Positions 1 to 64,000 of a DNA stretch of 64,000 nucleotides are shown in pieces. Source of the DNA: a virus. The notes beneath the pieces were generated by a model that saw only the letters and a list, made by a program, of their open reading frames with translations, was not told where the DNA came from and searched no databases. Numbering within the stretch: position 1 is the first letter of the stretch; each line of letters opens with the position of its first letter. The position numbers and the translations under genes are program-made. The stretch lies in IMG/VR virus record IMGVR_UViG_3300013901_000001; one strand, given 5' to 3'.

Positions 1-321
1 GAAGCTGATGTGAACAGTTACTTGAATTTCTGCAAGGTGAAAATGTTCCGTCCTCTTATTAACGGTGACACAGAAGAATGCTGTGAATTTATCTATAACG
101 GAGAGCCATACGGCCAGAGATTGAACCACGGCGCAAGAATTCTTGTTGAGATCGACATTTGCCGGGCATTTCAGAAGAAATATGAAGTGGAGATCCCGAT
201 CATTGTTGATGATACAGAATCTGTTGACGATTGGCGTATTCCGGAGATTGAAAGTCAGCTTATTTTACTGAAAAGGACGGATGAAAAGGAATTGTCCGTG
301 AAAGGAGTCGCGAATGGGTGA
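1..321 (+). CDS. hypothetical early protein, possibly 5'-truncated by window edge
   Basis: ORF 10..321; same frame stays open to base 1; stop overlaps next start. Confidence 0.4.
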   Translation, partial: EADVNSYLNFCKVKMFRPLINGDTEECCEFIYNGEPYGQRLNHGARILVEIDICRAFQKKYEVEIPIIVDDTESVDDWRIPEIESQLILLKRTDEKELSVKGVANG

Positions 322-736
322 GCCAGTTCAAGAAAGTCGATTTGAATACAAAGGATATCCTTGCGTTGTTTTGTTTCAACCTATCGGATTTAGGACTGGA
401 TATGTTGGGATTCGTTCTGAAAAAGCAATAAATATTGAAGGAATTAATTGTCACGGTGGAATTACATACGTGGAAAATTATCTTTACGGGCAGAGAGATC
501 AAGACATCTTATGGATTGGTTTTGACTGCGGACATTGTTTTGATGGATTCGACATTGAAAAAATCAAAGAGTACTACAAGGACGATGAACGGGTAATGAA
601 GCCGTTTGTAATAATGCAGACATTTTACCGGGAACGAAACAAAGAATTAGAAGTAAGAACTTTGGAATATGTAGAAGAAGAGTGCAAGAAAATTGTGGAA
701 CAGTTAATTTCACTTGAAAAGGAGGTAGAGGTATGA
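314..736 (+). CDS. hypothetical early protein
   Basis: 140-aa ORF, overlapping start/stop with neighbours in a same-strand operon. Confidence 0.5.
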   Translation: MGEPVQESRFEYKGYPCVVLFQPIGFRTGYVGIRSEKAINIEGINCHGGITYVENYLYGQRDQDILWIGFDCGHCFDGFDIEKIKEYYKDDERVMKPFVIMQTFYRERNKELEVRTLEYVEEECKKIVEQLISLEKEVEV

Positions 737-1044
737 AGTTGTATTTTCACTTTTTAGATTCTGGTGTCATCGGTGGTGTTCGAATTGAAGAGTGCGAGGT
801 TGCAGAAAAGCCAAAATCATATGTTGCTTCTGCAAAGTTTCCAGAAGGTTATACGGACAAACTGGTAAGAAAAACGGAAATCGGCGTGGTTATCGGTAGA
901 TTAAATCTGGTTGTTGTTCAATATAAGAATGACGAAGATTGCGCCAGAAAACTGTTTATCCGAAAGATCGTCGAGAAAATGAACGTTCTTGATGATGAAG
1001 AAGCAAGACTGAAAAAGCTATATGAAATTTTAAACCAAAAATAA
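733..1044 (+). CDS. hypothetical early protein
   Basis: 103-aa ORF, ATGA overlap with upstream gene. Confidence 0.5.
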   Translation: MKLYFHFLDSGVIGGVRIEECEVAEKPKSYVASAKFPEGYTDKLVRKTEIGVVIGRLNLVVVQYKNDEDCARKLFIRKIVEKMNVLDDEEARLKKLYEILNQK

Positions 1045-1057
1045 ACAGAGGTAGGAC

Positions 1058-1330
1058 ATGAAAATTGAAAAGACCACAAACATATGCGCCAAAACAACAA
1101 ACGGCGCAGAAATCAAGATAGGCGATTCGCTGTTGTTTACGGCAGAAGGAAAGAGCATTGTAGGAAAGTTTAATGGATTCGGTAAGCGTGGATCCTTGGA
1201 ATTTGAAAACATTATTGACGGTAGCCTGTTTGCGTTGATGCCGAAGAGCATTGAAAAGATTTATCCGGCGAAATTGGTTGTTGATGATGATTTCCCTATG
1301 AACAAACCAGAAGAAAGTGAGGTTAAGTGA
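1058..1330 (+). CDS. hypothetical early protein
   Basis: 90-aa ORF preceded by GAGGTAGG. Confidence 0.5.
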   Translation: MKIEKTTNICAKTTNGAEIKIGDSLLFTAEGKSIVGKFNGFGKRGSLEFENIIDGSLFALMPKSIEKIYPAKLVVDDDFPMNKPEESEVK

Positions 1331-1332
1331 TT

Positions 1333-2082
1333 ATGGCAGAAACGGCAGAGGTAGCAGTTAAAAACAAGGCAGAAGTAAAGGAAAGCACAAACAAGGTTAC
1401 AGATTATAGCCTTGGAATCTTTGGAACTTCGGACAACTTTATCATGGCGATGCAAATGGCAAAGGCACTTTCGGAATCAACCATTGTTCCGCAGATTTAC
1501 CAGAAGAATCCGTCAAACTGTTTGATTGCGATTGAACAGGCGCAACGACTTAATATCAGTCCAATTATGGTTATGCAGAACTTGTTTCCGATTCAGGGAA
1601 AACCGTCATGGGCGTCGAAATTCTTGATTGCCATGATAAACCAGTCCGGAAAATTCGACATGGAATTGAAGTATGAAGAGACGAAAGACAAGGATGGAAA
1701 GCCGTATTCTTGCGTGGCTTGGACTACGAAAAACGGCAGAAAAATTGAAGGCATGGAAGTCAATATGCAAATGGCAAAAGACGAAGGGTGGTACGGAAAG
1801 AACGGCAGTAAGTGGAAAACCATGCCACAGCTTATGCTTCGCTACCGTGCAGCTTCATTCTTTTCTTCCTTAAACTGTCCTGAACTTACGCTTGGTATTC
1901 ACACAAAGGAAGAATTAGAGGACGGAGATTTCAAGGAATATCCAATGGAAGATTTACAGAAGATTGTGCAGAAGGACATTGAACAGAACGCCAATGCACA
2001 GGAATTTGAAGAAATTGCAGAGGGAAAAGTTGTAACCGAACCGGACGGACAGTCGGCAACGGCTCCGTTTGCAGAGGGATAA
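1333..2082 (+). CDS. recT: RecT-family single-strand annealing recombinase (putative)
   Basis: ~250 aa; segments such as ISPIMVMQNLFPIQGKPSW and WKTMPQLMLRYRAASFF resemble RecT-type annealases; located near SSB and an MBL-fold hydrolase. Confidence 0.6.
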   Translation: MAETAEVAVKNKAEVKESTNKVTDYSLGIFGTSDNFIMAMQMAKALSESTIVPQIYQKNPSNCLIAIEQAQRLNISPIMVMQNLFPIQGKPSWASKFLIAMINQSGKFDMELKYEETKDKDGKPYSCVAWTTKNGRKIEGMEVNMQMAKDEGWYGKNGSKWKTMPQLMLRYRAASFFSSLNCPELTLGIHTKEELEDGDFKEYPMEDLQKIVQKDIEQNANAQEFEEIAEGKVVTEPDGQSATAPFAEG

Positions 2083-2085
2083 GGC

Positions 2086-2490
2086 ATGATGAAACAGGGT
2101 GATATAGAAGACATGATTCGGGACTTTTCAAGCGGTGTATATGACTTGACGGACAACGGAGAATGTACGAAATGCGGTTCGTGCTGTTCGAACTTTCTTC
2201 CTATGACGAAAGTGGAAATTGAAGTCATTCAGAAATACATTACGGAACATGAGATTAAGGAGCAGAGAATTTTAGTTCCAACCGCCAATGTATCATTTGA
2301 TATGAACTGTCCGTTTTTGAACACAAGGAAAGATAAGGACAAATGCGAGATTTATCCGGTTCGACCGAAGATTTGCCGAGATTTTATCTGTTGTCCGCAT
2401 AAAAGACCGAAAATGTCGTTGAAATATGCACTGACCGCAAAAGTGATTGATGTGAGAAAGGAGTTTTATGCAAGCGGAGTGGAAGATTAA
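2086..2490 (+). CDS. YkgJ-type cysteine-cluster (zinc/iron-chelating) protein
   Basis: CTKCGSCC near the N-terminus plus later CP..C and CRDFICC clusters. Confidence 0.55.
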   Translation: MMKQGDIEDMIRDFSSGVYDLTDNGECTKCGSCCSNFLPMTKVEIEVIQKYITEHEIKEQRILVPTANVSFDMNCPFLNTRKDKDKCEIYPVRPKICRDFICCPHKRPKMSLKYALTAKVIDVRKEFYASGVED

Positions 2491-2893
2491 AGGTATTTAC
2501 AAGGCAGACGCTCAAAAGATTGCGGATGAAATAGGGGACAACAAAATTTCTCCGCAAGAGTTACTGGAAAAGGCAAGGAACGAAGATTCTGAACTTCATA
2601 AGTGTTTTGAGTGGGACGATTCCGTAGCTGCCGAAAAGTACAGATTGATACAGGCAAGACAGATAATTGTAAACCTTGTGTATAAAAAGGCCACAAAAGA
2701 GGAACAGCCTGTAAGATGCTTTCAGATTAGTTCCGAAAAAACCGTCTATCAGCCAACGACACAATTTCTTGTGCAAGAGGACGAATATCAGTTATTGCTT
2801 AAACGGGCGAAATCGGAACTTGAAAGTTTCAAAAGGAGATATTCTACACTTACCGAATTGGAGTCGGTATTTGAAGCAATAGAAGCATTATAA
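2468..2893 (+). CDS. hypothetical protein
   Basis: 141-aa ORF overlapping the upstream gene end. Confidence 0.5.
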   Translation: MQAEWKIKGIYKADAQKIADEIGDNKISPQELLEKARNEDSELHKCFEWDDSVAAEKYRLIQARQIIVNLVYKKATKEEQPVRCFQISSEKTVYQPTTQFLVQEDEYQLLLKRAKSELESFKRRYSTLTELESVFEAIEAL

Positions 2894-2911
2894 AGGAACA
2901 AAAATATATTT

Positions 2912-3174
2912 AGTGTACTGGTAGGTGTTATGTTGGCATTAAAGTCAATAATTCAATAAAGCAAAATGCAGAACAGGAAAAATAACTAAAAATTGATTTT
3001 AAAGCTGACGCAATGCCTATCAGTACAAAAGGCATTTTCAAGTGTCTAGTAGGTAAGTTGATTTCTTACCAAAACACTACAGAACAGCAAACTACAGAGC
3101 AGAAAACTATAATGCAGAACAGCGTAGCAAAAAATAGATAAACCACATAGATTTTGACTTACCTGTTAGGCACT
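2912..3174. repeat. intergenic repeat cluster: 18-19 nt motif (two direct, one inverted copy) plus four T(G/A)CAGA(A/G)CAG boxes
   Basis: AGTGTACTGGTAGGT 2912-, AGTGTCTAGTAGGTAAGTT 3041-3059, inverted GACTTACCTGTTAGGCACT 3156-3174; boxes at 2967, 3078, 3093, 3113. Confidence 0.6.
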
Positions 3175-3200
3175 TGATGATGCAAAAGAAAGGAGAAAAA

Positions 3201-3878
3201 ATGGCAAAAGCAAAGAAAATTACAATCGAACCGCTGAAAGAAACTACAATGCTTATTTCTCTTGTTGGAGATACTGATTTGATTTTATCTTCTAGAAACA
3301 GGCTGTATGTTCAATCGGAAGTTTGGAGACAGTCGCATGACAAAGGAAGTGATTTGCCAGATATATTTAAACAATCTAAGAATATTTGGGAGAACAGAAT
3401 TACTTCTATTCACTGGAAGAATCCTATTGAATATCACGATGAAGATATTTCTCTTTACACGGAAGATGAATGGAAGAATTACATGAAAGAAAATCAGCCT
3501 TGCTTGCTCGGAATTGGCTTTAGAAAAAGTTTTAAAGAAGCATTTGTTACTTTTTACAAGGACAGTACAGGTAAAAACGGAACTGATTTTACAAGAGCAT
3601 TGTGTATGGGAGATACCATTTTTCCTATTACGTTTTCTTCTGTAAGAATTGAAGATACTCTTGTTCCGACTAATGAAATGTGCACAACCTCTGTTATACA
3701 GACACAGAATGTTTTTAGCGGTTGGAAATGCGATATTTTGATTAGTTGCGTTGATATTGTTTTCCCACCTGAAACAATCTTATCTGTTATTAATACAACA
3801 GGAAAATATATTGGCATTGGATCGCAACGCAAGAACGGGATGGGAAGATACCACATTGAAAATGTAAAAATGGTTTAG
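3201..3878 (+). CDS. hypothetical protein with C-terminal glycine-rich loop (IGIGSQRKNGMGRY)
   Basis: ATG 3201 preceded by AAAGGAG; 225 aa; no family recognised with confidence. Confidence 0.55.
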   Translation: MAKAKKITIEPLKETTMLISLVGDTDLILSSRNRLYVQSEVWRQSHDKGSDLPDIFKQSKNIWENRITSIHWKNPIEYHDEDISLYTEDEWKNYMKENQPCLLGIGFRKSFKEAFVTFYKDSTGKNGTDFTRALCMGDTIFPITFSSVRIEDTLVPTNEMCTTSVIQTQNVFSGWKCDILISCVDIVFPPETILSVINTTGKYIGIGSQRKNGMGRYHIENVKMV

Positions 3879-3892
3879 AAAGGAGTTTTTTG

Positions 3893-4120
3893 ATGAGAGT
3901 TATAAGTCAGGACGGAACACTTGATATTCCATATGAAGGTCATATATTCGGTGCAAGCACGGAAGAAAATTGCATAATAGCGGTACATTTTAAAAACCCT
4001 AGCCCATGTATGGATTGGTATTCTACGCAAGAAAAAGCACTTAAGGCTCTTAAAATGTTGCGCGAAGCGCGTAAAAACGGATGCGTAGTATTTCAGTTTT
4101 CAAAGGAAGATGAGGTGTGA
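3893..4120 (+). CDS. hypothetical protein
   Basis: AAAGGAG 7 nt upstream of ATG 3893. Confidence 0.5.
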   Translation: MRVISQDGTLDIPYEGHIFGASTEENCIIAVHFKNPSPCMDWYSTQEKALKALKMLREARKNGCVVFQFSKEDEV

Positions 4121-4122
4121 AA

Positions 4123-4479
4123 ATGAAGATTATTGAGGGAAAAGAAAAAGAATACAAGGAATGGTACGACAAAAACAGCGATTCTTATAGCAGAGCGTGT
4201 TTTACATTCGCTGAAAGATGGGCGGGACTTTTGGAAGAAAAAATAGACAACTCTTCCGATTGTCCGATGAAGGTAATTGTCGATAACGCAAAACAATTAA
4301 GTGATGAAGCAAACACAGAAAGAATCACGGGATTTATGTATGGTTGTTCTGTTAATATTCTATCAAGAGTGTGGAAATACGGTGATGAATTAAGAATGTG
4401 GCACAATGGAAAATACAATTATCAGGGCGAAGGAACTGTAAACCCGGCTATTCTTACGGTTGGTGGCAAAGATGATTAA
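4123..4479 (+). CDS. hypothetical protein
   Basis: GAGGTG upstream of ATG 4123; overlaps previous stop. Confidence 0.5.
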   Translation: MKIIEGKEKEYKEWYDKNSDSYSRACFTFAERWAGLLEEKIDNSSDCPMKVIVDNAKQLSDEANTERITGFMYGCSVNILSRVWKYGDELRMWHNGKYNYQGEGTVNPAILTVGGKDD

Positions 4480-5176
4480 TCTGAAATGCTTATCTTCCGG
4501 AAGTAAAGGAAATTGCTATCTTCTGGAAGCTGATAACGGAGAAGTCCTTATCATTGATGCCGGAATACCAATCATGGATATTAAGCGTGGTCTGAACTGG
4601 AATGTGAGAAGTGTAGTCGGTGCGGTTATTACGCACCGGCACACAGACCATAGTAAAAGCATTGATGATTTACGGCACATGGGAATAAGAGTTGTTGCAC
4701 CGTATGAATCCGGAAACGTAAAGTCCATGAGTTTTTCACTGGGAAGTTTTAGAATACAGGCTTTTGATGTTTCGCACAACGGCTGTTGGAATAACGGATT
4801 TCTGATTAAGACTTCGGACGGACAGAAAATCTTGTATATGACCGATTTGGAGTACTGCCCGTATTCTTTCCGGAAGCAGAGCGTAGACCATATGCTTATC
4901 GAGTGCAATTACATGAAATCACTGGTTGACACGGACGCTCCGAATTACGTCCACAAGATTCGAGGTCACTGTGAACTGGAAACGACAAAAGGAATTGTCA
5001 AGGAGAATGCGACAGATAGCCTTGTAAACGTTATATTGTGCCATTTAGGACGTGATACTTGCGAAGAGGACAAAGTTATCGAAGAAGTGAAAAAGATCGT
5101 TCCTAGAGTCATTGTGGACGTTGCGAAAGGCGGCAAGGAATGGATTTTAAGAAAGGTCGGTGAGTGTCCGTTTTGA
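4472..5176 (+). CDS. metallo-beta-lactamase-fold hydrolase (possible recombination nuclease)
   Basis: HRHTDHS = HxHxDH motif; sits between the RecT-like gene and SSB. Confidence 0.7.
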   Translation: MINLKCLSSGSKGNCYLLEADNGEVLIIDAGIPIMDIKRGLNWNVRSVVGAVITHRHTDHSKSIDDLRHMGIRVVAPYESGNVKSMSFSLGSFRIQAFDVSHNGCWNNGFLIKTSDGQKILYMTDLEYCPYSFRKQSVDHMLIECNYMKSLVDTDAPNYVHKIRGHCELETTKGIVKENATDSLVNVILCHLGRDTCEEDKVIEEVKKIVPRVIVDVAKGGKEWILRKVGECPF

Positions 5177-5345
5177 GCGTTTGGATTTCTCTGATTGATG
5201 CAATATCAATGGTGTCTTGCAGTTTCTTGGTGGCATTTTGGTATTTGCAGTTTAAAAAGAACAATAAGTTAAAAGATTTGTTTTGGATGATTATATTTTT
5301 GTCATTATTGATAAGAACAATTATTTGAAAGTGAGGTAAAACGCC

Positions 5346-5777
5346 ATGAACAAAGTAATTATATGCGGACGACTTGTCCGAGATCCGGAAGTGAGATATT
5401 CACAGGGAGAAAAGTCAACGGCTATCGCAAGGTACACGGTTGCGGTAGATCGGAAATTTAAGAAAGACGGAGAACAGAGCGCAGACTTCATTAGTTGCAT
5501 TTCGTTTGGCAAGACCGCAGAATTTGCAGAAAAGTATCTCCGTAAGGGAATTAAGATGCTGATTGTCGGTCGCATTCAGACCGGAAGTTACACGAACAAG
5601 GACGGTCAGAAAGTCTACACGACAGACGTTGTTGTTGAGGAACAGGAGTTTTCAGAAAGTAAGAATTTTTCTCAATCTGCAAATCAGAACACGCAAGCAC
5701 CGCCCGTTGGGGAATCTACTGGCGATGAATTTATGAGCATTCCGGACGGAATCGACGAAGAACTACCATTTAACTAA
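5346..5777 (+). CDS. ssb: single-stranded DNA-binding protein
   Basis: N-terminal OB-fold pattern (MNKVIICGRLVRDPEVRY...), acidic tail ending DEELPFN. Confidence 0.9.
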   Translation: MNKVIICGRLVRDPEVRYSQGEKSTAIARYTVAVDRKFKKDGEQSADFISCISFGKTAEFAEKYLRKGIKMLIVGRIQTGSYTNKDGQKVYTTDVVVEEQEFSESKNFSQSANQNTQAPPVGESTGDEFMSIPDGIDEELPFN

Positions 5778-5789
5778 GGAGTGTGCGAT

Positions 5790-6176
5790 ATGAAGAAAAA
5801 GGAACTTGCATATACCATGCTTCAAGGTGGTGCATCCATTAATGAAGTGGCCGAAAAGACAGGATTCAGCAAAGTTTACGTTAGAGAAATAAGAAGAAGC
5901 GCCATTCCCAAAATTACAATTTCGGATTATGAAGACAAAATTTGTTCCATGAGGGAAGACGGAAAATCATATGAAGAAATAGGCAGAGAAATCGGATATA
6001 GTTCATCGACAATCAAAAACTTCTTGCAGAAGGTTAGACAGGAAAGGAAGATCGTAGAAAACGCCGAGGAAGAAAGGGATCTTACATACGCTTCCAATAA
6101 ACCGCCAAGAAGCTATAGGGTTTCCTATCAGGGGAAACGGTATCTTTGTGAAAACGAGTTTTATATTCCGAGATAG
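5790..6176 (+). CDS. helix-turn-helix DNA-binding protein
   Basis: Two HTH-like segments (INEVAEKTGFSKVYV, YEEIGREIGYSSSTI); AAGGAG upstream. Confidence 0.5.
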   Translation: MKKKELAYTMLQGGASINEVAEKTGFSKVYVREIRRSAIPKITISDYEDKICSMREDGKSYEEIGREIGYSSSTIKNFLQKVRQERKIVENAEEERDLTYASNKPPRSYRVSYQGKRYLCENEFYIPR

Positions 6177-6452
6177 GAGGGTGCTTCCGTGAATCAGATG
6201 AACATATTTGATTTAATTAGAAAACCTATACAGATTACAAAGCCGATTCGTCTCATAGAATTATTTGCCGGGTATGGAAGCCAATCAATGGCATTGAAAA
6301 GAATTGGTGCAAACTTTGAGCATTATAGGGTTGTGGAATTTGATAAGTTTGCCATTGCAAGCTATAACGCAGTGCACGGAACAAATTTTCAAGCATTGGA
6401 CATTACAAAAATTCATGCAAATGATTTGAACATCTGTGATACAGAATCATTC

Positions 6453-6474
6453 ACTTACTTACTTACTTACTTAC
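6453..6474 (+). repeat. tetranucleotide repeat (ACTT)5+AC inside the methyltransferase, just before motif IV
   Basis: Read directly; removing one unit gives ...SFTYLLTYSFPCTDLS... in one frame. Confidence 0.95.
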
Positions 6475-6950
6475 TCGTTTCCTTGCACAGATCTTTCCGT
6501 AGCTGGGAAACGAGCCGGAATGAGTAAAGAAAGTGGAACAAGATCTGGACTTCTGTGGGAAGTGGAAAGAATACTTACTGAAATCAAAGAAGAAAAAGAA
6601 GAACTTCCACAGATTTTATTTATGGAGAATGTACCACAAGTGCATAGTTCGGATAATATGCCGGATTTTAGAAAATGGATAGATTTTCTTGAAAGCCTTG
6701 GTTACAAAAATTATTATCAGGACCTTAACGCAAAAAATTATGGAGTGGCGCAAAACCGTGAACGATGTTTTATGTTTTCGTTTCTTGGAGAATATAATTA
6801 CCATTTTCCACAGCCGTTTCCTCTTGAAAAGAAGTTAAAGGATTATTTGGAAGATAATGTTGATGAAAAGTATTACATCAATAATGAAAAATCCAAAAAG
6901 TTGATAAAGCAGCTTATTGACAACGGAACACTTCCTCAACACAATCTTGA

Positions 6951-7005
6951 GAGCAGAGCAGAGCAGAGCAGAGCAGAGCAGAGCAGAGCAGAGCAGAGCA
7001 GAGCA
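6951..7005 (+). repeat. pentanucleotide repeat (GAGCA)11 inside the methyltransferase
   Basis: Read directly; encodes (EQSRA)n in all three frames, so there is no stop in any frame. Confidence 0.95.
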
Positions 7006-7294
7006 AACTTGCGTTGACGGAACAATCTGCAATCCACAAAGAAGAAAGATTGCGAACTGTATCATGGCAAGAGACTACGGAATCTCAACACAGTCACAGA
7101 CAGGAAACCTTGTTGTTAAAAGGAATGTCAAGTAATAAATACGATCCATATGCAGAAAAAGCAGATATTTCAAGAACCATATGCGCTAGGGATTATAAGG
7201 GCTTAAATAATTTTGGACAGAATGGAGTAATTGAATGGAAATCATAGGAAGTATATACACGGGAGTTTCAGACGGATATCAGCACGGAATCTTA

Positions 7295-7304
7295 GGGGGG
7301 GGGG
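7295..7304 (+). repeat. G10 homopolymer at a frame break in the methyltransferase
   Basis: G9 would join ...HGILGGG to ISRCVKAENHDLGVV. Confidence 0.9.
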
Positions 7305-7418
7305 ATTTCCCGTTGTGTCAAAGCTGAAAATCATGATTTAGGAGTAGTTATGGCAGATGTGAATGTTTTAGGTAGTCTTGAATCGAAATTTGAGAGTACC
7401 AGTAGAATTTATGGAGTA

Positions 7419-7427
7419 GGGGGGGGG
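7419..7427 (+). repeat. G9 homopolymer at a frame break in the methyltransferase
   Basis: G10 would join ...SRIYGVGGG to VSPTLSTMQGGNQ. Confidence 0.9.
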
Positions 7428-7989
7428 TGAGTCCTACGTTAAGCACAATGCAAGGTGGTAATCAAAAACCGAAAATACTTGAAGTAAAACAGCTAGGATT
7501 TATGGAAAACGGAACTGGAAAACATCAGTCCAATACTGTATACGATGAAAACTCATTATCCCCTAGCATAACAACGGTTGAAAATGGTGGTACGCAACAG
7601 ATTAAAATATGCGAAAGCCAAATAGTTGCCATGCGTGGAAGAAATCCAGATAATCCGTCCGACAGAACTGCAGGAAGTCCAACGGAACAAAGACTTGAAT
7701 TAAATAAACATGAAACAAGTAATTGCATTACAAGTGTTCAAAAAGACAATATGGTTATGGAAAATCCCACATATCGCATAAGAAAACTTACCCCGAGAGA
7801 ATGCGGTAGACTTATGGATGTATCAGACGAAGATATTTCCAAAATGGAAAAGGTAAATAGCAACACGCAGCTATACAAACAGTTTGGAAATTCTATTGTA
7901 GTAGGTGTTATGTGCGAGATGTTTAAAAATTTAAACATAAATCAATAAGACCGGACAGTTCCGGTTTGCATAGTTTGGAGGAAAAGAAA

Positions 7990-8556
7990 ATGAAAGTAAA
8001 AAGAACAGTAACAATGAAAGTTAGCCATTTTGGGGTTGGAGACCAGATTACCGTAAAACTTCCAGAATACGGAAAGTTTACGGCTATGGCACATGAGATC
8101 ACGGACAAAGGAACATTATTTATCTTCGATGATTGTGTTTGCGAAAGATGGATGAACAAAGAAAATACGAATGAAGGTGGATATTTGGAATCTGACCTTA
8201 GAAAGTTTGTAACACAGGAGTTGCTAAAGGCATTTCCAGATAAACTGCTTGTAAGGATGGTAAAGGACGATAACGGAGATCTACTTTCCATTCCGACTTA
8301 CGGACAGGTTTTGGGTAAAGACTGGGACGATGAGTGGGATGAGAAAAACATTGAGATCGACAAGAGAGAACAATTGCCACTGATGCAGAAAAGAAAGAAC
8401 CGGATTGCAGATTTACAAAACGAATGGACATGGTACTGGTTGCAAAATAAAGTCCGGTCGTCGTCTCACTTCGCTCGCGTCGATGGCGATGGCCGTGCGG
8501 CCAACTACGGCGCGTCTGGCTCCGGCGGGGTTCGTCCGGCTTTCCTAATCAAGTAA
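7990..8556 (+). CDS. DGR target protein 1 (C-type-lectin-like variable C-terminus)
   Basis: GGAGG then ATG 7990; ends ...WYWLQNKVRSSSHFARVDGDGRAANYGASGSGGVRPAFLIK; 3' end matches the TR. Confidence 0.85.
   Translation: MKVKRTVTMKVSHFGVGDQITVKLPEYGKFTAMAHEITDKGTLFIFDDCVCERWMNKENTNEGGYLESDLRKFVTQELLKAFPDKLLVRMVKDDNGDLLSIPTYGQVLGKDWDDEWDEKNIEIDKREQLPLMQKRKNRIADLQNEWTWYWLQNKVRSSSHFARVDGDGRAANYGASGSGGVRPAFLIK
8453..8538 (+). repeat. DGR variable repeat VR1
   Basis: Gap-free match to TR 56391-56476; 17 of 18 differences are at TR adenines. Confidence 0.85.
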
Positions 8557-8564
8557 TCATTAAT

Positions 8565-8585
8565 CCGCGCCCCTTGTGGGCGTGG
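8565..8585 (+). promoter_or_regulatory. GC-rich hairpin downstream of VR1 (DGR homing-associated type)
   Basis: CCGCGCCC-CTTGT-GGGCGTGG, 8 bp including one G-T pair, 27 nt after the VR. Confidence 0.7.
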
Positions 8586-8621
8586 AAATGGAAGTAAATT
8601 GAAGATTAATGGAGGTAAACC

Positions 8622-8930
8622 ATGAAATATTTAATTGAATTAGAGCCAATCAAAGGAACAAACCTTTATAAGGCGAAGGGATTTAACACACTGGTTTTTG
8701 ATGAATACGGATTGCAACAGCTTACACCGGTTGAAGAGTTTCATAGGATTCCGGTAGTCGGAGATACCATAAGAACAGAAAACGGAACCACCCTTTATGA
8801 ATTTAGAGGTTACGACGAAAACGGAAGAACCAATGCGGTAAATATAACAAATGGATCGTATGTGAATTTGAGAAGCGACCATATCATCGTTGTAGACGAT
8901 AAAACTAATCCGGAAAAAATAGAGTGCTAA
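8622..8930 (+). CDS. hypothetical protein
   Basis: GGAGG upstream; 102 aa. Confidence 0.5.
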   Translation: MKYLIELEPIKGTNLYKAKGFNTLVFDEYGLQQLTPVEEFHRIPVVGDTIRTENGTTLYEFRGYDENGRTNAVNITNGSYVNLRSDHIIVVDDKTNPEKIEC

Positions 8931-8946
8931 AGGAGAACGATGCAGA

Positions 8947-9531
8947 TTGAGTTATCAAGATATAAGAAAGCAAAAGGCGATAGAGCAGAAGAACCGGAAA
9001 CGCCTGTTGGAAGTTAACGGGAGCCTTGATGATAGTAGCGGAATTTACTTTTTGACACGCACGGACGAAAACGGCATTAAATACGCCTACATCGGACAGG
9101 CAAAGCACATTCTCACAAGGCTTGCACAGCACCTTGTCGGTTATCAGCATATCGACCTCTCGTTGAAGTCTCATGGTTTGTATTCTGTTGATAATATTTA
9201 CGGTTGGAAGATTGGGTTTCTGCATTTTCCGTTAGAAAAACTGGACGAAAAAGAACAATATTACATAAGGCAGTATGCAGTGAATGGTTATCAGCTTCGG
9301 AACAAAACCGGTGGCGGTCAAGGAAAAGGGAAAGAGAAGATTGACGAATATCGACCGGCGAAAAGCTATTATGACGGCTTAAAACAGGGCAGAAAGAACC
9401 TTGCGAGGGAATTGTCCTGTATCATTGAAAAACACCTTGTTATTTCTTTGAAAGCGGAGAAACAGGGAAATAAGGTTTCACAGAAGCAGTACGAAAAGTT
9501 TATGGATTTGCTAAAGGTTGGTGATGAATGA
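8947..9531 (+). CDS. GIY-YIG domain nuclease
   Basis: GIYFLTRTDENGIKYAYIGQA... then YYIRQY and NGYQLRN. Confidence 0.65.
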   Translation: MSYQDIRKQKAIEQKNRKRLLEVNGSLDDSSGIYFLTRTDENGIKYAYIGQAKHILTRLAQHLVGYQHIDLSLKSHGLYSVDNIYGWKIGFLHFPLEKLDEKEQYYIRQYAVNGYQLRNKTGGGQGKGKEKIDEYRPAKSYYDGLKQGRKNLARELSCIIEKHLVISLKAEKQGNKVSQKQYEKFMDLLKVGDE

Positions 9532-9706
9532 CATGGAAGAGATCAAAGACGAAAGAGAGTATTGCGAATGGGAAGAGGTTTATACACCGAAAACACTTCC
9601 GTTTTTCAATACTTCATGTGGAAAAATTAGATTAAATTATTCCACAGGTTATGATATTTACTGCAATGCTTGCGGAAAGAAAATCAAGTTGATTAAGAAA
9701 AAATAA
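9524..9706 (+). CDS. small zinc-ribbon protein
   Basis: C..C...CNACGKK pattern; overlaps upstream stop. Confidence 0.4.
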   Translation: MNDMEEIKDEREYCEWEEVYTPKTLPFFNTSCGKIRLNYSTGYDIYCNACGKKIKLIKKK

Positions 9707-9758
9707 AGAAAGGAATAAGGTTGTGCGCACATAAAACCATGGTTTCCTTTCAAGAGAA

Positions 9759-11135
9759 ATGGATTACGAAGAGTTTTTAAAGAATAAAAGATTTGTTTTA
9801 GAAAGTAGTGGATTCGATATTGATAAATCCCAATTAAATCCGATGCTATACGACTTTCAGAAAGACATAGTTCGGTGGGCATTGAAGAAAGGAAAAGCCT
9901 GTATATTTGCAGATTGCGGACTTGGGAAAACACCTATGCAGTTATCGTGGGCGCATCAAGTTCACATGCATACTGGTGGGGATGTTCTTATTCTTACACC
10001 ATTAGCTGTTGCCGAACAGACAAAGCGAGAGGCTGAAAAATTCGGATATGATGCAAAAGTAGTTGATAAACAGGATGATTGCATCAACGGAATAAATATA
10101 ACGAACTATGAAAAGCTGGACAGGTTTGCTGCGAATCATTTTTCCGGAATTGTTCTTGATGAGAGCAGTATTTTGAAATCTTACAGTGGAAAAGTAAGAA
10201 CTGCCATTATTCAGAATTTCCATGAAGTTCCTTACAAATTAGCTTGCACAGCTACTCCAGCACCAAACGATTATATGGAATTGGGGAATCATTCGGAATT
10301 TTGTGGAGTGATGACAAGACCAGAAATGCTATCAATGTTCTTTGTGCATGATGGTGGAGAAACATCGAAATGGAGATTGAAAGGTCATGCAGAGGATGTG
10401 TTCTGGCAGTGGCTATCTACATTTAGCGTATTTGTTGATAATCCGAACAATATCGGATACGAGATTGATGGATATAATCTACCAGAACTTAAAATAAAAG
10501 AAATAATTGTGGATGGGGATACGACAACAACAGAGAACTTGACATTAACAGAACGGAGACAAGCGAGAAAGGATAGCTTGCAAAAAAGATGCGAATGTGC
10601 ATCAGAACTTGTAAATAATTCTAATGAGCAATGGCTTGTATGGTGTGACTTGAATGATGAAAGCCATAAGCTGCATGAATTAATCGAAGAAAGCGTTGAA
10701 GTTGAGGGAAGTGATAAAGAACAACACAAGTCTTCAGCCATGCTTGATTTTAGCAATGGGAATATAAAGTGTCTTGTTACAAAACCTAAAATTGCCGGAT
10801 TTGGGATGAATTGGCAGAACTGTCATAACATGATTTTTACCGGACTTTCGGATAGTTATGAGCAGTATTATCAGGCTCTCCGCAGATGTTGGAGATTTGG
10901 CCAGAGTGAACAGGTGAATGTTTATATTATCATTTCATCAAAAGAAGGATGCGTGAAAGAAAACATTGAAAGAAAGCAGAAAGACTTTGCAAAAATGCAG
11001 AAAGAAATGACAGAACTCACAAAGGAAATAACAAAAAAAGAACTAAGGAGTACGTGTAGGATTTCCACACCATATGAACCGCAAATACATCTAACTTTAC
11101 CGATGTGGGATGAATTTAAGAAAGGAAATGAATAG
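9759..11135 (+). CDS. SNF2/DEAD-like superfamily 2 helicase
   Basis: GLGKT Walker A, DESS box, TATPAPN, QALRRCWRFGQ motif VI. Confidence 0.85.
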   Translation: MDYEEFLKNKRFVLESSGFDIDKSQLNPMLYDFQKDIVRWALKKGKACIFADCGLGKTPMQLSWAHQVHMHTGGDVLILTPLAVAEQTKREAEKFGYDAKVVDKQDDCINGINITNYEKLDRFAANHFSGIVLDESSILKSYSGKVRTAIIQNFHEVPYKLACTATPAPNDYMELGNHSEFCGVMTRPEMLSMFFVHDGGETSKWRLKGHAEDVFWQWLSTFSVFVDNPNNIGYEIDGYNLPELKIKEIIVDGDTTTTENLTLTERRQARKDSLQKRCECASELVNNSNEQWLVWCDLNDESHKLHELIEESVEVEGSDKEQHKSSAMLDFSNGNIKCLVTKPKIAGFGMNWQNCHNMIFTGLSDSYEQYYQALRRCWRFGQSEQVNVYIIISSKEGCVKENIERKQKDFAKMQKEMTELTKEITKKELRSTCRISTPYEPQIHLTLPMWDEFKKGNE

Positions 11136-11136
11136 A

Positions 11137-12063
11137 ATGGACGTTTTAGCACAGACAATAGAAAAGAATTATGCAATTTACAATGGAGATAGTTGCGAAC
11201 TGATTAAGGCAATTCCGAATAATAGCATTCATTACACTATTTTTAGTCCACCATTTGCAAGCCTATATACTTACTCCAACAGTGATAGGGATATGGGAAA
11301 CAGCAAGGGAGATGATGAATTTTACGAACACTTTAAATTCCTAGCAACAGAACTTTATAGGGTAACGATGCCTGGACGATTGCTTTCGTTTCACTGCATG
11401 GATTTACCACTAATGAAAGAAAGGGATGGCGTGATCGGATTAAAAGATTTCCCGGCACTTGTAAGACAGATTTTTGAAGATTGCGGTTTTATTTATCATA
11501 GTAAGGTGACGATTTGGAAAAATCCGGTCACAGAAATGCAGAGAACTAAGGCACATGGGCTTCTTCACAAGCAAATAAGGAAAGACAGTACAATGAACAG
11601 GCAAGGAATCCCAGATTACATTGTTACGATGCGGAAACCGGGCGAGAATCCAGAGAGAGTATCGCATACACATGAAACATTTCCTGTTGATGTGTGGCAG
11701 AATTACGCAAGTCCTGTATGGATGGATATTCGGCAGTCTGATACATTGCAAAAGAAGTCTGCAAGGGAAAACAAGGATGAGCGTCATATCTGTCCGTTAC
11801 AATTAGAAGTAATTCAAAGATGCATTGAATTATGGACGAATAAAAATGACATAGTTTTAGATCCGTTTGCCGGAATTGGCAGCAGCCCATACGTTGCTGT
11901 TACGATGGGGAGACGTGGCATAGGATTTGAACTTAAAGAAAGCTACTATAAACAGGCTGTTGCAAACCTTGAAGCAGCAGTAAGTTTTAATAAGATGGAT
12001 TGCCCGGTAGGTCAAATGTCAATTGAGGATTTTTTAGGGGAGAATGTCTTGCAGTGCAGTTAA
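11137..12063 (+). CDS. DNA methyltransferase, N6-adenine/N4-cytosine class
   Basis: SPPF catalytic motif near the N-terminus and DPFAGIGSS AdoMet motif near the C-terminus. Confidence 0.85.
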   Translation: MDVLAQTIEKNYAIYNGDSCELIKAIPNNSIHYTIFSPPFASLYTYSNSDRDMGNSKGDDEFYEHFKFLATELYRVTMPGRLLSFHCMDLPLMKERDGVIGLKDFPALVRQIFEDCGFIYHSKVTIWKNPVTEMQRTKAHGLLHKQIRKDSTMNRQGIPDYIVTMRKPGENPERVSHTHETFPVDVWQNYASPVWMDIRQSDTLQKKSARENKDERHICPLQLEVIQRCIELWTNKNDIVLDPFAGIGSSPYVAVTMGRRGIGFELKESYYKQAVANLEAAVSFNKMDCPVGQMSIEDFLGENVLQCS

Positions 12064-12133
12064 CCATATTCGATTATGAATAAAAATATTCTGATTGGAA
12101 TAAAAAAATTCATGGAACTTGAAAGGAGTAAAA

Positions 12134-12697
12134 ATGCCAAAACATTATGATGATCCACAGGAAATTGCAAGAATGATGTTGGAATTGAAGCGTTTACGGC
12201 AGACGGCGCAGAGAAGTCCGTTTACAGGATTGCTTACCATTTTCTGCTATGTCTTGTGGAAAGATTACAAATACAGTCAGACGAAACTTGCGAAATTCTG
12301 CGAGGACTTTTCAAAGTACGATGCAGAATATGACGGACAGAATATTTCCAAACTTGATAACGGGTTATGGGATTATGCCGATTGGAAAGTGGAATTTACG
12401 CCGTATACTGAAAAGGATTATCCGTTTTACAAGTCCCCTATGGCACAGAAAGTAGTACGGGAACAGGTGAAAGCCAACAACGAAATTAATGAGAAAGCGA
12501 CGAGGTATTTAACCTACGGATTTACGGTTTTGATGAATGACGGAACGAAGAAACAGAAGTTGACAAACATCAAAGATAAAATCCAGAAGCGCATTGATGA
12601 AGTGACCGCCGATGAAAGAGACAAGTGCATCATGGATTTGTGGAAAGAGTTGGTTGACGAAGCCGGAATTTACATTGAGAAACCGGTGATCGATTAA
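12134..12697 (+). CDS. hypothetical protein
   Basis: AAAGGAG then ATG 12134. Confidence 0.5.
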   Translation: MPKHYDDPQEIARMMLELKRLRQTAQRSPFTGLLTIFCYVLWKDYKYSQTKLAKFCEDFSKYDAEYDGQNISKLDNGLWDYADWKVEFTPYTEKDYPFYKSPMAQKVVREQVKANNEINEKATRYLTYGFTVLMNDGTKKQKLTNIKDKIQKRIDEVTADERDKCIMDLWKELVDEAGIYIEKPVID

Positions 12698-12716
12698 AGG
12701 AAAGGAGTTGTTATGA

Positions 12717-13412
12717 GTGAAAGGAAAACGAACGTTTGACATAAAGCTTGTTAGTTCCGACGCTTTTCTTAATATGCCGATATCTGCACAATGTTTATTC
12801 TTCCACCTTTGCATCAGGGCAGACGATGAAGGATTTGTTGACCGTGTAAAAAGCATTATAAAACAGTGCGGTGCTACGGATGAAGATTTGGAAGTGTTGA
12901 AGAAAAAGAGATACGTTCTTACATTTCCAGAATCGAATGTCATCGTGATTAAACACTGGAAACTTCACAATCTGATTGACAAGGACGAGTTTGAACCTAC
13001 GGTATATGCCGAGGAAAAGTCAAAACTGTACGAAAAAGAGAACGGTGCTTATACCTTTGATTCACGCAAGGCTGAAAAGTTGAGTGAAAAATTGAGTATC
13101 TGTGAACGGAAAACTCAATTAGATACTGTAAAAGAAGTGATTTCCTATTTAAACGAGAAATGCGGTACGAAATACCGTTACTCCACGCTTGCTAATCAGA
13201 GAGGAATCGTTGCAAGGCTTAATGAGGGAAATTACACCGTTGAAGATTTTAAGGCAGTGATTGATAAAAAGGTGGCTGATTGGGGCAATAACCCTACAAT
13301 GTGCACCTATTTACGACCGGAAACTTTGTTCGGAAACAAGTTTGAAAGCTATCTTAATCAGTTATCTTCTTCCGGAAAAACTGAATTTGACGAATGGGGT
13401 GATTGCCGTTGA
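12717..13412 (+). CDS. phage replisome organiser-like protein
   Basis: N-terminal SDAFLNMPISAQCLFFHLCIRADDEGFV and C-terminal VISYLNEKCGTKYR...ETLFGNKFESYLNQ pattern; GTG start after AGGAG. Confidence 0.6.
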   Translation: MKGKRTFDIKLVSSDAFLNMPISAQCLFFHLCIRADDEGFVDRVKSIIKQCGATDEDLEVLKKKRYVLTFPESNVIVIKHWKLHNLIDKDEFEPTVYAEEKSKLYEKENGAYTFDSRKAEKLSEKLSICERKTQLDTVKEVISYLNEKCGTKYRYSTLANQRGIVARLNEGNYTVEDFKAVIDKKVADWGNNPTMCTYLRPETLFGNKFESYLNQLSSSGKTEFDEWGDCR

Positions 13413-14035
13413 CACGTGATGAAACAATAGAAATTTTGATGATGGTTCAAGCAGCTTACCCGAATTTTAACGTACCGGACAAAAAAGTCACGGTCAACAC
13501 ATGGTTTCTCTTCTTTGAGAATTACTCGGTTGATGTGATTAAGGGAGCATTAATGGCATACATCACAAGTGATAAGAACGGATTCGCTCCGGCAATCGGA
13601 CAGATTATCGAAATTGCAGAGTCCATGACAAACGCACAGGAACTTGACAGTATGGCGGCGTGGTCTCTTGTCAGTAAGGCATTGCGAAATGGATATTATC
13701 ACGCAAGGGAAGAGTTTGAAAAACTGCCGAAACTGGTACAACAAGCGGTCGGAAGTCCGGACAATCTTCGAAATTGGAGTACATCGGATTATAGTGCGAT
13801 TGAAACCGTGATTCAAAGTAACTTCTTACGGTCTTACCGGATATGCGTTGAACGTGATAAGAAGATGCGTTGTATGCCGGAACAAATCAGAAACCAGATC
13901 GAAAACAATATACCTGTTTTTCATCTTCCGGAATCAGAACCGAAACCGATGATTGAGCAAAATAAAACGGACGGAATTTCAGAAAAAACGGAAAAGTTGC
14001 TGGAAGAGTTTAAAAGAAAGGAAATGATGAATTGA
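13403..14035 (+). CDS. putative replication accessory / helicase-loader-like protein
   Basis: Position after the replisome organiser; weak resemblance only. Confidence 0.35.
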   Translation: MPLTRDETIEILMMVQAAYPNFNVPDKKVTVNTWFLFFENYSVDVIKGALMAYITSDKNGFAPAIGQIIEIAESMTNAQELDSMAAWSLVSKALRNGYYHAREEFEKLPKLVQQAVGSPDNLRNWSTSDYSAIETVIQSNFLRSYRICVERDKKMRCMPEQIRNQIENNIPVFHLPESEPKPMIEQNKTDGISEKTEKLLEEFKRKEMMN

Positions 14036-14442
14036 TGAAAGATTATTGTATTTTCCACGAACGAATGAAAAGCAGAATGAATCTTTGTTGTATGACCGGA
14101 AGAGAACTTTCCGAAAAGACGGGAATAACAGAAGTTTCAATAAGCAGATATTTAACAGGGCAAAGAGTTCCAAAAGCGACAGAAATAATAAAAATTGCAA
14201 ATGCTTTGAATTGCTCTTGTGATTATCTTTTAGGAAAAAATCCGAAGAAAAATTTATCCGTCAAAGAAGCTATCAATATTCTTGAATTAAATAGACCTTT
14301 TGAAGAAAATGAACTTCAAAATGCGCTTGATATTGCGATCGAATCGTTAAAAATGCAAATAAAAATGGAAAAAGAATGTTCTGCTTATGATGAGTGCCGC
14401 AAGTGTAATATTTGCCTTAGCGATTTCATTATAGAAAAGTAA
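14035..14442 (+). CDS. XRE-family HTH protein
   Basis: LSEKTGITEVSISRYLTGQRVPKATEIIKIANALNCSCDYLLG. Confidence 0.7.
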   Translation: MKDYCIFHERMKSRMNLCCMTGRELSEKTGITEVSISRYLTGQRVPKATEIIKIANALNCSCDYLLGKNPKKNLSVKEAINILELNRPFEENELQNALDIAIESLKMQIKMEKECSAYDECRKCNICLSDFIIEK

Positions 14443-14484
14443 ATGAACGGAAATATGAATATCCGGTATTGAGAAAGGATCTTT

Positions 14485-14688
14485 ATGAAGCAAACATTTA
14501 TAGTAGGAATCGAAACTAATCACAAAAGTTTTAATTCTTGGATTGCGGAACATGACAAGACAGTAAGAGAGAAAGCACTCGATGATGCGATTCTTTATTT
14601 TGAAAAGCACGCACACGAGATATACGATCATGTGAGTGCAAGAGATTTTATTTGTGACAGGTTGGAAGAACTGAAAAACAAAAAATAA
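14485..14688 (+). CDS. hypothetical protein
   Basis: 67-aa ORF in the same-strand operon. Confidence 0.45.
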   Translation: MKQTFIVGIETNHKSFNSWIAEHDKTVREKALDDAILYFEKHAHEIYDHVSARDFICDRLEELKNKK

Positions 14689-14705
14689 AAATGGAGGGTT
14701 TTAAA

Positions 14706-15275
14706 ATGAAAGCATGGAGAAAAGTAAAAATGGAGATCAAAAACTATAAGGTCGGAGATCAGATCGCGGTGAAACTCAAAGGTTTTGGGAAATTTACGGC
14801 TACGGCGCAGAGAGTTTATGACGATGGAAAAACGCTGTTTCTTTTCGATAACTGCGTTGCAGAACGGCATATGAACGAAAACGGTTCAAATTCCGGAGGT
14901 TTTTATGAATCCGACTTATGCAAGTGGATGAATACAAAATTGGTGAAAACTTTTCCTGCTAAACTTCTTGACCGCATGATTTATACGGACGAAGAGCATG
15001 AATGTCTGCTTCGAATTCCGACAAGAAAGGAAATGTTCGGAGAGAATGAATATAGCGAAAATTACGAACCTGATTTAGACAAACAGCTTGAACTTATGAA
15101 AGACAGAAAAAATCGTGTATGCTCACTTCCTGATGATGAATATGCATGGTATTGGTTGATGAACGCGAATATCCGGTCGTCGTCTGGCTTCGCTTGTGTC
15201 CCTAGCCGTGGCACTGCGCTCACCGGCGACGCGTCTGCCTCCCTCGGGGTTCGTCCGGCTTTCCTAATCAAGTAA
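14706..15275 (+). CDS. DGR target protein 2, paralogue of target 1
   Basis: GGAGG then ATG 14706; VGDQIAVKL...GGFYESDL...WYWLMNANIRSSSGFACVPSRGTALTGDASASLGVRPAFLIK. Confidence 0.85.
   Translation: MKAWRKVKMEIKNYKVGDQIAVKLKGFGKFTATAQRVYDDGKTLFLFDNCVAERHMNENGSNSGGFYESDLCKWMNTKLVKTFPAKLLDRMIYTDEEHECLLRIPTRKEMFGENEYSENYEPDLDKQLELMKDRKNRVCSLPDDEYAWYWLMNANIRSSSGFACVPSRGTALTGDASASLGVRPAFLIK
15170..15257 (+). repeat. DGR variable repeat VR2
   Basis: 88-nt gap-free match to the TR; all 19 differences are at TR adenines. Confidence 0.9.
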
Positions 15276-15283
15276 TCATTAAT

Positions 15284-15304
15284 CCGCGCCCCTTGTGGGC
15301 GTGG
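15284..15304 (+). promoter_or_regulatory. GC-rich hairpin downstream of VR2
   Basis: Identical to the VR1 hairpin; the ~70 nt after both stops are identical. Confidence 0.7.
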
Positions 15305-15341
15305 AAATGGAAGTAAAATTAAAATTTCGGAGGTAAAGTAG

Positions 15342-15929
15342 ATGGCACGATATAGAGCAAAATCATGTGAAATTGAAGCAATTCAATGGACTGATAATAC
15401 AAATGAAATAAAATCATTTTGTGGAAATAGTTGCACATATTCCGTAGAAGAACAGTGCATGGGAAGTTGGAAAGGCATTCCGATCGAGAGATTGGTTATT
15501 CACACATTGGAAGGAGATATGGTTGTAAGCAGAAACGACTACATCATAAAAGGATTGAAAGGTGAATTTTATCCATGCAAGCCAGATGTATTTAACCAAA
15601 AGTATAAATTAATAAATGATACTATGGAAATACAAGAAGAGCAGAGATGGATACCGGTAACTGAAAGGCTGCCGGAAGAACTTACACCAGTAAATATTAC
15701 GTGGATAAATAGAAATCCTGAACAATATTATGCGGATATAAAGGATGTTCCTTTTTCCGCTACAGGAGTTTTTCATCGCGGAAAGTGGTATTGGTGGTCG
15801 GTAGTAGTTGTTGATTATCTTTCGGAATATGGAAGATATGACATGGATTTAGTAGATAAAGATATTGAAATTGTAGCATGGCAACCATTACCGGATCCCT
15901 ACAAAGGAGAAAATAACCACAATATGTAG
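15342..15929 (+). CDS. DUF551-like domain protein
   Basis: C-terminal WIPVTERLPEE...VAWQPLPDPY pattern. Confidence 0.55.
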   Translation: MARYRAKSCEIEAIQWTDNTNEIKSFCGNSCTYSVEEQCMGSWKGIPIERLVIHTLEGDMVVSRNDYIIKGLKGEFYPCKPDVFNQKYKLINDTMEIQEEQRWIPVTERLPEELTPVNITWINRNPEQYYADIKDVPFSATGVFHRGKWYWWSVVVVDYLSEYGRYDMDLVDKDIEIVAWQPLPDPYKGENNHNM

Positions 15930-15956
15930 CAATCCCGGATCGCAAGATTTGGTATG
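15914..15956. repeat. 43-bp repeat, copy 1 (imperfect palindrome; candidate recombinase or regulator site)
   Basis: TAACCACAATATGTAGCAATCCCGGATCGCAAGATTTGGTATG; 40/43 identical to 28374-28416, same orientation. Confidence 0.85.
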
Positions 15957-15972
15957 GAAAGAGAGGAAAATA

Positions 15973-16344
15973 ATGGCAAGGAGAAAATTGTTACACATAA
16001 GTAAATTAAATGATTTTGGGGAATGGCTTGAAGAACAAGGATATATGATTTTACCAACGAGCAAAAATCCATATGAGGTTTTAAGAGCAAAAAAGGATAA
16101 GGATATAGTGATCATTTATTGCAAAGCAAGTAATAAGGAATATTTGTCCATAATGGATAAGGATTATTCCTTAATTCGTAGATTTATCAATGAAAGTAAG
16201 AAGCAAACCAATGCAGACCGGATCCGGAGCATGACGTATAAAGAGTTGGCGAGATTTCTTCTAGGATTTAAAAATACATTCGGTGAAGAATATGAAGGCG
16301 AATCGAGTTGCGTTGATTGGTTAAAATCAGAAAGTGAGGAATAA
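15973..16344 (+). CDS. hypothetical protein
   Basis: GAGAGGA then ATG 15973. Confidence 0.5.
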   Translation: MARRKLLHISKLNDFGEWLEEQGYMILPTSKNPYEVLRAKKDKDIVIIYCKASNKEYLSIMDKDYSLIRRFINESKKQTNADRIRSMTYKELARFLLGFKNTFGEEYEGESSCVDWLKSESEE

Positions 16345-16345
16345 C

Positions 16346-16489
16346 ATGAGCAAAACATATTATAAACCGCTTACGCCAAAATTAAGAGAAGAAATTAATG
16401 ATGAGATAATTTCCAATATGGCAGAGTTACAAACTTGTCAAAGTAATGTGTTTGTAAACGCGCAGATGATTGGATATGAAGCGTTTTAA
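16346..16489 (+). CDS. small hypothetical protein (47 aa)
   Basis: GTGAGGA then ATG 16346; below the ORF-track cutoff. Confidence 0.35.
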   Translation: MSKTYYKPLTPKLREEINDEIISNMAELQTCQSNVFVNAQMIGYEAF

Positions 16490-16551
16490 ACTATTATCAA
16501 TGCACTGCCAGACGGATATTTAATTCCATTTGAAAGAGAGTGAGGTATAGC

Positions 16552-17190
16552 ATGGAATATGGATATGTTAGAGTTTCTTCTAAAGAACAAAATGAAGCTA
16601 GGCAACTTGACGCGCTACGCAAACAGGGCATAGAGGATTGTAATATCTACACGGACAAGCAATCCGGAAAAGATTTTAATAGACCAAAATACAAAACTTT
16701 ATATCGAAAATTAGGAAAAGGAGATATTTTGTACGTAAAAAGCATTGATCGTATGGGGAGAAATTACGACGAGATAATTCAAGAATGGCGTAGAATTACG
16801 AGATTCCGTGAGGCTGATATTGTAGTTCTAGATATGCCATTACTTGATACGAGACGAGGAAAGGATCTCATGGGTACATTCTTAAGTGACATTGTTTTAC
16901 AAGTTCTTTCTTTCGTGGCAGAAAATGAACGTACCAACATTAAGCAAAGGCAGGCAGAGGGAATTGCTGCAGCAAAAGCAAGGGGAGTGAAATTTGGTAG
17001 ACCACCATTGCCAATACCGGAAAACTTTTATCAGATGTACAAAGACTGGCGGGCAGGGAAAATCACAATAGAAGAAGCTGCAAAGGCTTGTAATATGTGC
17101 CCTAAGACATTTTATAGTAAAGCTGTAAAATATGAAAGAGAGGAACAAGATGAACCAGTGTTGTGGAACGTGCAAATGGCACAGTTTTGA
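16552..17190 (+). CDS. small serine recombinase (resolvase/invertase family)
   Basis: MEYGYVRVSSKEQNEARQ...SIDRMGRN catalytic domain plus C-terminal HTH. Confidence 0.85.
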   Translation: MEYGYVRVSSKEQNEARQLDALRKQGIEDCNIYTDKQSGKDFNRPKYKTLYRKLGKGDILYVKSIDRMGRNYDEIIQEWRRITRFREADIVVLDMPLLDTRRGKDLMGTFLSDIVLQVLSFVAENERTNIKQRQAEGIAAAKARGVKFGRPPLPIPENFYQMYKDWRAGKITIEEAAKACNMCPKTFYSKAVKYEREEQDEPVLWNVQMAQF

Positions 17191-17734
17191 AAATATCAGT
17201 GACGGTTGGGTATGTGTGAACAATGACAGTGATTATTGCTCGGACTGGACGGAATATGAGGACAGTTGCGAAGAATGGGGAGGGAAAGGAGTAGCCATGA
17301 CAGAGAATGAAACAATAGAAATAATTGGCAATATTCCTATTGATGGAAAAGACAAGTGTTATACCATAGAGCAGTATCAGGACGCAAAAACAAAAGCAAT
17401 CGAAGCACTGGAAGAGGTTAAGCAGTACCGTAGTCTTGGAACACCGAAAGAATGCCAGACCGCAATGGAACTTTATAAGGAAATGCATAAGCGGAAGTTT
17501 ACACTTGAAGCCGTGGAAGAGTACATGAAGTTTGAGGACGAACTTGTGGAACGCGGACTTACATTTAGTGACCTGATTGATCTTATGGAGAAGAATACAC
17601 CGAAAAAACCGAAGTTTAACGGTAAAAACTGGTACAGATGTCACAATGGTTGCGAGGTTCATAAAAAGGAATTTGAAATGGATCGGTATTGTCCGAAGTG
17701 CGGACAAAAAATTGGCTGGGAAGGGGTTAGATGA
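17150..17734 (+). CDS. cysteine-rich hypothetical protein
   Basis: CCGTCKW... and CHNGC..CPKCG zinc-ribbon-like ends. Confidence 0.45.
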   Translation: MNQCCGTCKWHSFENISDGWVCVNNDSDYCSDWTEYEDSCEEWGGKGVAMTENETIEIIGNIPIDGKDKCYTIEQYQDAKTKAIEALEEVKQYRSLGTPKECQTAMELYKEMHKRKFTLEAVEEYMKFEDELVERGLTFSDLIDLMEKNTPKKPKFNGKNWYRCHNGCEVHKKEFEMDRYCPKCGQKIGWEGVR

Positions 17735-18236
17735 TGAAACGAAAAGAAGATTTTATGGATATTGACAAAGCAATAAGGATAGCACAAGAATACGGAAAGT
17801 GGATTTCGGTAGATAAGAGACTTCCAAAAAGAATAAGGGGGAAAAATGGAGAATATCTTCCGTCAAGTGATTATGTTGCTATATTGTCTGATTATGGAGG
17901 TGTATTTATTACTAAATACAATTTTGATTTTAAGACTTGGATAGGAAGATCGGATTATAAAATTACCCATTGGAAGCCAGTTAGGAATAAAAAATATAGG
18001 CGCAGAAAACTAATTGATTTTATGTGGATTCCTGTTTCAAAAAGGCTACCGAAAGAAGATACTTATTGCACAAGGGATCAAGTAAACCTTGTTTAGTTGC
18101 GGCTGGAAAATACGGAGTTTTTGATGCATATTATTATTTTGAAAACCATGAATGGGTTTTTCTTGAAGAAGAATGCTATATTTCTACAAATGAAGTCACC
18201 CACTGGATGCCAATGCCAAAAGCACCGGTAAAATAA
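17731..18236 (+). pseudogene. tandem DUF551-like protein with an apparent frameshift near 18070
   Basis: First unit ends ITHWKP. The second starts WIPVSKRLPKED in one frame and finishes ...VTHWMPMPKAP in another. Confidence 0.45.
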
Positions 18237-18272
18237 AAATTATCTGCATAATAAAACAAATAATCTCATATA

Positions 18273-18503
18273 ATGAAAGGGAAACGGCTTATGAAGTTTT
18301 CAAGACTTACAAAGCCGGAACTTGAAAAAATACTTCAAAATGCCAATTTTACGAAAGACGAAGAAGAAATATTTAAGGACCTGTCTAGGGGAATTTCTGA
18401 AAAAGAAATATCCCTTAGACATTCTATATCCGTAAGTACGGTTGAAAGAAGAACACGCCGTATCAAGGAAAAAATAAAAAGATTAAACAGGAGTGAGAAA
18501 TGA
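18273..18503 (+). CDS. small sigma-70 region-4-like HTH protein
   Basis: EKEISLRHSISVSTVERRTRRIKEKI; immediately precedes and overlaps the integrase. Confidence 0.5.
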   Translation: MKGKRLMKFSRLTKPELEKILQNANFTKDEEEIFKDLSRGISEKEISLRHSISVSTVERRTRRIKEKIKRLNRSEK

Positions 18504-19747
18504 GTCTTTCTGATAACGAATTATTGAAGTATGCCGTTGAAAATGGTATGATTGACACGGCACTTTTACGAAAAGAATTAGAAATGCGCAGAAGAGAGGA
18601 GATATTATCAAAACACCCATATCGTATATGGCAAGGAAATGACGGAAGGTGGAGAACATATTTACTTCCGGAAGACGGTAAAAGGAAAATGGTAAACCGT
18701 CAGACCGAAAAGGATTTAAAGGATGTTGTTGTTAGCTTTTATGAAGAAAACGAGAAGCATTCTTTTAAAAACCGATACGATGTATGGGTACAAAGACAAG
18801 AAAATTGTGGACGAGCAGAAAACACAATATACAAATACGAAACGGACTATGATCGTTTTTTCAAAGGAGATCCTTTTGAAAGAATGAAAGTAGAAAATAT
18901 TACAGACGAAGATATTTCTTTAATGATTATTGACCTTTTAAAAAGAAAAGATATTCCATACAAGGCATTAAAGGGAATGTTTGGGTACATGAACGGAGTC
19001 TTTGAAAAGTGTATCATTGACAAAATTATCAAAGAAAATCCTTGTAAATACATAGATTTGCCGATATATAAGAAATACTGCAAGGAATCAGGAGATAACA
19101 GAGTCGAAAGCAGAACATTATCTAGGGACGAAAGTAAAAGCCTTTTGGAGAAACTGGACGATTCTTACCAAAAGAAACCGAATTACATTGTTCAATACGC
19201 TTTGGAATTTTCAATGTATACCGGAATGAGAGTGGGGGAGTTATCAGGGTTAAGTTGGGATTGCATTGATTTTGAAAGGAAGACATTGACTATTTGCAAA
19301 TCAGAAAAATTTAATCGGAAAAGCAAGACGTATTATATTTCTTCAACTAAAAATGACAAAACAAGGGTAATTCCTCTTACAAAACAAATGGAAGAAGTGC
19401 TTTTAAAAGTCCGAAGTATAGAAGAGGAAAATGGGTTTTTAAGCGAATTTGTTTTTTCTGATTCAAACGGGAGAGTTCATTGCAGAAGAATTTCTGATTG
19501 TGCAAGAAACAGAACAATGTCGAAAGAATTTTCCAAGCCAAAAAGTATACACGCAATAAGGCGAACTGTAAACTCGGAATTACGTTGCAAAGGTGTTCCG
19601 GCAGTCGTAGCTGCATCACTTATTGGTAATACGGAAAGAGTCAACGAAAGCAATTACAGCTATGACATATCCGGAATGGAATATAAGTCTTCCGTATTCG
19701 CTGAAATAAACAAAGATATTCGTGATTACAGAAATAATCAAAAGTAA
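18500..19747 (+). CDS. int: tyrosine site-specific integrase
   Basis: N-terminal arm-binding-type segment (WQGNDGRWRTYL), MRVGEL, HAIRRT box, C-terminal Tyr region. Confidence 0.9.
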   Translation: MSLSDNELLKYAVENGMIDTALLRKELEMRRREEILSKHPYRIWQGNDGRWRTYLLPEDGKRKMVNRQTEKDLKDVVVSFYEENEKHSFKNRYDVWVQRQENCGRAENTIYKYETDYDRFFKGDPFERMKVENITDEDISLMIIDLLKRKDIPYKALKGMFGYMNGVFEKCIIDKIIKENPCKYIDLPIYKKYCKESGDNRVESRTLSRDESKSLLEKLDDSYQKKPNYIVQYALEFSMYTGMRVGELSGLSWDCIDFERKTLTICKSEKFNRKSKTYYISSTKNDKTRVIPLTKQMEEVLLKVRSIEEENGFLSEFVFSDSNGRVHCRRISDCARNRTMSKEFSKPKSIHAIRRTVNSELRCKGVPAVVAASLIGNTERVNESNYSYDISGMEYKSSVFAEINKDIRDYRNNQK

Positions 19748-19929
19748 TCAAAAATAATCAAAATTTCAGCAAACGCGAAAGCCGAAAAACCCAGTAAAAT
19801 CAAGGGTTTGCGGACTTTTTAAAGAGTGCCGGCAGTGGGACTTGAACCCACACCGCGCCCCGAAACCCCAGTAAAATCAAGGGTTTCAGAAATGCGTGTA
19901 ATCAAAATAATCAAGAAATAATCAAAAAT
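19744..19929. other. attP-like region: TAATCA arm-type repeats and 20-nt direct repeats flanking a tRNA 3' fragment
   Basis: TAATCA at 19745, 19755, 19899, 19908, 19919; CCCAGTAAAATCAAGGGTTT at 19790 and 19867. Confidence 0.65.
19827..19861 (-). other. tRNA 3'-end fragment (T-arm plus acceptor strand), probable att core
   Basis: Reverse complement reads GGGGCGCGGT GTGGG TTCAAGT CCCAC TGCCGGC A; no 5' half present. Confidence 0.7.
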
Positions 19930-20171
19930 TTATTACGAAAGGAGATTTCGTAAAAGTGCCGTAAATAAAAGGGTTGAGGGATATGTGAAGGAAAGTTGAC
20001 GTAAAAGTGACGGTTTTACCGTCTTTTTTTATGTCAAAATTTAGTTACAAGGAGAAACAGTTATGTTATTTAATTTCAGTTCAGTAGATTCTCCGGAACA
20101 ACCACTTTTTCTTACGCAAGATGAAACGGACATTCTGGTAGAATCAGAAAAACTTGATAGGAGGTCAGATC

Positions 20172-20672
20172 ATGCAACCGTATGTAAACCCGAACTACTT
20201 TAATTCTCAACCGCAATATGGAGTTGGCAATTATTATTCGTATCAACCGCAGAGGATTAATCCGGCAGAACAGAATTATACTTCTTATGCTCCGCAGATG
20301 CAGACCGGTCCCATTCAGCAAAATCAAGGCATTCACGGAAAATTTATTCAGATGCCGGAAAACATCGTTGCAAATGATGTACCTATGGACGGATCCGTTG
20401 CCATTTTTCCTATGCAGGATATGAGCAGTATATTTGTTAAAAGTTGGGGAGCAGACGGAAAAATCGCCACAATCGTTTTTAAGCCTGTTTTGAACGATAA
20501 CCCTAACAATTTACCGTCCGATGCAGAAAAGGCGAAATTTGACCTATCAGACGAAGCCACAGCGGTATTTATGAAACGCTTTGATGAATTGGAACAGAAG
20601 ATTGAGCAGTTAAAAACTTCGCAGACGCAGAAGAAAAATTCAACTTCGCAGAGAAAGGATGACGCAGAATGA
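20172..20672 (+). CDS. hypothetical protein with Q/N/Y-rich N-terminus
   Basis: AGGAGG then ATG 20172; PQYGVGNYYSYQPQ... low-complexity start. Confidence 0.5.
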   Translation: MQPYVNPNYFNSQPQYGVGNYYSYQPQRINPAEQNYTSYAPQMQTGPIQQNQGIHGKFIQMPENIVANDVPMDGSVAIFPMQDMSSIFVKSWGADGKIATIVFKPVLNDNPNNLPSDAEKAKFDLSDEATAVFMKRFDELEQKIEQLKTSQTQKKNSTSQRKDDAE

Positions 20673-20908
20673 TGAATATAAATCCAATGCAGTTTATGCA
20701 GATGTTTAAAGGAAATCCACAACAGGCCATGCAACAGCTTATGGGAAATAGCCAGATCATGTCAAACCCAACAGCTAAAAACGCTTTGAATATGGCTCAA
20801 AAGGGAGATTTCAAGGGAATAGAGCAGATAGCAAGAAATATATGCAAAGAAAACGGTGTAAACCCGGAAGAAATGTACAACAACGTAAAAAATCGTTTTG
20901 GTATGTAG
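20669..20908 (+). CDS. small hypothetical protein
   Basis: ATGA overlap with the upstream gene. Confidence 0.45.
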   Translation: MMNINPMQFMQMFKGNPQQAMQQLMGNSQIMSNPTAKNALNMAQKGDFKGIEQIARNICKENGVNPEEMYNNVKNRFGM

Positions 20909-20975
20909 CATATTAGAGGTGCGCGCAAATCTTAAGACCTCTTTATGAAATAATTTTATTAAGGAGGACAATAAT

Positions 20976-21761
20976 ATGTTCGAATCAAATACACCCTTTA
21001 CAATGCCTGTAATGCCGGCAAATGCCGGTTATGGCAATGACGGAGCATGGGGAGACGGTGGCTGGTTATGGATTATCGTTGTGTTTGCTTTACTCTTTGG
21101 CTGGGGAAATAACGGCTGGGGAGGATTCGGCGGTGGCAACGGTGGCGGTTATGTCGCAACGGCAGCTACACAAGCAGACATTCAGCGTGGATTCGATAAT
21201 TCCGCAGTAATCTCAAAACTTGACGGTATTACAAACGGATTATGTGATGGTTTCTATGCAGTAAATAACGGTATGCTTACCGGGTTTAATGGAATCAACA
21301 CAAACATCTTGCAGACCGGATACGGAATTCAACAGGCAATCAACGCAGACACAATAGCCAATATGCAGAACACAAACGCATTACAGGCTCAACTTGCGAA
21401 CTGTTGCTGTGAAACACGTGAAGCTATTCAGGGCGTAAACTACAATATGGCGCAGAATGCCTGTGCATTGCAGAACACCATGAACAGTAACACAAGAGAC
21501 ATTATTGACAGTCAGAACGCAGGAACAAGAGCGGTGCTTGACTACTTATGTGCAAAAGAAAATGCTGATTTAAGAGATAAAGTTCAGAAACTTGAACTTG
21601 CTGCTTCTCAATCAGCACAGAACGCATATATTGCCGCTAATCAGGAAGCACAGACAGCGGAATTAATTCGTAGAATTAATCCTATGCCGGTTCCTTCATA
21701 TAACGTTCCGGCACCATATCCTTATTCTGGATACGGTTGCAATGGAGGTTGCAATATTTAA
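20976..21761 (+). CDS. membrane-anchored G/W-rich and Q/N/C-rich hypothetical protein
   Basis: Hydrophobic WLWIIVVFALLFGW, GWGGFGGGNGGG, NCCCE; AGGAGG upstream. Confidence 0.55.
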   Translation: MFESNTPFTMPVMPANAGYGNDGAWGDGGWLWIIVVFALLFGWGNNGWGGFGGGNGGGYVATAATQADIQRGFDNSAVISKLDGITNGLCDGFYAVNNGMLTGFNGINTNILQTGYGIQQAINADTIANMQNTNALQAQLANCCCETREAIQGVNYNMAQNACALQNTMNSNTRDIIDSQNAGTRAVLDYLCAKENADLRDKVQKLELAASQSAQNAYIAANQEAQTAELIRRINPMPVPSYNVPAPYPYSGYGCNGGCNI

Positions 21762-21836
21762 TTTTCTGATTAGAAAATGCGGAATTGAGTTTGTGCCTAA
21801 TTTCTGATATAATATATGTAAAAGGAGGTTAGGCAC

Positions 21837-22682
21837 ATGTCAATAAATGATTTATCAGGAAAAAGATTTGGTATTCTTACAGTATTGGAATACGAAGGAA
21901 AGAGCGGAAGAGGTTATAATTTTTGGAAGTGTAAATGTGATTGCGGAAATATTGTCACAAAAAATGAAAAATTATTGAAAAATGGACACACAAAAAGTTG
22001 CGGTTGTATTCATAGGGCAAAAGACTTAACTGGAAGTAAATTTGGAAACTTGACTGTTATGGAAAAAGTTGGAAGAAAAAACCGTCATACGCAATGGCTA
22101 TGCAAATGTGATTGTGGAAAAGAAGTTTTTTGCTATCAATATAATCTTGAAAGAGGAACTAGTACATCTTGTGGATGCCTTAGAAGCTATTATGCCAGAA
22201 AAACAAGACCTTGTCATGGGGAATCCACGGGAAAACTTTATAAGAAATGGAGTTCTATAAAAACAAGATGTTACAATTCAAACACTCCGAGCTATAAAAA
22301 TTATGGCGGAAGAGGAATAAAAATGTGTGATGAATGGCTTAAATTCTGGAATTTTAGAGAATGGGCATATTCAAATGGATATTCTGAAGGACTTACACTG
22401 GAAAGAATAGATGTTAATGGAAATTACGAACCTTCTAACTGCAAGTGGATACCGATGAAAGAGCAAGCTAGTAATAAGCGCAATAATTCATTTATAGAAT
22501 ATGGCGGTAAAAAACAAACTTTGTCTCAATGGTCAAAAGAACTTGGGGTTGGAAAAGAAGTTTTAAGTTATCGTTATAGAGCCGGTTGGAATCCGGAAGA
22601 ATGTCTTTTTGGAAAAGAAACAAAAGGAAAACATCAACTTCCAAGAATTGAAATACCAAATTATTTAAAGAATCATGAATGA
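21837..22682 (+). CDS. zinc-ribbon repeat DNA-binding / HNH-like protein (putative)
   Basis: Two copies of G.(R/K)FG.LTV...W.CKCDCG...SCGC, then the ERIDVNGNYEPSNCKWI segment. Confidence 0.4.
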   Translation: MSINDLSGKRFGILTVLEYEGKSGRGYNFWKCKCDCGNIVTKNEKLLKNGHTKSCGCIHRAKDLTGSKFGNLTVMEKVGRKNRHTQWLCKCDCGKEVFCYQYNLERGTSTSCGCLRSYYARKTRPCHGESTGKLYKKWSSIKTRCYNSNTPSYKNYGGRGIKMCDEWLKFWNFREWAYSNGYSEGLTLERIDVNGNYEPSNCKWIPMKEQASNKRNNSFIEYGGKKQTLSQWSKELGVGKEVLSYRYRAGWNPEECLFGKETKGKHQLPRIEIPNYLKNHE

Positions 22683-22902
22683 TAACAACAACGGGTGGTC
22701 CTTTCTCGATATGCTTACCGTGTTTTCGGTCTTATTGCAAATGCTTGGTTATCAAAGCGACCAGAAGCAAGCGTCCAATGACGATATTTTAAGAGAGTTG
22801 CAAAGACAGAATATGGATTATCTGGAAAAGATCACGGCACAACAAAAGAAAATCATGGAAATTTTATCTGAAATAAAGTCAGATTTCGCCAATAATGGCT
22901 GA
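22675..22902 (+). CDS. small hypothetical protein
   Basis: Overlaps the upstream stop; followed by a terminator. Confidence 0.45.
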   Translation: MNDNNNGWSFLDMLTVFSVLLQMLGYQSDQKQASNDDILRELQRQNMDYLEKITAQQKKIMEILSEIKSDFANNG

Positions 22903-22907
22903 TAACA

Positions 22908-22937
22908 AAGGGTAGGCGAAAGTCTACCCTTATTTTA
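22908..22937 (+). terminator. intrinsic terminator
   Basis: AAGGGTAG-GCGAAAGT-CTACCCTT then ATTTTAAT. Confidence 0.7.
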
Positions 22938-22957
22938 ATAACAGGAGGTAAAAATTT

Positions 22958-23386
22958 ATGGCTTGCAGAAATGTATGTAAATTGTGCGACAATCTTATCA
23001 TTTCCCAGTCGGTCACGTTTACAGACGGAAACCTTATCATCAATCTTCCGGCCGGAAGTTATGCAAACGGAAAGAAAGCCTGCATCGTTGTAGCACAGGC
23101 AATTCCAGATGCAACAACGATTAATGCTCCGGTGTACATTACCATCGGAACAGGAACGGTTCTTTATCCACTTACAAAGCGTAATTGCCGACAGGTAACG
23201 GCTTGTGGATTAAGAATACGGACAAGATACAGTACTTGCGTAGAAACCACACCTACAGGCGGTTTATTCCGACTTCTTGGAGATCCTTGCTGTTCTCCAA
23301 ATAACAATCTTACATCAATTAATGGAACGGCTCCGGTTGCGCCGACAAATGATGTACAGACTCAAAGTGTGAAAGGAGTGAAGTAG
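22958..23386 (+). CDS. cysteine-rich hypothetical protein
   Basis: AGGAGG upstream; 142 aa. Confidence 0.5.
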   Translation: MACRNVCKLCDNLIISQSVTFTDGNLIINLPAGSYANGKKACIVVAQAIPDATTINAPVYITIGTGTVLYPLTKRNCRQVTACGLRIRTRYSTCVETTPTGGLFRLLGDPCCSPNNNLTSINGTAPVAPTNDVQTQSVKGVK

Positions 23387-23387
23387 T

Positions 23388-24074
23388 ATGCATATCAAAA
23401 GAATCCACGAAATGTTAGAATGTCTTACCGAAGTGGCAAAGACACAACTTGATAAAGGAGCCAGTTGCGTAAACACGGACGAAATGGGTAAGGCGGTAGA
23501 CATGATTAAAGACCTTACCGAAGCGGAATATCATGCCCTCATTGCAAAGTCCATGGAAGAATACGAAGAAGAAGAAAAGGAAGCCGAGAAATTCCGTCTA
23601 CATCTTTTTGAGGAAAGATTTGGTGAAGATGAAGGAAGAAGATTTTACGACCATTACAGATACGCCAACGGAAGATTCGCCCCTAAAGGATCCGGGACAT
23701 ATAGACGTAATTATACTCCTTATCTTGGCAGTTCTTCTTTCATGCCCGAATGGAACGACAATGAACCCATGTCCCAAAGAAGAATGAGAGACATGGACCG
23801 GAACGACGGAAGAATGTATTACACAGAGCCGTCCTATCAAGGAAGCAACCGTGAATACAGTGAAAGCCGATATGACAAGGCAAGGCGTATGTACACGGAA
23901 AGTAAGGAACTGCATAAGGCAAATACACAGACCGATAAAGACCAGAAGATGAAAGACCTTGAAAACTATTTCAAGGAAATTTCCGAGGACTTGACCGATG
24001 TGATTTCTGACGCTACGGCAGAGGAAAAAGCCATGTTGCGGACAAAATTAACCGGACTTGCCGGACGCATTTAG
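23388..24074 (+). CDS. charged low-complexity hypothetical protein
   Basis: 228 aa, E/K/R/Y-rich. Confidence 0.5.
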   Translation: MHIKRIHEMLECLTEVAKTQLDKGASCVNTDEMGKAVDMIKDLTEAEYHALIAKSMEEYEEEEKEAEKFRLHLFEERFGEDEGRRFYDHYRYANGRFAPKGSGTYRRNYTPYLGSSSFMPEWNDNEPMSQRRMRDMDRNDGRMYYTEPSYQGSNREYSESRYDKARRMYTESKELHKANTQTDKDQKMKDLENYFKEISEDLTDVISDATAEEKAMLRTKLTGLAGRI

Positions 24075-24079
24075 ATGAT

Positions 24080-24100
24080 AGGGGCAGAAATGCCCCTATT
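24080..24100 (+). terminator. hairpin, weak terminator
   Basis: AGGGGCA-GAAA-TGCCCCT then ATTCTT. Confidence 0.4.
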
Positions 24101-24211
24101 CTTGCACATTGACAACTAAATAGTGGCTAGTGATTAAAGCGTCTAAAGTTGATTAATTTTATCGAATATGGTAGAATTTTTGCATCATAAAAGAGAGGGG
24201 GATATATACAT

Positions 24212-25450
24212 ATGAAGATTTGTCCTATTTGTGGTGCGGAAAACGAAGATAACCGCATCATCTGTAAAGAATGCGGTTTTGGAATGGAATTGGAGGAAGA
24301 TACGCAACCAGTAATGCAACAGCAAAGCGTTCCTTATCGTAAACCAGAGAGGAAAACCGGTCTTGCACTTGCTTCGCTGATTTGTGGAATTATCGGTTTG
24401 GTTCTTTCATGTGTCGTTATTGGCATGGTTCCGTCTGTAATCGCATTAATTCTTGGAATTATTGCACTTACCCTAACAGAAGTTAAAAAGCAGAAGGTAA
24501 TGGCGATTGTAGGAATCTGCTGTTCCGTTCTTGCCACTTTGATTTCTATTGTGGCACTTGCGCTGTTTTTTGGTTCTGGCAGTTCTTCGAGTAGCGGAGA
24601 TTCAAACAGCAAGGCAGACAACGACACCAAAGAAGAAACGATAATTGATATGATTCAAGGTGATTCCAAAGAGCAGTTTATTAGCGAATGCGAGGACTTT
24701 AACTACAAAGATCTTGCCCGTGATCCGAACGGAAACATTGGAAAGAAGATCAAACTGGAAGTAAAGGTTCAACAGATTTTAACACAGGGCAAGAAAACCT
24801 ATTACAGAGTCAATATGAACGATGAGTATGGATTCTGGGGCGGTGGCGAGTTTATCATGTGGGATAACCGCAAAGACGATGACATGAAAATCCTTGTCGA
24901 TGATATTCTCATGGTTTATGCGGAATTTGACGGTACAGAAAGAATGGTAAGGGCATTTACAGACACCGAAGAAGATGTTCCGTCCATAAAGGCATATTAT
25001 GTGGAACTTCTGGACGAAGATGATTACACCTATGATTTTACTGGTGGTTCAACGGCAAATACCTTAAGCGAAGAAGTTTTGAATGACGGTACGATTGATA
25101 CGGATTTTGGAAACTTTACTCTGAAATATACCAGATATGAACTGTCGGAAGATTACGAGGGTAAGCAATGTGTCATAATCTATTTTGACTACACGAATAA
25201 TTCCGAAGAAAATTCCTGTTATTCATGGATGGCAAATGTGCAAGTGTTCCAGAATGGTATAGAATGTGGCGATGCATTTATACTGGACGATGACAACAAA
25301 GCATTGAATAATGATATGACGGAAGTCAAGAAAGGAACAACTATCAGTGTCGCATCTGCATTTTATATTGACGGATTGGACGATATTGAACTTGAATGTG
25401 GTGTTCTTTACGGCGGTTCGGTCGATACCATGACAATACAATTACAATAG
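24212..25450 (+). CDS. zinc-ribbon membrane protein with extracellular beta-rich domain
   Basis: CPICG..C.ECG, three hydrophobic helices, S/G linker, large C-terminal domain. Confidence 0.6.
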   Translation: MKICPICGAENEDNRIICKECGFGMELEEDTQPVMQQQSVPYRKPERKTGLALASLICGIIGLVLSCVVIGMVPSVIALILGIIALTLTEVKKQKVMAIVGICCSVLATLISIVALALFFGSGSSSSSGDSNSKADNDTKEETIIDMIQGDSKEQFISECEDFNYKDLARDPNGNIGKKIKLEVKVQQILTQGKKTYYRVNMNDEYGFWGGGEFIMWDNRKDDDMKILVDDILMVYAEFDGTERMVRAFTDTEEDVPSIKAYYVELLDEDDYTYDFTGGSTANTLSEEVLNDGTIDTDFGNFTLKYTRYELSEDYEGKQCVIIYFDYTNNSEENSCYSWMANVQVFQNGIECGDAFILDDDNKALNNDMTEVKKGTTISVASAFYIDGLDDIELECGVLYGGSVDTMTIQLQ

Positions 25451-25468
25451 GTGCAGAATAAGGGAATT

Positions 25469-25500
25469 GGGGCGGTTTAATCCGCTCCTTTTCTTTTTTT
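25469..25500 (+). terminator. intrinsic terminator
   Basis: GGGGCGG-TTTAAT-CCGCTCC then TTTTCTTTTTTT. Confidence 0.8.
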
Positions 25501-25510
25501 AAATTTGTGC

Positions 25511-25552
25511 TTGACTTTTTGTAGCGACAGTATTATATTTATTGTAGCGACA
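25511..25552 (+). promoter_or_regulatory. sigma-70-type promoter with duplicated operator TTGTAGCGACA
   Basis: TTGACT (25511) - 17 nt - TATATT (25534); operator copies at 25519 and 25542 bracket the -10. Confidence 0.6.
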
Positions 25553-25573
25553 AAAAAGAAATGAGGTGAGAAG

Positions 25574-25759
25574 GTGTCGCCAGAAAGAGAAAGAGGAAGA
25601 CCAAAATTAAACAATAAAAAAGACACTATGCTTAGAGTTCGTATTGATGATGATGTGGTTAAAAAATTGGAAATCGCTTCAAATAACTTGAACATAACAA
25701 AGTCTGATGTTGTTAGAAATGGTATAGAAAGTGAATACCAAAGGTCATTAAAAAAATAA
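25574..25759 (+). CDS. ribbon-helix-helix (CopG/Arc-like) regulator
   Basis: LRVRIDDDVVKKLEIASNNLNITKSDVVRNGIE. Confidence 0.6.
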   Translation: MSPERERGRPKLNNKKDTMLRVRIDDDVVKKLEIASNNLNITKSDVVRNGIESEYQRSLKK

Positions 25760-25884
25760 AGCGTTGCACCGCTACCAACGAAAACAACGCTTTAAGAACC
25801 GAGATTTCTCTCATGTGAAATATTCTATCACATGGGTAAATCTCTTTCAAGTAAATTTTAATTTTTGAAAGGTGGTAGAATACT

Positions 25885-26124
25885 ATGAACAAATTTTTAG
25901 AAATCATTTACATGAATCAGATTATGGACGAGGACTGGGACAAATGCGAAGAAAACTTCGCAAAGTTTAAGAACAGGCTGAAAGAAATCGTCAGCGAAGA
26001 AGTTTTCGAGGAATTAGACGAACTTCTCACGGACTGCATCACCGAAAACAATGCCATGTATGCCGTAGACGGTATGAAACTTGCAATCGGCGTTCTTGAC
26101 GGAACATTTATTCCGAAAGCGTAG
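25885..26124 (+). CDS. hypothetical protein
   Basis: 79-aa acidic ORF. Confidence 0.45.
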   Translation: MNKFLEIIYMNQIMDEDWDKCEENFAKFKNRLKEIVSEEVFEELDELLTDCITENNAMYAVDGMKLAIGVLDGTFIPKA

Positions 26125-26136
26125 GAGGTGACCGAC

Positions 26137-26271
26137 ATGAAAACATATAAAATGGTTACCATTCCACAGGAAAGATATGATCGTATGGTGGAATCCTACG
26201 ACAAGGCACTGAAAGAACTGGAAGAACTTGGGAAAGAGTTGGAACAGCTCAAGAAAGGCGGTGCTTGCTGA
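26137..26271 (+). CDS. small coiled-coil protein (44 aa)
   Basis: GGAGGTG then ATG 26137; stop overlaps the next ATG. Confidence 0.35.
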   Translation: MKTYKMVTIPQERYDRMVESYDKALKELEELGKELEQLKKGGAC

Positions 26272-26963
26272 TGAACGAAGTAATTACCATTGAAAACACC
26301 GAAATGCAGATAAGGGAGTACAACGGACAGAGAGTTGTCACGTTCAAGGATATTGACACGGTACATCAAAGAACAGACGGAACAGCTAGAAGAAACTTTA
26401 GGCAAAATAAAAAGCACTTTATAGAGGGAGAAGATTACATTATCGTACATAGGAATAATTCAATGGACGAATTTCGTCCATTGGATTTTCCCATTCCACC
26501 CAAAGGTATAACCCTTATAACAGAAAGCGGTTATTTGATGCTAGTAAAATCATTCAACGATGATCTGTCATGGAAAGTACAAAGGAGATTAGTCAATTCC
26601 TATTTTAACGCCAGAGAACAACAGGTAACCTGTGAAGAGGTAGAAAAGGAAAACGATGCGGACATTGACTTGATCGAGGAAAAACCGCAAGTGCCACTTA
26701 TCAAAGGGTGGCACAACCGTAACAAGGGCAGACTTGCAAGGATTCAGAGCCGGACCGGACTTACATTGACAAGGATTTATCATTGCATCCTTAAGAATGT
26801 CGGTGAAAAATACGACCTTAAGGAAGCAAACAATATGTACAAGAAATGCACCGGAAAAGAACCGGAATACGCAATGGACATTGTAGAATACTTTCCGGAA
26901 CTTGCGGAAGCTGCTGACAGGTATCTGGACGGCGTAGAACGAGCATTGAACGCAAGGAGGTAG
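26271..26963 (+). CDS. ORF6N/KilA-N-type antirepressor-like protein
   Basis: REYNGQRVVTFKDIDTVHQRTDGTARRNFRQNKKHFIEGEDY. Confidence 0.6.
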   Translation: MNEVITIENTEMQIREYNGQRVVTFKDIDTVHQRTDGTARRNFRQNKKHFIEGEDYIIVHRNNSMDEFRPLDFPIPPKGITLITESGYLMLVKSFNDDLSWKVQRRLVNSYFNAREQQVTCEEVEKENDADIDLIEEKPQVPLIKGWHNRNKGRLARIQSRTGLTLTRIYHCILKNVGEKYDLKEANNMYKKCTGKEPEYAMDIVEYFPELAEAADRYLDGVERALNARR

Positions 26964-26970
26964 ATAAACG

Positions 26971-27252
26971 ATGACAGAACCTAAAATATTGAACTGTTGC
27001 CCGTTATGCGGTGCAAAACTGAAATATATGGCAGTTAAGCAATATGGGGAAGTCCACGAAATTACTTCAAGAGGTCACATCAAGGCAAATTCAAGACGGG
27101 AAAGCATAGATTCGGTTAACACAAACTATCTGATCTGTTGCAATGATGAATGTAATTTCATAGCGGAAAATCTTCTGTTGGAAGATCACCCAGAAATCAA
27201 GATTTTCAAAGAAAGAGGTACATTTTATTACACCATGGAGGATAAGGCATGA
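26971..27252 (+). CDS. zinc-ribbon protein
   Basis: CCPLCGAK...CCNDECN. Confidence 0.45.
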   Translation: MTEPKILNCCPLCGAKLKYMAVKQYGEVHEITSRGHIKANSRRESIDSVNTNYLICCNDECNFIAENLLLEDHPEIKIFKERGTFYYTMEDKA

Positions 27253-27569
27253 GAAAGAAATATCAGGATTTTCTGCTTGAAGCACTGGACTTACTGGACT
27301 GCATACCTCCGGCAGAGGAAGATAGACCGCCGGAAATGGTAGCAAGGGACTACAGTAACGCCGTGTTCCTGATGCAGAGAATGAGACAGTACGTAGATGC
27401 CATGAACCGGATTGAACCGAAGATTTTACACGAAAGAAAGTATCGAAACGGAAAATACAACCTTGAAGAACTTACAGGAATGTTTAACAAGTACGGGGAA
27501 GAAGCCGAAAAGGAAATGGTGCGGTACAAGGCTTTTATCAATCAGAGAAAAGCTGAGAAATGGAGATAG
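27249..27569 (+). CDS. hypothetical protein
   Basis: ATGA overlap with the upstream gene. Confidence 0.45.
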   Translation: MRKKYQDFLLEALDLLDCIPPAEEDRPPEMVARDYSNAVFLMQRMRQYVDAMNRIEPKILHERKYRNGKYNLEELTGMFNKYGEEAEKEMVRYKAFINQRKAEKWR

Positions 27570-27577
27570 CAGTAAAG

Positions 27578-27612
27578 ACCACTAGCCAGTATTGGTTGGT
27601 GGTTTTTATTTT
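27578..27612 (+). terminator. intrinsic terminator
   Basis: 11-bp stem ACCACTAGCCA/TGGTTGGTGGT, GTAT loop, then TTTTATTTT. Confidence 0.75.
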
Positions 27613-27629
27613 GACAAAGGAGGTAGAAG

Positions 27630-27953
27630 ATGTATTTTACAGTAAACAATAATTCGTGGGTGCTGAAATTCGTATACCCACACAGCAAAGACTTAAAGAG
27701 AAGTGACGGTACTTACACGTTCGGAGTCACGGACAACTCCGTGAAAACCGTATTTATCATGCGTGGAATGTCTCCGGAAATGACCGAAAGGGTGTTATGC
27801 CACGAAATCACACACGTTTTCTGCTTCGAGAATGGTATTTCTATTCCGATTGAACTGGAAGAACGGCTATGTAACTTCATGGCTGATTATGGGAAAGAAA
27901 TCATTTATCTGTTGGATGATTTGTTGAAAAACATTGAGAGGATCGCAATATAA
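27630..27953 (+). CDS. small ImmA/IrrE-like zinc metallopeptidase (putative)
   Basis: HEITHV (HExxH) motif in a 107-aa protein. Confidence 0.45.
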   Translation: MYFTVNNNSWVLKFVYPHSKDLKRSDGTYTFGVTDNSVKTVFIMRGMSPEMTERVLCHEITHVFCFENGISIPIELEERLCNFMADYGKEIIYLLDDLLKNIERIAI

Positions 27954-28373
27954 GTAAAAATCGTAGTAATCGCGTACTAATGATTTTTAAGATTTTCCGT
28001 GAAAACCGATTTTCAAAAATCTCGGGAAAAACGCCAAAAAAAGATTCCACCCCAAAAAAGTCCGGGAGAAAAAAATTTCTTTCTTCCTCCCGGCTCCCTT
28101 TGTCAACAACAACGGCAATGCGATTATATTGTACCCATACCGACTACACACCGGCGCAACTCCGGCATCATACCGGCGTCAATACGGCGGTGGTTATGTA
28201 CGCTACTACATAGGGCGTATTTAAACGCGTAGAAATCCGTACACCGCACTAGAGGGGCACAATCAGACCATACAGACATAAATATATTATGGTATGGTAC
28301 AATGCCATAATAAAGCCTATCGGTGGCGTTGTCAAGGTGCTATCTGTTCTCAAGTGTGACAATCTGACACTTT

Positions 28374-28416
28374 TAACCACAATATATAGCAATCCCGGAT
28401 CGCAAGATATTGTATG
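28374..28416. repeat. 43-bp repeat, copy 2 (better palindrome)
   Basis: TAACCACAATATATAGCAATCCCGGATCGCAAGATATTGTATG; 17-nt arms around the central C match at 14/17. Confidence 0.85.
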
Positions 28417-28427
28417 ATTTTGAATAA

Positions 28428-28473
28428 AACCACCGCCCGGAATCGAACCGGGCAAGCATCCAATACGGTGGTT
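28428..28473 (-). other. tRNA-like minihelix 1 (8-bp acceptor-like stem plus perfect T-arm)
   Basis: Minus strand: AACCACCG-13 nt-CCCGG TTCGATT CCGGG-CGGTGGTT then TTTATT. Confidence 0.6.
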
Positions 28474-28585
28474 AACGCTCAAGTTCAAAGATCGCCCAAC
28501 GCAAAGCTGCGACCGCTTCGGCGTCCTTTTCTTTCTCCGCTCTTTCTAGCAGGGTGTACAATGTATCTAGCTTTTTTCTTTCCAT
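28472..28585 (-). CDS. 37-aa micro-ORF between two tRNA-like elements
   Basis: AGGAG 9 nt before the ATG; MERKKLDTLYTLLERAEKEKDAEAVAALRWAIFELER; its TAA lies inside the minihelix stem. Confidence 0.35.
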   Translation of the reverse strand: MERKKLDTLYTLLERAEKEKDAEAVAALRWAIFELER

Positions 28586-28616
28586 GGTTTCATACTCCTT
28601 TCTTTTATTTTGGATA

Positions 28617-28675
28617 TGGCAAAGCCGGGGAATCGAACCCCGGATAATACCGTCTATTCTTGCCTAGGCCAAGAT
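28617..28675 (-). other. tRNA-like element 2 (anticodon-arm-like hairpin, T-arm, acceptor 3' strand)
   Basis: Minus strand: TCTTG GCCTAGG CAAGA ...CCGGGG TTCGATT CCCCGG CTTTGCC A; no D-arm or matching 5' strand. Confidence 0.55.
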
Positions 28676-28706
28676 CATCCTAGCTGTACTATACACACAT
28701 TGACGG

Positions 28707-28937
28707 TTAAAACCGTGATGCTTGAAATCTCCAACGCTTGCGATTGTCTGTGCCGTGTTCGGATATTTCAAAAAAAAAAACCGTGAAATACTTGTCGAGC
28801 AGATCGTCCGGACACTCTAAACAGTTTATTGCGCCCTGGATCTCGTTCTTGTTGCTGTTCTGATAGATCCCGTCAATCTTCACGCCTTTTTCTTCTTGTA
28901 ATTGCTCTAATTTCTTTAGCATTTCGTATTTTGTCAT
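28707..28937 (-). CDS. hypothetical protein containing a T11 tract
   Basis: AAAGGAAG then ATG (28937); MTKYEMLKKLEQLQEE...; homopolymer at 28770-28780. Confidence 0.45.
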   Translation of the reverse strand: MTKYEMLKKLEQLQEEKGVKIDGIYQNSNKNEIQGAINCLECPDDLLDKYFTVFFFEISEHGTDNRKRWRFQASRF

Positions 28938-29017
28938 AATATTTTCTTCCTTTCTGCCCTGTCTCATCGGTACAGGTGGGGCGGTTCCTGTAGACGGTGG
29001 ATTTTCCACCGTTTCGA

Positions 29018-29188
29018 CTAAATTAATTTTCCGTAACCGAGAATTTTCTCGGCTTCTGGAATCGCAAAAAACATCGCTCTATATTTTGCAACGAAAGAGC
29101 ATTTATACACATTTCCGCTTTCGCATATGGCTAAAAAGTCGCCGTCTTTGTTTTCTTTTATAATGTCCTTAATACTGTAAAGATCCAT
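29018..29188 (-). CDS. small hypothetical protein (56 aa)
   Basis: AAAGGAG then ATG at 29188; below the ORF-track cutoff. Confidence 0.4.
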   Translation of the reverse strand: MDLYSIKDIIKENKDGDFLAICESGNVYKCSFVAKYRAMFFAIPEAEKILGYGKLI

Positions 29189-29270
29189 GATCTAAGTTCT
29201 CCTTTCGCTTGCTTGTCTCATCAGTGGCAAGGTTGCAACCCTACGCCAGACCGCCGAAGCGGTTTCGACT

Positions 29271-29468
29271 TTATGCACATAAAATATATACATAGTATTC
29301 ATCGTTTTCTTTGTATTCTGCTTCAACTTTTCTGTCGCCGTCTTCTGTTACAACATCACCGTTAAGGGTGTTATAATATCCAATCGAAAGACTTTTTAAA
29401 ATCTTTCTGATATTATCGTTTATGCTTCCGGTTTTCCATTCAAACTTTCCTATATACATTTTTTCCAT
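29271..29468 (-). CDS. hypothetical protein
   Basis: 65-aa ORF, first gene of the minus-strand operon. Confidence 0.45.
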   Translation of the reverse strand: MEKMYIGKFEWKTGSINDNIRKILKSLSIGYYNTLNGDVVTEDGDRKVEAEYKENDEYYVYILCA

Positions 29469-29644
29469 ATTGTTTTATCTCCTTTTTGGTTTGTTCTTTG
29501 TTATGGTCTTATTATATTGTAGTTATGTACATAACACAATAGGCAAGTTGCACAAAGTTGTGTACATAATATTGGTTGTTTTTGATATGTACATAACATT
29601 TTAATATTGCTACAATGATACCTGATAAAAAGGAGGTATTTCTA

Positions 29645-29830
29645 ATGGCAATAACAGAAGAAAGACGAAAATATTTATACGATTACCACAAGAACAACTT
29701 GAAGCGCGTGCCGCTTGATCTGCAATTATCAGACTATGAATTACTGAAAGCAGAAGCACAAAATGCCGGGGAATCGGTAAACGGTTTTATAAAACAGGCG
29801 ATAGCCGAAAAATTGGAACGAATGAATTAG
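29645..29830 (+). CDS. ribbon-helix-helix protein
   Basis: AAGGAGG then ATG 29645; LKRVPLDLQLSDYELLKAEAQNAGESVNGFIKQAI. Confidence 0.55.
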   Translation: MAITEERRKYLYDYHKNNLKRVPLDLQLSDYELLKAEAQNAGESVNGFIKQAIAEKLERMN

Positions 29831-29910
29831 GACGGGAAACCGCCCTTTTTCTTTGCGATTCTGGACGATAACGCTATATAGAATGTTATATAACAAGATA
29901 TATAATAAGC

Positions 29911-30005
29911 TATATAATAATTCATATATGGTAATTCTTATATAGTAATTCTGTATGATATTTACTATATAATAATTCTGTGTTATAATTACTATATAGT
30001 AATTC
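29911..30005. repeat. iteron array TATATA(A/G)TAATTC x4 at ~27-bp spacing
   Basis: Copies at 29911, 29939, 29966, 29993, plus degenerate half-copies between them. Confidence 0.8.
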
Positions 30006-30036
30006 ATATATAATAATCACAACAGGAGGTTTTACA

Positions 30037-30411
30037 ATGCCATTACCAAAATACGTTAAAAATGCGCAGAATAACTATAATTCTAAGTTTGATCTTGTGC
30101 AGATTAAACTACCAAAAGGAACAAAGGAAAAGATCCGGGAAATAATCAAAGAAAATGATACTATAAGCGGATTCTGTTTAAAAGCTGTCCTAAATGCAAT
30201 CGAAAACGGGGATCAGTTCAAAAAATACGACGAAAAGAAGCAACAGGACGAACTACAAGCCATGTTGGACGCTGCCAGGGCGAGACACGCAGCCAATAAT
30301 TACGAGGACAGTGAGCAGAAGCGCAGAGACACCATCGCGGCAGCTTCGGACATCAACGAAGGACTCGCTGACTACAAGAAACCCGACCCGGAGACCTACT
30401 TAAACGATTGA
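30037..30411 (+). CDS. ribbon-helix-helix protein with charged tail
   Basis: DLVQIKLPKGTKEKIREIIKENDTISGFCLKAVLNAIE; AGGAGG upstream. Confidence 0.5.
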   Translation: MPLPKYVKNAQNNYNSKFDLVQIKLPKGTKEKIREIIKENDTISGFCLKAVLNAIENGDQFKKYDEKKQQDELQAMLDAARARHAANNYEDSEQKRRDTIAAASDINEGLADYKKPDPETYLND

Positions 30412-30723
30412 AATTCGCTTTTAACCCCTTAGGTGGATAAATTATCAAGAAAAAATTATGCTACCTTGAAACACGATGTTAAGAGTCTTTAAAGCGGTCT
30501 TTAAGGTGACGATACCACCATAAGAGAAAACCGGACAATTTTTTCTCAACCCGGCACTTTTATTCCTGATCTCTGCCCCTATTATATTTATAACAGTAGT
30601 GTATATTAAAGGTCTCTGTATGTAAATTCTTGGCTACTCACTACAGTTTAGAAAAAATATAGATTATGAGGGGGAATAATGGCCGGAGTTGCGGATGCAA
30701 CCCGGAGCGCAGCGGAACATGGA

Positions 30724-30839
30724 GGATATAAATAAACATCTTTTCAGTTTATTTATATCCGACCGAGTGATAAATAAACATCTTTTCAGTTTATTTATCA
30801 CGAGTACAGATATTGAACATCTTTTCAGTTCAATATCTG
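30724..30839 (+). repeat. three tandem perfect hairpins sharing the loop ATCTTTTCA
   Basis: Stems of 14 bp (30724-30760), 13 bp (30767-30801), 12 bp (30807-30839); the third stem has an unrelated sequence. Confidence 0.9.
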
Positions 30840-30859
30840 AACACTACTGATATACCTAA

Positions 30860-30982
30860 ACAATCTCAACGTAAATAAAGCCAATAAACTATCGTTTAGC
30901 CAATACATTGTTTTTATAACACTCTCAACGTAAATACTACTAATAACTTACCGTGTAGCCAATAACTTATATTTATAACACC
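30860..30982. repeat. two ~59-nt tandem direct repeats (CTCAACGTAAATA...TAGCCAATA...TTTATAACAC)
   Basis: Units start at 30865 and 30924; roughly three quarters identical by eye. Confidence 0.7.
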
Positions 30983-31331
30983 ATTATTTACACTGTATAT
31001 ATTATATATAAAGGGAGTGCACTTAAAACCGACAGATTGTTGACGAAAATTAGTTGTTGCATCATTTCGGTATTTAGCGTATCGTTAAATCATAAGTTGA
31101 ACATCGAAAACCTAATATCGTACAACACACATTAGTTTTACCAGTTATACAAGTTTTATTTTTGTTTGATTTACCAAAAGATTTTTACAGTTTATAGTTA
31201 CACCATTTACGATTTGATTACATTTGATTACCAAGGAAGTGTTGAGGAATGGACGCGAATATATTTCTATGCGTTTATTTCTTGATGCTTCCTTTTTGTT
31301 TACCCAAAATGCCGAGAAAGGAATCGGAACG

Positions 31332-32111
31332 ATGAGCGAAGAAAAGAAAGTTGAAGTTGTCAGTTTTGCAGATCAGGTAGAAGCCGAATTTATCCGGCTT
31401 TATCAACAGTACCGCATAGCAGACGCCCCGGAGCGAAGAGTCCCGGACATGATCGACGCTATTTGGCCGAAGATCTACAAGAAGATCTTTGAACTGGACG
31501 AGTCCGAATCCTGGATCAATTGTAGCCATACCAGATTGAGAACTTGGAGATATTTAGACGTTGAATCTGTATGTGACACCTATATAAATCTTTGCCGTGT
31601 ATATGGTGGAAAGATAAAGATTAATTCTTTCTGTGAGTTAACCGGTATACATAGATATACTTTAGATCTATGGCACGAAAAGAATGTAAATAAAACCATT
31701 ATATTTGAATTATCTGAAAAGGATATAGAAAAAGAATATAAGGAGACAGTATATATATTTAATAATATAAATGGCGAGGATGTTGTAAGGAGGCCTGAAT
31801 GGAATGAGATGAGGCTAAGTACTAAAAGAATTGACGTGCGACAAAAAATTGTCACTGCCGCCCGTGAGCAGAGCCGAAACGCAAGGTCAATTGATACCGT
31901 CGGCAATATCCAGATGAGCAACAATGACGAAGAACTCGGTTTCCTGTATGATACTAAACGGGATTTCAGAAAGGAGAGCATCAGACAGGCGTTAACGGTG
32001 GATGATTTACCAAAACTGGGAAATCTTAACAGGAGCACAGAGATACAAGATATAGTATGTAACGCAATACCGAATACTACATATACGAAAATGACAGAAA
32101 ATAGCGAATAA
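31332..32111 (+). CDS. putative terminase small subunit / DNA-recognition protein
   Basis: Opens the late region after the repeat-dense stretch; HTH-like FCELTGIHRYTLDLW; assignment by position only. Confidence 0.35.
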   Translation: MSEEKKVEVVSFADQVEAEFIRLYQQYRIADAPERRVPDMIDAIWPKIYKKIFELDESESWINCSHTRLRTWRYLDVESVCDTYINLCRVYGGKIKINSFCELTGIHRYTLDLWHEKNVNKTIIFELSEKDIEKEYKETVYIFNNINGEDVVRRPEWNEMRLSTKRIDVRQKIVTAAREQSRNARSIDTVGNIQMSNNDEELGFLYDTKRDFRKESIRQALTVDDLPKLGNLNRSTEIQDIVCNAIPNTTYTKMTENSE

Positions 32112-32338
32112 AAATAGGGTATGGTCTATTTTTACGCATGAAAAATTGTGCAATATGACTAACGAATCCGGAATGACTCCTTGACCACCAGAAGCACCCG
32201 GGAGGGGGTTACACGGGAACCGCCGAAACCGCCCACTTAGCCCCTCAACCACCCCAAAAATCAAAAAGCCACTTATCCAAAACGGATAAACAAAGCAAGG
32301 ATAATCCAATTCTTAAAAATTTTTTAAAAACAAAAAAA

Positions 32339-32348
32339 GGGGGGGGGG
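32339..32348. repeat. G10 homopolymer preceded by A7, intergenic
   Basis: Read directly. Confidence 0.9.
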
Positions 32349-32391
32349 ATGAAATGAGAAAAATCACAGAAACACATACAGGGAAAGCTCC

Positions 32392-32422
32392 AAAATAAAA
32401 GACCTCTCCGAAGAGAAGTCCT
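32392..32422 (-). terminator. intrinsic terminator of the minus-strand RHH gene
   Basis: Minus strand GGACTTCTC-TTCG-GAGAGGTC then TTTTATTTT. Confidence 0.7.
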
Positions 32423-32428
32423 TTACAA

Positions 32429-32587
32429 TTATTTCCCAATGCTTTTTAAATAAGCATCCAGGGATTTATCCAATATTTTACTCATTGGTATGCTACTTTC
32501 ATCGGAATACTCCTTTAATCTCCGGTGTATTTCCTTGTCAAGAGAACTTGAAATGAAAATACGGTTTTTTAATCTTCTGTCAGCCAT
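32429..32587 (-). CDS. ribbon-helix-helix protein (52 aa), divergent from the recombinase
   Basis: AGGAGGTGATTAC then ATG; NRIFISSSLDKEIHRRLKEYSDESSIPMSKILDKSLDAYL. Confidence 0.55.
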   Translation of the reverse strand: MADRRLKNRIFISSSLDKEIHRRLKEYSDESSIPMSKILDKSLDAYLKSIGK

Positions 32588-32713
32588 GTAATCACCTCCT
32601 TTGGTGGATTATACAATAAAATTCCATACAGTTCAATAAGCTACTTGAAATTTCATTTGAAATGCTATATACTTATAGAAAAGTACATAAGCATTTATGA
32701 AAAGGATTGAACT

Positions 32714-33298
32714 ATGAAGATTGGATATGTAAGAGTTTCAACAGTGGATCAGAATGAAGATCGACAGATTGAAGGACTTGAAAAGTATGGGATTGAAAAG
32801 TGGTACATGGAAAAGGTTTCTGGAAAAAACATGAACCGGGAACAATTACAGGAAATGCTTTCCTGCATAAAAGAAGGAGATACGGTTTACGTACATGATT
32901 TTAGCCGATTGGCAAGAAGCACCAAGGATTTGTTGGAAATTGTAGAATCCCTTAATAAAAAGAGCGTGCACCTTGTAAGCAATAAGGAAAACATTGATAC
33001 ATCTACTCCACAAGGAAAATTGATGGTGACAATGCTTGCTGCAATTTATGAGTTTGAGCGAACTAATATGCTTGAACGTCAGGCAGAGGGAATTGAAATT
33101 GCAAAGAGAAAAAAGGTTTACAAGGGAAGAAAGCCGAAAGATATTTCCAGAGAGCAAGTAATTGACGGTCTTAAGAGATACAAAGCCGGACTTGTTACGA
33201 AAAAGGATCTTGCAAAAGAAATCGGGGTTTCGATCCCCACACTTAACAAGAACTTTGATGAATTTGATTTTTGGAACAGTGAAGATGGTGAAGAATGA
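32714..33298 (+). CDS. small serine recombinase (resolvase/invertase family)
   Basis: MKIGYVRVSTVDQNEDRQ...DFSRLARS...C-terminal HTH; 194 aa. Confidence 0.85.
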   Translation: MKIGYVRVSTVDQNEDRQIEGLEKYGIEKWYMEKVSGKNMNREQLQEMLSCIKEGDTVYVHDFSRLARSTKDLLEIVESLNKKSVHLVSNKENIDTSTPQGKLMVTMLAAIYEFERTNMLERQAEGIEIAKRKKVYKGRKPKDISREQVIDGLKRYKAGLVTKKDLAKEIGVSIPTLNKNFDEFDFWNSEDGEE

Positions 33299-33441
33299 AA
33301 GTTTTTGGAAAAGAAATAAACGATGAATGTAAAAACTGCGGAAAGATTCTTGAATGCGAATTGTTCCGTCAAGGTCACGGGATTGGCGTTGAGCGTACCA
33401 ACGTATCAGAAATGGTGCGCTGCCAACTAGACCACTATCAA

Positions 33442-33514
33442 AGGGATATCGCCAAGCGGTAAAGGCACAGGATTTTGATTCCTGTATTCGTGGGTTCGAA
33501 TCCCACTATCCCCG
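33442..33514 (+). tRNA. tRNA-Gln (anticodon UUG), no encoded CCA
   Basis: Cloverleaf folded by hand: TCGCCAAGCGGTAAAGGCA D-arm, CAGGA-TTTTGAT-TCCTG, GTGGG-TTCGAAT-CCCAC. Close to my recollection of E. coli tRNA-Gln. Position 1-72 is A-C. Confidence 0.8.
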
Positions 33515-33559
33515 TTTGGGTTACTTGTTTCATAACCCATGACATTTTTCTCCTTTATA

Positions 33560-33830
33560 CGTAAACCCACTAGCGGAAGGCTGTTAAGGATCGTCACAAG
33601 ATCCGGTGGGATTTCTATGGATAGTGCATTCCATAACCGTAAAGACGGACACCAAAGAAATCCTTTCTAAGTGTGAAATAGCTAGTGCCGGTTCAGATGC
33701 ACGGAGCCGGTGCGCATGGATAGTATGCAAACGGGCAAGCAGGAGGTCGAAAGACCAGATCAGCATTGCAAGGTTCGAGTCCTTGCCTATCCATTCTCCG
33801 TAAGGCCATACGGAGCCTAGGAGCCAGTCA
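33560..33830 (+). ncRNA. candidate structured RNA (GC-rich, multiple hairpins, tRNA-like module); family unknown
   Basis: Hairpins 33589-33605, 33617-33634, 33796-33815. TGGATAG...GCAAGG TTCGAGT CCTTGC CTATCCA at 33716-33794. Only junk-like ORFs on both strands. Confidence 0.4.
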
Positions 33831-33982
33831 TAGATCTGTTGCAAGCGAAAATGACGGTGAAAAACTTTATTCGTGGAGATAAGGAGAAAACGTGAGACAA
33901 CATATCCGTTTGGTAGCGAATAGCATTCTTGAAGTTTCAAATGGGTTTATAGGGAATGCCATGGAAAGGGAGTGATTGAGGA

Positions 33983-34747
33983 ATGATCTTGAATTGCATA
34001 AACTGTGGTGCACCGATTGATAATACAAAAACAAAATGCCCGTATTGCGACACTCCATATAAGTTAAATGGATTTGCTGGTGAGATTTCAGAGGAAAGTA
34101 ACTGCGGAGTGTTGAATATAGGCGGTCATTTCTACGATGACTATTTGTCCAGTGTAGAGGTAGGGGATTACGGATACATGGGATATAGGGATGCCACAGG
34201 AAGGTCGATAAGAGAAGTAAGAAACATTCACAGAACGTTACGTTGGAGACTTACTAACATGATGATAAATATTTTGTTTCTTGTGGATTCAATAGAAGAC
34301 GCTGCATTAGAAACATACATAACTGAAAATGTCGTGAAAGATAAACGAGGGATTTTTGACATTGATTACGAATATGCGATGATAAGCATTAATAACATAA
34401 AAGTGTGGTTTTGCGCTCCAGAAGCTGAAAGATGCATTTCTCCAATATTGTTTTGTGATTGTGTAGTTGTAGATGTAAATACGGCTAAAGGAATTTTGGA
34501 AAAAGAAAATCTGCAAAGAATGCGTAAAACGATACCGTTTTATGACAGATCTTGTTTTTATAAGACAATGATTGACGAATGGGAGAGGAAGAACGTGAAA
34601 AAGAGTATTATTGACCGTTGGAAGAAGCATGGAGAATTTACAAGGCGTTGCATGATAGCCGGATTTTCAAAAGATTTTATTCCTACACGGTTTGAATATG
34701 CAATTACAGGCACTAAACTTCATAAGTTAATCTATGGGAGAAACTAA
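33983..34747 (+). CDS. zinc-ribbon N-terminal hypothetical protein
   Basis: CINCGAP..CPYCDTPY; 254 aa. Confidence 0.5.
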   Translation: MILNCINCGAPIDNTKTKCPYCDTPYKLNGFAGEISEESNCGVLNIGGHFYDDYLSSVEVGDYGYMGYRDATGRSIREVRNIHRTLRWRLTNMMINILFLVDSIEDAALETYITENVVKDKRGIFDIDYEYAMISINNIKVWFCAPEAERCISPILFCDCVVVDVNTAKGILEKENLQRMRKTIPFYDRSCFYKTMIDEWERKNVKKSIIDRWKKHGEFTRRCMIAGFSKDFIPTRFEYAITGTKLHKLIYGRN

Positions 34748-35092
34748 ATGAGAGGGATATTTAGATTAAAAAAGTGCAGAAAATGCCCAATGCACACAAT
34801 TTATAAAAATGTAAAAGGAATACCGGAAGATTATTGCGTTCCAGTTCCATGGTTTTTCTTTAGTATTCCGTGTGTGAAAAGGTCAATAAAGGAATGCGAG
34901 GAAGTTAGAGATGATTATGAGGAGCATAAAAGGGGTATGACGAAATTTACAGAAAGAGAGATGAAATTGAAAATCGAAGAATGCGCCGAACAGATAGCTG
35001 AGTCTTTGTGCAAAGGTAAGGATATTGAGATTCGCAAGTCCACAAATGGAATCAGCGTTGCGGAAATAAGCAAGAAAGTTGTGAGACGATGA
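34748..35092 (+). CDS. hypothetical protein
   Basis: Starts directly after the upstream stop. Confidence 0.45.
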   Translation: MRGIFRLKKCRKCPMHTIYKNVKGIPEDYCVPVPWFFFSIPCVKRSIKECEEVRDDYEEHKRGMTKFTEREMKLKIEECAEQIAESLCKGKDIEIRKSTNGISVAEISKKVVRR

Positions 35093-35265
35093 AAAAGAAA
35101 ATGGAACGGATTATTGACTTTTTGGATTCTTTTTTCTATTATCCAAAGATGAAGAGATATTTTATCAATAAGGGGTTGTTTAGCTACAATCCTTGGCAAG
35201 ATGAAAAATTTGCCAGAATAAAATATGCGTGGTGGCATTGTCATCACGGAAGATTGAGAGATTAA
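35089..35265 (+). CDS. small hypothetical protein (58 aa)
   Basis: ATGA overlap with the upstream gene; below the ORF-track cutoff. Confidence 0.35.
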   Translation: MKKKMERIIDFLDSFFYYPKMKRYFINKGLFSYNPWQDEKFARIKYAWWHCHHGRLRD

Positions 35266-35348
35266 ATCTAACGGCACAACAGATATGGTTGTTGTGCAAC
35301 AAGTCAAAATGGAGACTTCTTTTATTTTGCAAAGGAGGTCTCTTTTTT

Positions 35349-37124
35349 ATGTCTGTTGAACTCCAACAAACAGTTCAAGGGTATGAAAATTACATAAAAC
35401 AAAACGGAATTGATGCACAAGCAATAGACGCATACGTTGAAGCGTGCAATTTTGCCATAAGAAAAGAAAAAGATATTTCATACGGATTGAAATTGACTAA
35501 TCATGCTAAAAAGTTGATAGAAAATTATTGTGTTTCAAAAACCGGAGTTTCAATTTGGAAACTTGAAAAATATGCACAAGAAAATAAATCTGAATACGGA
35601 TTGATAGATCAATATTATGAACTGCTAAAACTGGAAAGCTTCTGGAAACTTGAAAGCTATATATTTTTTATGGAGCGTAAAAGACCTTGCGGAAAAAGGT
35701 TTTATTACCCAAGAAAGAAAACCTTAAAAAAGGTTTTGGACGATCTGGAAGATCTTGAAAACAGAGTTATCTCTTTTTATGGTTTATCATTGCCGTCAAG
35801 AACCGGAAAATCAACTTTATGTATCTTTTTTCTTTCGTGGATAGCATTAAAAAGACCTAACAGCCATTCCGCTATGGGAGGTCATTCCGGAATACTTGCA
35901 AAAGGATTCTATAAAGAATTAATGAATCTTTTTACGACAAACGAATATTGTTTTGCAGAATTATATTACTTCTGGCATCCGGAATATGAAAACACTATTA
36001 TACCAACAGATAAAAGCGCAGATGAATATACAATTACTTTAGGTGATCCGGATAGATTTGCAACGATTACTTGCAGAGGTATTGACGGAACATGGACGGG
36101 AGCTGTTGATGTATCAGGGGACGGATATTTGTACGTAGACGATTTAGTAAGAGACAGAGAGCATTCATTAAGTCCGTCACGTATGGAAAATACATATCAA
36201 GAGTACTTGAACAAAATGGTTGACCGAAAAAATGACGGTTCCCGTGAATTAATGGTTGGTACTTTGTGGAATGTGCTTGATCCTCTTGAAAGATTAAGAA
36301 AACAGTATGACGGAAACCCAAAATACAGATTCAGAAAGATTCCGGCGCTTGATGATAATGATGAGAGCAATTTTGACTATGAAATAAATGGATTTTCAAC
36401 AGAATACTACCGCGATATGAGAGAGAAACTTGATAAAGCAGAATGGGAAGCAAAATTTATGCAACGTCCTTTTGTACGAGAAGGACTGCTGTTTCCTACT
36501 GATGAATTAAGATATTTTAACGGAATTTTACCAGAGGGAGATTTTAGAAGAATTGGTGTTACTGATATTGCGTGGGGAGGTGGAGATAGCCTGTCGATGC
36601 CTATCGGAGCGGAATATGAAAACGGAGACGTATATATTTATGACTGGGTATTTAATTCCGGGCCAAAAGAAGTAACAATTCCTCTTGTCGTCGGAAGAAT
36701 CATGGGAAATGAGATACGACAAACAAGATTTGAGGGAAACGTTGGTGGAGATCTTTATTGCCAGTACGTAGATGAAAAACTGCAAGAACAAAATTACAAA
36801 TGCTCTTGTACAAGCAAAAAAGCGTCAAATAAAATCGAAAAATTATCCAAAATCATCGCATATTCTGGAGATATAAAGCGAAAGTTTATATTTCTTGAAA
36901 GCAAAAAGCCTACACAAGAAGAACTTGAACACGATGCAGAAATGGGAATTGTACGATACAGACGTACAGATGAGTACCAAAAAGCAATGGACGAATTGAC
37001 AATGTTTGTAAGTATTGGAGGAAATGAACATGACGATGCGGCGGACGGACTTACACAGCTTGAAATGTTCATTGAAAATCCGGCATCGGTAAAAGTAGCA
37101 AAAATTATTCAGAGTCCAATTTAA
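35349..37124 (+). CDS. terL: terminase large subunit
   Basis: AAAGGAGG then ATG 35349; Walker A SRTGKST, LYVDDLV Walker B-like, nuclease-type C-terminal half; followed by the portal gene. Confidence 0.85.
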   Translation: MSVELQQTVQGYENYIKQNGIDAQAIDAYVEACNFAIRKEKDISYGLKLTNHAKKLIENYCVSKTGVSIWKLEKYAQENKSEYGLIDQYYELLKLESFWKLESYIFFMERKRPCGKRFYYPRKKTLKKVLDDLEDLENRVISFYGLSLPSRTGKSTLCIFFLSWIALKRPNSHSAMGGHSGILAKGFYKELMNLFTTNEYCFAELYYFWHPEYENTIIPTDKSADEYTITLGDPDRFATITCRGIDGTWTGAVDVSGDGYLYVDDLVRDREHSLSPSRMENTYQEYLNKMVDRKNDGSRELMVGTLWNVLDPLERLRKQYDGNPKYRFRKIPALDDNDESNFDYEINGFSTEYYRDMREKLDKAEWEAKFMQRPFVREGLLFPTDELRYFNGILPEGDFRRIGVTDIAWGGGDSLSMPIGAEYENGDVYIYDWVFNSGPKEVTIPLVVGRIMGNEIRQTRFEGNVGGDLYCQYVDEKLQEQNYKCSCTSKKASNKIEKLSKIIAYSGDIKRKFIFLESKKPTQEELEHDAEMGIVRYRRTDEYQKAMDELTMFVSIGGNEHDDAADGLTQLEMFIENPASVKVAKIIQSPI

Positions 37125-37138
37125 ATGGGAGGCATTTT

Positions 37139-37549
37139 ATGACAACACAGGAATACTTAAGTCAGGTAGAAAGATATAACCGCATGATTAAAAACAAACT
37201 GGAAGATATTGGAAAACTTCGGGCAATGGCTACGTCCATTACTTTAAGTCCAAAAGATGTTGATGTTCAGAAAACAACAGAAAAAGATAAAATCGGATCC
37301 GTTGTTGTAAAAATTATCGACATGGAAAAAGAAGTTGACGCCCTGATTGACAAAAGATGCCGAATTATTAATCAGATTGAAAGCGTGACGGATCAGAATA
37401 TGTATGAGGTTCTTGCGCAGAGATACATAAAAAACATTCAGCCTAAGTCAATTTGTATTGAAAAAATTGGTTCGGAGAGACACATTCGCCGGATTTTAAG
37501 ATCAGCAGAGACGGAATTTGAGCGTATGTATGGAGCGGAATATATGTAA
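37139..37549 (+). CDS. possible sigma-like / ArpU-type late regulator
   Basis: 136 aa, C-terminal HTH-like IGSERHIRRILRSAETEF; weak call. Confidence 0.3.
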   Translation: MTTQEYLSQVERYNRMIKNKLEDIGKLRAMATSITLSPKDVDVQKTTEKDKIGSVVVKIIDMEKEVDALIDKRCRIINQIESVTDQNMYEVLAQRYIKNIQPKSICIEKIGSERHIRRILRSAETEFERMYGAEYM

Positions 37550-37669
37550 TGTCCGCAGATGTCCGCATTTGTCATTATATGTCAGTTGAAATACGAAAAA
37601 CCGTATTTTATAATTAAAATCGAAATAGTACCGATAGAAGTATTCCTCATTTGTATCACCCCAATGTGA

Positions 37670-37699
37670 AAGCACCGTCTTTATGGATGGTGCTTTTTG
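37670..37699 (+). terminator. intrinsic terminator between terL and the portal gene
   Basis: AAGCACC-12 nt-GGTGCTT then TTTTGC. Confidence 0.6.
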
Positions 37700-37719
37700 C
37701 ATGTTGAAAAGAGGTTTTT

Positions 37720-37917
37720 ATGAAATACAAACCAAAAACCATATACTGTCCACAATGCAACCGCAAGGTAGGAACACATGATGGACGATCAACAAACAAT
37801 CTTATTTGCAGATGTAAGAAGTGTAAAAAGAGAGTTATTTATTATCCAGCAACTATGGAAACGGAAGTAAAGCCACTTCCGAAAAGAACCACAAGCAGCG
37901 GAATGACATTTATCTAG
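37720..37917 (+). CDS. Com-like zinc-ribbon protein
   Basis: CPQCNRK...CRCKKCKKR four-Cys ribbon in 65 aa. Confidence 0.45.
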   Translation: MKYKPKTIYCPQCNRKVGTHDGRSTNNLICRCKKCKKRVIYYPATMETEVKPLPKRTTSSGMTFI

Positions 37918-37925
37918 GAGTAATT

Positions 37926-39461
37926 ATGCAGACAGGAAGAACCGTTTTATACACTGATGTGCCAGAAATTACATACGATAACGTTATTGAAGTCTTAAGA
38001 AAAGCAATGTCGGGGCATACAGTCAATTCTGCAAGAATAAAGTTTTTGCTTGAATATGATGCCGGATATCAGCCGATTTTAAGAAAGAAAATAGTACGTC
38101 CTGAAATTGATTGTCAATGCGTAGATAACGTGGCAAATGAAATAACAGAATTTTGGTGTGGTTTTTGTGGAGGAAATCCGATTACCTTAGTCCAGAATGG
38201 AGATAGCACTAATCCTAGAATTGCAGAAGGAATCAAGGCATTAAATAAAGAATACGATTTAGCAAAGATAAAAACCAAAACGCAAGAAACATTTCGATAT
38301 ATGTTTGTTTGCGGAATTGGCTATGTACTGATTGACGTAAATACGGAATGGAAAAAAGGAAAAAGCCATTTTACTTACGATGTTCTTGATCCTAGAACAG
38401 CATTCGTTGTTAAGTCAAGTTATTATCCGGATCACAGGGTAATGCTTGGAGTTACTTATAGACATGATGATTCATCCGGAAATACATACTTTACTTGCTA
38501 TAGCAAAGATGAGCGATATGAAATCAAGAATCAAGTAGAGCATATGGAAAGAAGCGGAGAAATCAATTTATTAGGAACCATTCCAATTATTGAATATTTC
38601 AGATCCTATGATCGTATGGGAGTATGGGAAAGACAGATTCCGGAAATGGATAACTTGAATTTAATGATATCTGATTTTTCCAATGATGTAGACCAGAACA
38701 CACAGGCTATTTTTCATTCAAACGATATAGAATTTCCTAAAGTTACTGTAGAAAATGAAGATGGAACAGTTACAGAAGAAGTTAAAAAGCCCAAAAACGG
38801 TGACTGGCTACAAACTTTTACTACGTCAGAAGGAAAAACACCAATTATTGAACCAATATCAATAGATTATGATTATTCTGGAATGCTGAATAACATACAA
38901 GTAAGAAGGCAAATGATATTGGAAAAATGCAACGTTCCACAAAGAAATGATAATTCCGGTGGAAGTACGGGAGTTGCCATGAGTGACGCTACCGGGTGGA
39001 GTCATGCGGAAATGGCAGCTTCAAAGCAGCAGATGATTATTGATTCCTGCAAAATGGAAGAAGTAGAAGTTGTTCTCGCAGCTATTAATATTTCTCAAGA
39101 AGTGGAACAGGAGAATCCACTTAGGGAACTTAGCTTGGAAGATATAGAGCCAAACATTAAACGGCAAAAAACATATGAAATGTCTACAAAAGTTAATTCT
39201 ATGGCAACTTTGTTAAGCCATGGATTTAGCCTTGAAGATGCTGTCAATTCAATTCCTTTCTTTGATGATCCAAATGAGGTTTGCTTGAGAAGCGGAGAAG
39301 GAATAAAGAAATATCAAGATAGCATATTTAATAAAACTTCACAGAATCAAGCGCAAGGTGGAGATGGAGAACAAAAACCAAACTCTGACAGGACAATGCA
39401 GGATCTTTCCGATCAGGTTTCCAATAGTCCGGTAATTGATAAGAGCCGAACAGATAAGTAG
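37926..39461 (+). CDS. portal protein
   Basis: 511 aa, immediately after the terminase region and before the head-morphogenesis gene. Confidence 0.8.
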   Translation: MQTGRTVLYTDVPEITYDNVIEVLRKAMSGHTVNSARIKFLLEYDAGYQPILRKKIVRPEIDCQCVDNVANEITEFWCGFCGGNPITLVQNGDSTNPRIAEGIKALNKEYDLAKIKTKTQETFRYMFVCGIGYVLIDVNTEWKKGKSHFTYDVLDPRTAFVVKSSYYPDHRVMLGVTYRHDDSSGNTYFTCYSKDERYEIKNQVEHMERSGEINLLGTIPIIEYFRSYDRMGVWERQIPEMDNLNLMISDFSNDVDQNTQAIFHSNDIEFPKVTVENEDGTVTEEVKKPKNGDWLQTFTTSEGKTPIIEPISIDYDYSGMLNNIQVRRQMILEKCNVPQRNDNSGGSTGVAMSDATGWSHAEMAASKQQMIIDSCKMEEVEVVLAAINISQEVEQENPLRELSLEDIEPNIKRQKTYEMSTKVNSMATLLSHGFSLEDAVNSIPFFDDPNEVCLRSGEGIKKYQDSIFNKTSQNQAQGGDGEQKPNSDRTMQDLSDQVSNSPVIDKSRTDK

Positions 39462-39468
39462 GTGACCT

Positions 39469-40065
39469 ATGGACAAATTAAATGCATTGTCGTTTGATCG
39501 GTATTTTGGAGAAATGGAACTATCCGAAAGCCAAAAGAAAATGAGAATTGAAGAAGCAGACCAGTTTGAAGAAATGATGTTTTTTATCTTTGAACTGGTT
39601 TCTATTATGTCAGATTACCAGTACATAAACAAGGGATATCTGGAACAAGAACTGAAACAGCGTTATTTAAATATAGCTGAAAAGTATTCCGGCATTGATG
39701 ATTATGTAGAGGATTATGCACGTGAATTTGCTTCTTTAACCATTCAGGTTACATTAGAAAACCTGTCCGATGATTATTATACGTCAGAAGAGAGAGCAAC
39801 GCTGATAGCGGAAAATGAAGCCAATAGCAATATAAATTATTTTGACATGAAACAGGCTATTGAAGAAAGAAAAACAAAAAAGCGTTGGAAAACACAACGG
39901 GATAAGAAAGTAAGGGAAACACATAGACGGATTGACGGACAAGAAATTGACATTGAAGACGCTTTTCTTGTAGGTGACAGTTTAATGAGGTTTCCAAAAG
40001 ACATTTATTACGGTGCAAGACTTGAAGAGATAGCCGGATGTAGATGTGTAGTTGAATATTTATGA
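39469..40065 (+). CDS. head morphogenesis protein (SPP1 gp7 / Mu F-like)
   Basis: WKTQRDKKVRETHRRIDGQ...CRC motif region. Confidence 0.7.
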   Translation: MDKLNALSFDRYFGEMELSESQKKMRIEEADQFEEMMFFIFELVSIMSDYQYINKGYLEQELKQRYLNIAEKYSGIDDYVEDYAREFASLTIQVTLENLSDDYYTSEERATLIAENEANSNINYFDMKQAIEERKTKKRWKTQRDKKVRETHRRIDGQEIDIEDAFLVGDSLMRFPKDIYYGARLEEIAGCRCVVEYL

Positions 40066-40191
40066 TATCAAGCCATTAGGAATTTTTCTAGTGGCTTTTT
40101 ATATGCCCCAGAGAAGGGGTTTTTAAATTTCGCAAACGTCAGAGAAAGACGGAATAACGAGCAAAATTATTGAAAGAACGAGGTAAAAAAC

Positions 40192-40797
40192 ATGGAAGCA
40201 ACAGAAACCAAAACACAGTTACCAGATCAGCAGGTAAAGACGGATGTAAAACAGGTTCCGGAAGATTCTTCAAAAGAAAAGAATCAGGAAACTCCTAAAG
40301 CACCAAGCGTAGAGGAACTTATGGCACAGCTTGCCGCACAGAAAGCAGAAACTGAAAAATACAAAAATCAGTACAACAAAGCCAGTTCCGAAGCAGCAGA
40401 ATCCAAGAAGCAGTTAAGGTCTAAGCAGACAGCAGAGGAAATTGAAGCGGCTGCAAAAGCCGAAGCGGAGAGAATCAAGGACGAAAAACTTGAAGCCATG
40501 AGCAAAGAACTTAATCACATTAAGGCTGTTGCTGCTTATAAGAATGTTTCTGAAAAATCAATTGAAACCTTAATTGAAGCGGTTTCTGAAAACGACCATG
40601 CAGCAATCGCAACCATTATTGAAAACGAAGTGAAAGCTGGAATCACGAACGCACAGGCAGAATGGATGAAGAGCAGACCGAGAGTAAATGCCGGGAACAC
40701 TGCTTATTCCGGAATGACTGCGGATCAGATCATGGCTATCGAGGATAGAAGCGAAAGAAGAAAAGCAATCGCTTTAAATCCGGAATTATTCACCTAA
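40192..40797 (+). CDS. scaffolding protein
   Basis: Highly charged A/E/K-rich coiled coil directly before the capsid gene. Confidence 0.7.
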   Translation: MEATETKTQLPDQQVKTDVKQVPEDSSKEKNQETPKAPSVEELMAQLAAQKAETEKYKNQYNKASSEAAESKKQLRSKQTAEEIEAAAKAEAERIKDEKLEAMSKELNHIKAVAAYKNVSEKSIETLIEAVSENDHAAIATIIENEVKAGITNAQAEWMKSRPRVNAGNTAYSGMTADQIMAIEDRSERRKAIALNPELFT

Positions 40798-40813
40798 AAC
40801 AGGAGGTTAGGAA

Positions 40814-41959
40814 ATGGCAGCAGAAGAGAATTTAATTAAGAAAGAAGACCTTGCGAGAGCAAGAGAGATTGAATTTGTAAACCTTTTTGGATATTCCATT
40901 AAAAAGTTAATGGAAGCATTAGGGGTTACTAGAAAGATTCCGAAGGAAGCCGGGACTGTACTTAAGTCTTACAAGGCTACCGGAACATTGCAGGACGGAA
41001 ACGTTGCAGAAGGTGAGATTATTCCACTTTCCAAGTATAAGACCGAACCTGTCAACTATGATGAAATTACATTGAAGAAGTGGAGAAAAGCCACTTCCGC
41101 AGAAGCAATTATTGAGAGAGGTTACGATCAGGCAGTCCAGATGACAATGGATAAAATGCTTCAAGATGTGCAGAAGGGAATCAGAAAGAATTTCTTTGAT
41201 TTTCTTTCTACTGGAACCGGATCTTGTTCAGGAAAAACATTCCAGGCAGCTTTAGCACAGGCTTGGGGACAGTTGCAGGTTTTGTTTGAGGATGATGAAA
41301 TCGGAGCGGTTTATTTTATGAATCCGCTTGATGTAGCTGATTATCTTGCAACAGCGCAGATCACCATTCAGACTGCTTTTGGTATGACTTACGTTGAAAA
41401 CTTCCTGAATCTCGGAACCGTTATTTTTAACGCTTCCGTACCAAAGGGAACTATCTACGCAACGGCAAAGGATAATATTGTCCTTTACTACATTCCTACC
41501 AACGGAGCAGATCTTGATGAGGTATTCTCCTTTACCAGTGACCCGACCGGATATATCGGAGTGCATGAAAGTCCGGATTACGACAACATGACCGCAAAAG
41601 ACACCGTAATTTCCGGTATTGTTTTGTTTGCAGAAAGAATTGACGGTATCGTTGTTTCTACAATTACCGGTGACAACACCCTTGGAACACTTACTGTAAA
41701 CAGTGTTGCAGGAACAGCGGTTGGAGATACAAAAGTAACCGTAAGTCCGTCTCTTACAAGTGGAAATTCCTATAAGTACAAGGTTGCAGACACAGAGCAG
41801 GAAGTGACCTATGGAAAGAGCGTACAGGTATGGAGTGCTTGGAACGGAACCTCTGATATCACCGCAGAATCCGGAAAGGTAATTACGGTCGTTGAGTGCG
41901 ACAGTGCTTACAAGGCAGTAAAAGCCGGTCACGCAACAGTAACATCTAAGCAGTCTTAA
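40814..41959 (+). CDS. major capsid protein with C-terminal Ig-like extension
   Basis: 381 aa after the scaffold gene; C-terminal LTVNSVAGTAVGDTKVTVSP... beta-rich domain. Confidence 0.75.
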   Translation: MAAEENLIKKEDLARAREIEFVNLFGYSIKKLMEALGVTRKIPKEAGTVLKSYKATGTLQDGNVAEGEIIPLSKYKTEPVNYDEITLKKWRKATSAEAIIERGYDQAVQMTMDKMLQDVQKGIRKNFFDFLSTGTGSCSGKTFQAALAQAWGQLQVLFEDDEIGAVYFMNPLDVADYLATAQITIQTAFGMTYVENFLNLGTVIFNASVPKGTIYATAKDNIVLYYIPTNGADLDEVFSFTSDPTGYIGVHESPDYDNMTAKDTVISGIVLFAERIDGIVVSTITGDNTLGTLTVNSVAGTAVGDTKVTVSPSLTSGNSYKYKVADTEQEVTYGKSVQVWSAWNGTSDITAESGKVITVVECDSAYKAVKAGHATVTSKQS

Positions 41960-41969
41960 GGAGTAGATT

Positions 41970-42347
41970 ATGTCAGCATACACAGTATTGGAACAGGTAA
42001 AGATCCGTTTAAAACAATTTCATATGGAAACGGTTGAAAGCGATGGCTTTACTTCCAGTACTGTGATGTTTGACCGTAAGGAAGATAATCCACTTTTGGA
42101 GCAGTTAATCAATCAAGCTACGGAAGATATCAAGAACAAAAGAAGATATCCAAGCGATTATACAAAAGAAGAAATCGAGGAAGACCTTAAGCGGTATGAA
42201 TCCGTTCTTATCAATGTTGTCGTTTATGACCGTATGAAGTTGGGGGGAGATTTCCAACAGTCAGACAGTGAGAATGGGAAATCGAGAACATGGGTTGACC
42301 GAAATACGTTATTCAAAGAGATATATCCGATAGCTAGGATTGTTTAG
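41970..42347 (+). CDS. head-tail connector (gp6-like)
   Basis: Size and position after the capsid gene. Confidence 0.55.
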   Translation: MSAYTVLEQVKIRLKQFHMETVESDGFTSSTVMFDRKEDNPLLEQLINQATEDIKNKRRYPSDYTKEEIEEDLKRYESVLINVVVYDRMKLGGDFQQSDSENGKSRTWVDRNTLFKEIYPIARIV

Positions 42348-42453
42348 AAGATTGAGCGTTATGTTTTGCTGAAAACGGCAGAATGTAGCAGGGCGCATAC
42401 TTTTAAGTGGCGGTGGGCAGTATGCAAAATAAACGAGAAAGGCGGTATATGAT

Positions 42454-42768
42454 GTGACTATAGAAATTTCTACGGCAATCATTATCAGCGTTTTATCGCT
42501 TGGTTTTTCTGTATTTATGGGTTTGAAGAACAGCAAGAGAACAGATACAAAAGACATTGAAGAGAGAGTAAAGGAAAATACTCGTATCAACATGAAACTT
42601 GACGGAATCACCAGTAATACGGCAGAAATCAAAGCTGAACTTTCTGAAATGAGAAAAGAGATTAATTCTCACGATTCAAGACTTGTAAAGATTGAAGAAA
42701 GCGTTAAGTCGGCGCATCACCGGATTGACGGAATTGAAAAAGCGGTTCGGTGTGAAAAAGAGGAATAG
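42454..42768 (+). CDS. N-terminal TM plus coiled-coil protein
   Basis: GTG start; IIISVLSLGFSVFMGL helix followed by heptad-rich sequence. Confidence 0.45.
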   Translation: MTIEISTAIIISVLSLGFSVFMGLKNSKRTDTKDIEERVKENTRINMKLDGITSNTAEIKAELSEMRKEINSHDSRLVKIEESVKSAHHRIDGIEKAVRCEKEE

Positions 42769-42770
42769 CG

Positions 42771-43202
42771 ATGCTTGATATTAATAAGCAGAAAATGTTT
42801 TATTCGCTGATTGGCGGTAAAGTACCAGTTTACGAACTGGGTAAAGACGGAAAAGTTAAGACGGTTATTGTTGACGGTAAAGAAGTTCCGAAGACAACAG
42901 GAGAGTATCGGACAGGTTATGGAAAGCCTATCTGTTTTTATGCCAATATCAGCAATAAATTAGATGAAGCACTTGCTAAGTCTTTTGGTATTGATGATTC
43001 AACCAACTATGTGCAGATTTGCGCAGAAAAGAATGAACTGCCGTTGACCGTAGGAAGCGTAATTTGGAAAAGATCTGTAGTAGCATATGAAGATGCCGAC
43101 CAAACGATTGTAGACGCTCTATCAGCCGATTACACGGTTAAGGGCGTAGCTGATGAAGGACTTACCGTTGATTTGTTCTTATTACAGAGAAATGTAAAGT
43201 AG
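42771..43202 (+). CDS. head-tail joining protein (putative)
   Basis: Position in the connector cluster. Confidence 0.45.
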   Translation: MLDINKQKMFYSLIGGKVPVYELGKDGKVKTVIVDGKEVPKTTGEYRTGYGKPICFYANISNKLDEALAKSFGIDDSTNYVQICAEKNELPLTVGSVIWKRSVVAYEDADQTIVDALSADYTVKGVADEGLTVDLFLLQRNVK

Positions 43203-43210
43203 GTAACCGT

Positions 43211-43759
43211 ATGTCAAAGACAATCAACGTAAACATTTTATCGCAAAAATCCATACAGAACGCCATTAAAGAAATCCGTGATTATCAGAATGACTTCCAC
43301 AGAAAATTGGAAGTTTTTGTTTCGCGACTTGCAGATGCCGGAATTGAAGTGGCACAGAACAACGTTGGCGGTTTTGGAAGATACATTGTCTTTTCAAAAG
43401 AAGTTGACCCAAAAGAAACAGGGTGCACGGTTATTATTCATGCGAAAGAAACCGGAAAGATTATTAGCAGTTGGCAGACAAAAGACGGAGTTAAAAGTGC
43501 AGAAGTATCACCATTGCTTATGGCAGAGTTCGGATCCGGTTTCGGTGCTGAAAATCCCCAAAACATTCCGGGAGTAGGACAAGGAACATTCCCGGAACAG
43601 AAACATGCTTTTGATAAAGAAGGTTGGTATTGGAAAGATTTAGACGGAAATCTGCATCATTCCAGAGGAATAGAAGCCAGAATGCCAATGTACAAGGCAA
43701 GCCTTGAAATCATTGAGCAGTGCGGAAGAATTGCAAAGGAGGTGTTTTCCAATGGTTAG
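43211..43759 (+). CDS. head-tail joining / tail completion protein (putative)
   Basis: Position in the connector cluster. Confidence 0.45.
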   Translation: MSKTINVNILSQKSIQNAIKEIRDYQNDFHRKLEVFVSRLADAGIEVAQNNVGGFGRYIVFSKEVDPKETGCTVIIHAKETGKIISSWQTKDGVKSAEVSPLLMAEFGSGFGAENPQNIPGVGQGTFPEQKHAFDKEGWYWKDLDGNLHHSRGIEARMPMYKASLEIIEQCGRIAKEVFSNG

Positions 43760-44180
43760 GGAAGATAACTGGGCGTTTGAAATCGAATCGGAAATCTTTA
43801 CAACCGTAAAAGCGAAAGCAATGCCGATTTTGCAAGAACAATTTCCGGACACAGATTTTTCAGAATCTTTTACGAATGTTAAGGGAAGCCTTGATAAAGC
43901 TGTTTTTCCAACAATTTACATTCACGAATTGCCAGGAGTGCAAAAGGGGCAAGCACTTGATGTAGTTGGAATTGATGCAGTCCTTGAAAGTTTTCAAGTC
44001 GATGTTATCACAAATACAAGTCAAGGAGATACAAAAAAGATTCTCGGAATTATCTTGAACGTTTTTAGTATGCTTCGGTTTTCCGTAACGGCAATGCCGG
44101 AGTTTAACAATGAAAGTGAAAAGAAATTCCGATGTACGGGAAGAGTACGGCGTCTGATTGGCGCAAGCGATTCTTTATAA
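43752..44180 (+). CDS. tail completion protein (putative)
   Basis: AAAGGAGG then ATG 43752. Confidence 0.45.
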   Translation: MVREDNWAFEIESEIFTTVKAKAMPILQEQFPDTDFSESFTNVKGSLDKAVFPTIYIHELPGVQKGQALDVVGIDAVLESFQVDVITNTSQGDTKKILGIILNVFSMLRFSVTAMPEFNNESEKKFRCTGRVRRLIGASDSL

Positions 44181-44192
44181 AAACAGTAACAA

Positions 44193-44217
44193 AGAGCCGA
44201 TAGGCTCTATTTTTTTA
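44193..44217 (+). terminator. hairpin plus T-run before the major tail gene
   Basis: AGAGCC-GATA-GGCTCT then ATTTTTTTA. Confidence 0.6.
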
Positions 44218-44240
44218 TGCAAATTTAAGGAGGTATAGAT

Positions 44241-44714
44241 ATGGCAGTAGCTGGTTTAGCGTCACTCGGCATTAGACTGGGTTATGCAGTAGAATCAACA
44301 AAAGATACGAAGCCGACCGCGTTTACTGGTCTTACCAGAATTAATACGATCGGTGGAATTACCATTGATCCGGAGACAATTGATGCGTCTGCATTGGAAG
44401 ATCTGATTACACGTAACATTAAGGGACGCGCGGACACAGGCGGTTCATGGCCGGTAACCGTAAATATCACAGATGATACGATTACAGAATGGACTACACT
44501 GATTGCGGCTTACAAGGCATTGACTGGCGGAAAACGTATGTGGTTTGAGGTTTACCACCCGGATCTTGAAAAAGCGTTTTTTGTTATTGCACAGCCACCG
44601 GAACACATCCCGATGCCTGAAAGTTCTCAAAATGCTCTTTGGACGGTTGACATGAACCTTGTCATTGAAGAGTATAAGGGACTTGATACAAAGGTAGAAG
44701 TATCGGGGGAATAA
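44241..44714 (+). CDS. major tail protein
   Basis: 157 aa, AGGAGG upstream, directly precedes the chaperone pair and tape measure gene. Confidence 0.65.
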   Translation: MAVAGLASLGIRLGYAVESTKDTKPTAFTGLTRINTIGGITIDPETIDASALEDLITRNIKGRADTGGSWPVTVNITDDTITEWTTLIAAYKALTGGKRMWFEVYHPDLEKAFFVIAQPPEHIPMPESSQNALWTVDMNLVIEEYKGLDTKVEVSGE

Positions 44715-44852
44715 GTAGTCAATCACGCTCCAAGAAAAGCAAAGCCGTTGTGATTGACGAAGAAGAAACGGCAGACACTTATTGACAGAGTTTAGGGCGG
44801 TCTCCGGACTGCCCTTTTCCCTATAACTAGGGAGGGAAAAGCGAGGTAGAAT

Positions 44853-45185
44853 ATGAAAACATTTGAAATCAACGGGAAAAAGTACAAGTCAAAGGAATTT
44901 GACCTTAACATGATCTGCGATCTGGAAGACATGGGAATTTCCATGGAAGATGCGGAAAAGAAGCCTATGTCCATGGTGCGTGCATATTTTGGGCTTTGCG
45001 CCGGATTTAACAAGGAAAAAGCCGGAAAAGAGATTCAGGAACACATGATTTCCGGTGGTAAGTTTGACGGAATCATGGAAGCTATGGGGGATGAAATGAA
45101 TAACTCCGATTTTTTTCGCGCTCTCTCAGAGAAGAAGAAAGAGGAAAATCCAGAGGGAGAGACAACGGAGAATACGGAGAAATAA
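44853..45185 (+). CDS. tail assembly chaperone (G-like)
   Basis: Acidic 110-aa protein between the major tail and tape measure genes. Confidence 0.7.
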   Translation: MKTFEINGKKYKSKEFDLNMICDLEDMGISMEDAEKKPMSMVRAYFGLCAGFNKEKAGKEIQEHMISGGKFDGIMEAMGDEMNNSDFFRALSEKKKEENPEGETTENTEK

Positions 45186-45580
45186 CAAGAAAACGATACG
45201 GTTCGTTCCGGGAACTGTTTTTAGACCTGTGGTATCCGGAGTTGTACCCAATGGGAATAACGTTGGAACAATTCTGGAGTTTAAACCCACGGAAAATAAA
45301 GGCAATTCTTAAGGGGCATAACAATCTGCTTAAGGAAAGAGATCGTGAGAATTGGATTAACGGTCAATATATGATATCTGCCATTGCTACGGCATTTAAC
45401 AGCAAGGCAAAGTATATTGAAGAGCCGCTTCTTGAAAAGGCTGAAAGGGAAAACAAACCATTTAGCCATGAAGAGCAAATGGAAAAGGTTAAGAGGGTAT
45501 TCCAGTCCTTACAGATTATGCAGAGTAACTTTGAATTGTCGAAGATGAAAAAAGAAAATGAGGGCGGCGTGGTGTCATAG
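44853..45580 (+). CDS. tail assembly chaperone fusion (GT-like) via -1 frameshift at 45110-45116
   Basis: The -1 frame is open from 45104 and runs into ORF 45242..45580. Confidence 0.6.
45110..45116 (+). promoter_or_regulatory. -1 programmed frameshift slippery heptamer T TTT TTT
   Basis: Zero-frame codons are gaT TTT TTT cgc. Confidence 0.6.
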
Positions 45581-45609
45581 CTATGCCGTCTATTTTGCGA
45601 GGTGAGATT

Positions 45610-48600
45610 ATGGCAGAAATTGATGATTTAACCGTGAAAGTCAATGCCGATGCGAAACAAGCGGATAGTGCACTAGAAAAACTGGTATCTCAATTAGAAA
45701 CAGTCAACAGCGCACTTGGCAAGATCATGTCTGGAAATGCTTTTTCAAATATGGAAGAGAGTGCAAAAGCGGCATCTGCATCTATGCAAGGTATATCTAC
45801 CTCTACAAAGCGTGTATCAGACGAAATAGGCTCTCAAATGAAAAAGGCAAGCAATTCTATTAAGGGAGTTGAAACGCCCGTAAAAGAGACGTTTAAGAGC
45901 ATTGAGGACGTTATTGCCAAGCTTGGACAGAAGTCTATTGATATAAAGCCACAAATTGACACTGCCAATCTTGCCGGAGAACAGAAGAAATACACTGAAC
46001 AGTTAAAAAATATGCAGAATGGAATCAACCGTGTTTTAAATTCTGCACATCCGGAAAAGAAAATCGGAACTTTAGATTCTCTTGTTGTGAAGCTAAATGA
46101 AGCAAAGAATGCTTTGAAAGAAATTGAGAGTCTTCAAGGTTCTGTATCGACTTCTACATCGGAAATTCCGGAACCACATTTTTACTGGGAAGATACAAGA
46201 GATCCTAAAGATGTTATAGAGGATTATAAAAACAGCCTTGAAAGTTGGAAAAGCTATCTTGAAAACTTTAATCAAGGAAGCTACAATGCTCCGACAACCG
46301 GATTTGTGGAATCCGTAGAAAGAAGCATAGAAGAATTAAAAGCAAAATTTCCAGATGCAAAATCGCTTATTGCCGAATATGAAAAATTATTCGAGGATCT
46401 TTCTGCCGTTGCAGTTCCTAAAGTAGAAACAAGCAATGTGGAAATTGAAAGTCCGTTAAAGAATATAGAAAATGAAGTTGATAATTTTAAAAAAACCATT
46501 GATTCCATTAAGCCACTTGAATTTACTGGAAACTTCTATGAAATGGAAAAGTGGGTAGACGATCTAAACACCAAACTTATATCTTTACTTGATAAAAGAG
46601 AAAAGTTGACGGATTTAGGTGCAAATATGGACACTCAAAGAATCCAGTCCATGACGTACGACATTGAACAGCTTTCAAAGACCATTGAGAAATACGAAGT
46701 CAAGGTTGAAGAAGCACGGAAAGCCGGACAACTCGACATTAAGATTCCGAGTATTGATGAATCGCTGTCTAAAACTGGACTTTCTGCACAGAAATCTGCA
46801 TCTAAAGTAGCGGAAATCTTTAAAAATAATAAAATCATTGTTCAAACTGACGGATTTAAAAAAGTTCAGAGTGAGATACAGAAAGTAAAGAGGCAGTACG
46901 AAGAACTTGTAAAAACCATTCAGTTAAAGTCTCAAACCATAAGTTTTTATGGTGCAAGTAGTGATTTCAAAAAGAAACAGACAGAGTTGGCCGCTTTGCG
47001 TGAAGATTATCAGAGATTAATCAATAAGCAGAAAGAAATGGCTATTCTGCGATTTGATTCTAAAGGATTTACTGACGGTCTTACAAAACTGCAAGGATTT
47101 GTTTCTAAGACCTCAAACACACTTGGAAGAATTAACAAGAGAATTAATGAGTTTGGAAGAAAGCTATTATCCCTTGTAGCACCAACACAGAAAGCTAGAG
47201 CGGCACTTAAGGGATTAGATGTTACCAATATCGGACTTGCAAACAGTCTACTCCGCACAACCAAAATGTTAAAGCTGATGATTGTAAGAATGGCTTTGCG
47301 TGGTGTGATTGACGGAGTAAAAACCGGAATGCAGAACCTGGCAATGTATTCGGACGAAACGAATGCAAGCCTTTCTCTGCTAATGAACAGCCTTAATCAG
47401 CTTAAAAATTCCTTTGCGGCGGCAGTAGCACCTATTTTGAATGCCTTTGCACCGGCATTAGATAAGATTATTCAGTTATGCATTAAAGCCGTAAATGCCA
47501 TTAATCAAGTGATTTCCGCATTACTTGGAAATGGTACTTTTATTCGTGCTAAAAAACTGACAGACAGTTATAGGGATTCTATCAGTGGCGCATCAAGCGC
47601 GGCAGAAGAACTTAATAAGCAGTTACAGGGATTTGATAAATTAAATAATCTTACCACTTCAAAAAGCGGCGGTGGAGCCGGTTCTACAACAACGAATCCG
47701 GAAGATATGTTTGAAACTGTCAACATTGAAGATAAGTGGAAAGATTTGGCAGATAAAATCAAGAATATCTTAAGCAAAATTTTCGATCCGTTAAAAGAAG
47801 CGTGGAAACGTGCCGGAGATTTTGTAATGAAGTCTTGGAAGTTTGCGCTTCAAGAAGTATGGAAACTGGTTAAAAGCATTGCAAAAGATTTTCTTGAGGT
47901 ATGGAATGAAGAAGAGACCATACAGGTTCTTGAAAATATACTTCTGATTATTGGAGATATTGGTTTAACAATCGGATATCTTGCACAAGGATTTCGTGAA
48001 GCGTGGGAAGAAAACGACACCGGACTTCATATTTTGCAGAATATCCGAGACATTATCGGAGTAATCGTTGAGAACATTCTTCATGCGGCTGACGCAACGG
48101 TTGAATGGGCAAAAAACCTTGATTTTTCACCATTACTTACAAAGATCGAAGAATGGACTGCATCATTAGTTACGGTATTCGATAATTTATCCGGAATTGT
48201 TACTGATTTTTATGAAAAAGTTTTACTTCCACTTGCAAAATGGACGCTAGAAAAAGGTCTTCCTGACTTGCTACAAGTGTTTATTGATTTCAACGAAAAA
48301 GTTGACTGGGAGAAACTTCGTAATAATTTAAAGACTTTGTGGGAACACGTAGAGCCGTTTGCAGAAACAATCGGAGAAGGGTTGATTATTTTTGTAAGGG
48401 ATATATCAGATGCTCTTGCAAATTTTATAAACAGTCAGGAATTTGAGGATTTTCTGACAAAAATTGAAGAGTGGATGGACAACGTTTCTGCAGAGGATGT
48501 AGCAAATACTTTGAAAGATATAGCCGCCGGAATTCTTGTCTTAAAAGTCGCAACAGCAACGTTTAGTACATTATCACCGGCTATTGAAGTTATCAAGTCA

Positions 48601-49914
48601 CTTGTAAACGTTTTAAGTGGAATCAAAATGGCAAAAGCCTTACAGAACCTTGCTAAATTAGGCGGTGGCGGTGCAACTGCATCGGCATCTACCGGAGGCG
48701 TACTTAGCAGTCTTGGTGGGCTTAAAGGATTGCTTTTTGGTGATCTTGGCACTATTTTCGGTGCCGGAACAGCAACAGAAATTGCAGCCACAATAGGAGT
48801 TGGTCTTACTGGTTCATTAGCGGCGTGGTTTGTTGGAAATTGGACAGGAAAGCAGTTAGGCGCACTTCTTTTCCCGGAAATGAAAGAAGAATACCTAAAC
48901 TTCCATTGGCTTGGCGAAGGTGGATTTTTTGATCAGTTATTTGATAAAGAGGATTTTGCATCATTTGATAGCATTAAAGATAAATTCAAAGAGTTATCCG
49001 ATGCTTGGGATATGATGAAATCTGATTTTGCAGACAACCCATTAATTGCTTCGTTTACAACATTTATAGATACTACAGTAAACAGTCAAAATCATTTAGG
49101 AAATTTGATTGAAAAAATAAAAGAAGTTCCGGAAGCGTGGGAAACAGCAAAAACGCAGTTTTTGGAAATTGTAGAATCTGTGAAAGCAAAGTGGGAAGAA
49201 ATCAAGACAGGGTTTACAGACACCGTAGAAGAATGGAAGCAAAAAGCACTTGACCTAAAAGAGAATATCCAACAAAAAATCACAGATTTTGTAGACGGAA
49301 TTAAGGAAAAATGGGAAAACATCAAGGCAGACTTTGATGAACTGAAAGAATCTATCGTACAAAAGTACGAAGATTTCAAAGAAAAAGTCGCAAACAAGTT
49401 AGATGAAATGAAGCAGTCATGGAATGATACGTGGTCTGCAATTGGAGAAGCCGTAGGCGGTACAGTAAAATCTATCATTGATGCAGTTACCAGTGCAATT
49501 TCGTGGATTCAGAGTTTGATTGGAAACATCAACGCAATTCCGCAAACGGTAAACATCGGCGTGAATATGGGTACGGAAATCGGAAAGAACGCCGCAAAAA
49601 AAGTCCGAGGTTATGCTTCCGGTGGATTTATCGAACCGGCAACGTACTTCAAAGCCGGAGAAAACGGTGTACCGGAAATCCTTGGAACAGTCGGTGGTAA
49701 GTCGGCGGTAGCAGGTGGACAGGAAATCACCGGAATTTCCAATGCGATTTACAGTACAGGACAGACCGAAGCACAGCTTTTGTCAGCGGCGGTACAGTTT
49801 TTACAGACTATTGCGCAAAAAGATTTCAGCATCAATTCTTCCGATGCGTTCAACGCAATTCGGGAAGAAGCGCATTCATACGAGAAGCGGACAGGAGATA
49901 AGGCATTCACTTAA
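45610..49914 (+). CDS. tape measure protein
   Basis: More than 1400 aa, coiled-coil and hydrophobic glycine-rich segments; alternative start at 45583. Confidence 0.9.
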   Translation: MAEIDDLTVKVNADAKQADSALEKLVSQLETVNSALGKIMSGNAFSNMEESAKAASASMQGISTSTKRVSDEIGSQMKKASNSIKGVETPVKETFKSIEDVIAKLGQKSIDIKPQIDTANLAGEQKKYTEQLKNMQNGINRVLNSAHPEKKIGTLDSLVVKLNEAKNALKEIESLQGSVSTSTSEIPEPHFYWEDTRDPKDVIEDYKNSLESWKSYLENFNQGSYNAPTTGFVESVERSIEELKAKFPDAKSLIAEYEKLFEDLSAVAVPKVETSNVEIESPLKNIENEVDNFKKTIDSIKPLEFTGNFYEMEKWVDDLNTKLISLLDKREKLTDLGANMDTQRIQSMTYDIEQLSKTIEKYEVKVEEARKAGQLDIKIPSIDESLSKTGLSAQKSASKVAEIFKNNKIIVQTDGFKKVQSEIQKVKRQYEELVKTIQLKSQTISFYGASSDFKKKQTELAALREDYQRLINKQKEMAILRFDSKGFTDGLTKLQGFVSKTSNTLGRINKRINEFGRKLLSLVAPTQKARAALKGLDVTNIGLANSLLRTTKMLKLMIVRMALRGVIDGVKTGMQNLAMYSDETNASLSLLMNSLNQLKNSFAAAVAPILNAFAPALDKIIQLCIKAVNAINQVISALLGNGTFIRAKKLTDSYRDSISGASSAAEELNKQLQGFDKLNNLTTSKSGGGAGSTTTNPEDMFETVNIEDKWKDLADKIKNILSKIFDPLKEAWKRAGDFVMKSWKFALQEVWKLVKSIAKDFLEVWNEEETIQVLENILLIIGDIGLTIGYLAQGFREAWEENDTGLHILQNIRDIIGVIVENILHAADATVEWAKNLDFSPLLTKIEEWTASLVTVFDNLSGIVTDFYEKVLLPLAKWTLEKGLPDLLQVFIDFNEKVDWEKLRNNLKTLWEHVEPFAETIGEGLIIFVRDISDALANFINSQEFEDFLTKIEEWMDNVSAEDVANTLKDIAAGILVLKVATATFSTLSPAIEVIKSLVNVLSGIKMAKALQNLAKLGGGGATASASTGGVLSSLGGLKGLLFGDLGTIFGAGTATEIAATIGVGLTGSLAAWFVGNWTGKQLGALLFPEMKEEYLNFHWLGEGGFFDQLFDKEDFASFDSIKDKFKELSDAWDMMKSDFADNPLIASFTTFIDTTVNSQNHLGNLIEKIKEVPEAWETAKTQFLEIVESVKAKWEEIKTGFTDTVEEWKQKALDLKENIQQKITDFVDGIKEKWENIKADFDELKESIVQKYEDFKEKVANKLDEMKQSWNDTWSAIGEAVGGTVKSIIDAVTSAISWIQSLIGNINAIPQTVNIGVNMGTEIGKNAAKKVRGYASGGFIEPATYFKAGENGVPEILGTVGGKSAVAGGQEITGISNAIYSTGQTEAQLLSAAVQFLQTIAQKDFSINSSDAFNAIREEAHSYEKRTGDKAFT

Positions 49915-49949
49915 AAGGTGGGTGCCTTTTTCGTTATGGAGGTAAGCCA

Positions 49950-50354
49950 GTGAGTTATCAAGGATATATGTTTCAATTTGGTTCATACAAGTTTTCCAAA
50001 ATGATTCGGGCAGATACTTACAAGATTACCCCGAATGCAAGACAGGATTTGGATTCATACCGTGACGCAAACGGAGAATTGCACCGGACGGCATTAGACC
50101 ACACGGCAACAAGCGTCACATTTACCATTCCGGCGCATAAAGAAAGAGAGCACGAAGAAATGATGTCTGCTATTCGTAGCAGCTACATTAACGAAAAAGA
50201 GCGTGATGCACAGTGTTCTTATTATGATCCGGAGACTTGCACCTACAAGACCGGACATTTTTACATTGACTCAAACTGGACTTTTCAAGTCTATGGAACA
50301 TATGACGGACAGATTACGTTTCAAGAATACGAGGTTAGTTTTGTTGAGTATTAA
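49950..50354 (+). CDS. distal-tail-position protein
   Basis: First gene after the tape measure gene; GTG start. Confidence 0.4.
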   Translation: MSYQGYMFQFGSYKFSKMIRADTYKITPNARQDLDSYRDANGELHRTALDHTATSVTFTIPAHKEREHEEMMSAIRSSYINEKERDAQCSYYDPETCTYKTGHFYIDSNWTFQVYGTYDGQITFQEYEVSFVEY

Positions 50355-50369
50355 TCAGAGGGAAAAGGC

Positions 50370-51713
50370 ATGAACGTATCAGATGCAACCAAAACAGAAT
50401 ACAGAAATTCCAGTGTTCATAAGAACCTGACTATTAAATTTCCGGAACTTGGACTCACGATTGATAACACAAAAATTTATCAAGAAAGCATGAAATTGAA
50501 AGAGTCCATTCTGGAAAAGAATAACATTGAGTTTGTCGGTTGCATCGCCAGTTCCTTTTCCGTCCAGATTCAAGGACTTAAGGAAGATGTTAAGGGAAAG
50601 AAAATTGAAGCATCTATTACCACGGACGGAAGCACCGATGAGCCGATACCGTTGTTTCATGGCATCGTAGACAGTGCCGTATTGCAAGACAACCGGTTGA
50701 GCAAGACCATAACGGCATATGACATTCTTTATACCAAAGGAAATACAGAGGTTTCCGGTTGGTACAATTCTCTGACATTTCCTATCACTATAAAGCAGTT
50801 TCGGGATTCCCTGTTTTCTTACCTTGGGATTACACAGGACGAAACATCACTTGTCAACGATGATATTTCCATAAGCAAGCAGTACGATCCAAAGACGCTT
50901 AAGGCTTTGAACGTGATTAAGGCTATCTGCCAGATAAACGGAGTTTTTGGGATCATTAACCGTGACGGTATCTTTGAATACCGGACAACGCAAAGCGGTC
51001 TTTATCCGTCTGGAAACCTTTATCCGTCCGATGATTTGTACCCTTTTTCCGGTGAAGAAACGGAACTTACCGAAGAAGAAGTTGCGGAAGCAATGCAGTA
51101 TTACAAGAAAATCCGGTATGAGGAATTTAAGGTAAAGCCGGTTGACAAAATCACTATTCGGCAGAACGAAAACGATGACGGAGTGACTTATGGAAGCGGA
51201 ACAAACAACTACATCATTCAAGGAAATATGTTCACCTACGGACTTTCCAATGAAACGCTTTTGCAAATGGCACAGAACATTTATCCGTATGTCGAAGGCT
51301 ATTCCTACTATCCGTTTCAGGCATCAAACATGGGATTGCCGTTTGTGGAGTGCGGTGTTGATATTTTGTCCTACAAGGTGCGAAACCTTGACACCGGAGA
51401 AACGGAAAAGAAGTATTACAACGTGTTTAGCCGTGAGTTGACCGGAATACAGGCGTTGAGTGACAGTTACACGGCAAAGGGTGAAGAGTACCAAAGTGAG
51501 TTTATTACAGACTTGCAGACTTCGATTGATGTTATCAAGCAACAAGACCAACAGTATCAGCAGACTTTTAATGACTTTGATTCAAGGATTTCTGCATTGG
51601 AAAAAGGCGGCGGTGGTGGCGGTGGAATCAATATAGTTTCCGTTGATGTATTACCGGCTATCACAGCTGCAAATACAGTTTATCTGATTCAAGGAATTGT
51701 GGTGGTGGAATAG
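50370..51713 (+). CDS. tail-tip / baseplate protein (Tal position)
   Basis: 447 aa, second gene after the tape measure gene; C-terminal GGGGGGG run. Confidence 0.45.
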   Translation: MNVSDATKTEYRNSSVHKNLTIKFPELGLTIDNTKIYQESMKLKESILEKNNIEFVGCIASSFSVQIQGLKEDVKGKKIEASITTDGSTDEPIPLFHGIVDSAVLQDNRLSKTITAYDILYTKGNTEVSGWYNSLTFPITIKQFRDSLFSYLGITQDETSLVNDDISISKQYDPKTLKALNVIKAICQINGVFGIINRDGIFEYRTTQSGLYPSGNLYPSDDLYPFSGEETELTEEEVAEAMQYYKKIRYEEFKVKPVDKITIRQNENDDGVTYGSGTNNYIIQGNMFTYGLSNETLLQMAQNIYPYVEGYSYYPFQASNMGLPFVECGVDILSYKVRNLDTGETEKKYYNVFSRELTGIQALSDSYTAKGEEYQSEFITDLQTSIDVIKQQDQQYQQTFNDFDSRISALEKGGGGGGGINIVSVDVLPAITAANTVYLIQGIVVVE

Positions 51714-51718
51714 AAATA

Positions 51719-52936
51719 ATGGGAAAACAAAGTTCGAGAATTTATTTTCAAGGAAAAGACCATAAGGATATTTATTTTAATACATATTACAGTTCGTCAA
51801 TGGTGGTTAATAATGAAGTTTTTTGGAAAAAAATTTACGAATTAAATGGAATATATCAGAACGATGTTCCGGCTTCACGTAGGTGGTTTTGCAATTATAT
51901 TGACAAAAAACAATATAAAATATACGGAACAGGAAAAACAAGTTCCTTGATATATTACTATCCTATATCAAATGGATTTGCATTTTGTTATAAGTCGGAA
52001 TCAAGAAATTACAAAAATGTAATAGCAACCACCGGTGATCTTGCTGTTTTTAAAGAGGCTTGTGTGCTCGAGGAAGACTTCGATTATGATGAGACTGTAA
52101 TAATTGATGATGATGTTTTGTGTATGTGCAATGTGTCTCGTTATAGTAGTATAAAAAAAGATATTACATTTTTGTTGTATTCATTTTCTCAAAAAAAATT
52201 AAAAAAGTATGTAATACAAAACGCAAGATTAGTAGAAAACGTAAACGAAGAAATTAGCAATCGTTATGGAAAGGCTGTTTATTTAATTGAAATTGGAAAT
52301 GATGATTATGAGTATTTGTCAATTGACATGGAAGGCTACACACTTACAAAATGTTATATGTTAGATGAATATAATGATAAGAGAGCTCCATTTTTATATT
52401 ATAATGATAATTTCTACTATATAAAACAGACAATAGAAAAGGTAGGGACTGGTTCAAAAGCGTATAAAACGACGTATAAAGTATGTTGTTTTGATACAAA
52501 CAATGAAGAGCGTACCTTGTGTAGCATAAAAGAACTATTTAGTTCGAGCCAATATACGTATTATGAAACCAGTGAAATGTTAAGAAGATATACAACAAGA
52601 GTAAACAACAATACCTACATTTTATTTGACAGAGTAATAAGGTTTAATGATGAAAAAACTTCTGCTACAACAGAGGAATTTACGGGCGTAAACTTTGAAA
52701 TAGATAAATATAAAGAACAAAAAAAGGTAGGAACTATCAATTATTCGTTTGAAGAAAGCACGGCTGGAAATCTTTATAGCGGCCCTTATGTAATAGAAAA
52801 CGGGCAAGTCAATAGGAATTGTATGGTCGATTATATGACTAAAAATGAAAACGGAGAAAGGACAAGTTATATTGTTTTAGTTAAGGACTTATTTGAGAGT
52901 GATAACAATATAGCCATTTGCATTGATGAATTATAG
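51719..52936 (+). CDS. hypothetical tail-module protein, AT-rich
   Basis: 405 aa, N/K/Y/I-rich. Confidence 0.45.
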   Translation: MGKQSSRIYFQGKDHKDIYFNTYYSSSMVVNNEVFWKKIYELNGIYQNDVPASRRWFCNYIDKKQYKIYGTGKTSSLIYYYPISNGFAFCYKSESRNYKNVIATTGDLAVFKEACVLEEDFDYDETVIIDDDVLCMCNVSRYSSIKKDITFLLYSFSQKKLKKYVIQNARLVENVNEEISNRYGKAVYLIEIGNDDYEYLSIDMEGYTLTKCYMLDEYNDKRAPFLYYNDNFYYIKQTIEKVGTGSKAYKTTYKVCCFDTNNEERTLCSIKELFSSSQYTYYETSEMLRRYTTRVNNNTYILFDRVIRFNDEKTSATTEEFTGVNFEIDKYKEQKKVGTINYSFEESTAGNLYSGPYVIENGQVNRNCMVDYMTKNENGERTSYIVLVKDLFESDNNIAICIDEL

Positions 52937-52950
52937 AAAGGTGGTAGAAC

Positions 52951-53814
52951 ATGGCATATGTAAAGCAAACGTGGACTGACAGACCGTCAAAGACAACGCC
53001 GATTAATGCGGCACGGCTTAACTACATGGAACAGGGGATTTATGATGCAAGTCAAGGAAGTGACTTGTTTAATTCAAACGGCATTAGTTTTGGTAGAAAA
53101 GACGGAACAACAGCCGGATATAGAAGCACGGCAGAAGGTTTTAACACGACAGCTTCTGATACATATACACATGCCGAGGGTTTTCAATCTGTGGCAAGTA
53201 GCATTTCAAGTCATGCCGAAGGTCAAAACTCCGAAGCCAGCGGATATTATTCACACGCGGAAGGGTACGGAACAAAAGCCACAGAAGAAGCTACTCATGC
53301 GGAAGGATATTACACAGAAGCATCCGGTTCGGACGGTGCACATGCCGAAGGTTATTATACAAAAGCAACCGGTTCAAACTCTCATGCCGAAGGACGTGAA
53401 TCGGTGTCTTCCGGATATTATTCCCATGCCGAAGGTTATAAGTCTAAAGCGCAAGGTGACGGTTCGCACGCGGAAGGTCAGAAAACAACGGCTTCTGCTT
53501 ACGGATCCCATGCAGAGGGAGAAGAAACCACAGCTTCTGGAAGCGATTCACATGCGGAAGGCAGAGGAACTATTGCCAAAGGAATGTATCAGCACGCGGA
53601 AGGAAAATACAACATTGAAGATACACAAAATCAATATGCGCATATTGTAGGCGGAGGTTCAGAGTCGGAAAAAAAGAATATTCATACTCTTGATTGGGAC
53701 GGAAATGCGGTGTTTGCCGGAGATGTGACAAATGGTGAAGGAATTACCATGAACGGATTAAAGTCACTAATTGATGCTTTGCAAGTAGAAGTAGATGCGT
53801 TAAAAACAACATAA
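52951..53814 (+). CDS. tail fibre with eleven 14-residue HAEG repeats (YadA-head-like beta-roll)
   Basis: 11 HAEG motifs with spacing of 14 aa (one of 15). Confidence 0.7.
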   Translation: MAYVKQTWTDRPSKTTPINAARLNYMEQGIYDASQGSDLFNSNGISFGRKDGTTAGYRSTAEGFNTTASDTYTHAEGFQSVASSISSHAEGQNSEASGYYSHAEGYGTKATEEATHAEGYYTEASGSDGAHAEGYYTKATGSNSHAEGRESVSSGYYSHAEGYKSKAQGDGSHAEGQKTTASAYGSHAEGEETTASGSDSHAEGRGTIAKGMYQHAEGKYNIEDTQNQYAHIVGGGSESEKKNIHTLDWDGNAVFAGDVTNGEGITMNGLKSLIDALQVEVDALKTT

Positions 53815-53830
53815 AGCGAGGTGATGTTTT

Positions 53831-54139
53831 ATGAAACGAGGTACAACGCCAACTCTTGAAATAGCGGTAGACGGCGTAAAGGTCACGGATTTGTCAAATA
53901 TCTATGTCACGTTCAAACAAGATGATTTGATAATCACAAAGTCCGGAGAGGACATACAAGTAAATGAAGAGGATAATTTGTTAGGAGTTTCTTTAAGTCA
54001 AAAGGAAACTCTTTTTTTTCGCCCCGGATTCGTTTACTTGCAGATGCGAGCGGTTACAAGCGGTGGAAATGCCATTGCAACAGATGTTCAGAAAATGGAT
54101 GCATTGGAAATCTTGCAAGAGGGGGTAATTGACCTATGA
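53831..54139 (+). CDS. hypothetical tail-fibre-associated protein
   Basis: 102-aa ORF in the fibre cluster. Confidence 0.45.
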   Translation: MKRGTTPTLEIAVDGVKVTDLSNIYVTFKQDDLIITKSGEDIQVNEEDNLLGVSLSQKETLFFRPGFVYLQMRAVTSGGNAIATDVQKMDALEILQEGVIDL

Positions 54140-54357
54140 GTTGCGGATGTGGAATCAAGTTAACGGTTTCTGAAAAATTTCAAGAAGTAATTGGAACTGA
54201 TACCTACAAAGGGGATTACACTGTTATTCCCAAAGTGGAAGAACAAGTAATGGAAACAAAAAATAAAACAATGACCGACAACGTGAAAGTTTTAAAAATA
54301 CCTTACAGCGAGGTTGATAACTTGTCTGGCGGTCAAACAATTACCATAGGAGGTTAA
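54136..54357 (+). CDS. small fibre-cluster protein
   Basis: C-terminus IPYSEVDNLSGGQTITIGG resembles the C-terminus of the next protein. Confidence 0.4.
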   Translation: MSCGCGIKLTVSEKFQEVIGTDTYKGDYTVIPKVEEQVMETKNKTMTDNVKVLKIPYSEVDNLSGGQTITIGG

Positions 54358-54361
54358 AAAC

Positions 54362-54934
54362 ATGGCAGTTAACAAAGTAGTTTACGGAGAAGAGGTACTT
54401 ATTGATTTAACAGGAGATTCCGTTACGGAAGATACTCTTGCAAAAGGAATCACTGCACATGATAAGTCCGGCGCAGTTATTACCGGTACAAGCACAAAAG
54501 ATGTGGATTCCGCAGATGCAACAGCGGCAGTGGCTGAAATTCTTCTCGGAAAAACCGCATACGCAAGAGGTCAGAAGCTGACAGGTACAATGCCGAATAA
54601 CGGAGCGGTTACAGGAGAAATCACTGATAAAAATACGGATTACACGGTTCCTCTTGGTTTCCATGACGGATCCGGAAAAGTCGGAATCGCAACGGCAGAA
54701 AAGGCAAAGATTATTGCCGGAAATATTAAGCAAGGCGTAACCCTTCTTGGAGTTGAAGGGACATATTCTGGTGAGGGGGTAAATTTACAGGCTAAAACGG
54801 TTACTCCGTCAAAAACCGCACAGACGGTACAGGCAGATGCCGGATACGATGCCTTATCATCTGTTACTGTAAATGCGATTCCTTACACGGAAACAGATAA
54901 TGCCGCCGGAGGAAAGACGGCAACAATCGGTTAA
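54362..54934 (+). CDS. receptor-binding-type protein (invariant paralogue)
   Basis: N-terminal ~45 aa similar to the DGR target at 54949. Confidence 0.5.
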   Translation: MAVNKVVYGEEVLIDLTGDSVTEDTLAKGITAHDKSGAVITGTSTKDVDSADATAAVAEILLGKTAYARGQKLTGTMPNNGAVTGEITDKNTDYTVPLGFHDGSGKVGIATAEKAKIIAGNIKQGVTLLGVEGTYSGEGVNLQAKTVTPSKTAQTVQADAGYDALSSVTVNAIPYTETDNAAGGKTATIG

Positions 54935-54948
54935 AGGAGCAACGGATT

Positions 54949-55788
54949 ATGGCAATTAATAAAGTGGAATATAGCGGAAATACATTAATTGACTTGACTT
55001 CTGACAGCGTAACACCGGAATCTTTACTTTCCGGCGTTACCGCACATGATGCGTCTGGAAATTTGATTATAGGAGAACTTAATCCGCAAAGAATATTTGA
55101 TAATGCCGGATATCACAACAGTATTTTTCGTGGAAAGAACTTGGGAACGGCTGTTCCGGAAGAACAATACGAAGCTATTTCTTCCGGAGAGTTCACGGAT
55201 TTGTATGTAGGTGATTACTGGACTTTAAACAACGTTGTTTACCGTATTGCCGGATTTGATCTGTTTTTACATACGGGGGATACAGAGTTAACAACGCATC
55301 ATGTTGTTATTGTGCCGGATAAAAATATGTACAGTCACGTGATGAATGATACAAATGTGACCACCGGCGGTTACTACAATAGCAAAATGAAACAAAGTGG
55401 TCTGACACAGGCTCTGACTACGGTAAAGGCGGCATTCGGTGAAAGCCACATAGTAAAAAGAAGAGTAATTTTAACAAATGCCACAAATGGAGATAATCCA
55501 TCCGGATGGGCGTGGTACGATACCTACATTGACCTTATGACAGAACGGCAGGTATATGGATCTCCTGCATGGGGACAGGCGGCACATAATGGATATGATG
55601 CCGGATGTGAGTATTCAAGACTTCCGTTGTTTGCACTTGCACCGGAATTTATCACAAATAGAGAATGGTATTGGCTACGAGATATCCGGTCGTCGTCTGG
55701 CTTCGCTGGTGTCTCTGGCCAGGGCCGTGCGACCGACGCCGACGCGTCTCGCTTCGGCGGGGTTCGTCCGCTTTTTTTAATCTCTTAA
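54949..55788 (+). CDS. DGR target protein 3 (fibre-attachment N-terminus plus variable lectin-like C-terminus)
   Basis: Ends ...EWYWLRDIRSSSGFAGVSGQGRATDADASRFGGVRPLFLIS. Confidence 0.9.
   Translation: MAINKVEYSGNTLIDLTSDSVTPESLLSGVTAHDASGNLIIGELNPQRIFDNAGYHNSIFRGKNLGTAVPEEQYEAISSGEFTDLYVGDYWTLNNVVYRIAGFDLFLHTGDTELTTHHVVIVPDKNMYSHVMNDTNVTTGGYYNSKMKQSGLTQALTTVKAAFGESHIVKRRVILTNATNGDNPSGWAWYDTYIDLMTERQVYGSPAWGQAAHNGYDAGCEYSRLPLFALAPEFITNREWYWLRDIRSSSGFAGVSGQGRATDADASRFGGVRPLFLIS
55683..55770 (+). repeat. DGR variable repeat VR3
   Basis: 88-nt gap-free match to the TR; 19 of 21 differences are at TR adenines. Confidence 0.9.
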
Positions 55789-55798
55789 TCGTCAATCA

Positions 55799-55815
55799 CC
55801 GCCCCATGTGGGCGG
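55799..55815 (+). promoter_or_regulatory. GC-rich hairpin downstream of VR3
   Basis: CCGCCC-CATGT-GGGCGG. Confidence 0.7.
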
Positions 55816-55838
55816 AGTTGACGAAGAAAGGAGCATAT

Positions 55839-56366
55839 ATGTCAGAAATACCAAAGTCAAGAAGAAAAGAATCAAAATTAGAAGTAATTCACAAAGCGTA
55901 TAAATTACGAGCTAGAATAACAAATGAACTAATATGCAGCTTCGGATATTCTCAAAAGAAATATGAAGCACATTTAAACAAAGCGGTAAGACATATTCGG
56001 GACGAAACAGAACGCGAGGAAAAGAAAGAAGTTCTGCGCAAAATGGAAGGAAATTTTGATTTCTGGATTATTGAAAAAGAAAGAGACGATATTCTACATT
56101 ACACAAAAGGAATCGTAAATCATCTTATATCTGCAAACACAATATATCCGGTTAATGTATCGGAATATGAAGAACGCAGATTGGAAATGGATAGAGCGTT
56201 GGTGTGTTGCACGTGTCTTCAACAGGAATTGCAGTACATCGCAGAAGTTCTTCCGTCTGACAAGAATAAGTACATGAACATAGTGCTTGAAATTCAAACG
56301 ATCCGAGAAATGATAAAAGGGCTTCGCCAATCCGACAACAGATTTTTAAGAGATATCAATAAATAA
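55839..56366 (+). CDS. avd: DGR accessory variability determinant (Avd-like)
   Basis: GAAAGGAG then ATG 55839; basic helical 175-aa protein between the target and the TR. Confidence 0.7.
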   Translation: MSEIPKSRRKESKLEVIHKAYKLRARITNELICSFGYSQKKYEAHLNKAVRHIRDETEREEKKEVLRKMEGNFDFWIIEKERDDILHYTKGIVNHLISANTIYPVNVSEYEERRLEMDRALVCCTCLQQELQYIAEVLPSDKNKYMNIVLEIQTIREMIKGLRQSDNRFLRDINK

Positions 56367-56388
56367 ATAGCACATTGGGTAACCTTTG

Positions 56389-56476
56389 TATCCAGTCGTC
56401 GTCTAACTTCGCTAATGTCAATAGCAATGGCAATGCGAACAACAACGACGCGTCTAACTCCAACGGGGTTCGTCCG
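56389..56476 (+). repeat. DGR template repeat (TR)
   Basis: Non-coding; 23 adenines, variable codons AAC/AAT; matches VR1-3; ends in GGGGTTCGTCCG. Confidence 0.9.
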
Positions 56477-56611
56477 ATTTCACAACTACCTACTTGACAT
56501 AGATTCTACTGGTAGCAATGGGAAAGGAAAGGTTATCCGTTCAGCGGAAGCTGATAAAAGAAAATTCCGATATGCCGAGTTACGACAAGGTATTAGAAAC
56601 GGGGTTAAAAT

Positions 56612-57835
56612 ATGAATCCATTAATAGATGCAAATAGTTTATATGACGCCGGAACATTGGCGATAAAAAGTAGCAGCTTCAAGTACAAAACGCAATTATT
56701 TGAAATGAACCATCTTTTGGAAACTGCATTATTACAGAAAGAATTGCAAGAAGGAACGTACAGACCGGAAAAAGGAACAAAATTTCTGATCCATGAAAGA
56801 GGAAAAATCAGATACATCACAAGCAATACCATGAGAGATAAAACAGTCAATCATGTGTTGTGTGATGAAATCGTCACACCATCCATAGAAAAATATTTGA
56901 TCTATGATAATAGTGCTTCACAGAAAGGCAAGGGGATTTCTTTTGCCAGAAAGAGACTGGAAGAACATTTGCATAGTTATTATAGGAAATACGGGACAAA
57001 TGACGGCTACATCTTGTTGATGGATTTTTCAGGTTATTATGCGAATATTCCACACGATAAATGCAAGGACATTCTGTATAGAATGGTTTTCCGAGACGGA
57101 CTTGAAGAAGAACCGACCAAAGCAGTGATTGAAAATATTTTTAAATCCTACGAAATGGATGTTTCATATATGTCTGATAAAGAAATAAAAGTCTTGTATA
57201 GCACAAAGGTAGATCCTGTAATGAACCAAAACGTTCCGAAAGAATTGCTTACAGAACAAAAGATGCTAAAGAAAGGAGCGGACATAGGAAATCAGCTTGC
57301 TCAAGCAATAGGAATTACTTTTCCTTATAAGATTGATAATTATGTGAAAATCGTAAGAGGATGCAAATTTTACGCCAGATATACGGATGACAGCTATATT
57401 ATTTCGAGCGATAGGGAATTTTTGTTTGATGTTTTGGACGGTATTAAAGAAATTGCGGATGAACATGGAATCATATTGAACAAAAAGAAAACGAGGATAG
57501 TAAAGATTTCCTCGTTTTTCAGATTTATGCAGATAGGATATTCCCTAACTGCCACAGGAAAAGTGATAAAGAAAATAAATCCTAAAAATGTGAGAAGGGA
57601 AAGGGTGAAGCTGAAAAAATATAAAAATTTGTTAGATAATGGAAAAATGACATATGCAGACATAGAAAATTGCTTTAAGTCTTGGATATGTACATACTGG
57701 AAAATTATGTCGCACCAACAATTATACAATATGAACGCCCTGTATAAGGAGCTGTTTGGAAAGGGAATAAAATGGAAAACGAAAAATTCACGATTACATT
57801 GGCTGATGGAACACAAATCACCGGACTTTCGATGA
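56612..57835 (+). CDS. DGR reverse transcriptase
   Basis: RYTDDSYII (YxDD box), IGNQLAQ, finger/palm spacing; directly downstream of the TR. Confidence 0.9.
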   Translation: MNPLIDANSLYDAGTLAIKSSSFKYKTQLFEMNHLLETALLQKELQEGTYRPEKGTKFLIHERGKIRYITSNTMRDKTVNHVLCDEIVTPSIEKYLIYDNSASQKGKGISFARKRLEEHLHSYYRKYGTNDGYILLMDFSGYYANIPHDKCKDILYRMVFRDGLEEEPTKAVIENIFKSYEMDVSYMSDKEIKVLYSTKVDPVMNQNVPKELLTEQKMLKKGADIGNQLAQAIGITFPYKIDNYVKIVRGCKFYARYTDDSYIISSDREFLFDVLDGIKEIADEHGIILNKKKTRIVKISSFFRFMQIGYSLTATGKVIKKINPKNVRRERVKLKKYKNLLDNGKMTYADIENCFKSWICTYWKIMSHQQLYNMNALYKELFGKGIKWKTKNSRLHWLMEHKSPDFR

Positions 57836-58071
57836 ATGGAAATTGTTTTATCAGCAACACGGAGATTGAGGAATACAAACTTACTGACGACAACCTTTTG
57901 ACTGTCACAATTAATGAAGAAACATATGAGAATATGACTTGCGACAACCTTTGGGAGGACAACGGCGAGTGGTGGTTTATTCTCCGTGAAAAGACAAAAG
58001 AAGAATTAAAAGAATTGGAATTGAATGCAAAGATTGAGTTTTTGATGGCTATGCAAGGGGTGATCGAATGA
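57772..58071 (+). CDS. hypothetical protein (XkdW position)
   Basis: Overlaps the RT 3' end; precedes the XkdX-like gene. Confidence 0.4.
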   Translation: MENEKFTITLADGTQITGLSMNGNCFISNTEIEEYKLTDDNLLTVTINEETYENMTCDNLWEDNGEWWFILREKTKEELKELELNAKIEFLMAMQGVIE

Positions 58072-58202
58072 GTAAGAATTTTAAAAAAGTACAGATGTAC
58101 TACAAGATGGGTATTTACAATAAGCAGATGGTTAAAATGCTCGTTTGGAAACTTATTACTTCTGATGAATACGAACTAATTACCGGAGAAAAGTATGAAT
58201 AG
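58068..58202 (+). CDS. XkdX-like small protein (44 aa)
   Basis: MYYKMGIYNKQMVKMLVWKLITSDEYELITG pattern; ATGA overlap. Confidence 0.5.
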   Translation: MSKNFKKVQMYYKMGIYNKQMVKMLVWKLITSDEYELITGEKYE

Positions 58203-58434
58203 CACAGAAGAAAGATTCACAAGATCCGATGTGGAGATTGCGATAGAAGAAGCAATTGACAGCTATACGTTGCGCCTTATGGTTGCGGGTAGTAAAAAGC
58301 CGGATCTTCTTATCCAATCATACAAAAGACTATATGAAAGCGGAAAGATATTAAAGAAAGATCTTCTGGATCGCGTGATTTGGGAAATTATCACACGGGA
58401 AGAATACAATTACATAACCGGACAGGAGGTATAG
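58195..58434 (+). CDS. hypothetical protein
   Basis: 79-aa ORF before the holin. Confidence 0.4.
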   Translation: MNSTEERFTRSDVEIAIEEAIDSYTLRLMVAGSKKPDLLIQSYKRLYESGKILKKDLLDRVIWEIITREEYNYITGQEV

Positions 58435-58436
58435 TT

Positions 58437-58802
58437 ATGGAAGAATGTATTAAATTAATCGTTGTATTGGCAATCTTAGCGTTAGCCAACATCGTCGGCG
58501 GCGTTGTAAACAATGTTAAGCTGAAAAAGTTTTCTTTTAGTTGGAAAAAACTGTTGAATGGAGTGATTCAGTTTCTTGGAATTGGCTTCATGTTTGTGGC
58601 GTTGGCATACTGCATAGAAACTATTCCGGAGATTGGGAATGCTCTTGGCGTGCAACCGAAAACAATGATCTTGGCCGCCATTACCATATATGCAAAAAAG
58701 ATTTTCGAGCAGCTTAATGACTTTATCAATTTGAAGAAGGAAATCAAGGCAAATTTGGAAGAAGAAAAAGAAGAAGTAGACACAGAATACATGGATATGT
58801 GA
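58437..58802 (+). CDS. holin (putative)
   Basis: AGGAGG then ATG 58437; two to three hydrophobic helices and a charged C-terminus; precedes the endolysin. Confidence 0.7.
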   Translation: MEECIKLIVVLAILALANIVGGVVNNVKLKKFSFSWKKLLNGVIQFLGIGFMFVALAYCIETIPEIGNALGVQPKTMILAAITIYAKKIFEQLNDFINLKKEIKANLEEEKEEVDTEYMDM

Positions 58803-58812
58803 GGTGGTAGAT

Positions 58813-60123
58813 ATGGAAGTAAAAGAGTTTATTGAACTTATAGCACCAATTGCGGTTAAAGATTGGAAAGAAAGAAAAAATGTTCTTCCGTCACTTACCA
58901 TTGCACAATGTATTAAAGAATCCGGGCACGGAACATCTGAACTGGCAACAAAAGCCAATGCATTGTGTGGAATTAAAGCCGGAAATAACTGGACAGGTGC
59001 TACATATACTAAGGTTTCCAAAGAATGGGAAAATGGCAAGTATGTGGATAAAAAGAGTACATTCAGGGCGTATACAAGTTGGGGAGAGTCTGTTGTAGAT
59101 CACAATTCTTACATTGCGGAGCAAAAGATCGGAAAACAGAAAGAGCCAAACTTTAAAGAGGTTGTTGGGGAAACCAATGTAAAAAAGGCAATAGCCGGAT
59201 TGGTTGGAAATGGCTGTCGAGAAGATAATATTGCAAGTTGTACGGATTCCGAACTGGCTGAATTTGTAAAGAACGGAAAAACAGAATACACATATGCAAC
59301 AGCACCAAACTATGCTCAATCCTTACTTACAGATTACATTGAAAAATACAACCTCACGCAGTATGATTCCGATGCGGACCAGTCCGCAGAGCCGGAACAA
59401 CAGAAAAAGATTCGGTCATTCAATGTTCATGCTGGGCATAACCCTAGCGGTAAAGTCGCTTGCGGTTCGGTTGGTTATCTGAACGAGTCCGATGAAAACC
59501 GGAATGTCTGCAATGGATTGATTGAGAAGATCAAAAATGCCGGGCACGTAGCTTATAACTGCACCTGTGATGACGGTATAAGCCAAAAAGATGTATTGCA
59601 AAAGATTGTAGCAAAGTGCAATCAACATACGGTTGATCTTGATATTTCCGTTCACTTCAATGCCTTGTCAAAGGAATACATTTCAGACGGTAAGACAAAG
59701 GGCGTTGAGGTGTGGATTCATCCGAATAACAGAGGAAAAGAAGTCGAAAAAACCGCACAGGCAATTTGTAACAGTGTTGCTAAATTGGGATTTACAAACC
59801 GTGGCGTCAAGTATTCCGACGGCCTTTACGTGATTAAAAACACAAAATCTCCGGCGATGCTGATTGAATGTTGCTTTGTAGACGATGTAGACGATTTCCA
59901 ACTTTATGAATGTTCAAAAATGGTACAGGCTATTTATGACGGTCTTTCCATTGAAACAGTGGAAGATAAGGAAGAAAAGAAGTTGTACTATGTCATTGCC
60001 GGGGTATATTCTTCGGAAGAAAACGCAAAGGCATTTGCAGAATCGCTTGCAAGCAAGGGATACCTGATGAACGCAGACGGAAATCTTATCCGTGGAATTA
60101 CAACGCAGATTAAAGAAATGTAA
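58813..60123 (+). CDS. endolysin: glucosaminidase plus MurNAc-L-Ala amidase plus SPOR-like domain
   Basis: LTIAQCIKESGHGTSELA; HAGHNPSG...DISVHFNA; C-terminal KLYYVIAGVYSSEENAKAFAESLASKGY. Confidence 0.8.
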   Translation: MEVKEFIELIAPIAVKDWKERKNVLPSLTIAQCIKESGHGTSELATKANALCGIKAGNNWTGATYTKVSKEWENGKYVDKKSTFRAYTSWGESVVDHNSYIAEQKIGKQKEPNFKEVVGETNVKKAIAGLVGNGCREDNIASCTDSELAEFVKNGKTEYTYATAPNYAQSLLTDYIEKYNLTQYDSDADQSAEPEQQKKIRSFNVHAGHNPSGKVACGSVGYLNESDENRNVCNGLIEKIKNAGHVAYNCTCDDGISQKDVLQKIVAKCNQHTVDLDISVHFNALSKEYISDGKTKGVEVWIHPNNRGKEVEKTAQAICNSVAKLGFTNRGVKYSDGLYVIKNTKSPAMLIECCFVDDVDDFQLYECSKMVQAIYDGLSIETVEDKEEKKLYYVIAGVYSSEENAKAFAESLASKGYLMNADGNLIRGITTQIKEM

Positions 60124-60130
60124 GAAAAAT

Positions 60131-60162
60131 GGGGATGTCATTACGGCATCCCCTTATTTTTA
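60131..60162. terminator. bidirectional terminator between convergent genes
   Basis: GGGGATG-9 nt-CATCCCC then TTATTTTTA. Confidence 0.7.
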
Positions 60163-60954
60163 TCTTACACCTAAAGTTCCGTCAGAATTTAGAAATCCGA
60201 CAATATATCCAATTTTATCATCAATGTCTTTCTCCCTGAATACAAGGTTGCTGTTGATAACGGAAATGTATTCCCACATTTTCTTTCCATTAACAATTTT
60301 ACGGATTTTCTGAACCAGATAGATATATCCGTCAAGGGTAACTATGCACAGTTCGTTATTAAGTGCGTCACGGTCAGCAGAAATCAAGATAATTTCGCCT
60401 TGCATAAAATGTGGCATATAATAGTCGCATGGCATTTTCAGACCGCAGTAAACCTTATTTCTAATGGATTCGGGTAAGTCATTGATGCATAGAGTTTCCG
60501 TAACATTGGTTGTCATTAAGTGACTGTCAAGATATTTGGGAGTAAAGATGGAAATGTATTTTTTCTTCCATTCAAGTTTTGAGTATATTTTCTGTTGATG
60601 CCGGATAAAATATCTTACCATATACAAGGAATGTTCCGGAAGCGTTTTGCATATGGCAATAGATTCTTGCGTAACCGGGTTGATACAATTTGCGCCAATC
60701 AAATCGTCAACACTAATTTTAAGAGCCTTTGCAATGGAAACGACCGTTGATAACTGAATATCCTTTTTCCTCTTATCATAAAGGATATTGTTTAGCGTTG
60801 CAGTAGATATTCCGGTAAGGTCTGCAAATTCGCTTTGCGTCATATCCGGTTGTCTGGTATACAACATGATGTTGTTTCTCAAATTCTCGATACAATTTTC
60901 CGAATCATTTGAGAGTTTTGTCGATAAATAACGTATTCTTTCTTCCGATAGCAT
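60160..60954 (-). CDS. XRE-HTH repressor with C-terminal LexA/CI-like (S24-type) domain
   Basis: AAAGGGGA then ATG 60954; MTQSEFADLTGISTATLNNILY...VVSIAKALKISVDDLIG. Confidence 0.6.
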   Translation of the reverse strand: MLSEERIRYLSTKLSNDSENCIENLRNNIMLYTRQPDMTQSEFADLTGISTATLNNILYDKRKKDIQLSTVVSIAKALKISVDDLIGANCINPVTQESIAICKTLPEHSLYMVRYFIRHQQKIYSKLEWKKKYISIFTPKYLDSHLMTTNVTETLCINDLPESIRNKVYCGLKMPCDYYMPHFMQGEIILISADRDALNNELCIVTLDGYIYLVQKIRKIVNGKKMWEYISVINSNLVFREKDIDDKIGYIVGFLNSDGTLGVR

Positions 60955-61286
60955 AGTTTTCCCCTTTCGTAAACGTGTTAAGATGTAAGTGTCTTCCAAA
61001 AGGAAGATACAAGTTCCGGTTTGAGGGCGGTGTTTATTGGCGTTTTCACCGTCCTCATTTAAAATATTATAAATCGGTAAGAAAAATCGCACAAGAAAAG
61101 ATTGTGTAAAATATTGCATTATGTGATAAATTGTTTAATAATTTAACTGTGCAGAAAGGGAATTGAGAGGTGCGAAGTGGAAGAAGATTACAAAAAACAT
61201 ATAATTGATATGATAAATAAAATAAATGATGCAGGTACATTAGAATACCTGCATACATTCATAAGGTTATTTTTGATGAAATGGGG

Positions 61287-61664
61287 TTAGTCCTCGTTTT
61301 TACTTCTGGATAACATTGATTCTATCATGTCCATTACAATTTCCTTATCTCTTTGGGAAAGCAAAGAGTATTTATAATAGAAATCAAAATCTTGTTCTGC
61401 TTTAGCGGCAGAATCTTTTCTTTCAAAAGGAACATCAAAACCCATTAGCCATGCTTCCGTTACGTTAAGAGCCATACCGAGCATAACTAGTTTATCTTGG
61501 CTTGGTTCTGATTTCCCAGAAAGATATTGGCTAATATCAGATTTATTCATCTTAACATCAAATTTTGCGCAATATGGAAGTGCTTTATTAAGAATATCCA
61601 CTTGCCTTAAATTCTGTTCTTCCATTATCTGTTTTAATCTTTCCGAGGTAGTGAACCTTTTCAT
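61287..61664 (-). CDS. CI-like XRE-family repressor
   Basis: LRQVDILNKA....SDISQYLSGKSEPSQDKLVMLGMALNVTEAWLMG; divergent from the cro-like gene. Confidence 0.7.
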   Translation of the reverse strand: MKRFTTSERLKQIMEEQNLRQVDILNKALPYCAKFDVKMNKSDISQYLSGKSEPSQDKLVMLGMALNVTEAWLMGFDVPFERKDSAAKAEQDFDFYYKYSLLSQRDKEIVMDMIESMLSRSKNED

Positions 61665-61758
61665 TGTTTATAACCTCCTTTCCAATAAGAATATATCATT
61701 GTTTGAACAAAAGTTCAAGATATAAAACTTAAAAAGTTAAAATAATTGAATTTTTATA

Positions 61759-61787
61759 TTGACATGGCTTATGTGTGGTGATACTAT
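61759..61787 (+). promoter_or_regulatory. early rightward promoter
   Basis: TTGACA - 17 nt - TACTAT. Confidence 0.6.
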
Positions 61788-61828
61788 ACAATTAGTTAAA
61801 AGAATTGAACTTGAAGGGAGGTTTGAGG

Positions 61829-62053
61829 ATGGCTTTTAATTATAGCAAGTTAAAGGGAAGAATAGTGGAAAAGTATTCGAATCAATCCAATTTTGCAAAA
61901 GCATTTGGATGTTCGGAGCGTACACTATCTTTAAAAATGAACGGAAAGAGACCTTGGAAGCAACAGGAAATCTTGAATGCTATTAAACTTCTTGATTTAT
62001 CAGAGAATGATATACAGGAATATTTTTTTACCACAGAAGTTCAAAACATTTAA
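61829..62053 (+). CDS. Cro-like HTH protein
   Basis: GGGAGG then ATG 61829; SNFAKAFGCSERTLSLKMNGKRPW. Confidence 0.6.
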   Translation: MAFNYSKLKGRIVEKYSNQSNFAKAFGCSERTLSLKMNGKRPWKQQEILNAIKLLDLSENDIQEYFFTTEVQNI

Positions 62054-62140
62054 CTTTCCGGTAGAAAAATTTAGCGAAGAGTTGAGATGTCCGAAAAACG
62101 GACATCCGGAATTGAAGAAGTGGATAATGGGGGAACGAGA

Positions 62141-62311
62141 ATGCAAATTTATAGTATTGATGATTTAAAAGGAACTCTCTACCAACAGTTGCAGCTATTG
62201 GCAGAGAGAAGCAAAAAAGAGGATATATCGGTGAAAGAACTTTGCGATATATCTAACGAAATGAACAAACTGGTAAGTGCTATTTACGGATTAAGCGTTC
62301 GTTCAATATAG
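62141..62311 (+). CDS. small hypothetical protein
   Basis: ORF 62087..62311; ATG 62141 has the better RBS spacing. Confidence 0.35.
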   Translation: MQIYSIDDLKGTLYQQLQLLAERSKKEDISVKELCDISNEMNKLVSAIYGLSVRSI

Positions 62312-62474
62312 ATTGAATGTCGCTAATATTTCTTTGGATTGCTGGTAGTTCGGTAAGCATATCGTTTTGAGCCATATTTTGAACTGCACAACATTTCCTA
62401 TTAAGACTATTAAAATACCAAGCGCATTTATCTTTAATGCAATCTTGGAAGTTGTTCATAGGACATTTAGACAC
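62280..62474 (-). CDS. small cysteine-rich protein
   Basis: AGGAGGTGATACT then GTG start at 62474. Confidence 0.45.
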   Translation of the reverse strand: MSKCPMNNFQDCIKDKCAWYFNSLNRKCCAVQNMAQNDMLTELPAIQRNISDIQSILNERLIRK

Positions 62475-62523
62475 AGTATCACCTCCTTATAGGAGAGTAT
62501 AGCACACGGAAAGGAGAAACGAA

Positions 62524-63324
62524 ATGAAGGAACTTGTTAAGTCAGATATGAAAACGCCTATTGAGATTGCCCTTGGCGTAGACGAGAACGGAACGACTAC
62601 TGCAAGAGCGTTATATGAGTTTTTGGAACTTGCACAGGGGCAGTTTTCCAGATGGGCGAAAGCCAATATCGAATCCAACGAATTTTATGAAGAAAACAAG
62701 GATTGGTGGGGGTTCGACATCGTGTCGAACGGTAATAATTGCAAAGATTATCGTTTGACTACTGATTTTGCAAAGCATCTTTCTATGGAGAGTCATTCTG
62801 AAAGAGGTAAGGAAGCAAGGCGGTATTTTATTGCCATTGAGGACAGGGCAAAACAGGAAGTAATAAATCGTTCACAGCTTTCTCCGCAGACACAACTTAT
62901 TTTGCAGTTGGCACAAAGCATTGCCAATAAGGAAATGGAAGACAAGGAAAGAGACCGGAAGATTGCCATTGCACAGGAAACAGCACAAAAGGCGGTAGAA
63001 ACAACCAACAACATCAAGGAAGCCGTAAAGCCTGTCCTAGATAATTGGCGAGCAGAGATAAAAAGCAGAATAGCGAAGATAGCGCCTAAAGCGAACATGA
63101 ACTACGGAATCTTACAGGCAGAAATGTACAAGGAACTCGAACGTAGGGCAGGTGTTGATTTGAATAGGCGTGTCAACAATATGAAACAGAGAGCCAAAGA
63201 TTCTTGCAGTACAAAGAAACAGGTAGATGATATCAGAAAAATTGATGTGATTGAACAGGATAAGAAGTTGCGCGAGATTTACTCCAAAATTGTTACTGAA
63301 TACGAAATCAGATATTGTGCTTAG
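62524..63324 (+). CDS. AntA/AntB-type antirepressor
   Basis: ARALYEFLELAQGQFSRWAKANI...DYRLTTDFAKHLSMESHSERGKEARRYFIAIE. Confidence 0.65.
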   Translation: MKELVKSDMKTPIEIALGVDENGTTTARALYEFLELAQGQFSRWAKANIESNEFYEENKDWWGFDIVSNGNNCKDYRLTTDFAKHLSMESHSERGKEARRYFIAIEDRAKQEVINRSQLSPQTQLILQLAQSIANKEMEDKERDRKIAIAQETAQKAVETTNNIKEAVKPVLDNWRAEIKSRIAKIAPKANMNYGILQAEMYKELERRAGVDLNRRVNNMKQRAKDSCSTKKQVDDIRKIDVIEQDKKLREIYSKIVTEYEIRYCA

Positions 63325-63339
63325 GAAAGGGGTGAAATT

Positions 63340-63552
63340 ATGAAGAAAAATGAAGCATTGGCGGTGTTCAATTCAAGAATTGTAAATAATCAGGTTGAAA
63401 CTGAATTTTTGCATGACAAGCAGGAACTTAAAAGTGAAATAAGAAAACTTTCAAATAATGATGAGGGTTTTGAGGACGTAGTTTTTGAACTGGGATGCTC
63501 TGTATTGGCAAAGGAATACTTAAAGCAGATCAACAATAACGAATCGGAATAA
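63340..63552 (+). CDS. hypothetical protein
   Basis: 70-aa ORF in the early operon. Confidence 0.4.
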   Translation: MKKNEALAVFNSRIVNNQVETEFLHDKQELKSEIRKLSNNDEGFEDVVFELGCSVLAKEYLKQINNNESE

Positions 63553-63574
63553 CGATTCTTAGAAAGGAGCAGAA

Positions 63575-63988
63575 ATGAAAAACCGAGAGAAATACGCAGA
63601 TTTTCTTATTGAGTGTGCGATACGTGGAACAGGTGTTGCGGTCACAAAGGACGGCAAGCCTTGTAATTGCATGGATTTAGAGTGCGAAGATTGTCTTTTT
63701 AACAATCCGTCTGTGGATTGTGCAGAAATGACGAGAAAATGGGCGGACGCAGAGTACGAAGAACCGAAAGTCGATTGGAGTAAAGTGCCGGTTGATACGA
63801 AGATGTGGGTTAGGGATGAATTTTCAGATAAATGGCTTCCGAGATATTTTTCGGGAGATGTAACCGAAGACGGAAAACCATCTGTGTTTTTAGACGGAAG
63901 AACTTTATTTTCTTGCGATAGAAATGTAAATGGATTTCCATTTACAGCAACATTTCCGTACTACAAACTTGCGGAGGATATCTTATGA
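63575..63988 (+). CDS. hypothetical protein
   Basis: AAAGGAG upstream; 137 aa. Confidence 0.45.
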   Translation: MKNREKYADFLIECAIRGTGVAVTKDGKPCNCMDLECEDCLFNNPSVDCAEMTRKWADAEYEEPKVDWSKVPVDTKMWVRDEFSDKWLPRYFSGDVTEDGKPSVFLDGRTLFSCDRNVNGFPFTATFPYYKLAEDIL

Positions 63989-64000
63989 GAAAGAAATTGA

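Follow-up and report, generated by a model that had tools for sequence, protein, structure and literature searches.

The question raised by the region between the tail genes and the lysis genes of this phage is whether it holds a complete diversity-generating retroelement (DGR) and, if so, whether the element is still at work and on which genes. The window, that is the whole stretch of 64,000 nucleotides that was analysed, comes from the circularly permuted genome, of about 67.3 kb, of a tailed phage that probably infects gut Clostridia-like bacteria. All four components that had been claimed for positions 54949-57835 are found there, in the canonical order target, accessory gene, template repeat (TR) and reverse transcriptase (RT), and the proposed location between tail and lysis genes is correct. 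We conclude with high confidence that the region is a complete DGR of the BPP-1 type, and one that is apparently active at present. The cassette itself is an ordinary DGR, of an already-known type and not of a new one; in particular, DGRs with DUF6273 targets have already been described in gut phages (PMC11792537, PMC10743442). All the open reading frames of the cassette are intact, and its elements are the following.

54949..55788, + strand: open reading frame of T3, the adjacent target (279 aa), with a DUF6273-like C-terminal domain that contains VR3; many homologues carry PF19789
55683..55770, + strand: variable repeat VR3, with 21 mismatches to the TR, 19 of them at TR adenines
55790..55823, + strand: GC-rich inverted repeat 3' of VR3, with the core CCGCCC-CATGT-GGGCGG at 55799-55815 (stem 55799-55804/55810-55815)
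55839..56366, + strand: accessory gene (175 aa) in the Avd position, predicted elongated four-helix bundle (AF2 pLDDT 85)
56389..56476, + strand: TR, non-coding, 88 nt, with 24 adenines and ten AAY codons in the target frame
56612..57835, + strand: DGR reverse transcriptase (407 aa), with the YTDD catalytic motif and IGNQLAQ as motif 4

The anatomy of the repeats and their adenine specificity can be read directly from the alignments. When VR3 (55683-55770) is aligned without gaps with the TR (56389-56476), 21 mismatches are counted, of which 19 fall on TR adenines, one on a T and one on a C (Fisher exact test of A versus non-A sites, p = 8.7e-13). This realignment reproduces the count given in the original prediction, which had named a lack of enrichment at TR adenines as a result that would speak against a DGR. 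Two details had to be corrected: the TR contains 24 adenines and not 23, and VR3 is not the last 88 nt of its coding sequence, its end lying 18 nt short of the stop codon that closes at 55788. The further targets that had been announced besides T3 were also located, since two more VRs lie at 8451-8538 (VR1) and 15170-15257 (VR2), within the following genes; the start of T1 was taken as called in related contigs.

7990..8556, + strand: T1, non-adjacent target (188 aa) consisting of DUF6273 only; it contains VR1 (8451-8538), and a GC hairpin follows at 8565-8585
14706..15275, + strand: T2, non-adjacent target (189 aa) consisting of DUF6273 only; it contains VR2 (15170-15257), and a GC hairpin follows at 15284-15304

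Specifically, VR1 differs from the TR at 20 positions, 18 of them at A, and VR2 at 19 positions, every one of which is a TR adenine (19/19), so that Fisher p values across the three VRs range from 9e-12 to 5e-15. A stop codon lies 18 nt beyond the VR end in all three cases. The shared 3' block GGGGTTCGTCCG, expected to be invariant, is indeed common to the TR and to all three window VRs, and divergence between TR and VR begins directly past this GC block, with a fixed A (TR) versus C (VR) marking the boundary. As had been noted, the diversified TR codons are almost all AAC or AAT, and ten such codons stand in the target reading frame; together with four single-A codons they make about 1e14 protein variants possible. 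The TR is located in the 245-nt gap that separates the accessory gene from the RT gene, directly upstream of the latter.

The family affiliation of the RT is equally a matter of observation. Both motifs reported for it, RYTDDSYII and IGNQLAQ, are present, and profile searches return phrog_1423 of PHROG (E 1e-50) and RVT_1 of Pfam (E 7e-13). Its best solved relative is the reverse transcriptase 8ub7 (328 aa, IGSLTSQ), which we take to be the BPP-1 bRT; it scores E 2e-8, compared with E 6e-4 for a group II maturase, and the alignment with BPP-1 Brt extends over the full length with 23% identity. About 115 of 120 close RT homologues have IGxxxSQ as motif 4; the window RT keeps the Q and has A in place of S, like 4 of the 120 relatives. 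Its sequence points to the DGR clade, although the strict SQ motif is not kept, and the enzyme is encoded beside the TR. Moreover, adenine-biased TR/VR pairs in the same VR-accessory-TR-RT layout occur at 14 of 15 and at 68 of 78 related viral loci, and in L001, a relative of the same IGNQLAQ clade, the VRs are matched to the TR and mutated at A. Megablast of 54000-58200 against the INPHARED phages gave no match, and a scan of GTDB genomes with the RT found two short MAG contigs only (in a Saccharibacteria bin and a Malacoplasma bin), which are probably mis-binned phage fragments.

We give practically no credence to the notion that the repeats are ordinary duplicated coding sequence and that the RT belongs to an unrelated retroelement, be it a group II intron, a retron or a defence system. 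The resemblance of the RT to such enzymes is generic, in PADLOC as elsewhere, with 48.7 bits for TIGR04416, 29 bits for Drt3a and 25.5 bits for retron St85, far below cut-offs of 200-300 bits, whereas bRT is the best solved relative; the 407-aa protein behaves in this respect as predicted for a DGR RT, and not as one that groups with group II intron, retron or defence RTs. The same notion would have to account for adenine-specific mismatches at three loci (p<1e-11), for a non-coding TR directly 5' of the RT gene and for a layout kept in 68 of 78 loci. In addition, Rfam finds no intron RNA or retron ncRNA in 55600-56800, the one match there being a chance hit to ALIL at E = 1.

The protein in the Avd position raises a question of its own. 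It had been described as a basic helical protein of 175 aa, and its position and helical fold hold, but it is only mildly basic (pI 8.8, net charge +4; family mean pI 7.9); a pI of 9.5 is reported for Avd (PMC5758913). Its AF2 model (pLDDT 85) consists of four long helices, for which the top Foldseek matches in the PDB are chains of 2rld, with a probability of 1.0 and a target-normalised TM-score of about 0.8, although E-values are only 0.05-0.16 for 2rld and for an 'Avd-like protein'. 2rld is annotated as 'S23 ribosomal protein family' and presumably represents the PF05635 family. In BFVD the model matches best an entry labelled 'Avd-like protein', and BPP-1 Avd (4dwl) is among the recovered structures as well. 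The profile comparison with Avd that had been suggested gave a divided answer: PHROG 3206 ('Avd protein of DGR') aligns weakly over the whole length (E 1e-4), but nothing emerges from Pfam or from hhalign, which assigns a probability below 1% to BPP-1 Avd in two alignments (0.2% in one). Likewise, the protein has no match in Pfam or NCBIfam, searches of PDB sequences with phmmer and with a profile retrieve neither 4dwl nor 2rld, and no family member reaches the PF05635 threshold (1 of 40 comes to E 0.015). The name Avd is tentatively suggested by position, by the predicted four-helix bundle and by the weak PHROG match, and is not borne out by sequence membership in Avd or PF05635.

It is worth considering, if somewhat unlikely, that the cassette works as a DGR with an accessory protein of a non-Avd class, which would have converged on a helical bundle and taken the Avd position. 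The failed PF05635, PDB and hhalign comparisons are in keeping with this, as are a length about 45 aa greater than that of Avd, the lower basicity and the size of the unannotated or 'hypothetical' family, for which an exhaustive search with the accessory profile, its best 150 matches being listed, gives 775 representatives of 50%-identity clusters at E<=0.001. The 2rld, 'Avd-like protein' and 4dwl matches of the model and the whole-length PHROG alignment argue against it, as does the very poor conservation for which Avd genes are known (PMC5758913). Whichever name is preferred, the family holds the same position in Acutalibacter phage Fontainebleau as it does in related loci, and its roughly 775 clusters could be annotated as DGR-associated.

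The non-coding sequence around the TR forms a conserved RNA structure, demonstrated by covariation and composed of the following elements.

56376..56387, + strand: 5' arm (U-GGGUAACCUUU) of a long-range duplex bracketing the TR, pairing with 56528-56539
56477..56611, + strand: structured spacer RNA from TR to RT, defined by covariation and MFE fold
56478-56481, + strand: invariant UUUC of the spacer RNA, pairing with GAAA at 56522-56525
56486-56515, + strand: P1 hairpin of the spacer RNA
56528-56539, + strand: 3' arm of the bracketing duplex in the spacer RNA, preceded by a GG linker
56541-56554, + strand: P3 hairpin of the spacer RNA, with a GGAA loop and followed by UAAAA
56565-56604, + strand: P4 long hairpin of the spacer RNA, with a UUACGA loop

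The bracketing duplex of 11 bp has 99.5% of cells paired and compensatory changes at 7 of its 11 pairs (18 sequences), and is reproduced by the single-sequence MFE fold. In the spacer helices 93.8% of cells are paired, whereas slid controls reach 30-52%, and compensatory changes are seen at 23 of 27 pairs; the architecture is consistent across the family and agrees with the MFE fold. A mini-hairpin proposed by alifold (P2, GGA/UCC) was set aside, because it shows no variation and its UAUCC is taken up by the long-range duplex, which supersedes it. By our own inspection, an extension of the UUUC:GAAA pairing to 7 bp finds mixed support, with L077, L014 and L075 compensating and L073 and L081 breaking a pair, and the pairing was for this reason limited to its 4-bp core. 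With its upstream:spacer duplex and spacer stem-loops, both supported by this covariation, the RNA around the TR parallels that of the BPP-1 ribonucleoprotein (RNP).

Elements of a second kind lie at the targets. The hairpin reported after VR3 has the 6-bp GC stem and the 5-nt loop (CATGT) ascribed to it, but it starts 28 nt, not 29 nt, past VR3 and can be extended to 55790-55823. GC hairpins with a 5-nt loop are found 26-28 nt past all three window VRs, and in ten related loci the VRs are followed by comparable hairpins, whose stems differ in sequence and one of which has a 7-nt loop. By analogy, the repeat downstream of VR3 is the counterpart of the target-recognition hairpin/cruciform of BPP-1. 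The targets carry both features expected for recognition, an IMH-type GC block at the VR 3' end and a downstream GC inverted repeat, with a putative function in homing. A terminator-like hairpin at 55756-55772 was not counted as an element of the system, because it relies on diversified bases and has no counterpart at VR1 or VR2.

Whether the element is still at work can be judged from assemblies of different samples. Nine type-1 assemblies that share the same RT protein were compared at VR3; the TR is identical in all of them but L020. The TR of the window recurs unchanged in 7 of the 10 other assemblies that carry its RT protein. VR3, by contrast with this invariant template, differs in 8 of the nine assemblies, mostly at A sites, giving 8 distinct sequences. 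Its 88 nt contain 28 variable columns, most of them TR-A sites, against 26 in the remaining 3.45 kb: over 3.5 kb, assemblies with different VR3 sequences otherwise share about 99.1-99.7% identity, with flanks that are nearly invariant up to the VR boundaries. Each VR3 agrees with the TR at 60-62 of 62 non-A sites, with the exception of L023 (54/62), which has an indel, and one assembly carries a 3-nt insertion in VR3. Moreover, TR and VR co-vary at non-A sites: substitutions in the TRs of L027 and of L001, a relative with 92-94% identity (for example GGGGTTCGTCCG changed to GGAGTTCGCCCG or GGCGTTCGCCCG), reappear in the VR3 that belongs to each. Taken together, these patterns point to a one-way transfer from TR to VR, that is to mutagenic retrohoming, and the DGR appears to be active, as deduced from the differences between assemblies.

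The distant targets vary between samples as well. VR1 has five alleles in 7 related loci (6 counting that of the window), each of which agrees with the TR at 60-62 of 62 non-A sites, and VR2 has four to five alleles in 10 loci, being identical in five or six of those ten. In L027 and L029 the VR3-accessory-TR module has been swapped by modular recombination, and in a genome with such a swapped module VR1 and VR2 still follow the old TR. Because VR2 is often identical and both VRs keep the old TR in the swapped-module genome, rewriting of the remote targets may be infrequent, or may have ceased in some lineages. These same facts, together with the recombination itself and the A in place of S in motif 4 of the RT, could be taken as signs of a fossil, a DGR that diversified once and is now inactive, its VR differences being old alleles shuffled by recombination between phage strains. 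We judge this to be very improbable. Against it stands the divergence of VR3 in 8 of 9 assemblies which, for the rest, share about 99.1-99.7% identity over 3.5 kb and whose adjoining DNA is nearly invariant right to the VR boundaries; the open reading frames are intact, the RT has its catalytic YTDD, compensatory change has conserved both the RNA structure and the accessory gene, and the IGNQLAQ clade itself (the window and L001) has fresh VRs matched to the TR.

For a DGR that is currently active, the following course of events may be proposed. An RNA of about 56376-56605 would be made, containing the 88-nt TR, and an 11-12-bp duplex between the sequence just 5' of the TR and a spacer segment about 50 nt downstream would clamp the TR, while the spacer would form three further hairpins and its conserved GAAA would pair with the UUUC that adjoins the TR on its 3' side. 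If the analogy with BPP-1 holds, this clamped RNA would be bound by the RT together with the helical accessory protein, which would prime cDNA in cis near A56525; the TR would then be copied from its 3' end, with misincorporation opposite adenines, until synthesis stops at the clamp. Finally, the mutagenised cDNA would replace the VR in targets that have the GGGGTTCGTCCG 3' block, are flanked by G-C-TTT(C/T) and are followed by a GC hairpin. Three genes, T3, T1 and T2, qualify as such targets.

The roles of the three targets may differ. T3 belongs to the tail-gene cluster, and its N-terminal 42-aa module is 60% identical to the product of the upstream neighbour (54362-54934); it aligns with T1 and T2 across the C-terminal domain. 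DUF6273 is matched above the Pfam threshold in T1 and T2 and likewise in T3 homologues, many of which contain PF19789. T3 is most likely a virion receptor- or ligand-binding protein. Models of DUF6273 are reported to resemble C-type lectin domains (PMC10743442); the AF2 model of T3 has a pLDDT of 76, below 50 in the VR region, and Foldseek against the PDB gave no meaningful match and did not recover the C-type lectin fold. T1 and T2 are placed in the early region, 19-26 kb from the TR on the circular genome, where their neighbours encode methylases, a helicase and Tad4/Apyc1-like anti-defence proteins. Neither has the N-terminal module for virion attachment that T3 carries, and no obvious signal peptide was seen by eye at their N-termini. 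A more far-reaching reading, to which we assign a low probability, is that T1 and T2 would be intracellular hypervariable binders, for example decoys or inhibitors directed against changing host defence or competitor proteins, and not virion receptor-binding proteins, or else that the 175-aa accessory would be a distinct non-Avd class of DGR cofactor. If true, intracellular binding by T1 and T2 would represent a new use of phage DGRs.

Although ordinary in itself, the cassette is useful in three respects. The many near-identical 67-kb assemblies with the same RT and TR and with different VRs amount to a natural time series, which shows that a DGR can work on an adjacent target and on two remote ones, at rates that apparently differ. 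Furthermore, the covariation of the TR-bracketing duplex, the hairpin and the A-run supports the cryo-EM architecture of BPP-1 in a distant Firmicutes-phage lineage whose accessory protein goes unrecognised as Avd by sequence methods. As a cultured relative exists in phage Fontainebleau, from the OMM12 strain A. muris, these predictions are testable.

Among known systems, the BPP-1 DGR (mtd-avd-TR-brt) shares with the present one the order target, accessory, TR and RT, the adenine-specific mismatches on AAY codons and an RT alignable over its full length at 23% identity. The 'cPRT Stop' architecture of BPP-1 finds its likeness in the 11-bp upstream:spacer duplex round the TR, followed by a stem-loop and adenosines, and the bRT-Avd RNP in the 4-bp core duplex by the presumed priming nucleotide, 2 nt from the clamp arm; the order primer strand, 2-nt linker, duplex arm, stem-loop and A-run is the same in both (bioRxiv 10.1101/2023.10.23.563531). 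The differences from BPP-1 are a TR of 88 nt instead of 134 nt, an RT of 407 aa that reads IGNQLAQ and whose fingers region is enlarged by an insertion of about 60 aa, an accessory of 175 aa instead of about 128 aa without detectable sequence similarity, a DUF6273-type target domain in place of Mtd, three targets, two of them 19-26 kb off, and a TR/VR divergence that sets in right after the GC block with a fixed A/C boundary difference.

The closest cultured relative is Acutalibacter phage Fontainebleau (ON453893, a prophage of A. muris KB18), whose RT is 56% identical and which has the same accessory family (184 aa there), TR/VR layout, clamp duplex, spacer motifs and position between tail and lysis genes. 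Its TR/VR pair measures 94 nt and differs at 19 positions, 16 of which are at A. Unlike the present phage, it has a 39-kb genome and one VR in the 7.4 kb examined; accessory and target are annotated as hypothetical in its record, and the DGR is unmentioned in the paper on the phage. Faecalibacterium prophages Lelie, CP11, Roos and Pioen and gut phages nd4/nd12 ('tentaclins') are likewise gut Clostridia phages with the VR at the DUF6273 C-terminus and with large and small targets in one phage (PMC11792537, PMC10743442). Their RTs, 26-29% identical to that of the window, and their accessory proteins belong to a different sub-family, and the small targets lie here in the early (replication, anti-defence) region and not in the cassette. 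Finally, the phage DGRs with non-adjacent targets surveyed by Wu et al. 2018 similarly have one target by the cassette and others in the same prophage, within 50 kb (PMC5758913). In contrast to those, the non-adjacent targets of the present phage stand among early genes, by methylase, helicase and anti-defence-like genes, and activity on them is supported by VR alleles that differ between samples.

The cassette is a complete diversity-generating retroelement (DGR) of the BPP-1 architectural type, with one adjacent and two non-adjacent target genes. By itself such a cassette is ordinary, and its moderate interest lies in the cross-sample comparative evidence of activity at three sites; further interest comes from the covariation of its RNA and from an unannotated accessory family, that of a putative, divergent Avd-like cofactor. 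The components are as follows:

7990-8556, non-adjacent target gene T1
8451-8538, + strand, variable repeat VR1 in T1; 20 mismatches to the template repeat (TR), 18 at A
14706-15275, non-adjacent target gene T2
15170-15257, + strand, VR2 in T2; 19 mismatches to TR, 19 at A
54949-55788, adjacent target gene T3
55683-55770, + strand, VR3 in T3; 21 mismatches to TR, 19 at A
55799-55815, GC hairpin CCGCCC-CATGT-GGGCGG, 28 nt past VR3, extendable to 55790-55823
55839-56366, accessory gene in the Avd position
56389-56476, + strand, TR
56477-56611, spacer
56612-57835, reverse transcriptase (RT), 407 aa

Realignment bore out the gapless pairing of VR3 with TR that had been proposed from the sequence, the TR base being A at 19 of the 21 mismatches, T at one and C at one (A sites versus non-A sites, Fisher p = 8.7e-13). 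The TR contains 24 adenines, one more than the 23 of the original prediction, and five of them are the same in VR3. Read in the T3 frame, ten TR codons are AAC or AAT, the kind anticipated, and single-A codons are ATC, CAG, AGC and GAC. VR3 had been described as the last 88 nt of the coding sequence, but it ends 18 nt ahead of the stop codon; similarly, the hairpin 3' of it has the 6-bp GC stem and 5-nt loop attributed to it, at a distance of 28 nt instead of 29. When the A positions are ignored, a scan of the entire window with the TR recovers exactly the three VRs and the TR itself. Moreover, the ~65 nt 3' of each VR, GC hairpin included, are likewise conserved among the three copies. At the repeat boundary the TR reads G-A-TTTC and all VRs read G-C-TTT(C/T), a fixed A versus C difference that resembles the IMH*/IMH distinction of BPP-1. 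The 3' end of VR3 also has a terminator-like element, a hairpin followed by a T-run (GGCGGGGTTCGTCCGC-TTTTTTT, 55756-55772), to which diversified bases contribute; VR1 and VR2 have no counterpart of it.

No fewer than 23 contigs, from different samples, encode exactly the RT protein of the window. VR3 was compared in eight distinct sequences, namely that of the window (to which the related locus L021 is identical) and those of seven further assemblies. Over 3.5 kb the members of this set are ~99.1-99.7% identical to the window, and the exact window TR is present in seven; the variable columns number 28 in the 88-nt VR3 versus 26 in the other 3.45 kb. In each assembly VR3 equals the TR at 60-62 of the 62 non-A sites, with the exception of L023 (54/62). 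VR3 of L023 (ERZ808299 NODE_360, 9069-9160) is 3 nt longer than the TR through an in-frame insertion, which makes the target 280 aa long; this points to indels that now and then arise during homing, or are tolerated after it.

Further loci extend the comparison. L001, a relative with 92-94% DNA identity, has a TR with several non-A substitutions (GGGG to GGAG, GTCC to GCCC, GCT to GCC, TCT to TCC and GCG to GCC), each one mirrored in its own VR3. In the loci L027 and L029 (~9090-9870; L032 is the same contig as L029, ERZ27300204 k119_156536), a divergent VR3-accessory-TR module, with an accessory protein ~64% identical and a TR ending in GGCGTTCGCCCG, adjoins an RT of identical protein sequence, and VR3 mirrors the new TR. 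In the genome with the swapped module, VR1 and VR2 still match the old TR, save for a single base at the 3' terminus of VR1. As read from these sequences, the combination of an invariant TR, a varying VR3 and mirrored non-A changes bears the mark of one-way TR-to-VR transfer since the genomes diverged, and the DGR is almost certainly active. Seven related loci carry five alleles of VR1 (six with the window's own), and ten loci four to five of VR2; these alleles match the TR at non-A sites and are therefore also written by it, and both repeats look less often rewritten than VR3, on small numbers. A peculiar TR is that of L020 (ERZ26859195 NODE_285, 1541x coverage, 9781-9865), which has G at four positions where all other TRs have A (TCTGGCTCCGGC; equivalent to window 56456-56463), resulting in the VR1 sequence there. 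Two explanations are at hand for this TR: the assembly joined the repeats into a chimera, or conversion from VR to TR erased template adenines.

The genome hosting the cassette is that of a tailed phage, with the following landmark genes:

1-16000, early genes: RecT-like, SSB, cytosine and N6/N4 methylases, helicase, Phg_2220_C replication protein, G39P-like loader and HTH protein
35229-37124, large terminase
37926-39461, portal
40814-41959, major head protein
45583-49914, 1443-aa ORF in the tape-measure position
49950-54934, tail genes, followed by T3, the DGR and XkdX-like small genes
58804-60123, amidase/glucosaminidase endolysin, after the XkdX-like small genes

The DGR is thus placed between tail and lysis genes, as expected. 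The contig ERZ808271 NODE_27 (67,359 bp), 100% identical to the window where compared, continues from window position 64000 through 3,304 nt into position 1, and several ~67 kb contigs from other samples have differing start points; because of this junction and these starts, the genome is read as ~67.3 kb, circular or circularly permuted. Moving forward from the TR, VR1 lies at ~19.4 kb and VR2 at ~26.1 kb. Non-adjacent DGR targets inside a prophage are documented (PMC5758913), and metagenome surveys overlook them because contigs are short (PMC8144416).

Some other features of this genome deserve description. The 3.3 kb outside the window encode, at L021 18124-18492, an SSB-like protein and a Spo0A_C-domain protein, which hints at a spore-forming Firmicutes host. 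The C-5 cytosine DNA methylase gene contains an (AGAGC)x11 pentanucleotide repeat (6950-7004) and is in fragments here (ORFs 6189-6527, 6436-7017 and 7427-7948); near-identical contigs have 11, 9 or 10 copies, and one is devoid of the tract, with an intact 535-aa ORF. The gene has the look of phase variation in a phage methylase. Direct repeats of 43 nt, 93% identical, occur at 15914-15956 and 28374-28416. Between the two copies, ~12.4 kb encode a serine recombinase (16540-17190) as well as a tyrosine integrase (18500-19747); within the phage this segment may be a variable island of cargo genes or an element that has integrated. The stretch directly past VR2 varies among related contigs. Finally, in the early region near T1 and T2 (~4100-5200, equal to L030 865-1918), a Tad4-family protein (PF25186) and a protein of metallo-beta-lactamase fold that faintly matches Anti-Pycsar Apyc1 are candidate anti-defence genes.

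Regarding the targets, residues 1-42 of T3 are 60% identical to the product of the preceding gene, suggesting, at the level of sequence, that the two share an attachment module inside the tail cluster. The C-terminal domain of T3 can be aligned to T1 (188 aa) and T2 (189 aa), which lack the N-terminal module and match DUF6273 and phrog_21980; T3 itself has 6,988 homologues, many with DUF6273. This is a known DGR target domain in gut phages, whose AlphaFold models reportedly resemble C-type lectins (PMC11792537, PMC10743442). A Foldseek search with the T3 model (pLDDT 76, low confidence in the VR region) returned no match.

The accessory gene is preceded by an RBS and called in all related contigs. 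Its 175-aa product belongs to a family that comprises 247 clusters when grouped at 90% identity and, at 50% identity and E<=0.001, 775 representatives; none is annotated. Sequence methods gave no link to Avd, bar a weak full-length match to PHROG 3206 (E 1e-4). Its AlphaFold2 model consists of four long helices (pLDDT 85), and the top Foldseek match in the PDB is 2rld ('S23 ribosomal protein family'; probability 1.0, E 0.16, target-normalised TM-score ~0.8), which we take to be a member of PF05635, the family including Avd. In BFVD the top match is an 'Avd-like protein', and BPP-1 Avd (4dwl) appears further down the PDB list. The pI is 8.8 (family mean 7.9), the value reported for Avd being 9.5 (PMC5758913). 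The earlier assignment as Avd has position and predicted fold behind it, not sequence homology: the protein is Avd-like in these two respects and belongs to a separate sequence family.

The RT matches RVT_1 and the phage RT family phrog_1423 (E 1e-50). Among solved structures the best relative is 8ub7 (E 2e-8), a reverse transcriptase of 328 aa that reads IGSLTSQ and is presumably BPP-1 bRT; a group II maturase RT comes next (6e-4). A grouping with group II intron or retron RTs, the alternative that would have spoken against a DGR, finds no support, since hits to the models for group II, retron and Drt RTs fall a long way short of the cut-offs. The alignment with BPP-1 Brt is end-to-end, at 23% identity and with a ~60-aa insertion. 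Among the 120 closest homologues ~115 have IGxxxSQ and 113 YTDD, the small clade of the window having IGNQLAQ. The layout, with TR/VR differences biased to A, recurs in related IMG/VR loci (14 of 15, then 68 of 78); there the VR lies ~700-770 nt 5' of the TR, and the TR ends ~140 nt ahead of the RT. The same cassette is also present in the cultured Acutalibacter phage Fontainebleau, whose RT is 56% identical and where 16 of 19 TR/VR mismatches are at A. In its GenBank record (ON453893, 34541-35339; L118 2703-3501) the accessory gene is labelled hypothetical, and an 84-aa 'hypothetical protein' CDS is annotated across the TR and the RNA of the spacer; no DGR is mentioned in the publication on this phage.

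The TR-RT spacer is conserved, with four helices backed by 20 diverse family members: 93.8% of the cells are paired versus 30-52% when partners are slid, and 23 of the 27 pairs show compensatory changes. In addition, a complementarity search found an 11-12-bp duplex between 56376/7-56387, just 5' of the TR, and 56528-56539 in the spacer. This bracketing duplex is present in most related loci examined, in at least 10 different compensated variants, and in an 18-sequence alignment 99.5% of the cells pair, with compensatory changes at 7 of 11 pairs. Folding the window sequence by itself for minimum free energy gives the same duplex and the P1, P3 and P4 hairpins. From 5' to 3' the spacer elements are:

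1, directly 3' of the TR, invariant G-A-UUUC
2, P1 hairpin
3, conserved (A/U)UGGGAAAGG, whose GAAA can pair with UUUC
4, two nucleotides, GG
5, 3' arm of the bracketing duplex
6, P3 hairpin (loop GGAA in the window)
7, conserved UAAA(U/A)
8, long P4 hairpin (loop UUACGA)
9, RT start codon

Only the 4-bp core of UUUC:GAAA is invariant, the evidence on a longer duplex being mixed. [quoted passage not shown] By analogy, the priming nucleotide would be A56525 and the first template positions A56477/G56476. The order of the elements in that description is the order along the window spacer, and the secondary structure of the template RNA parallels that of BPP-1.
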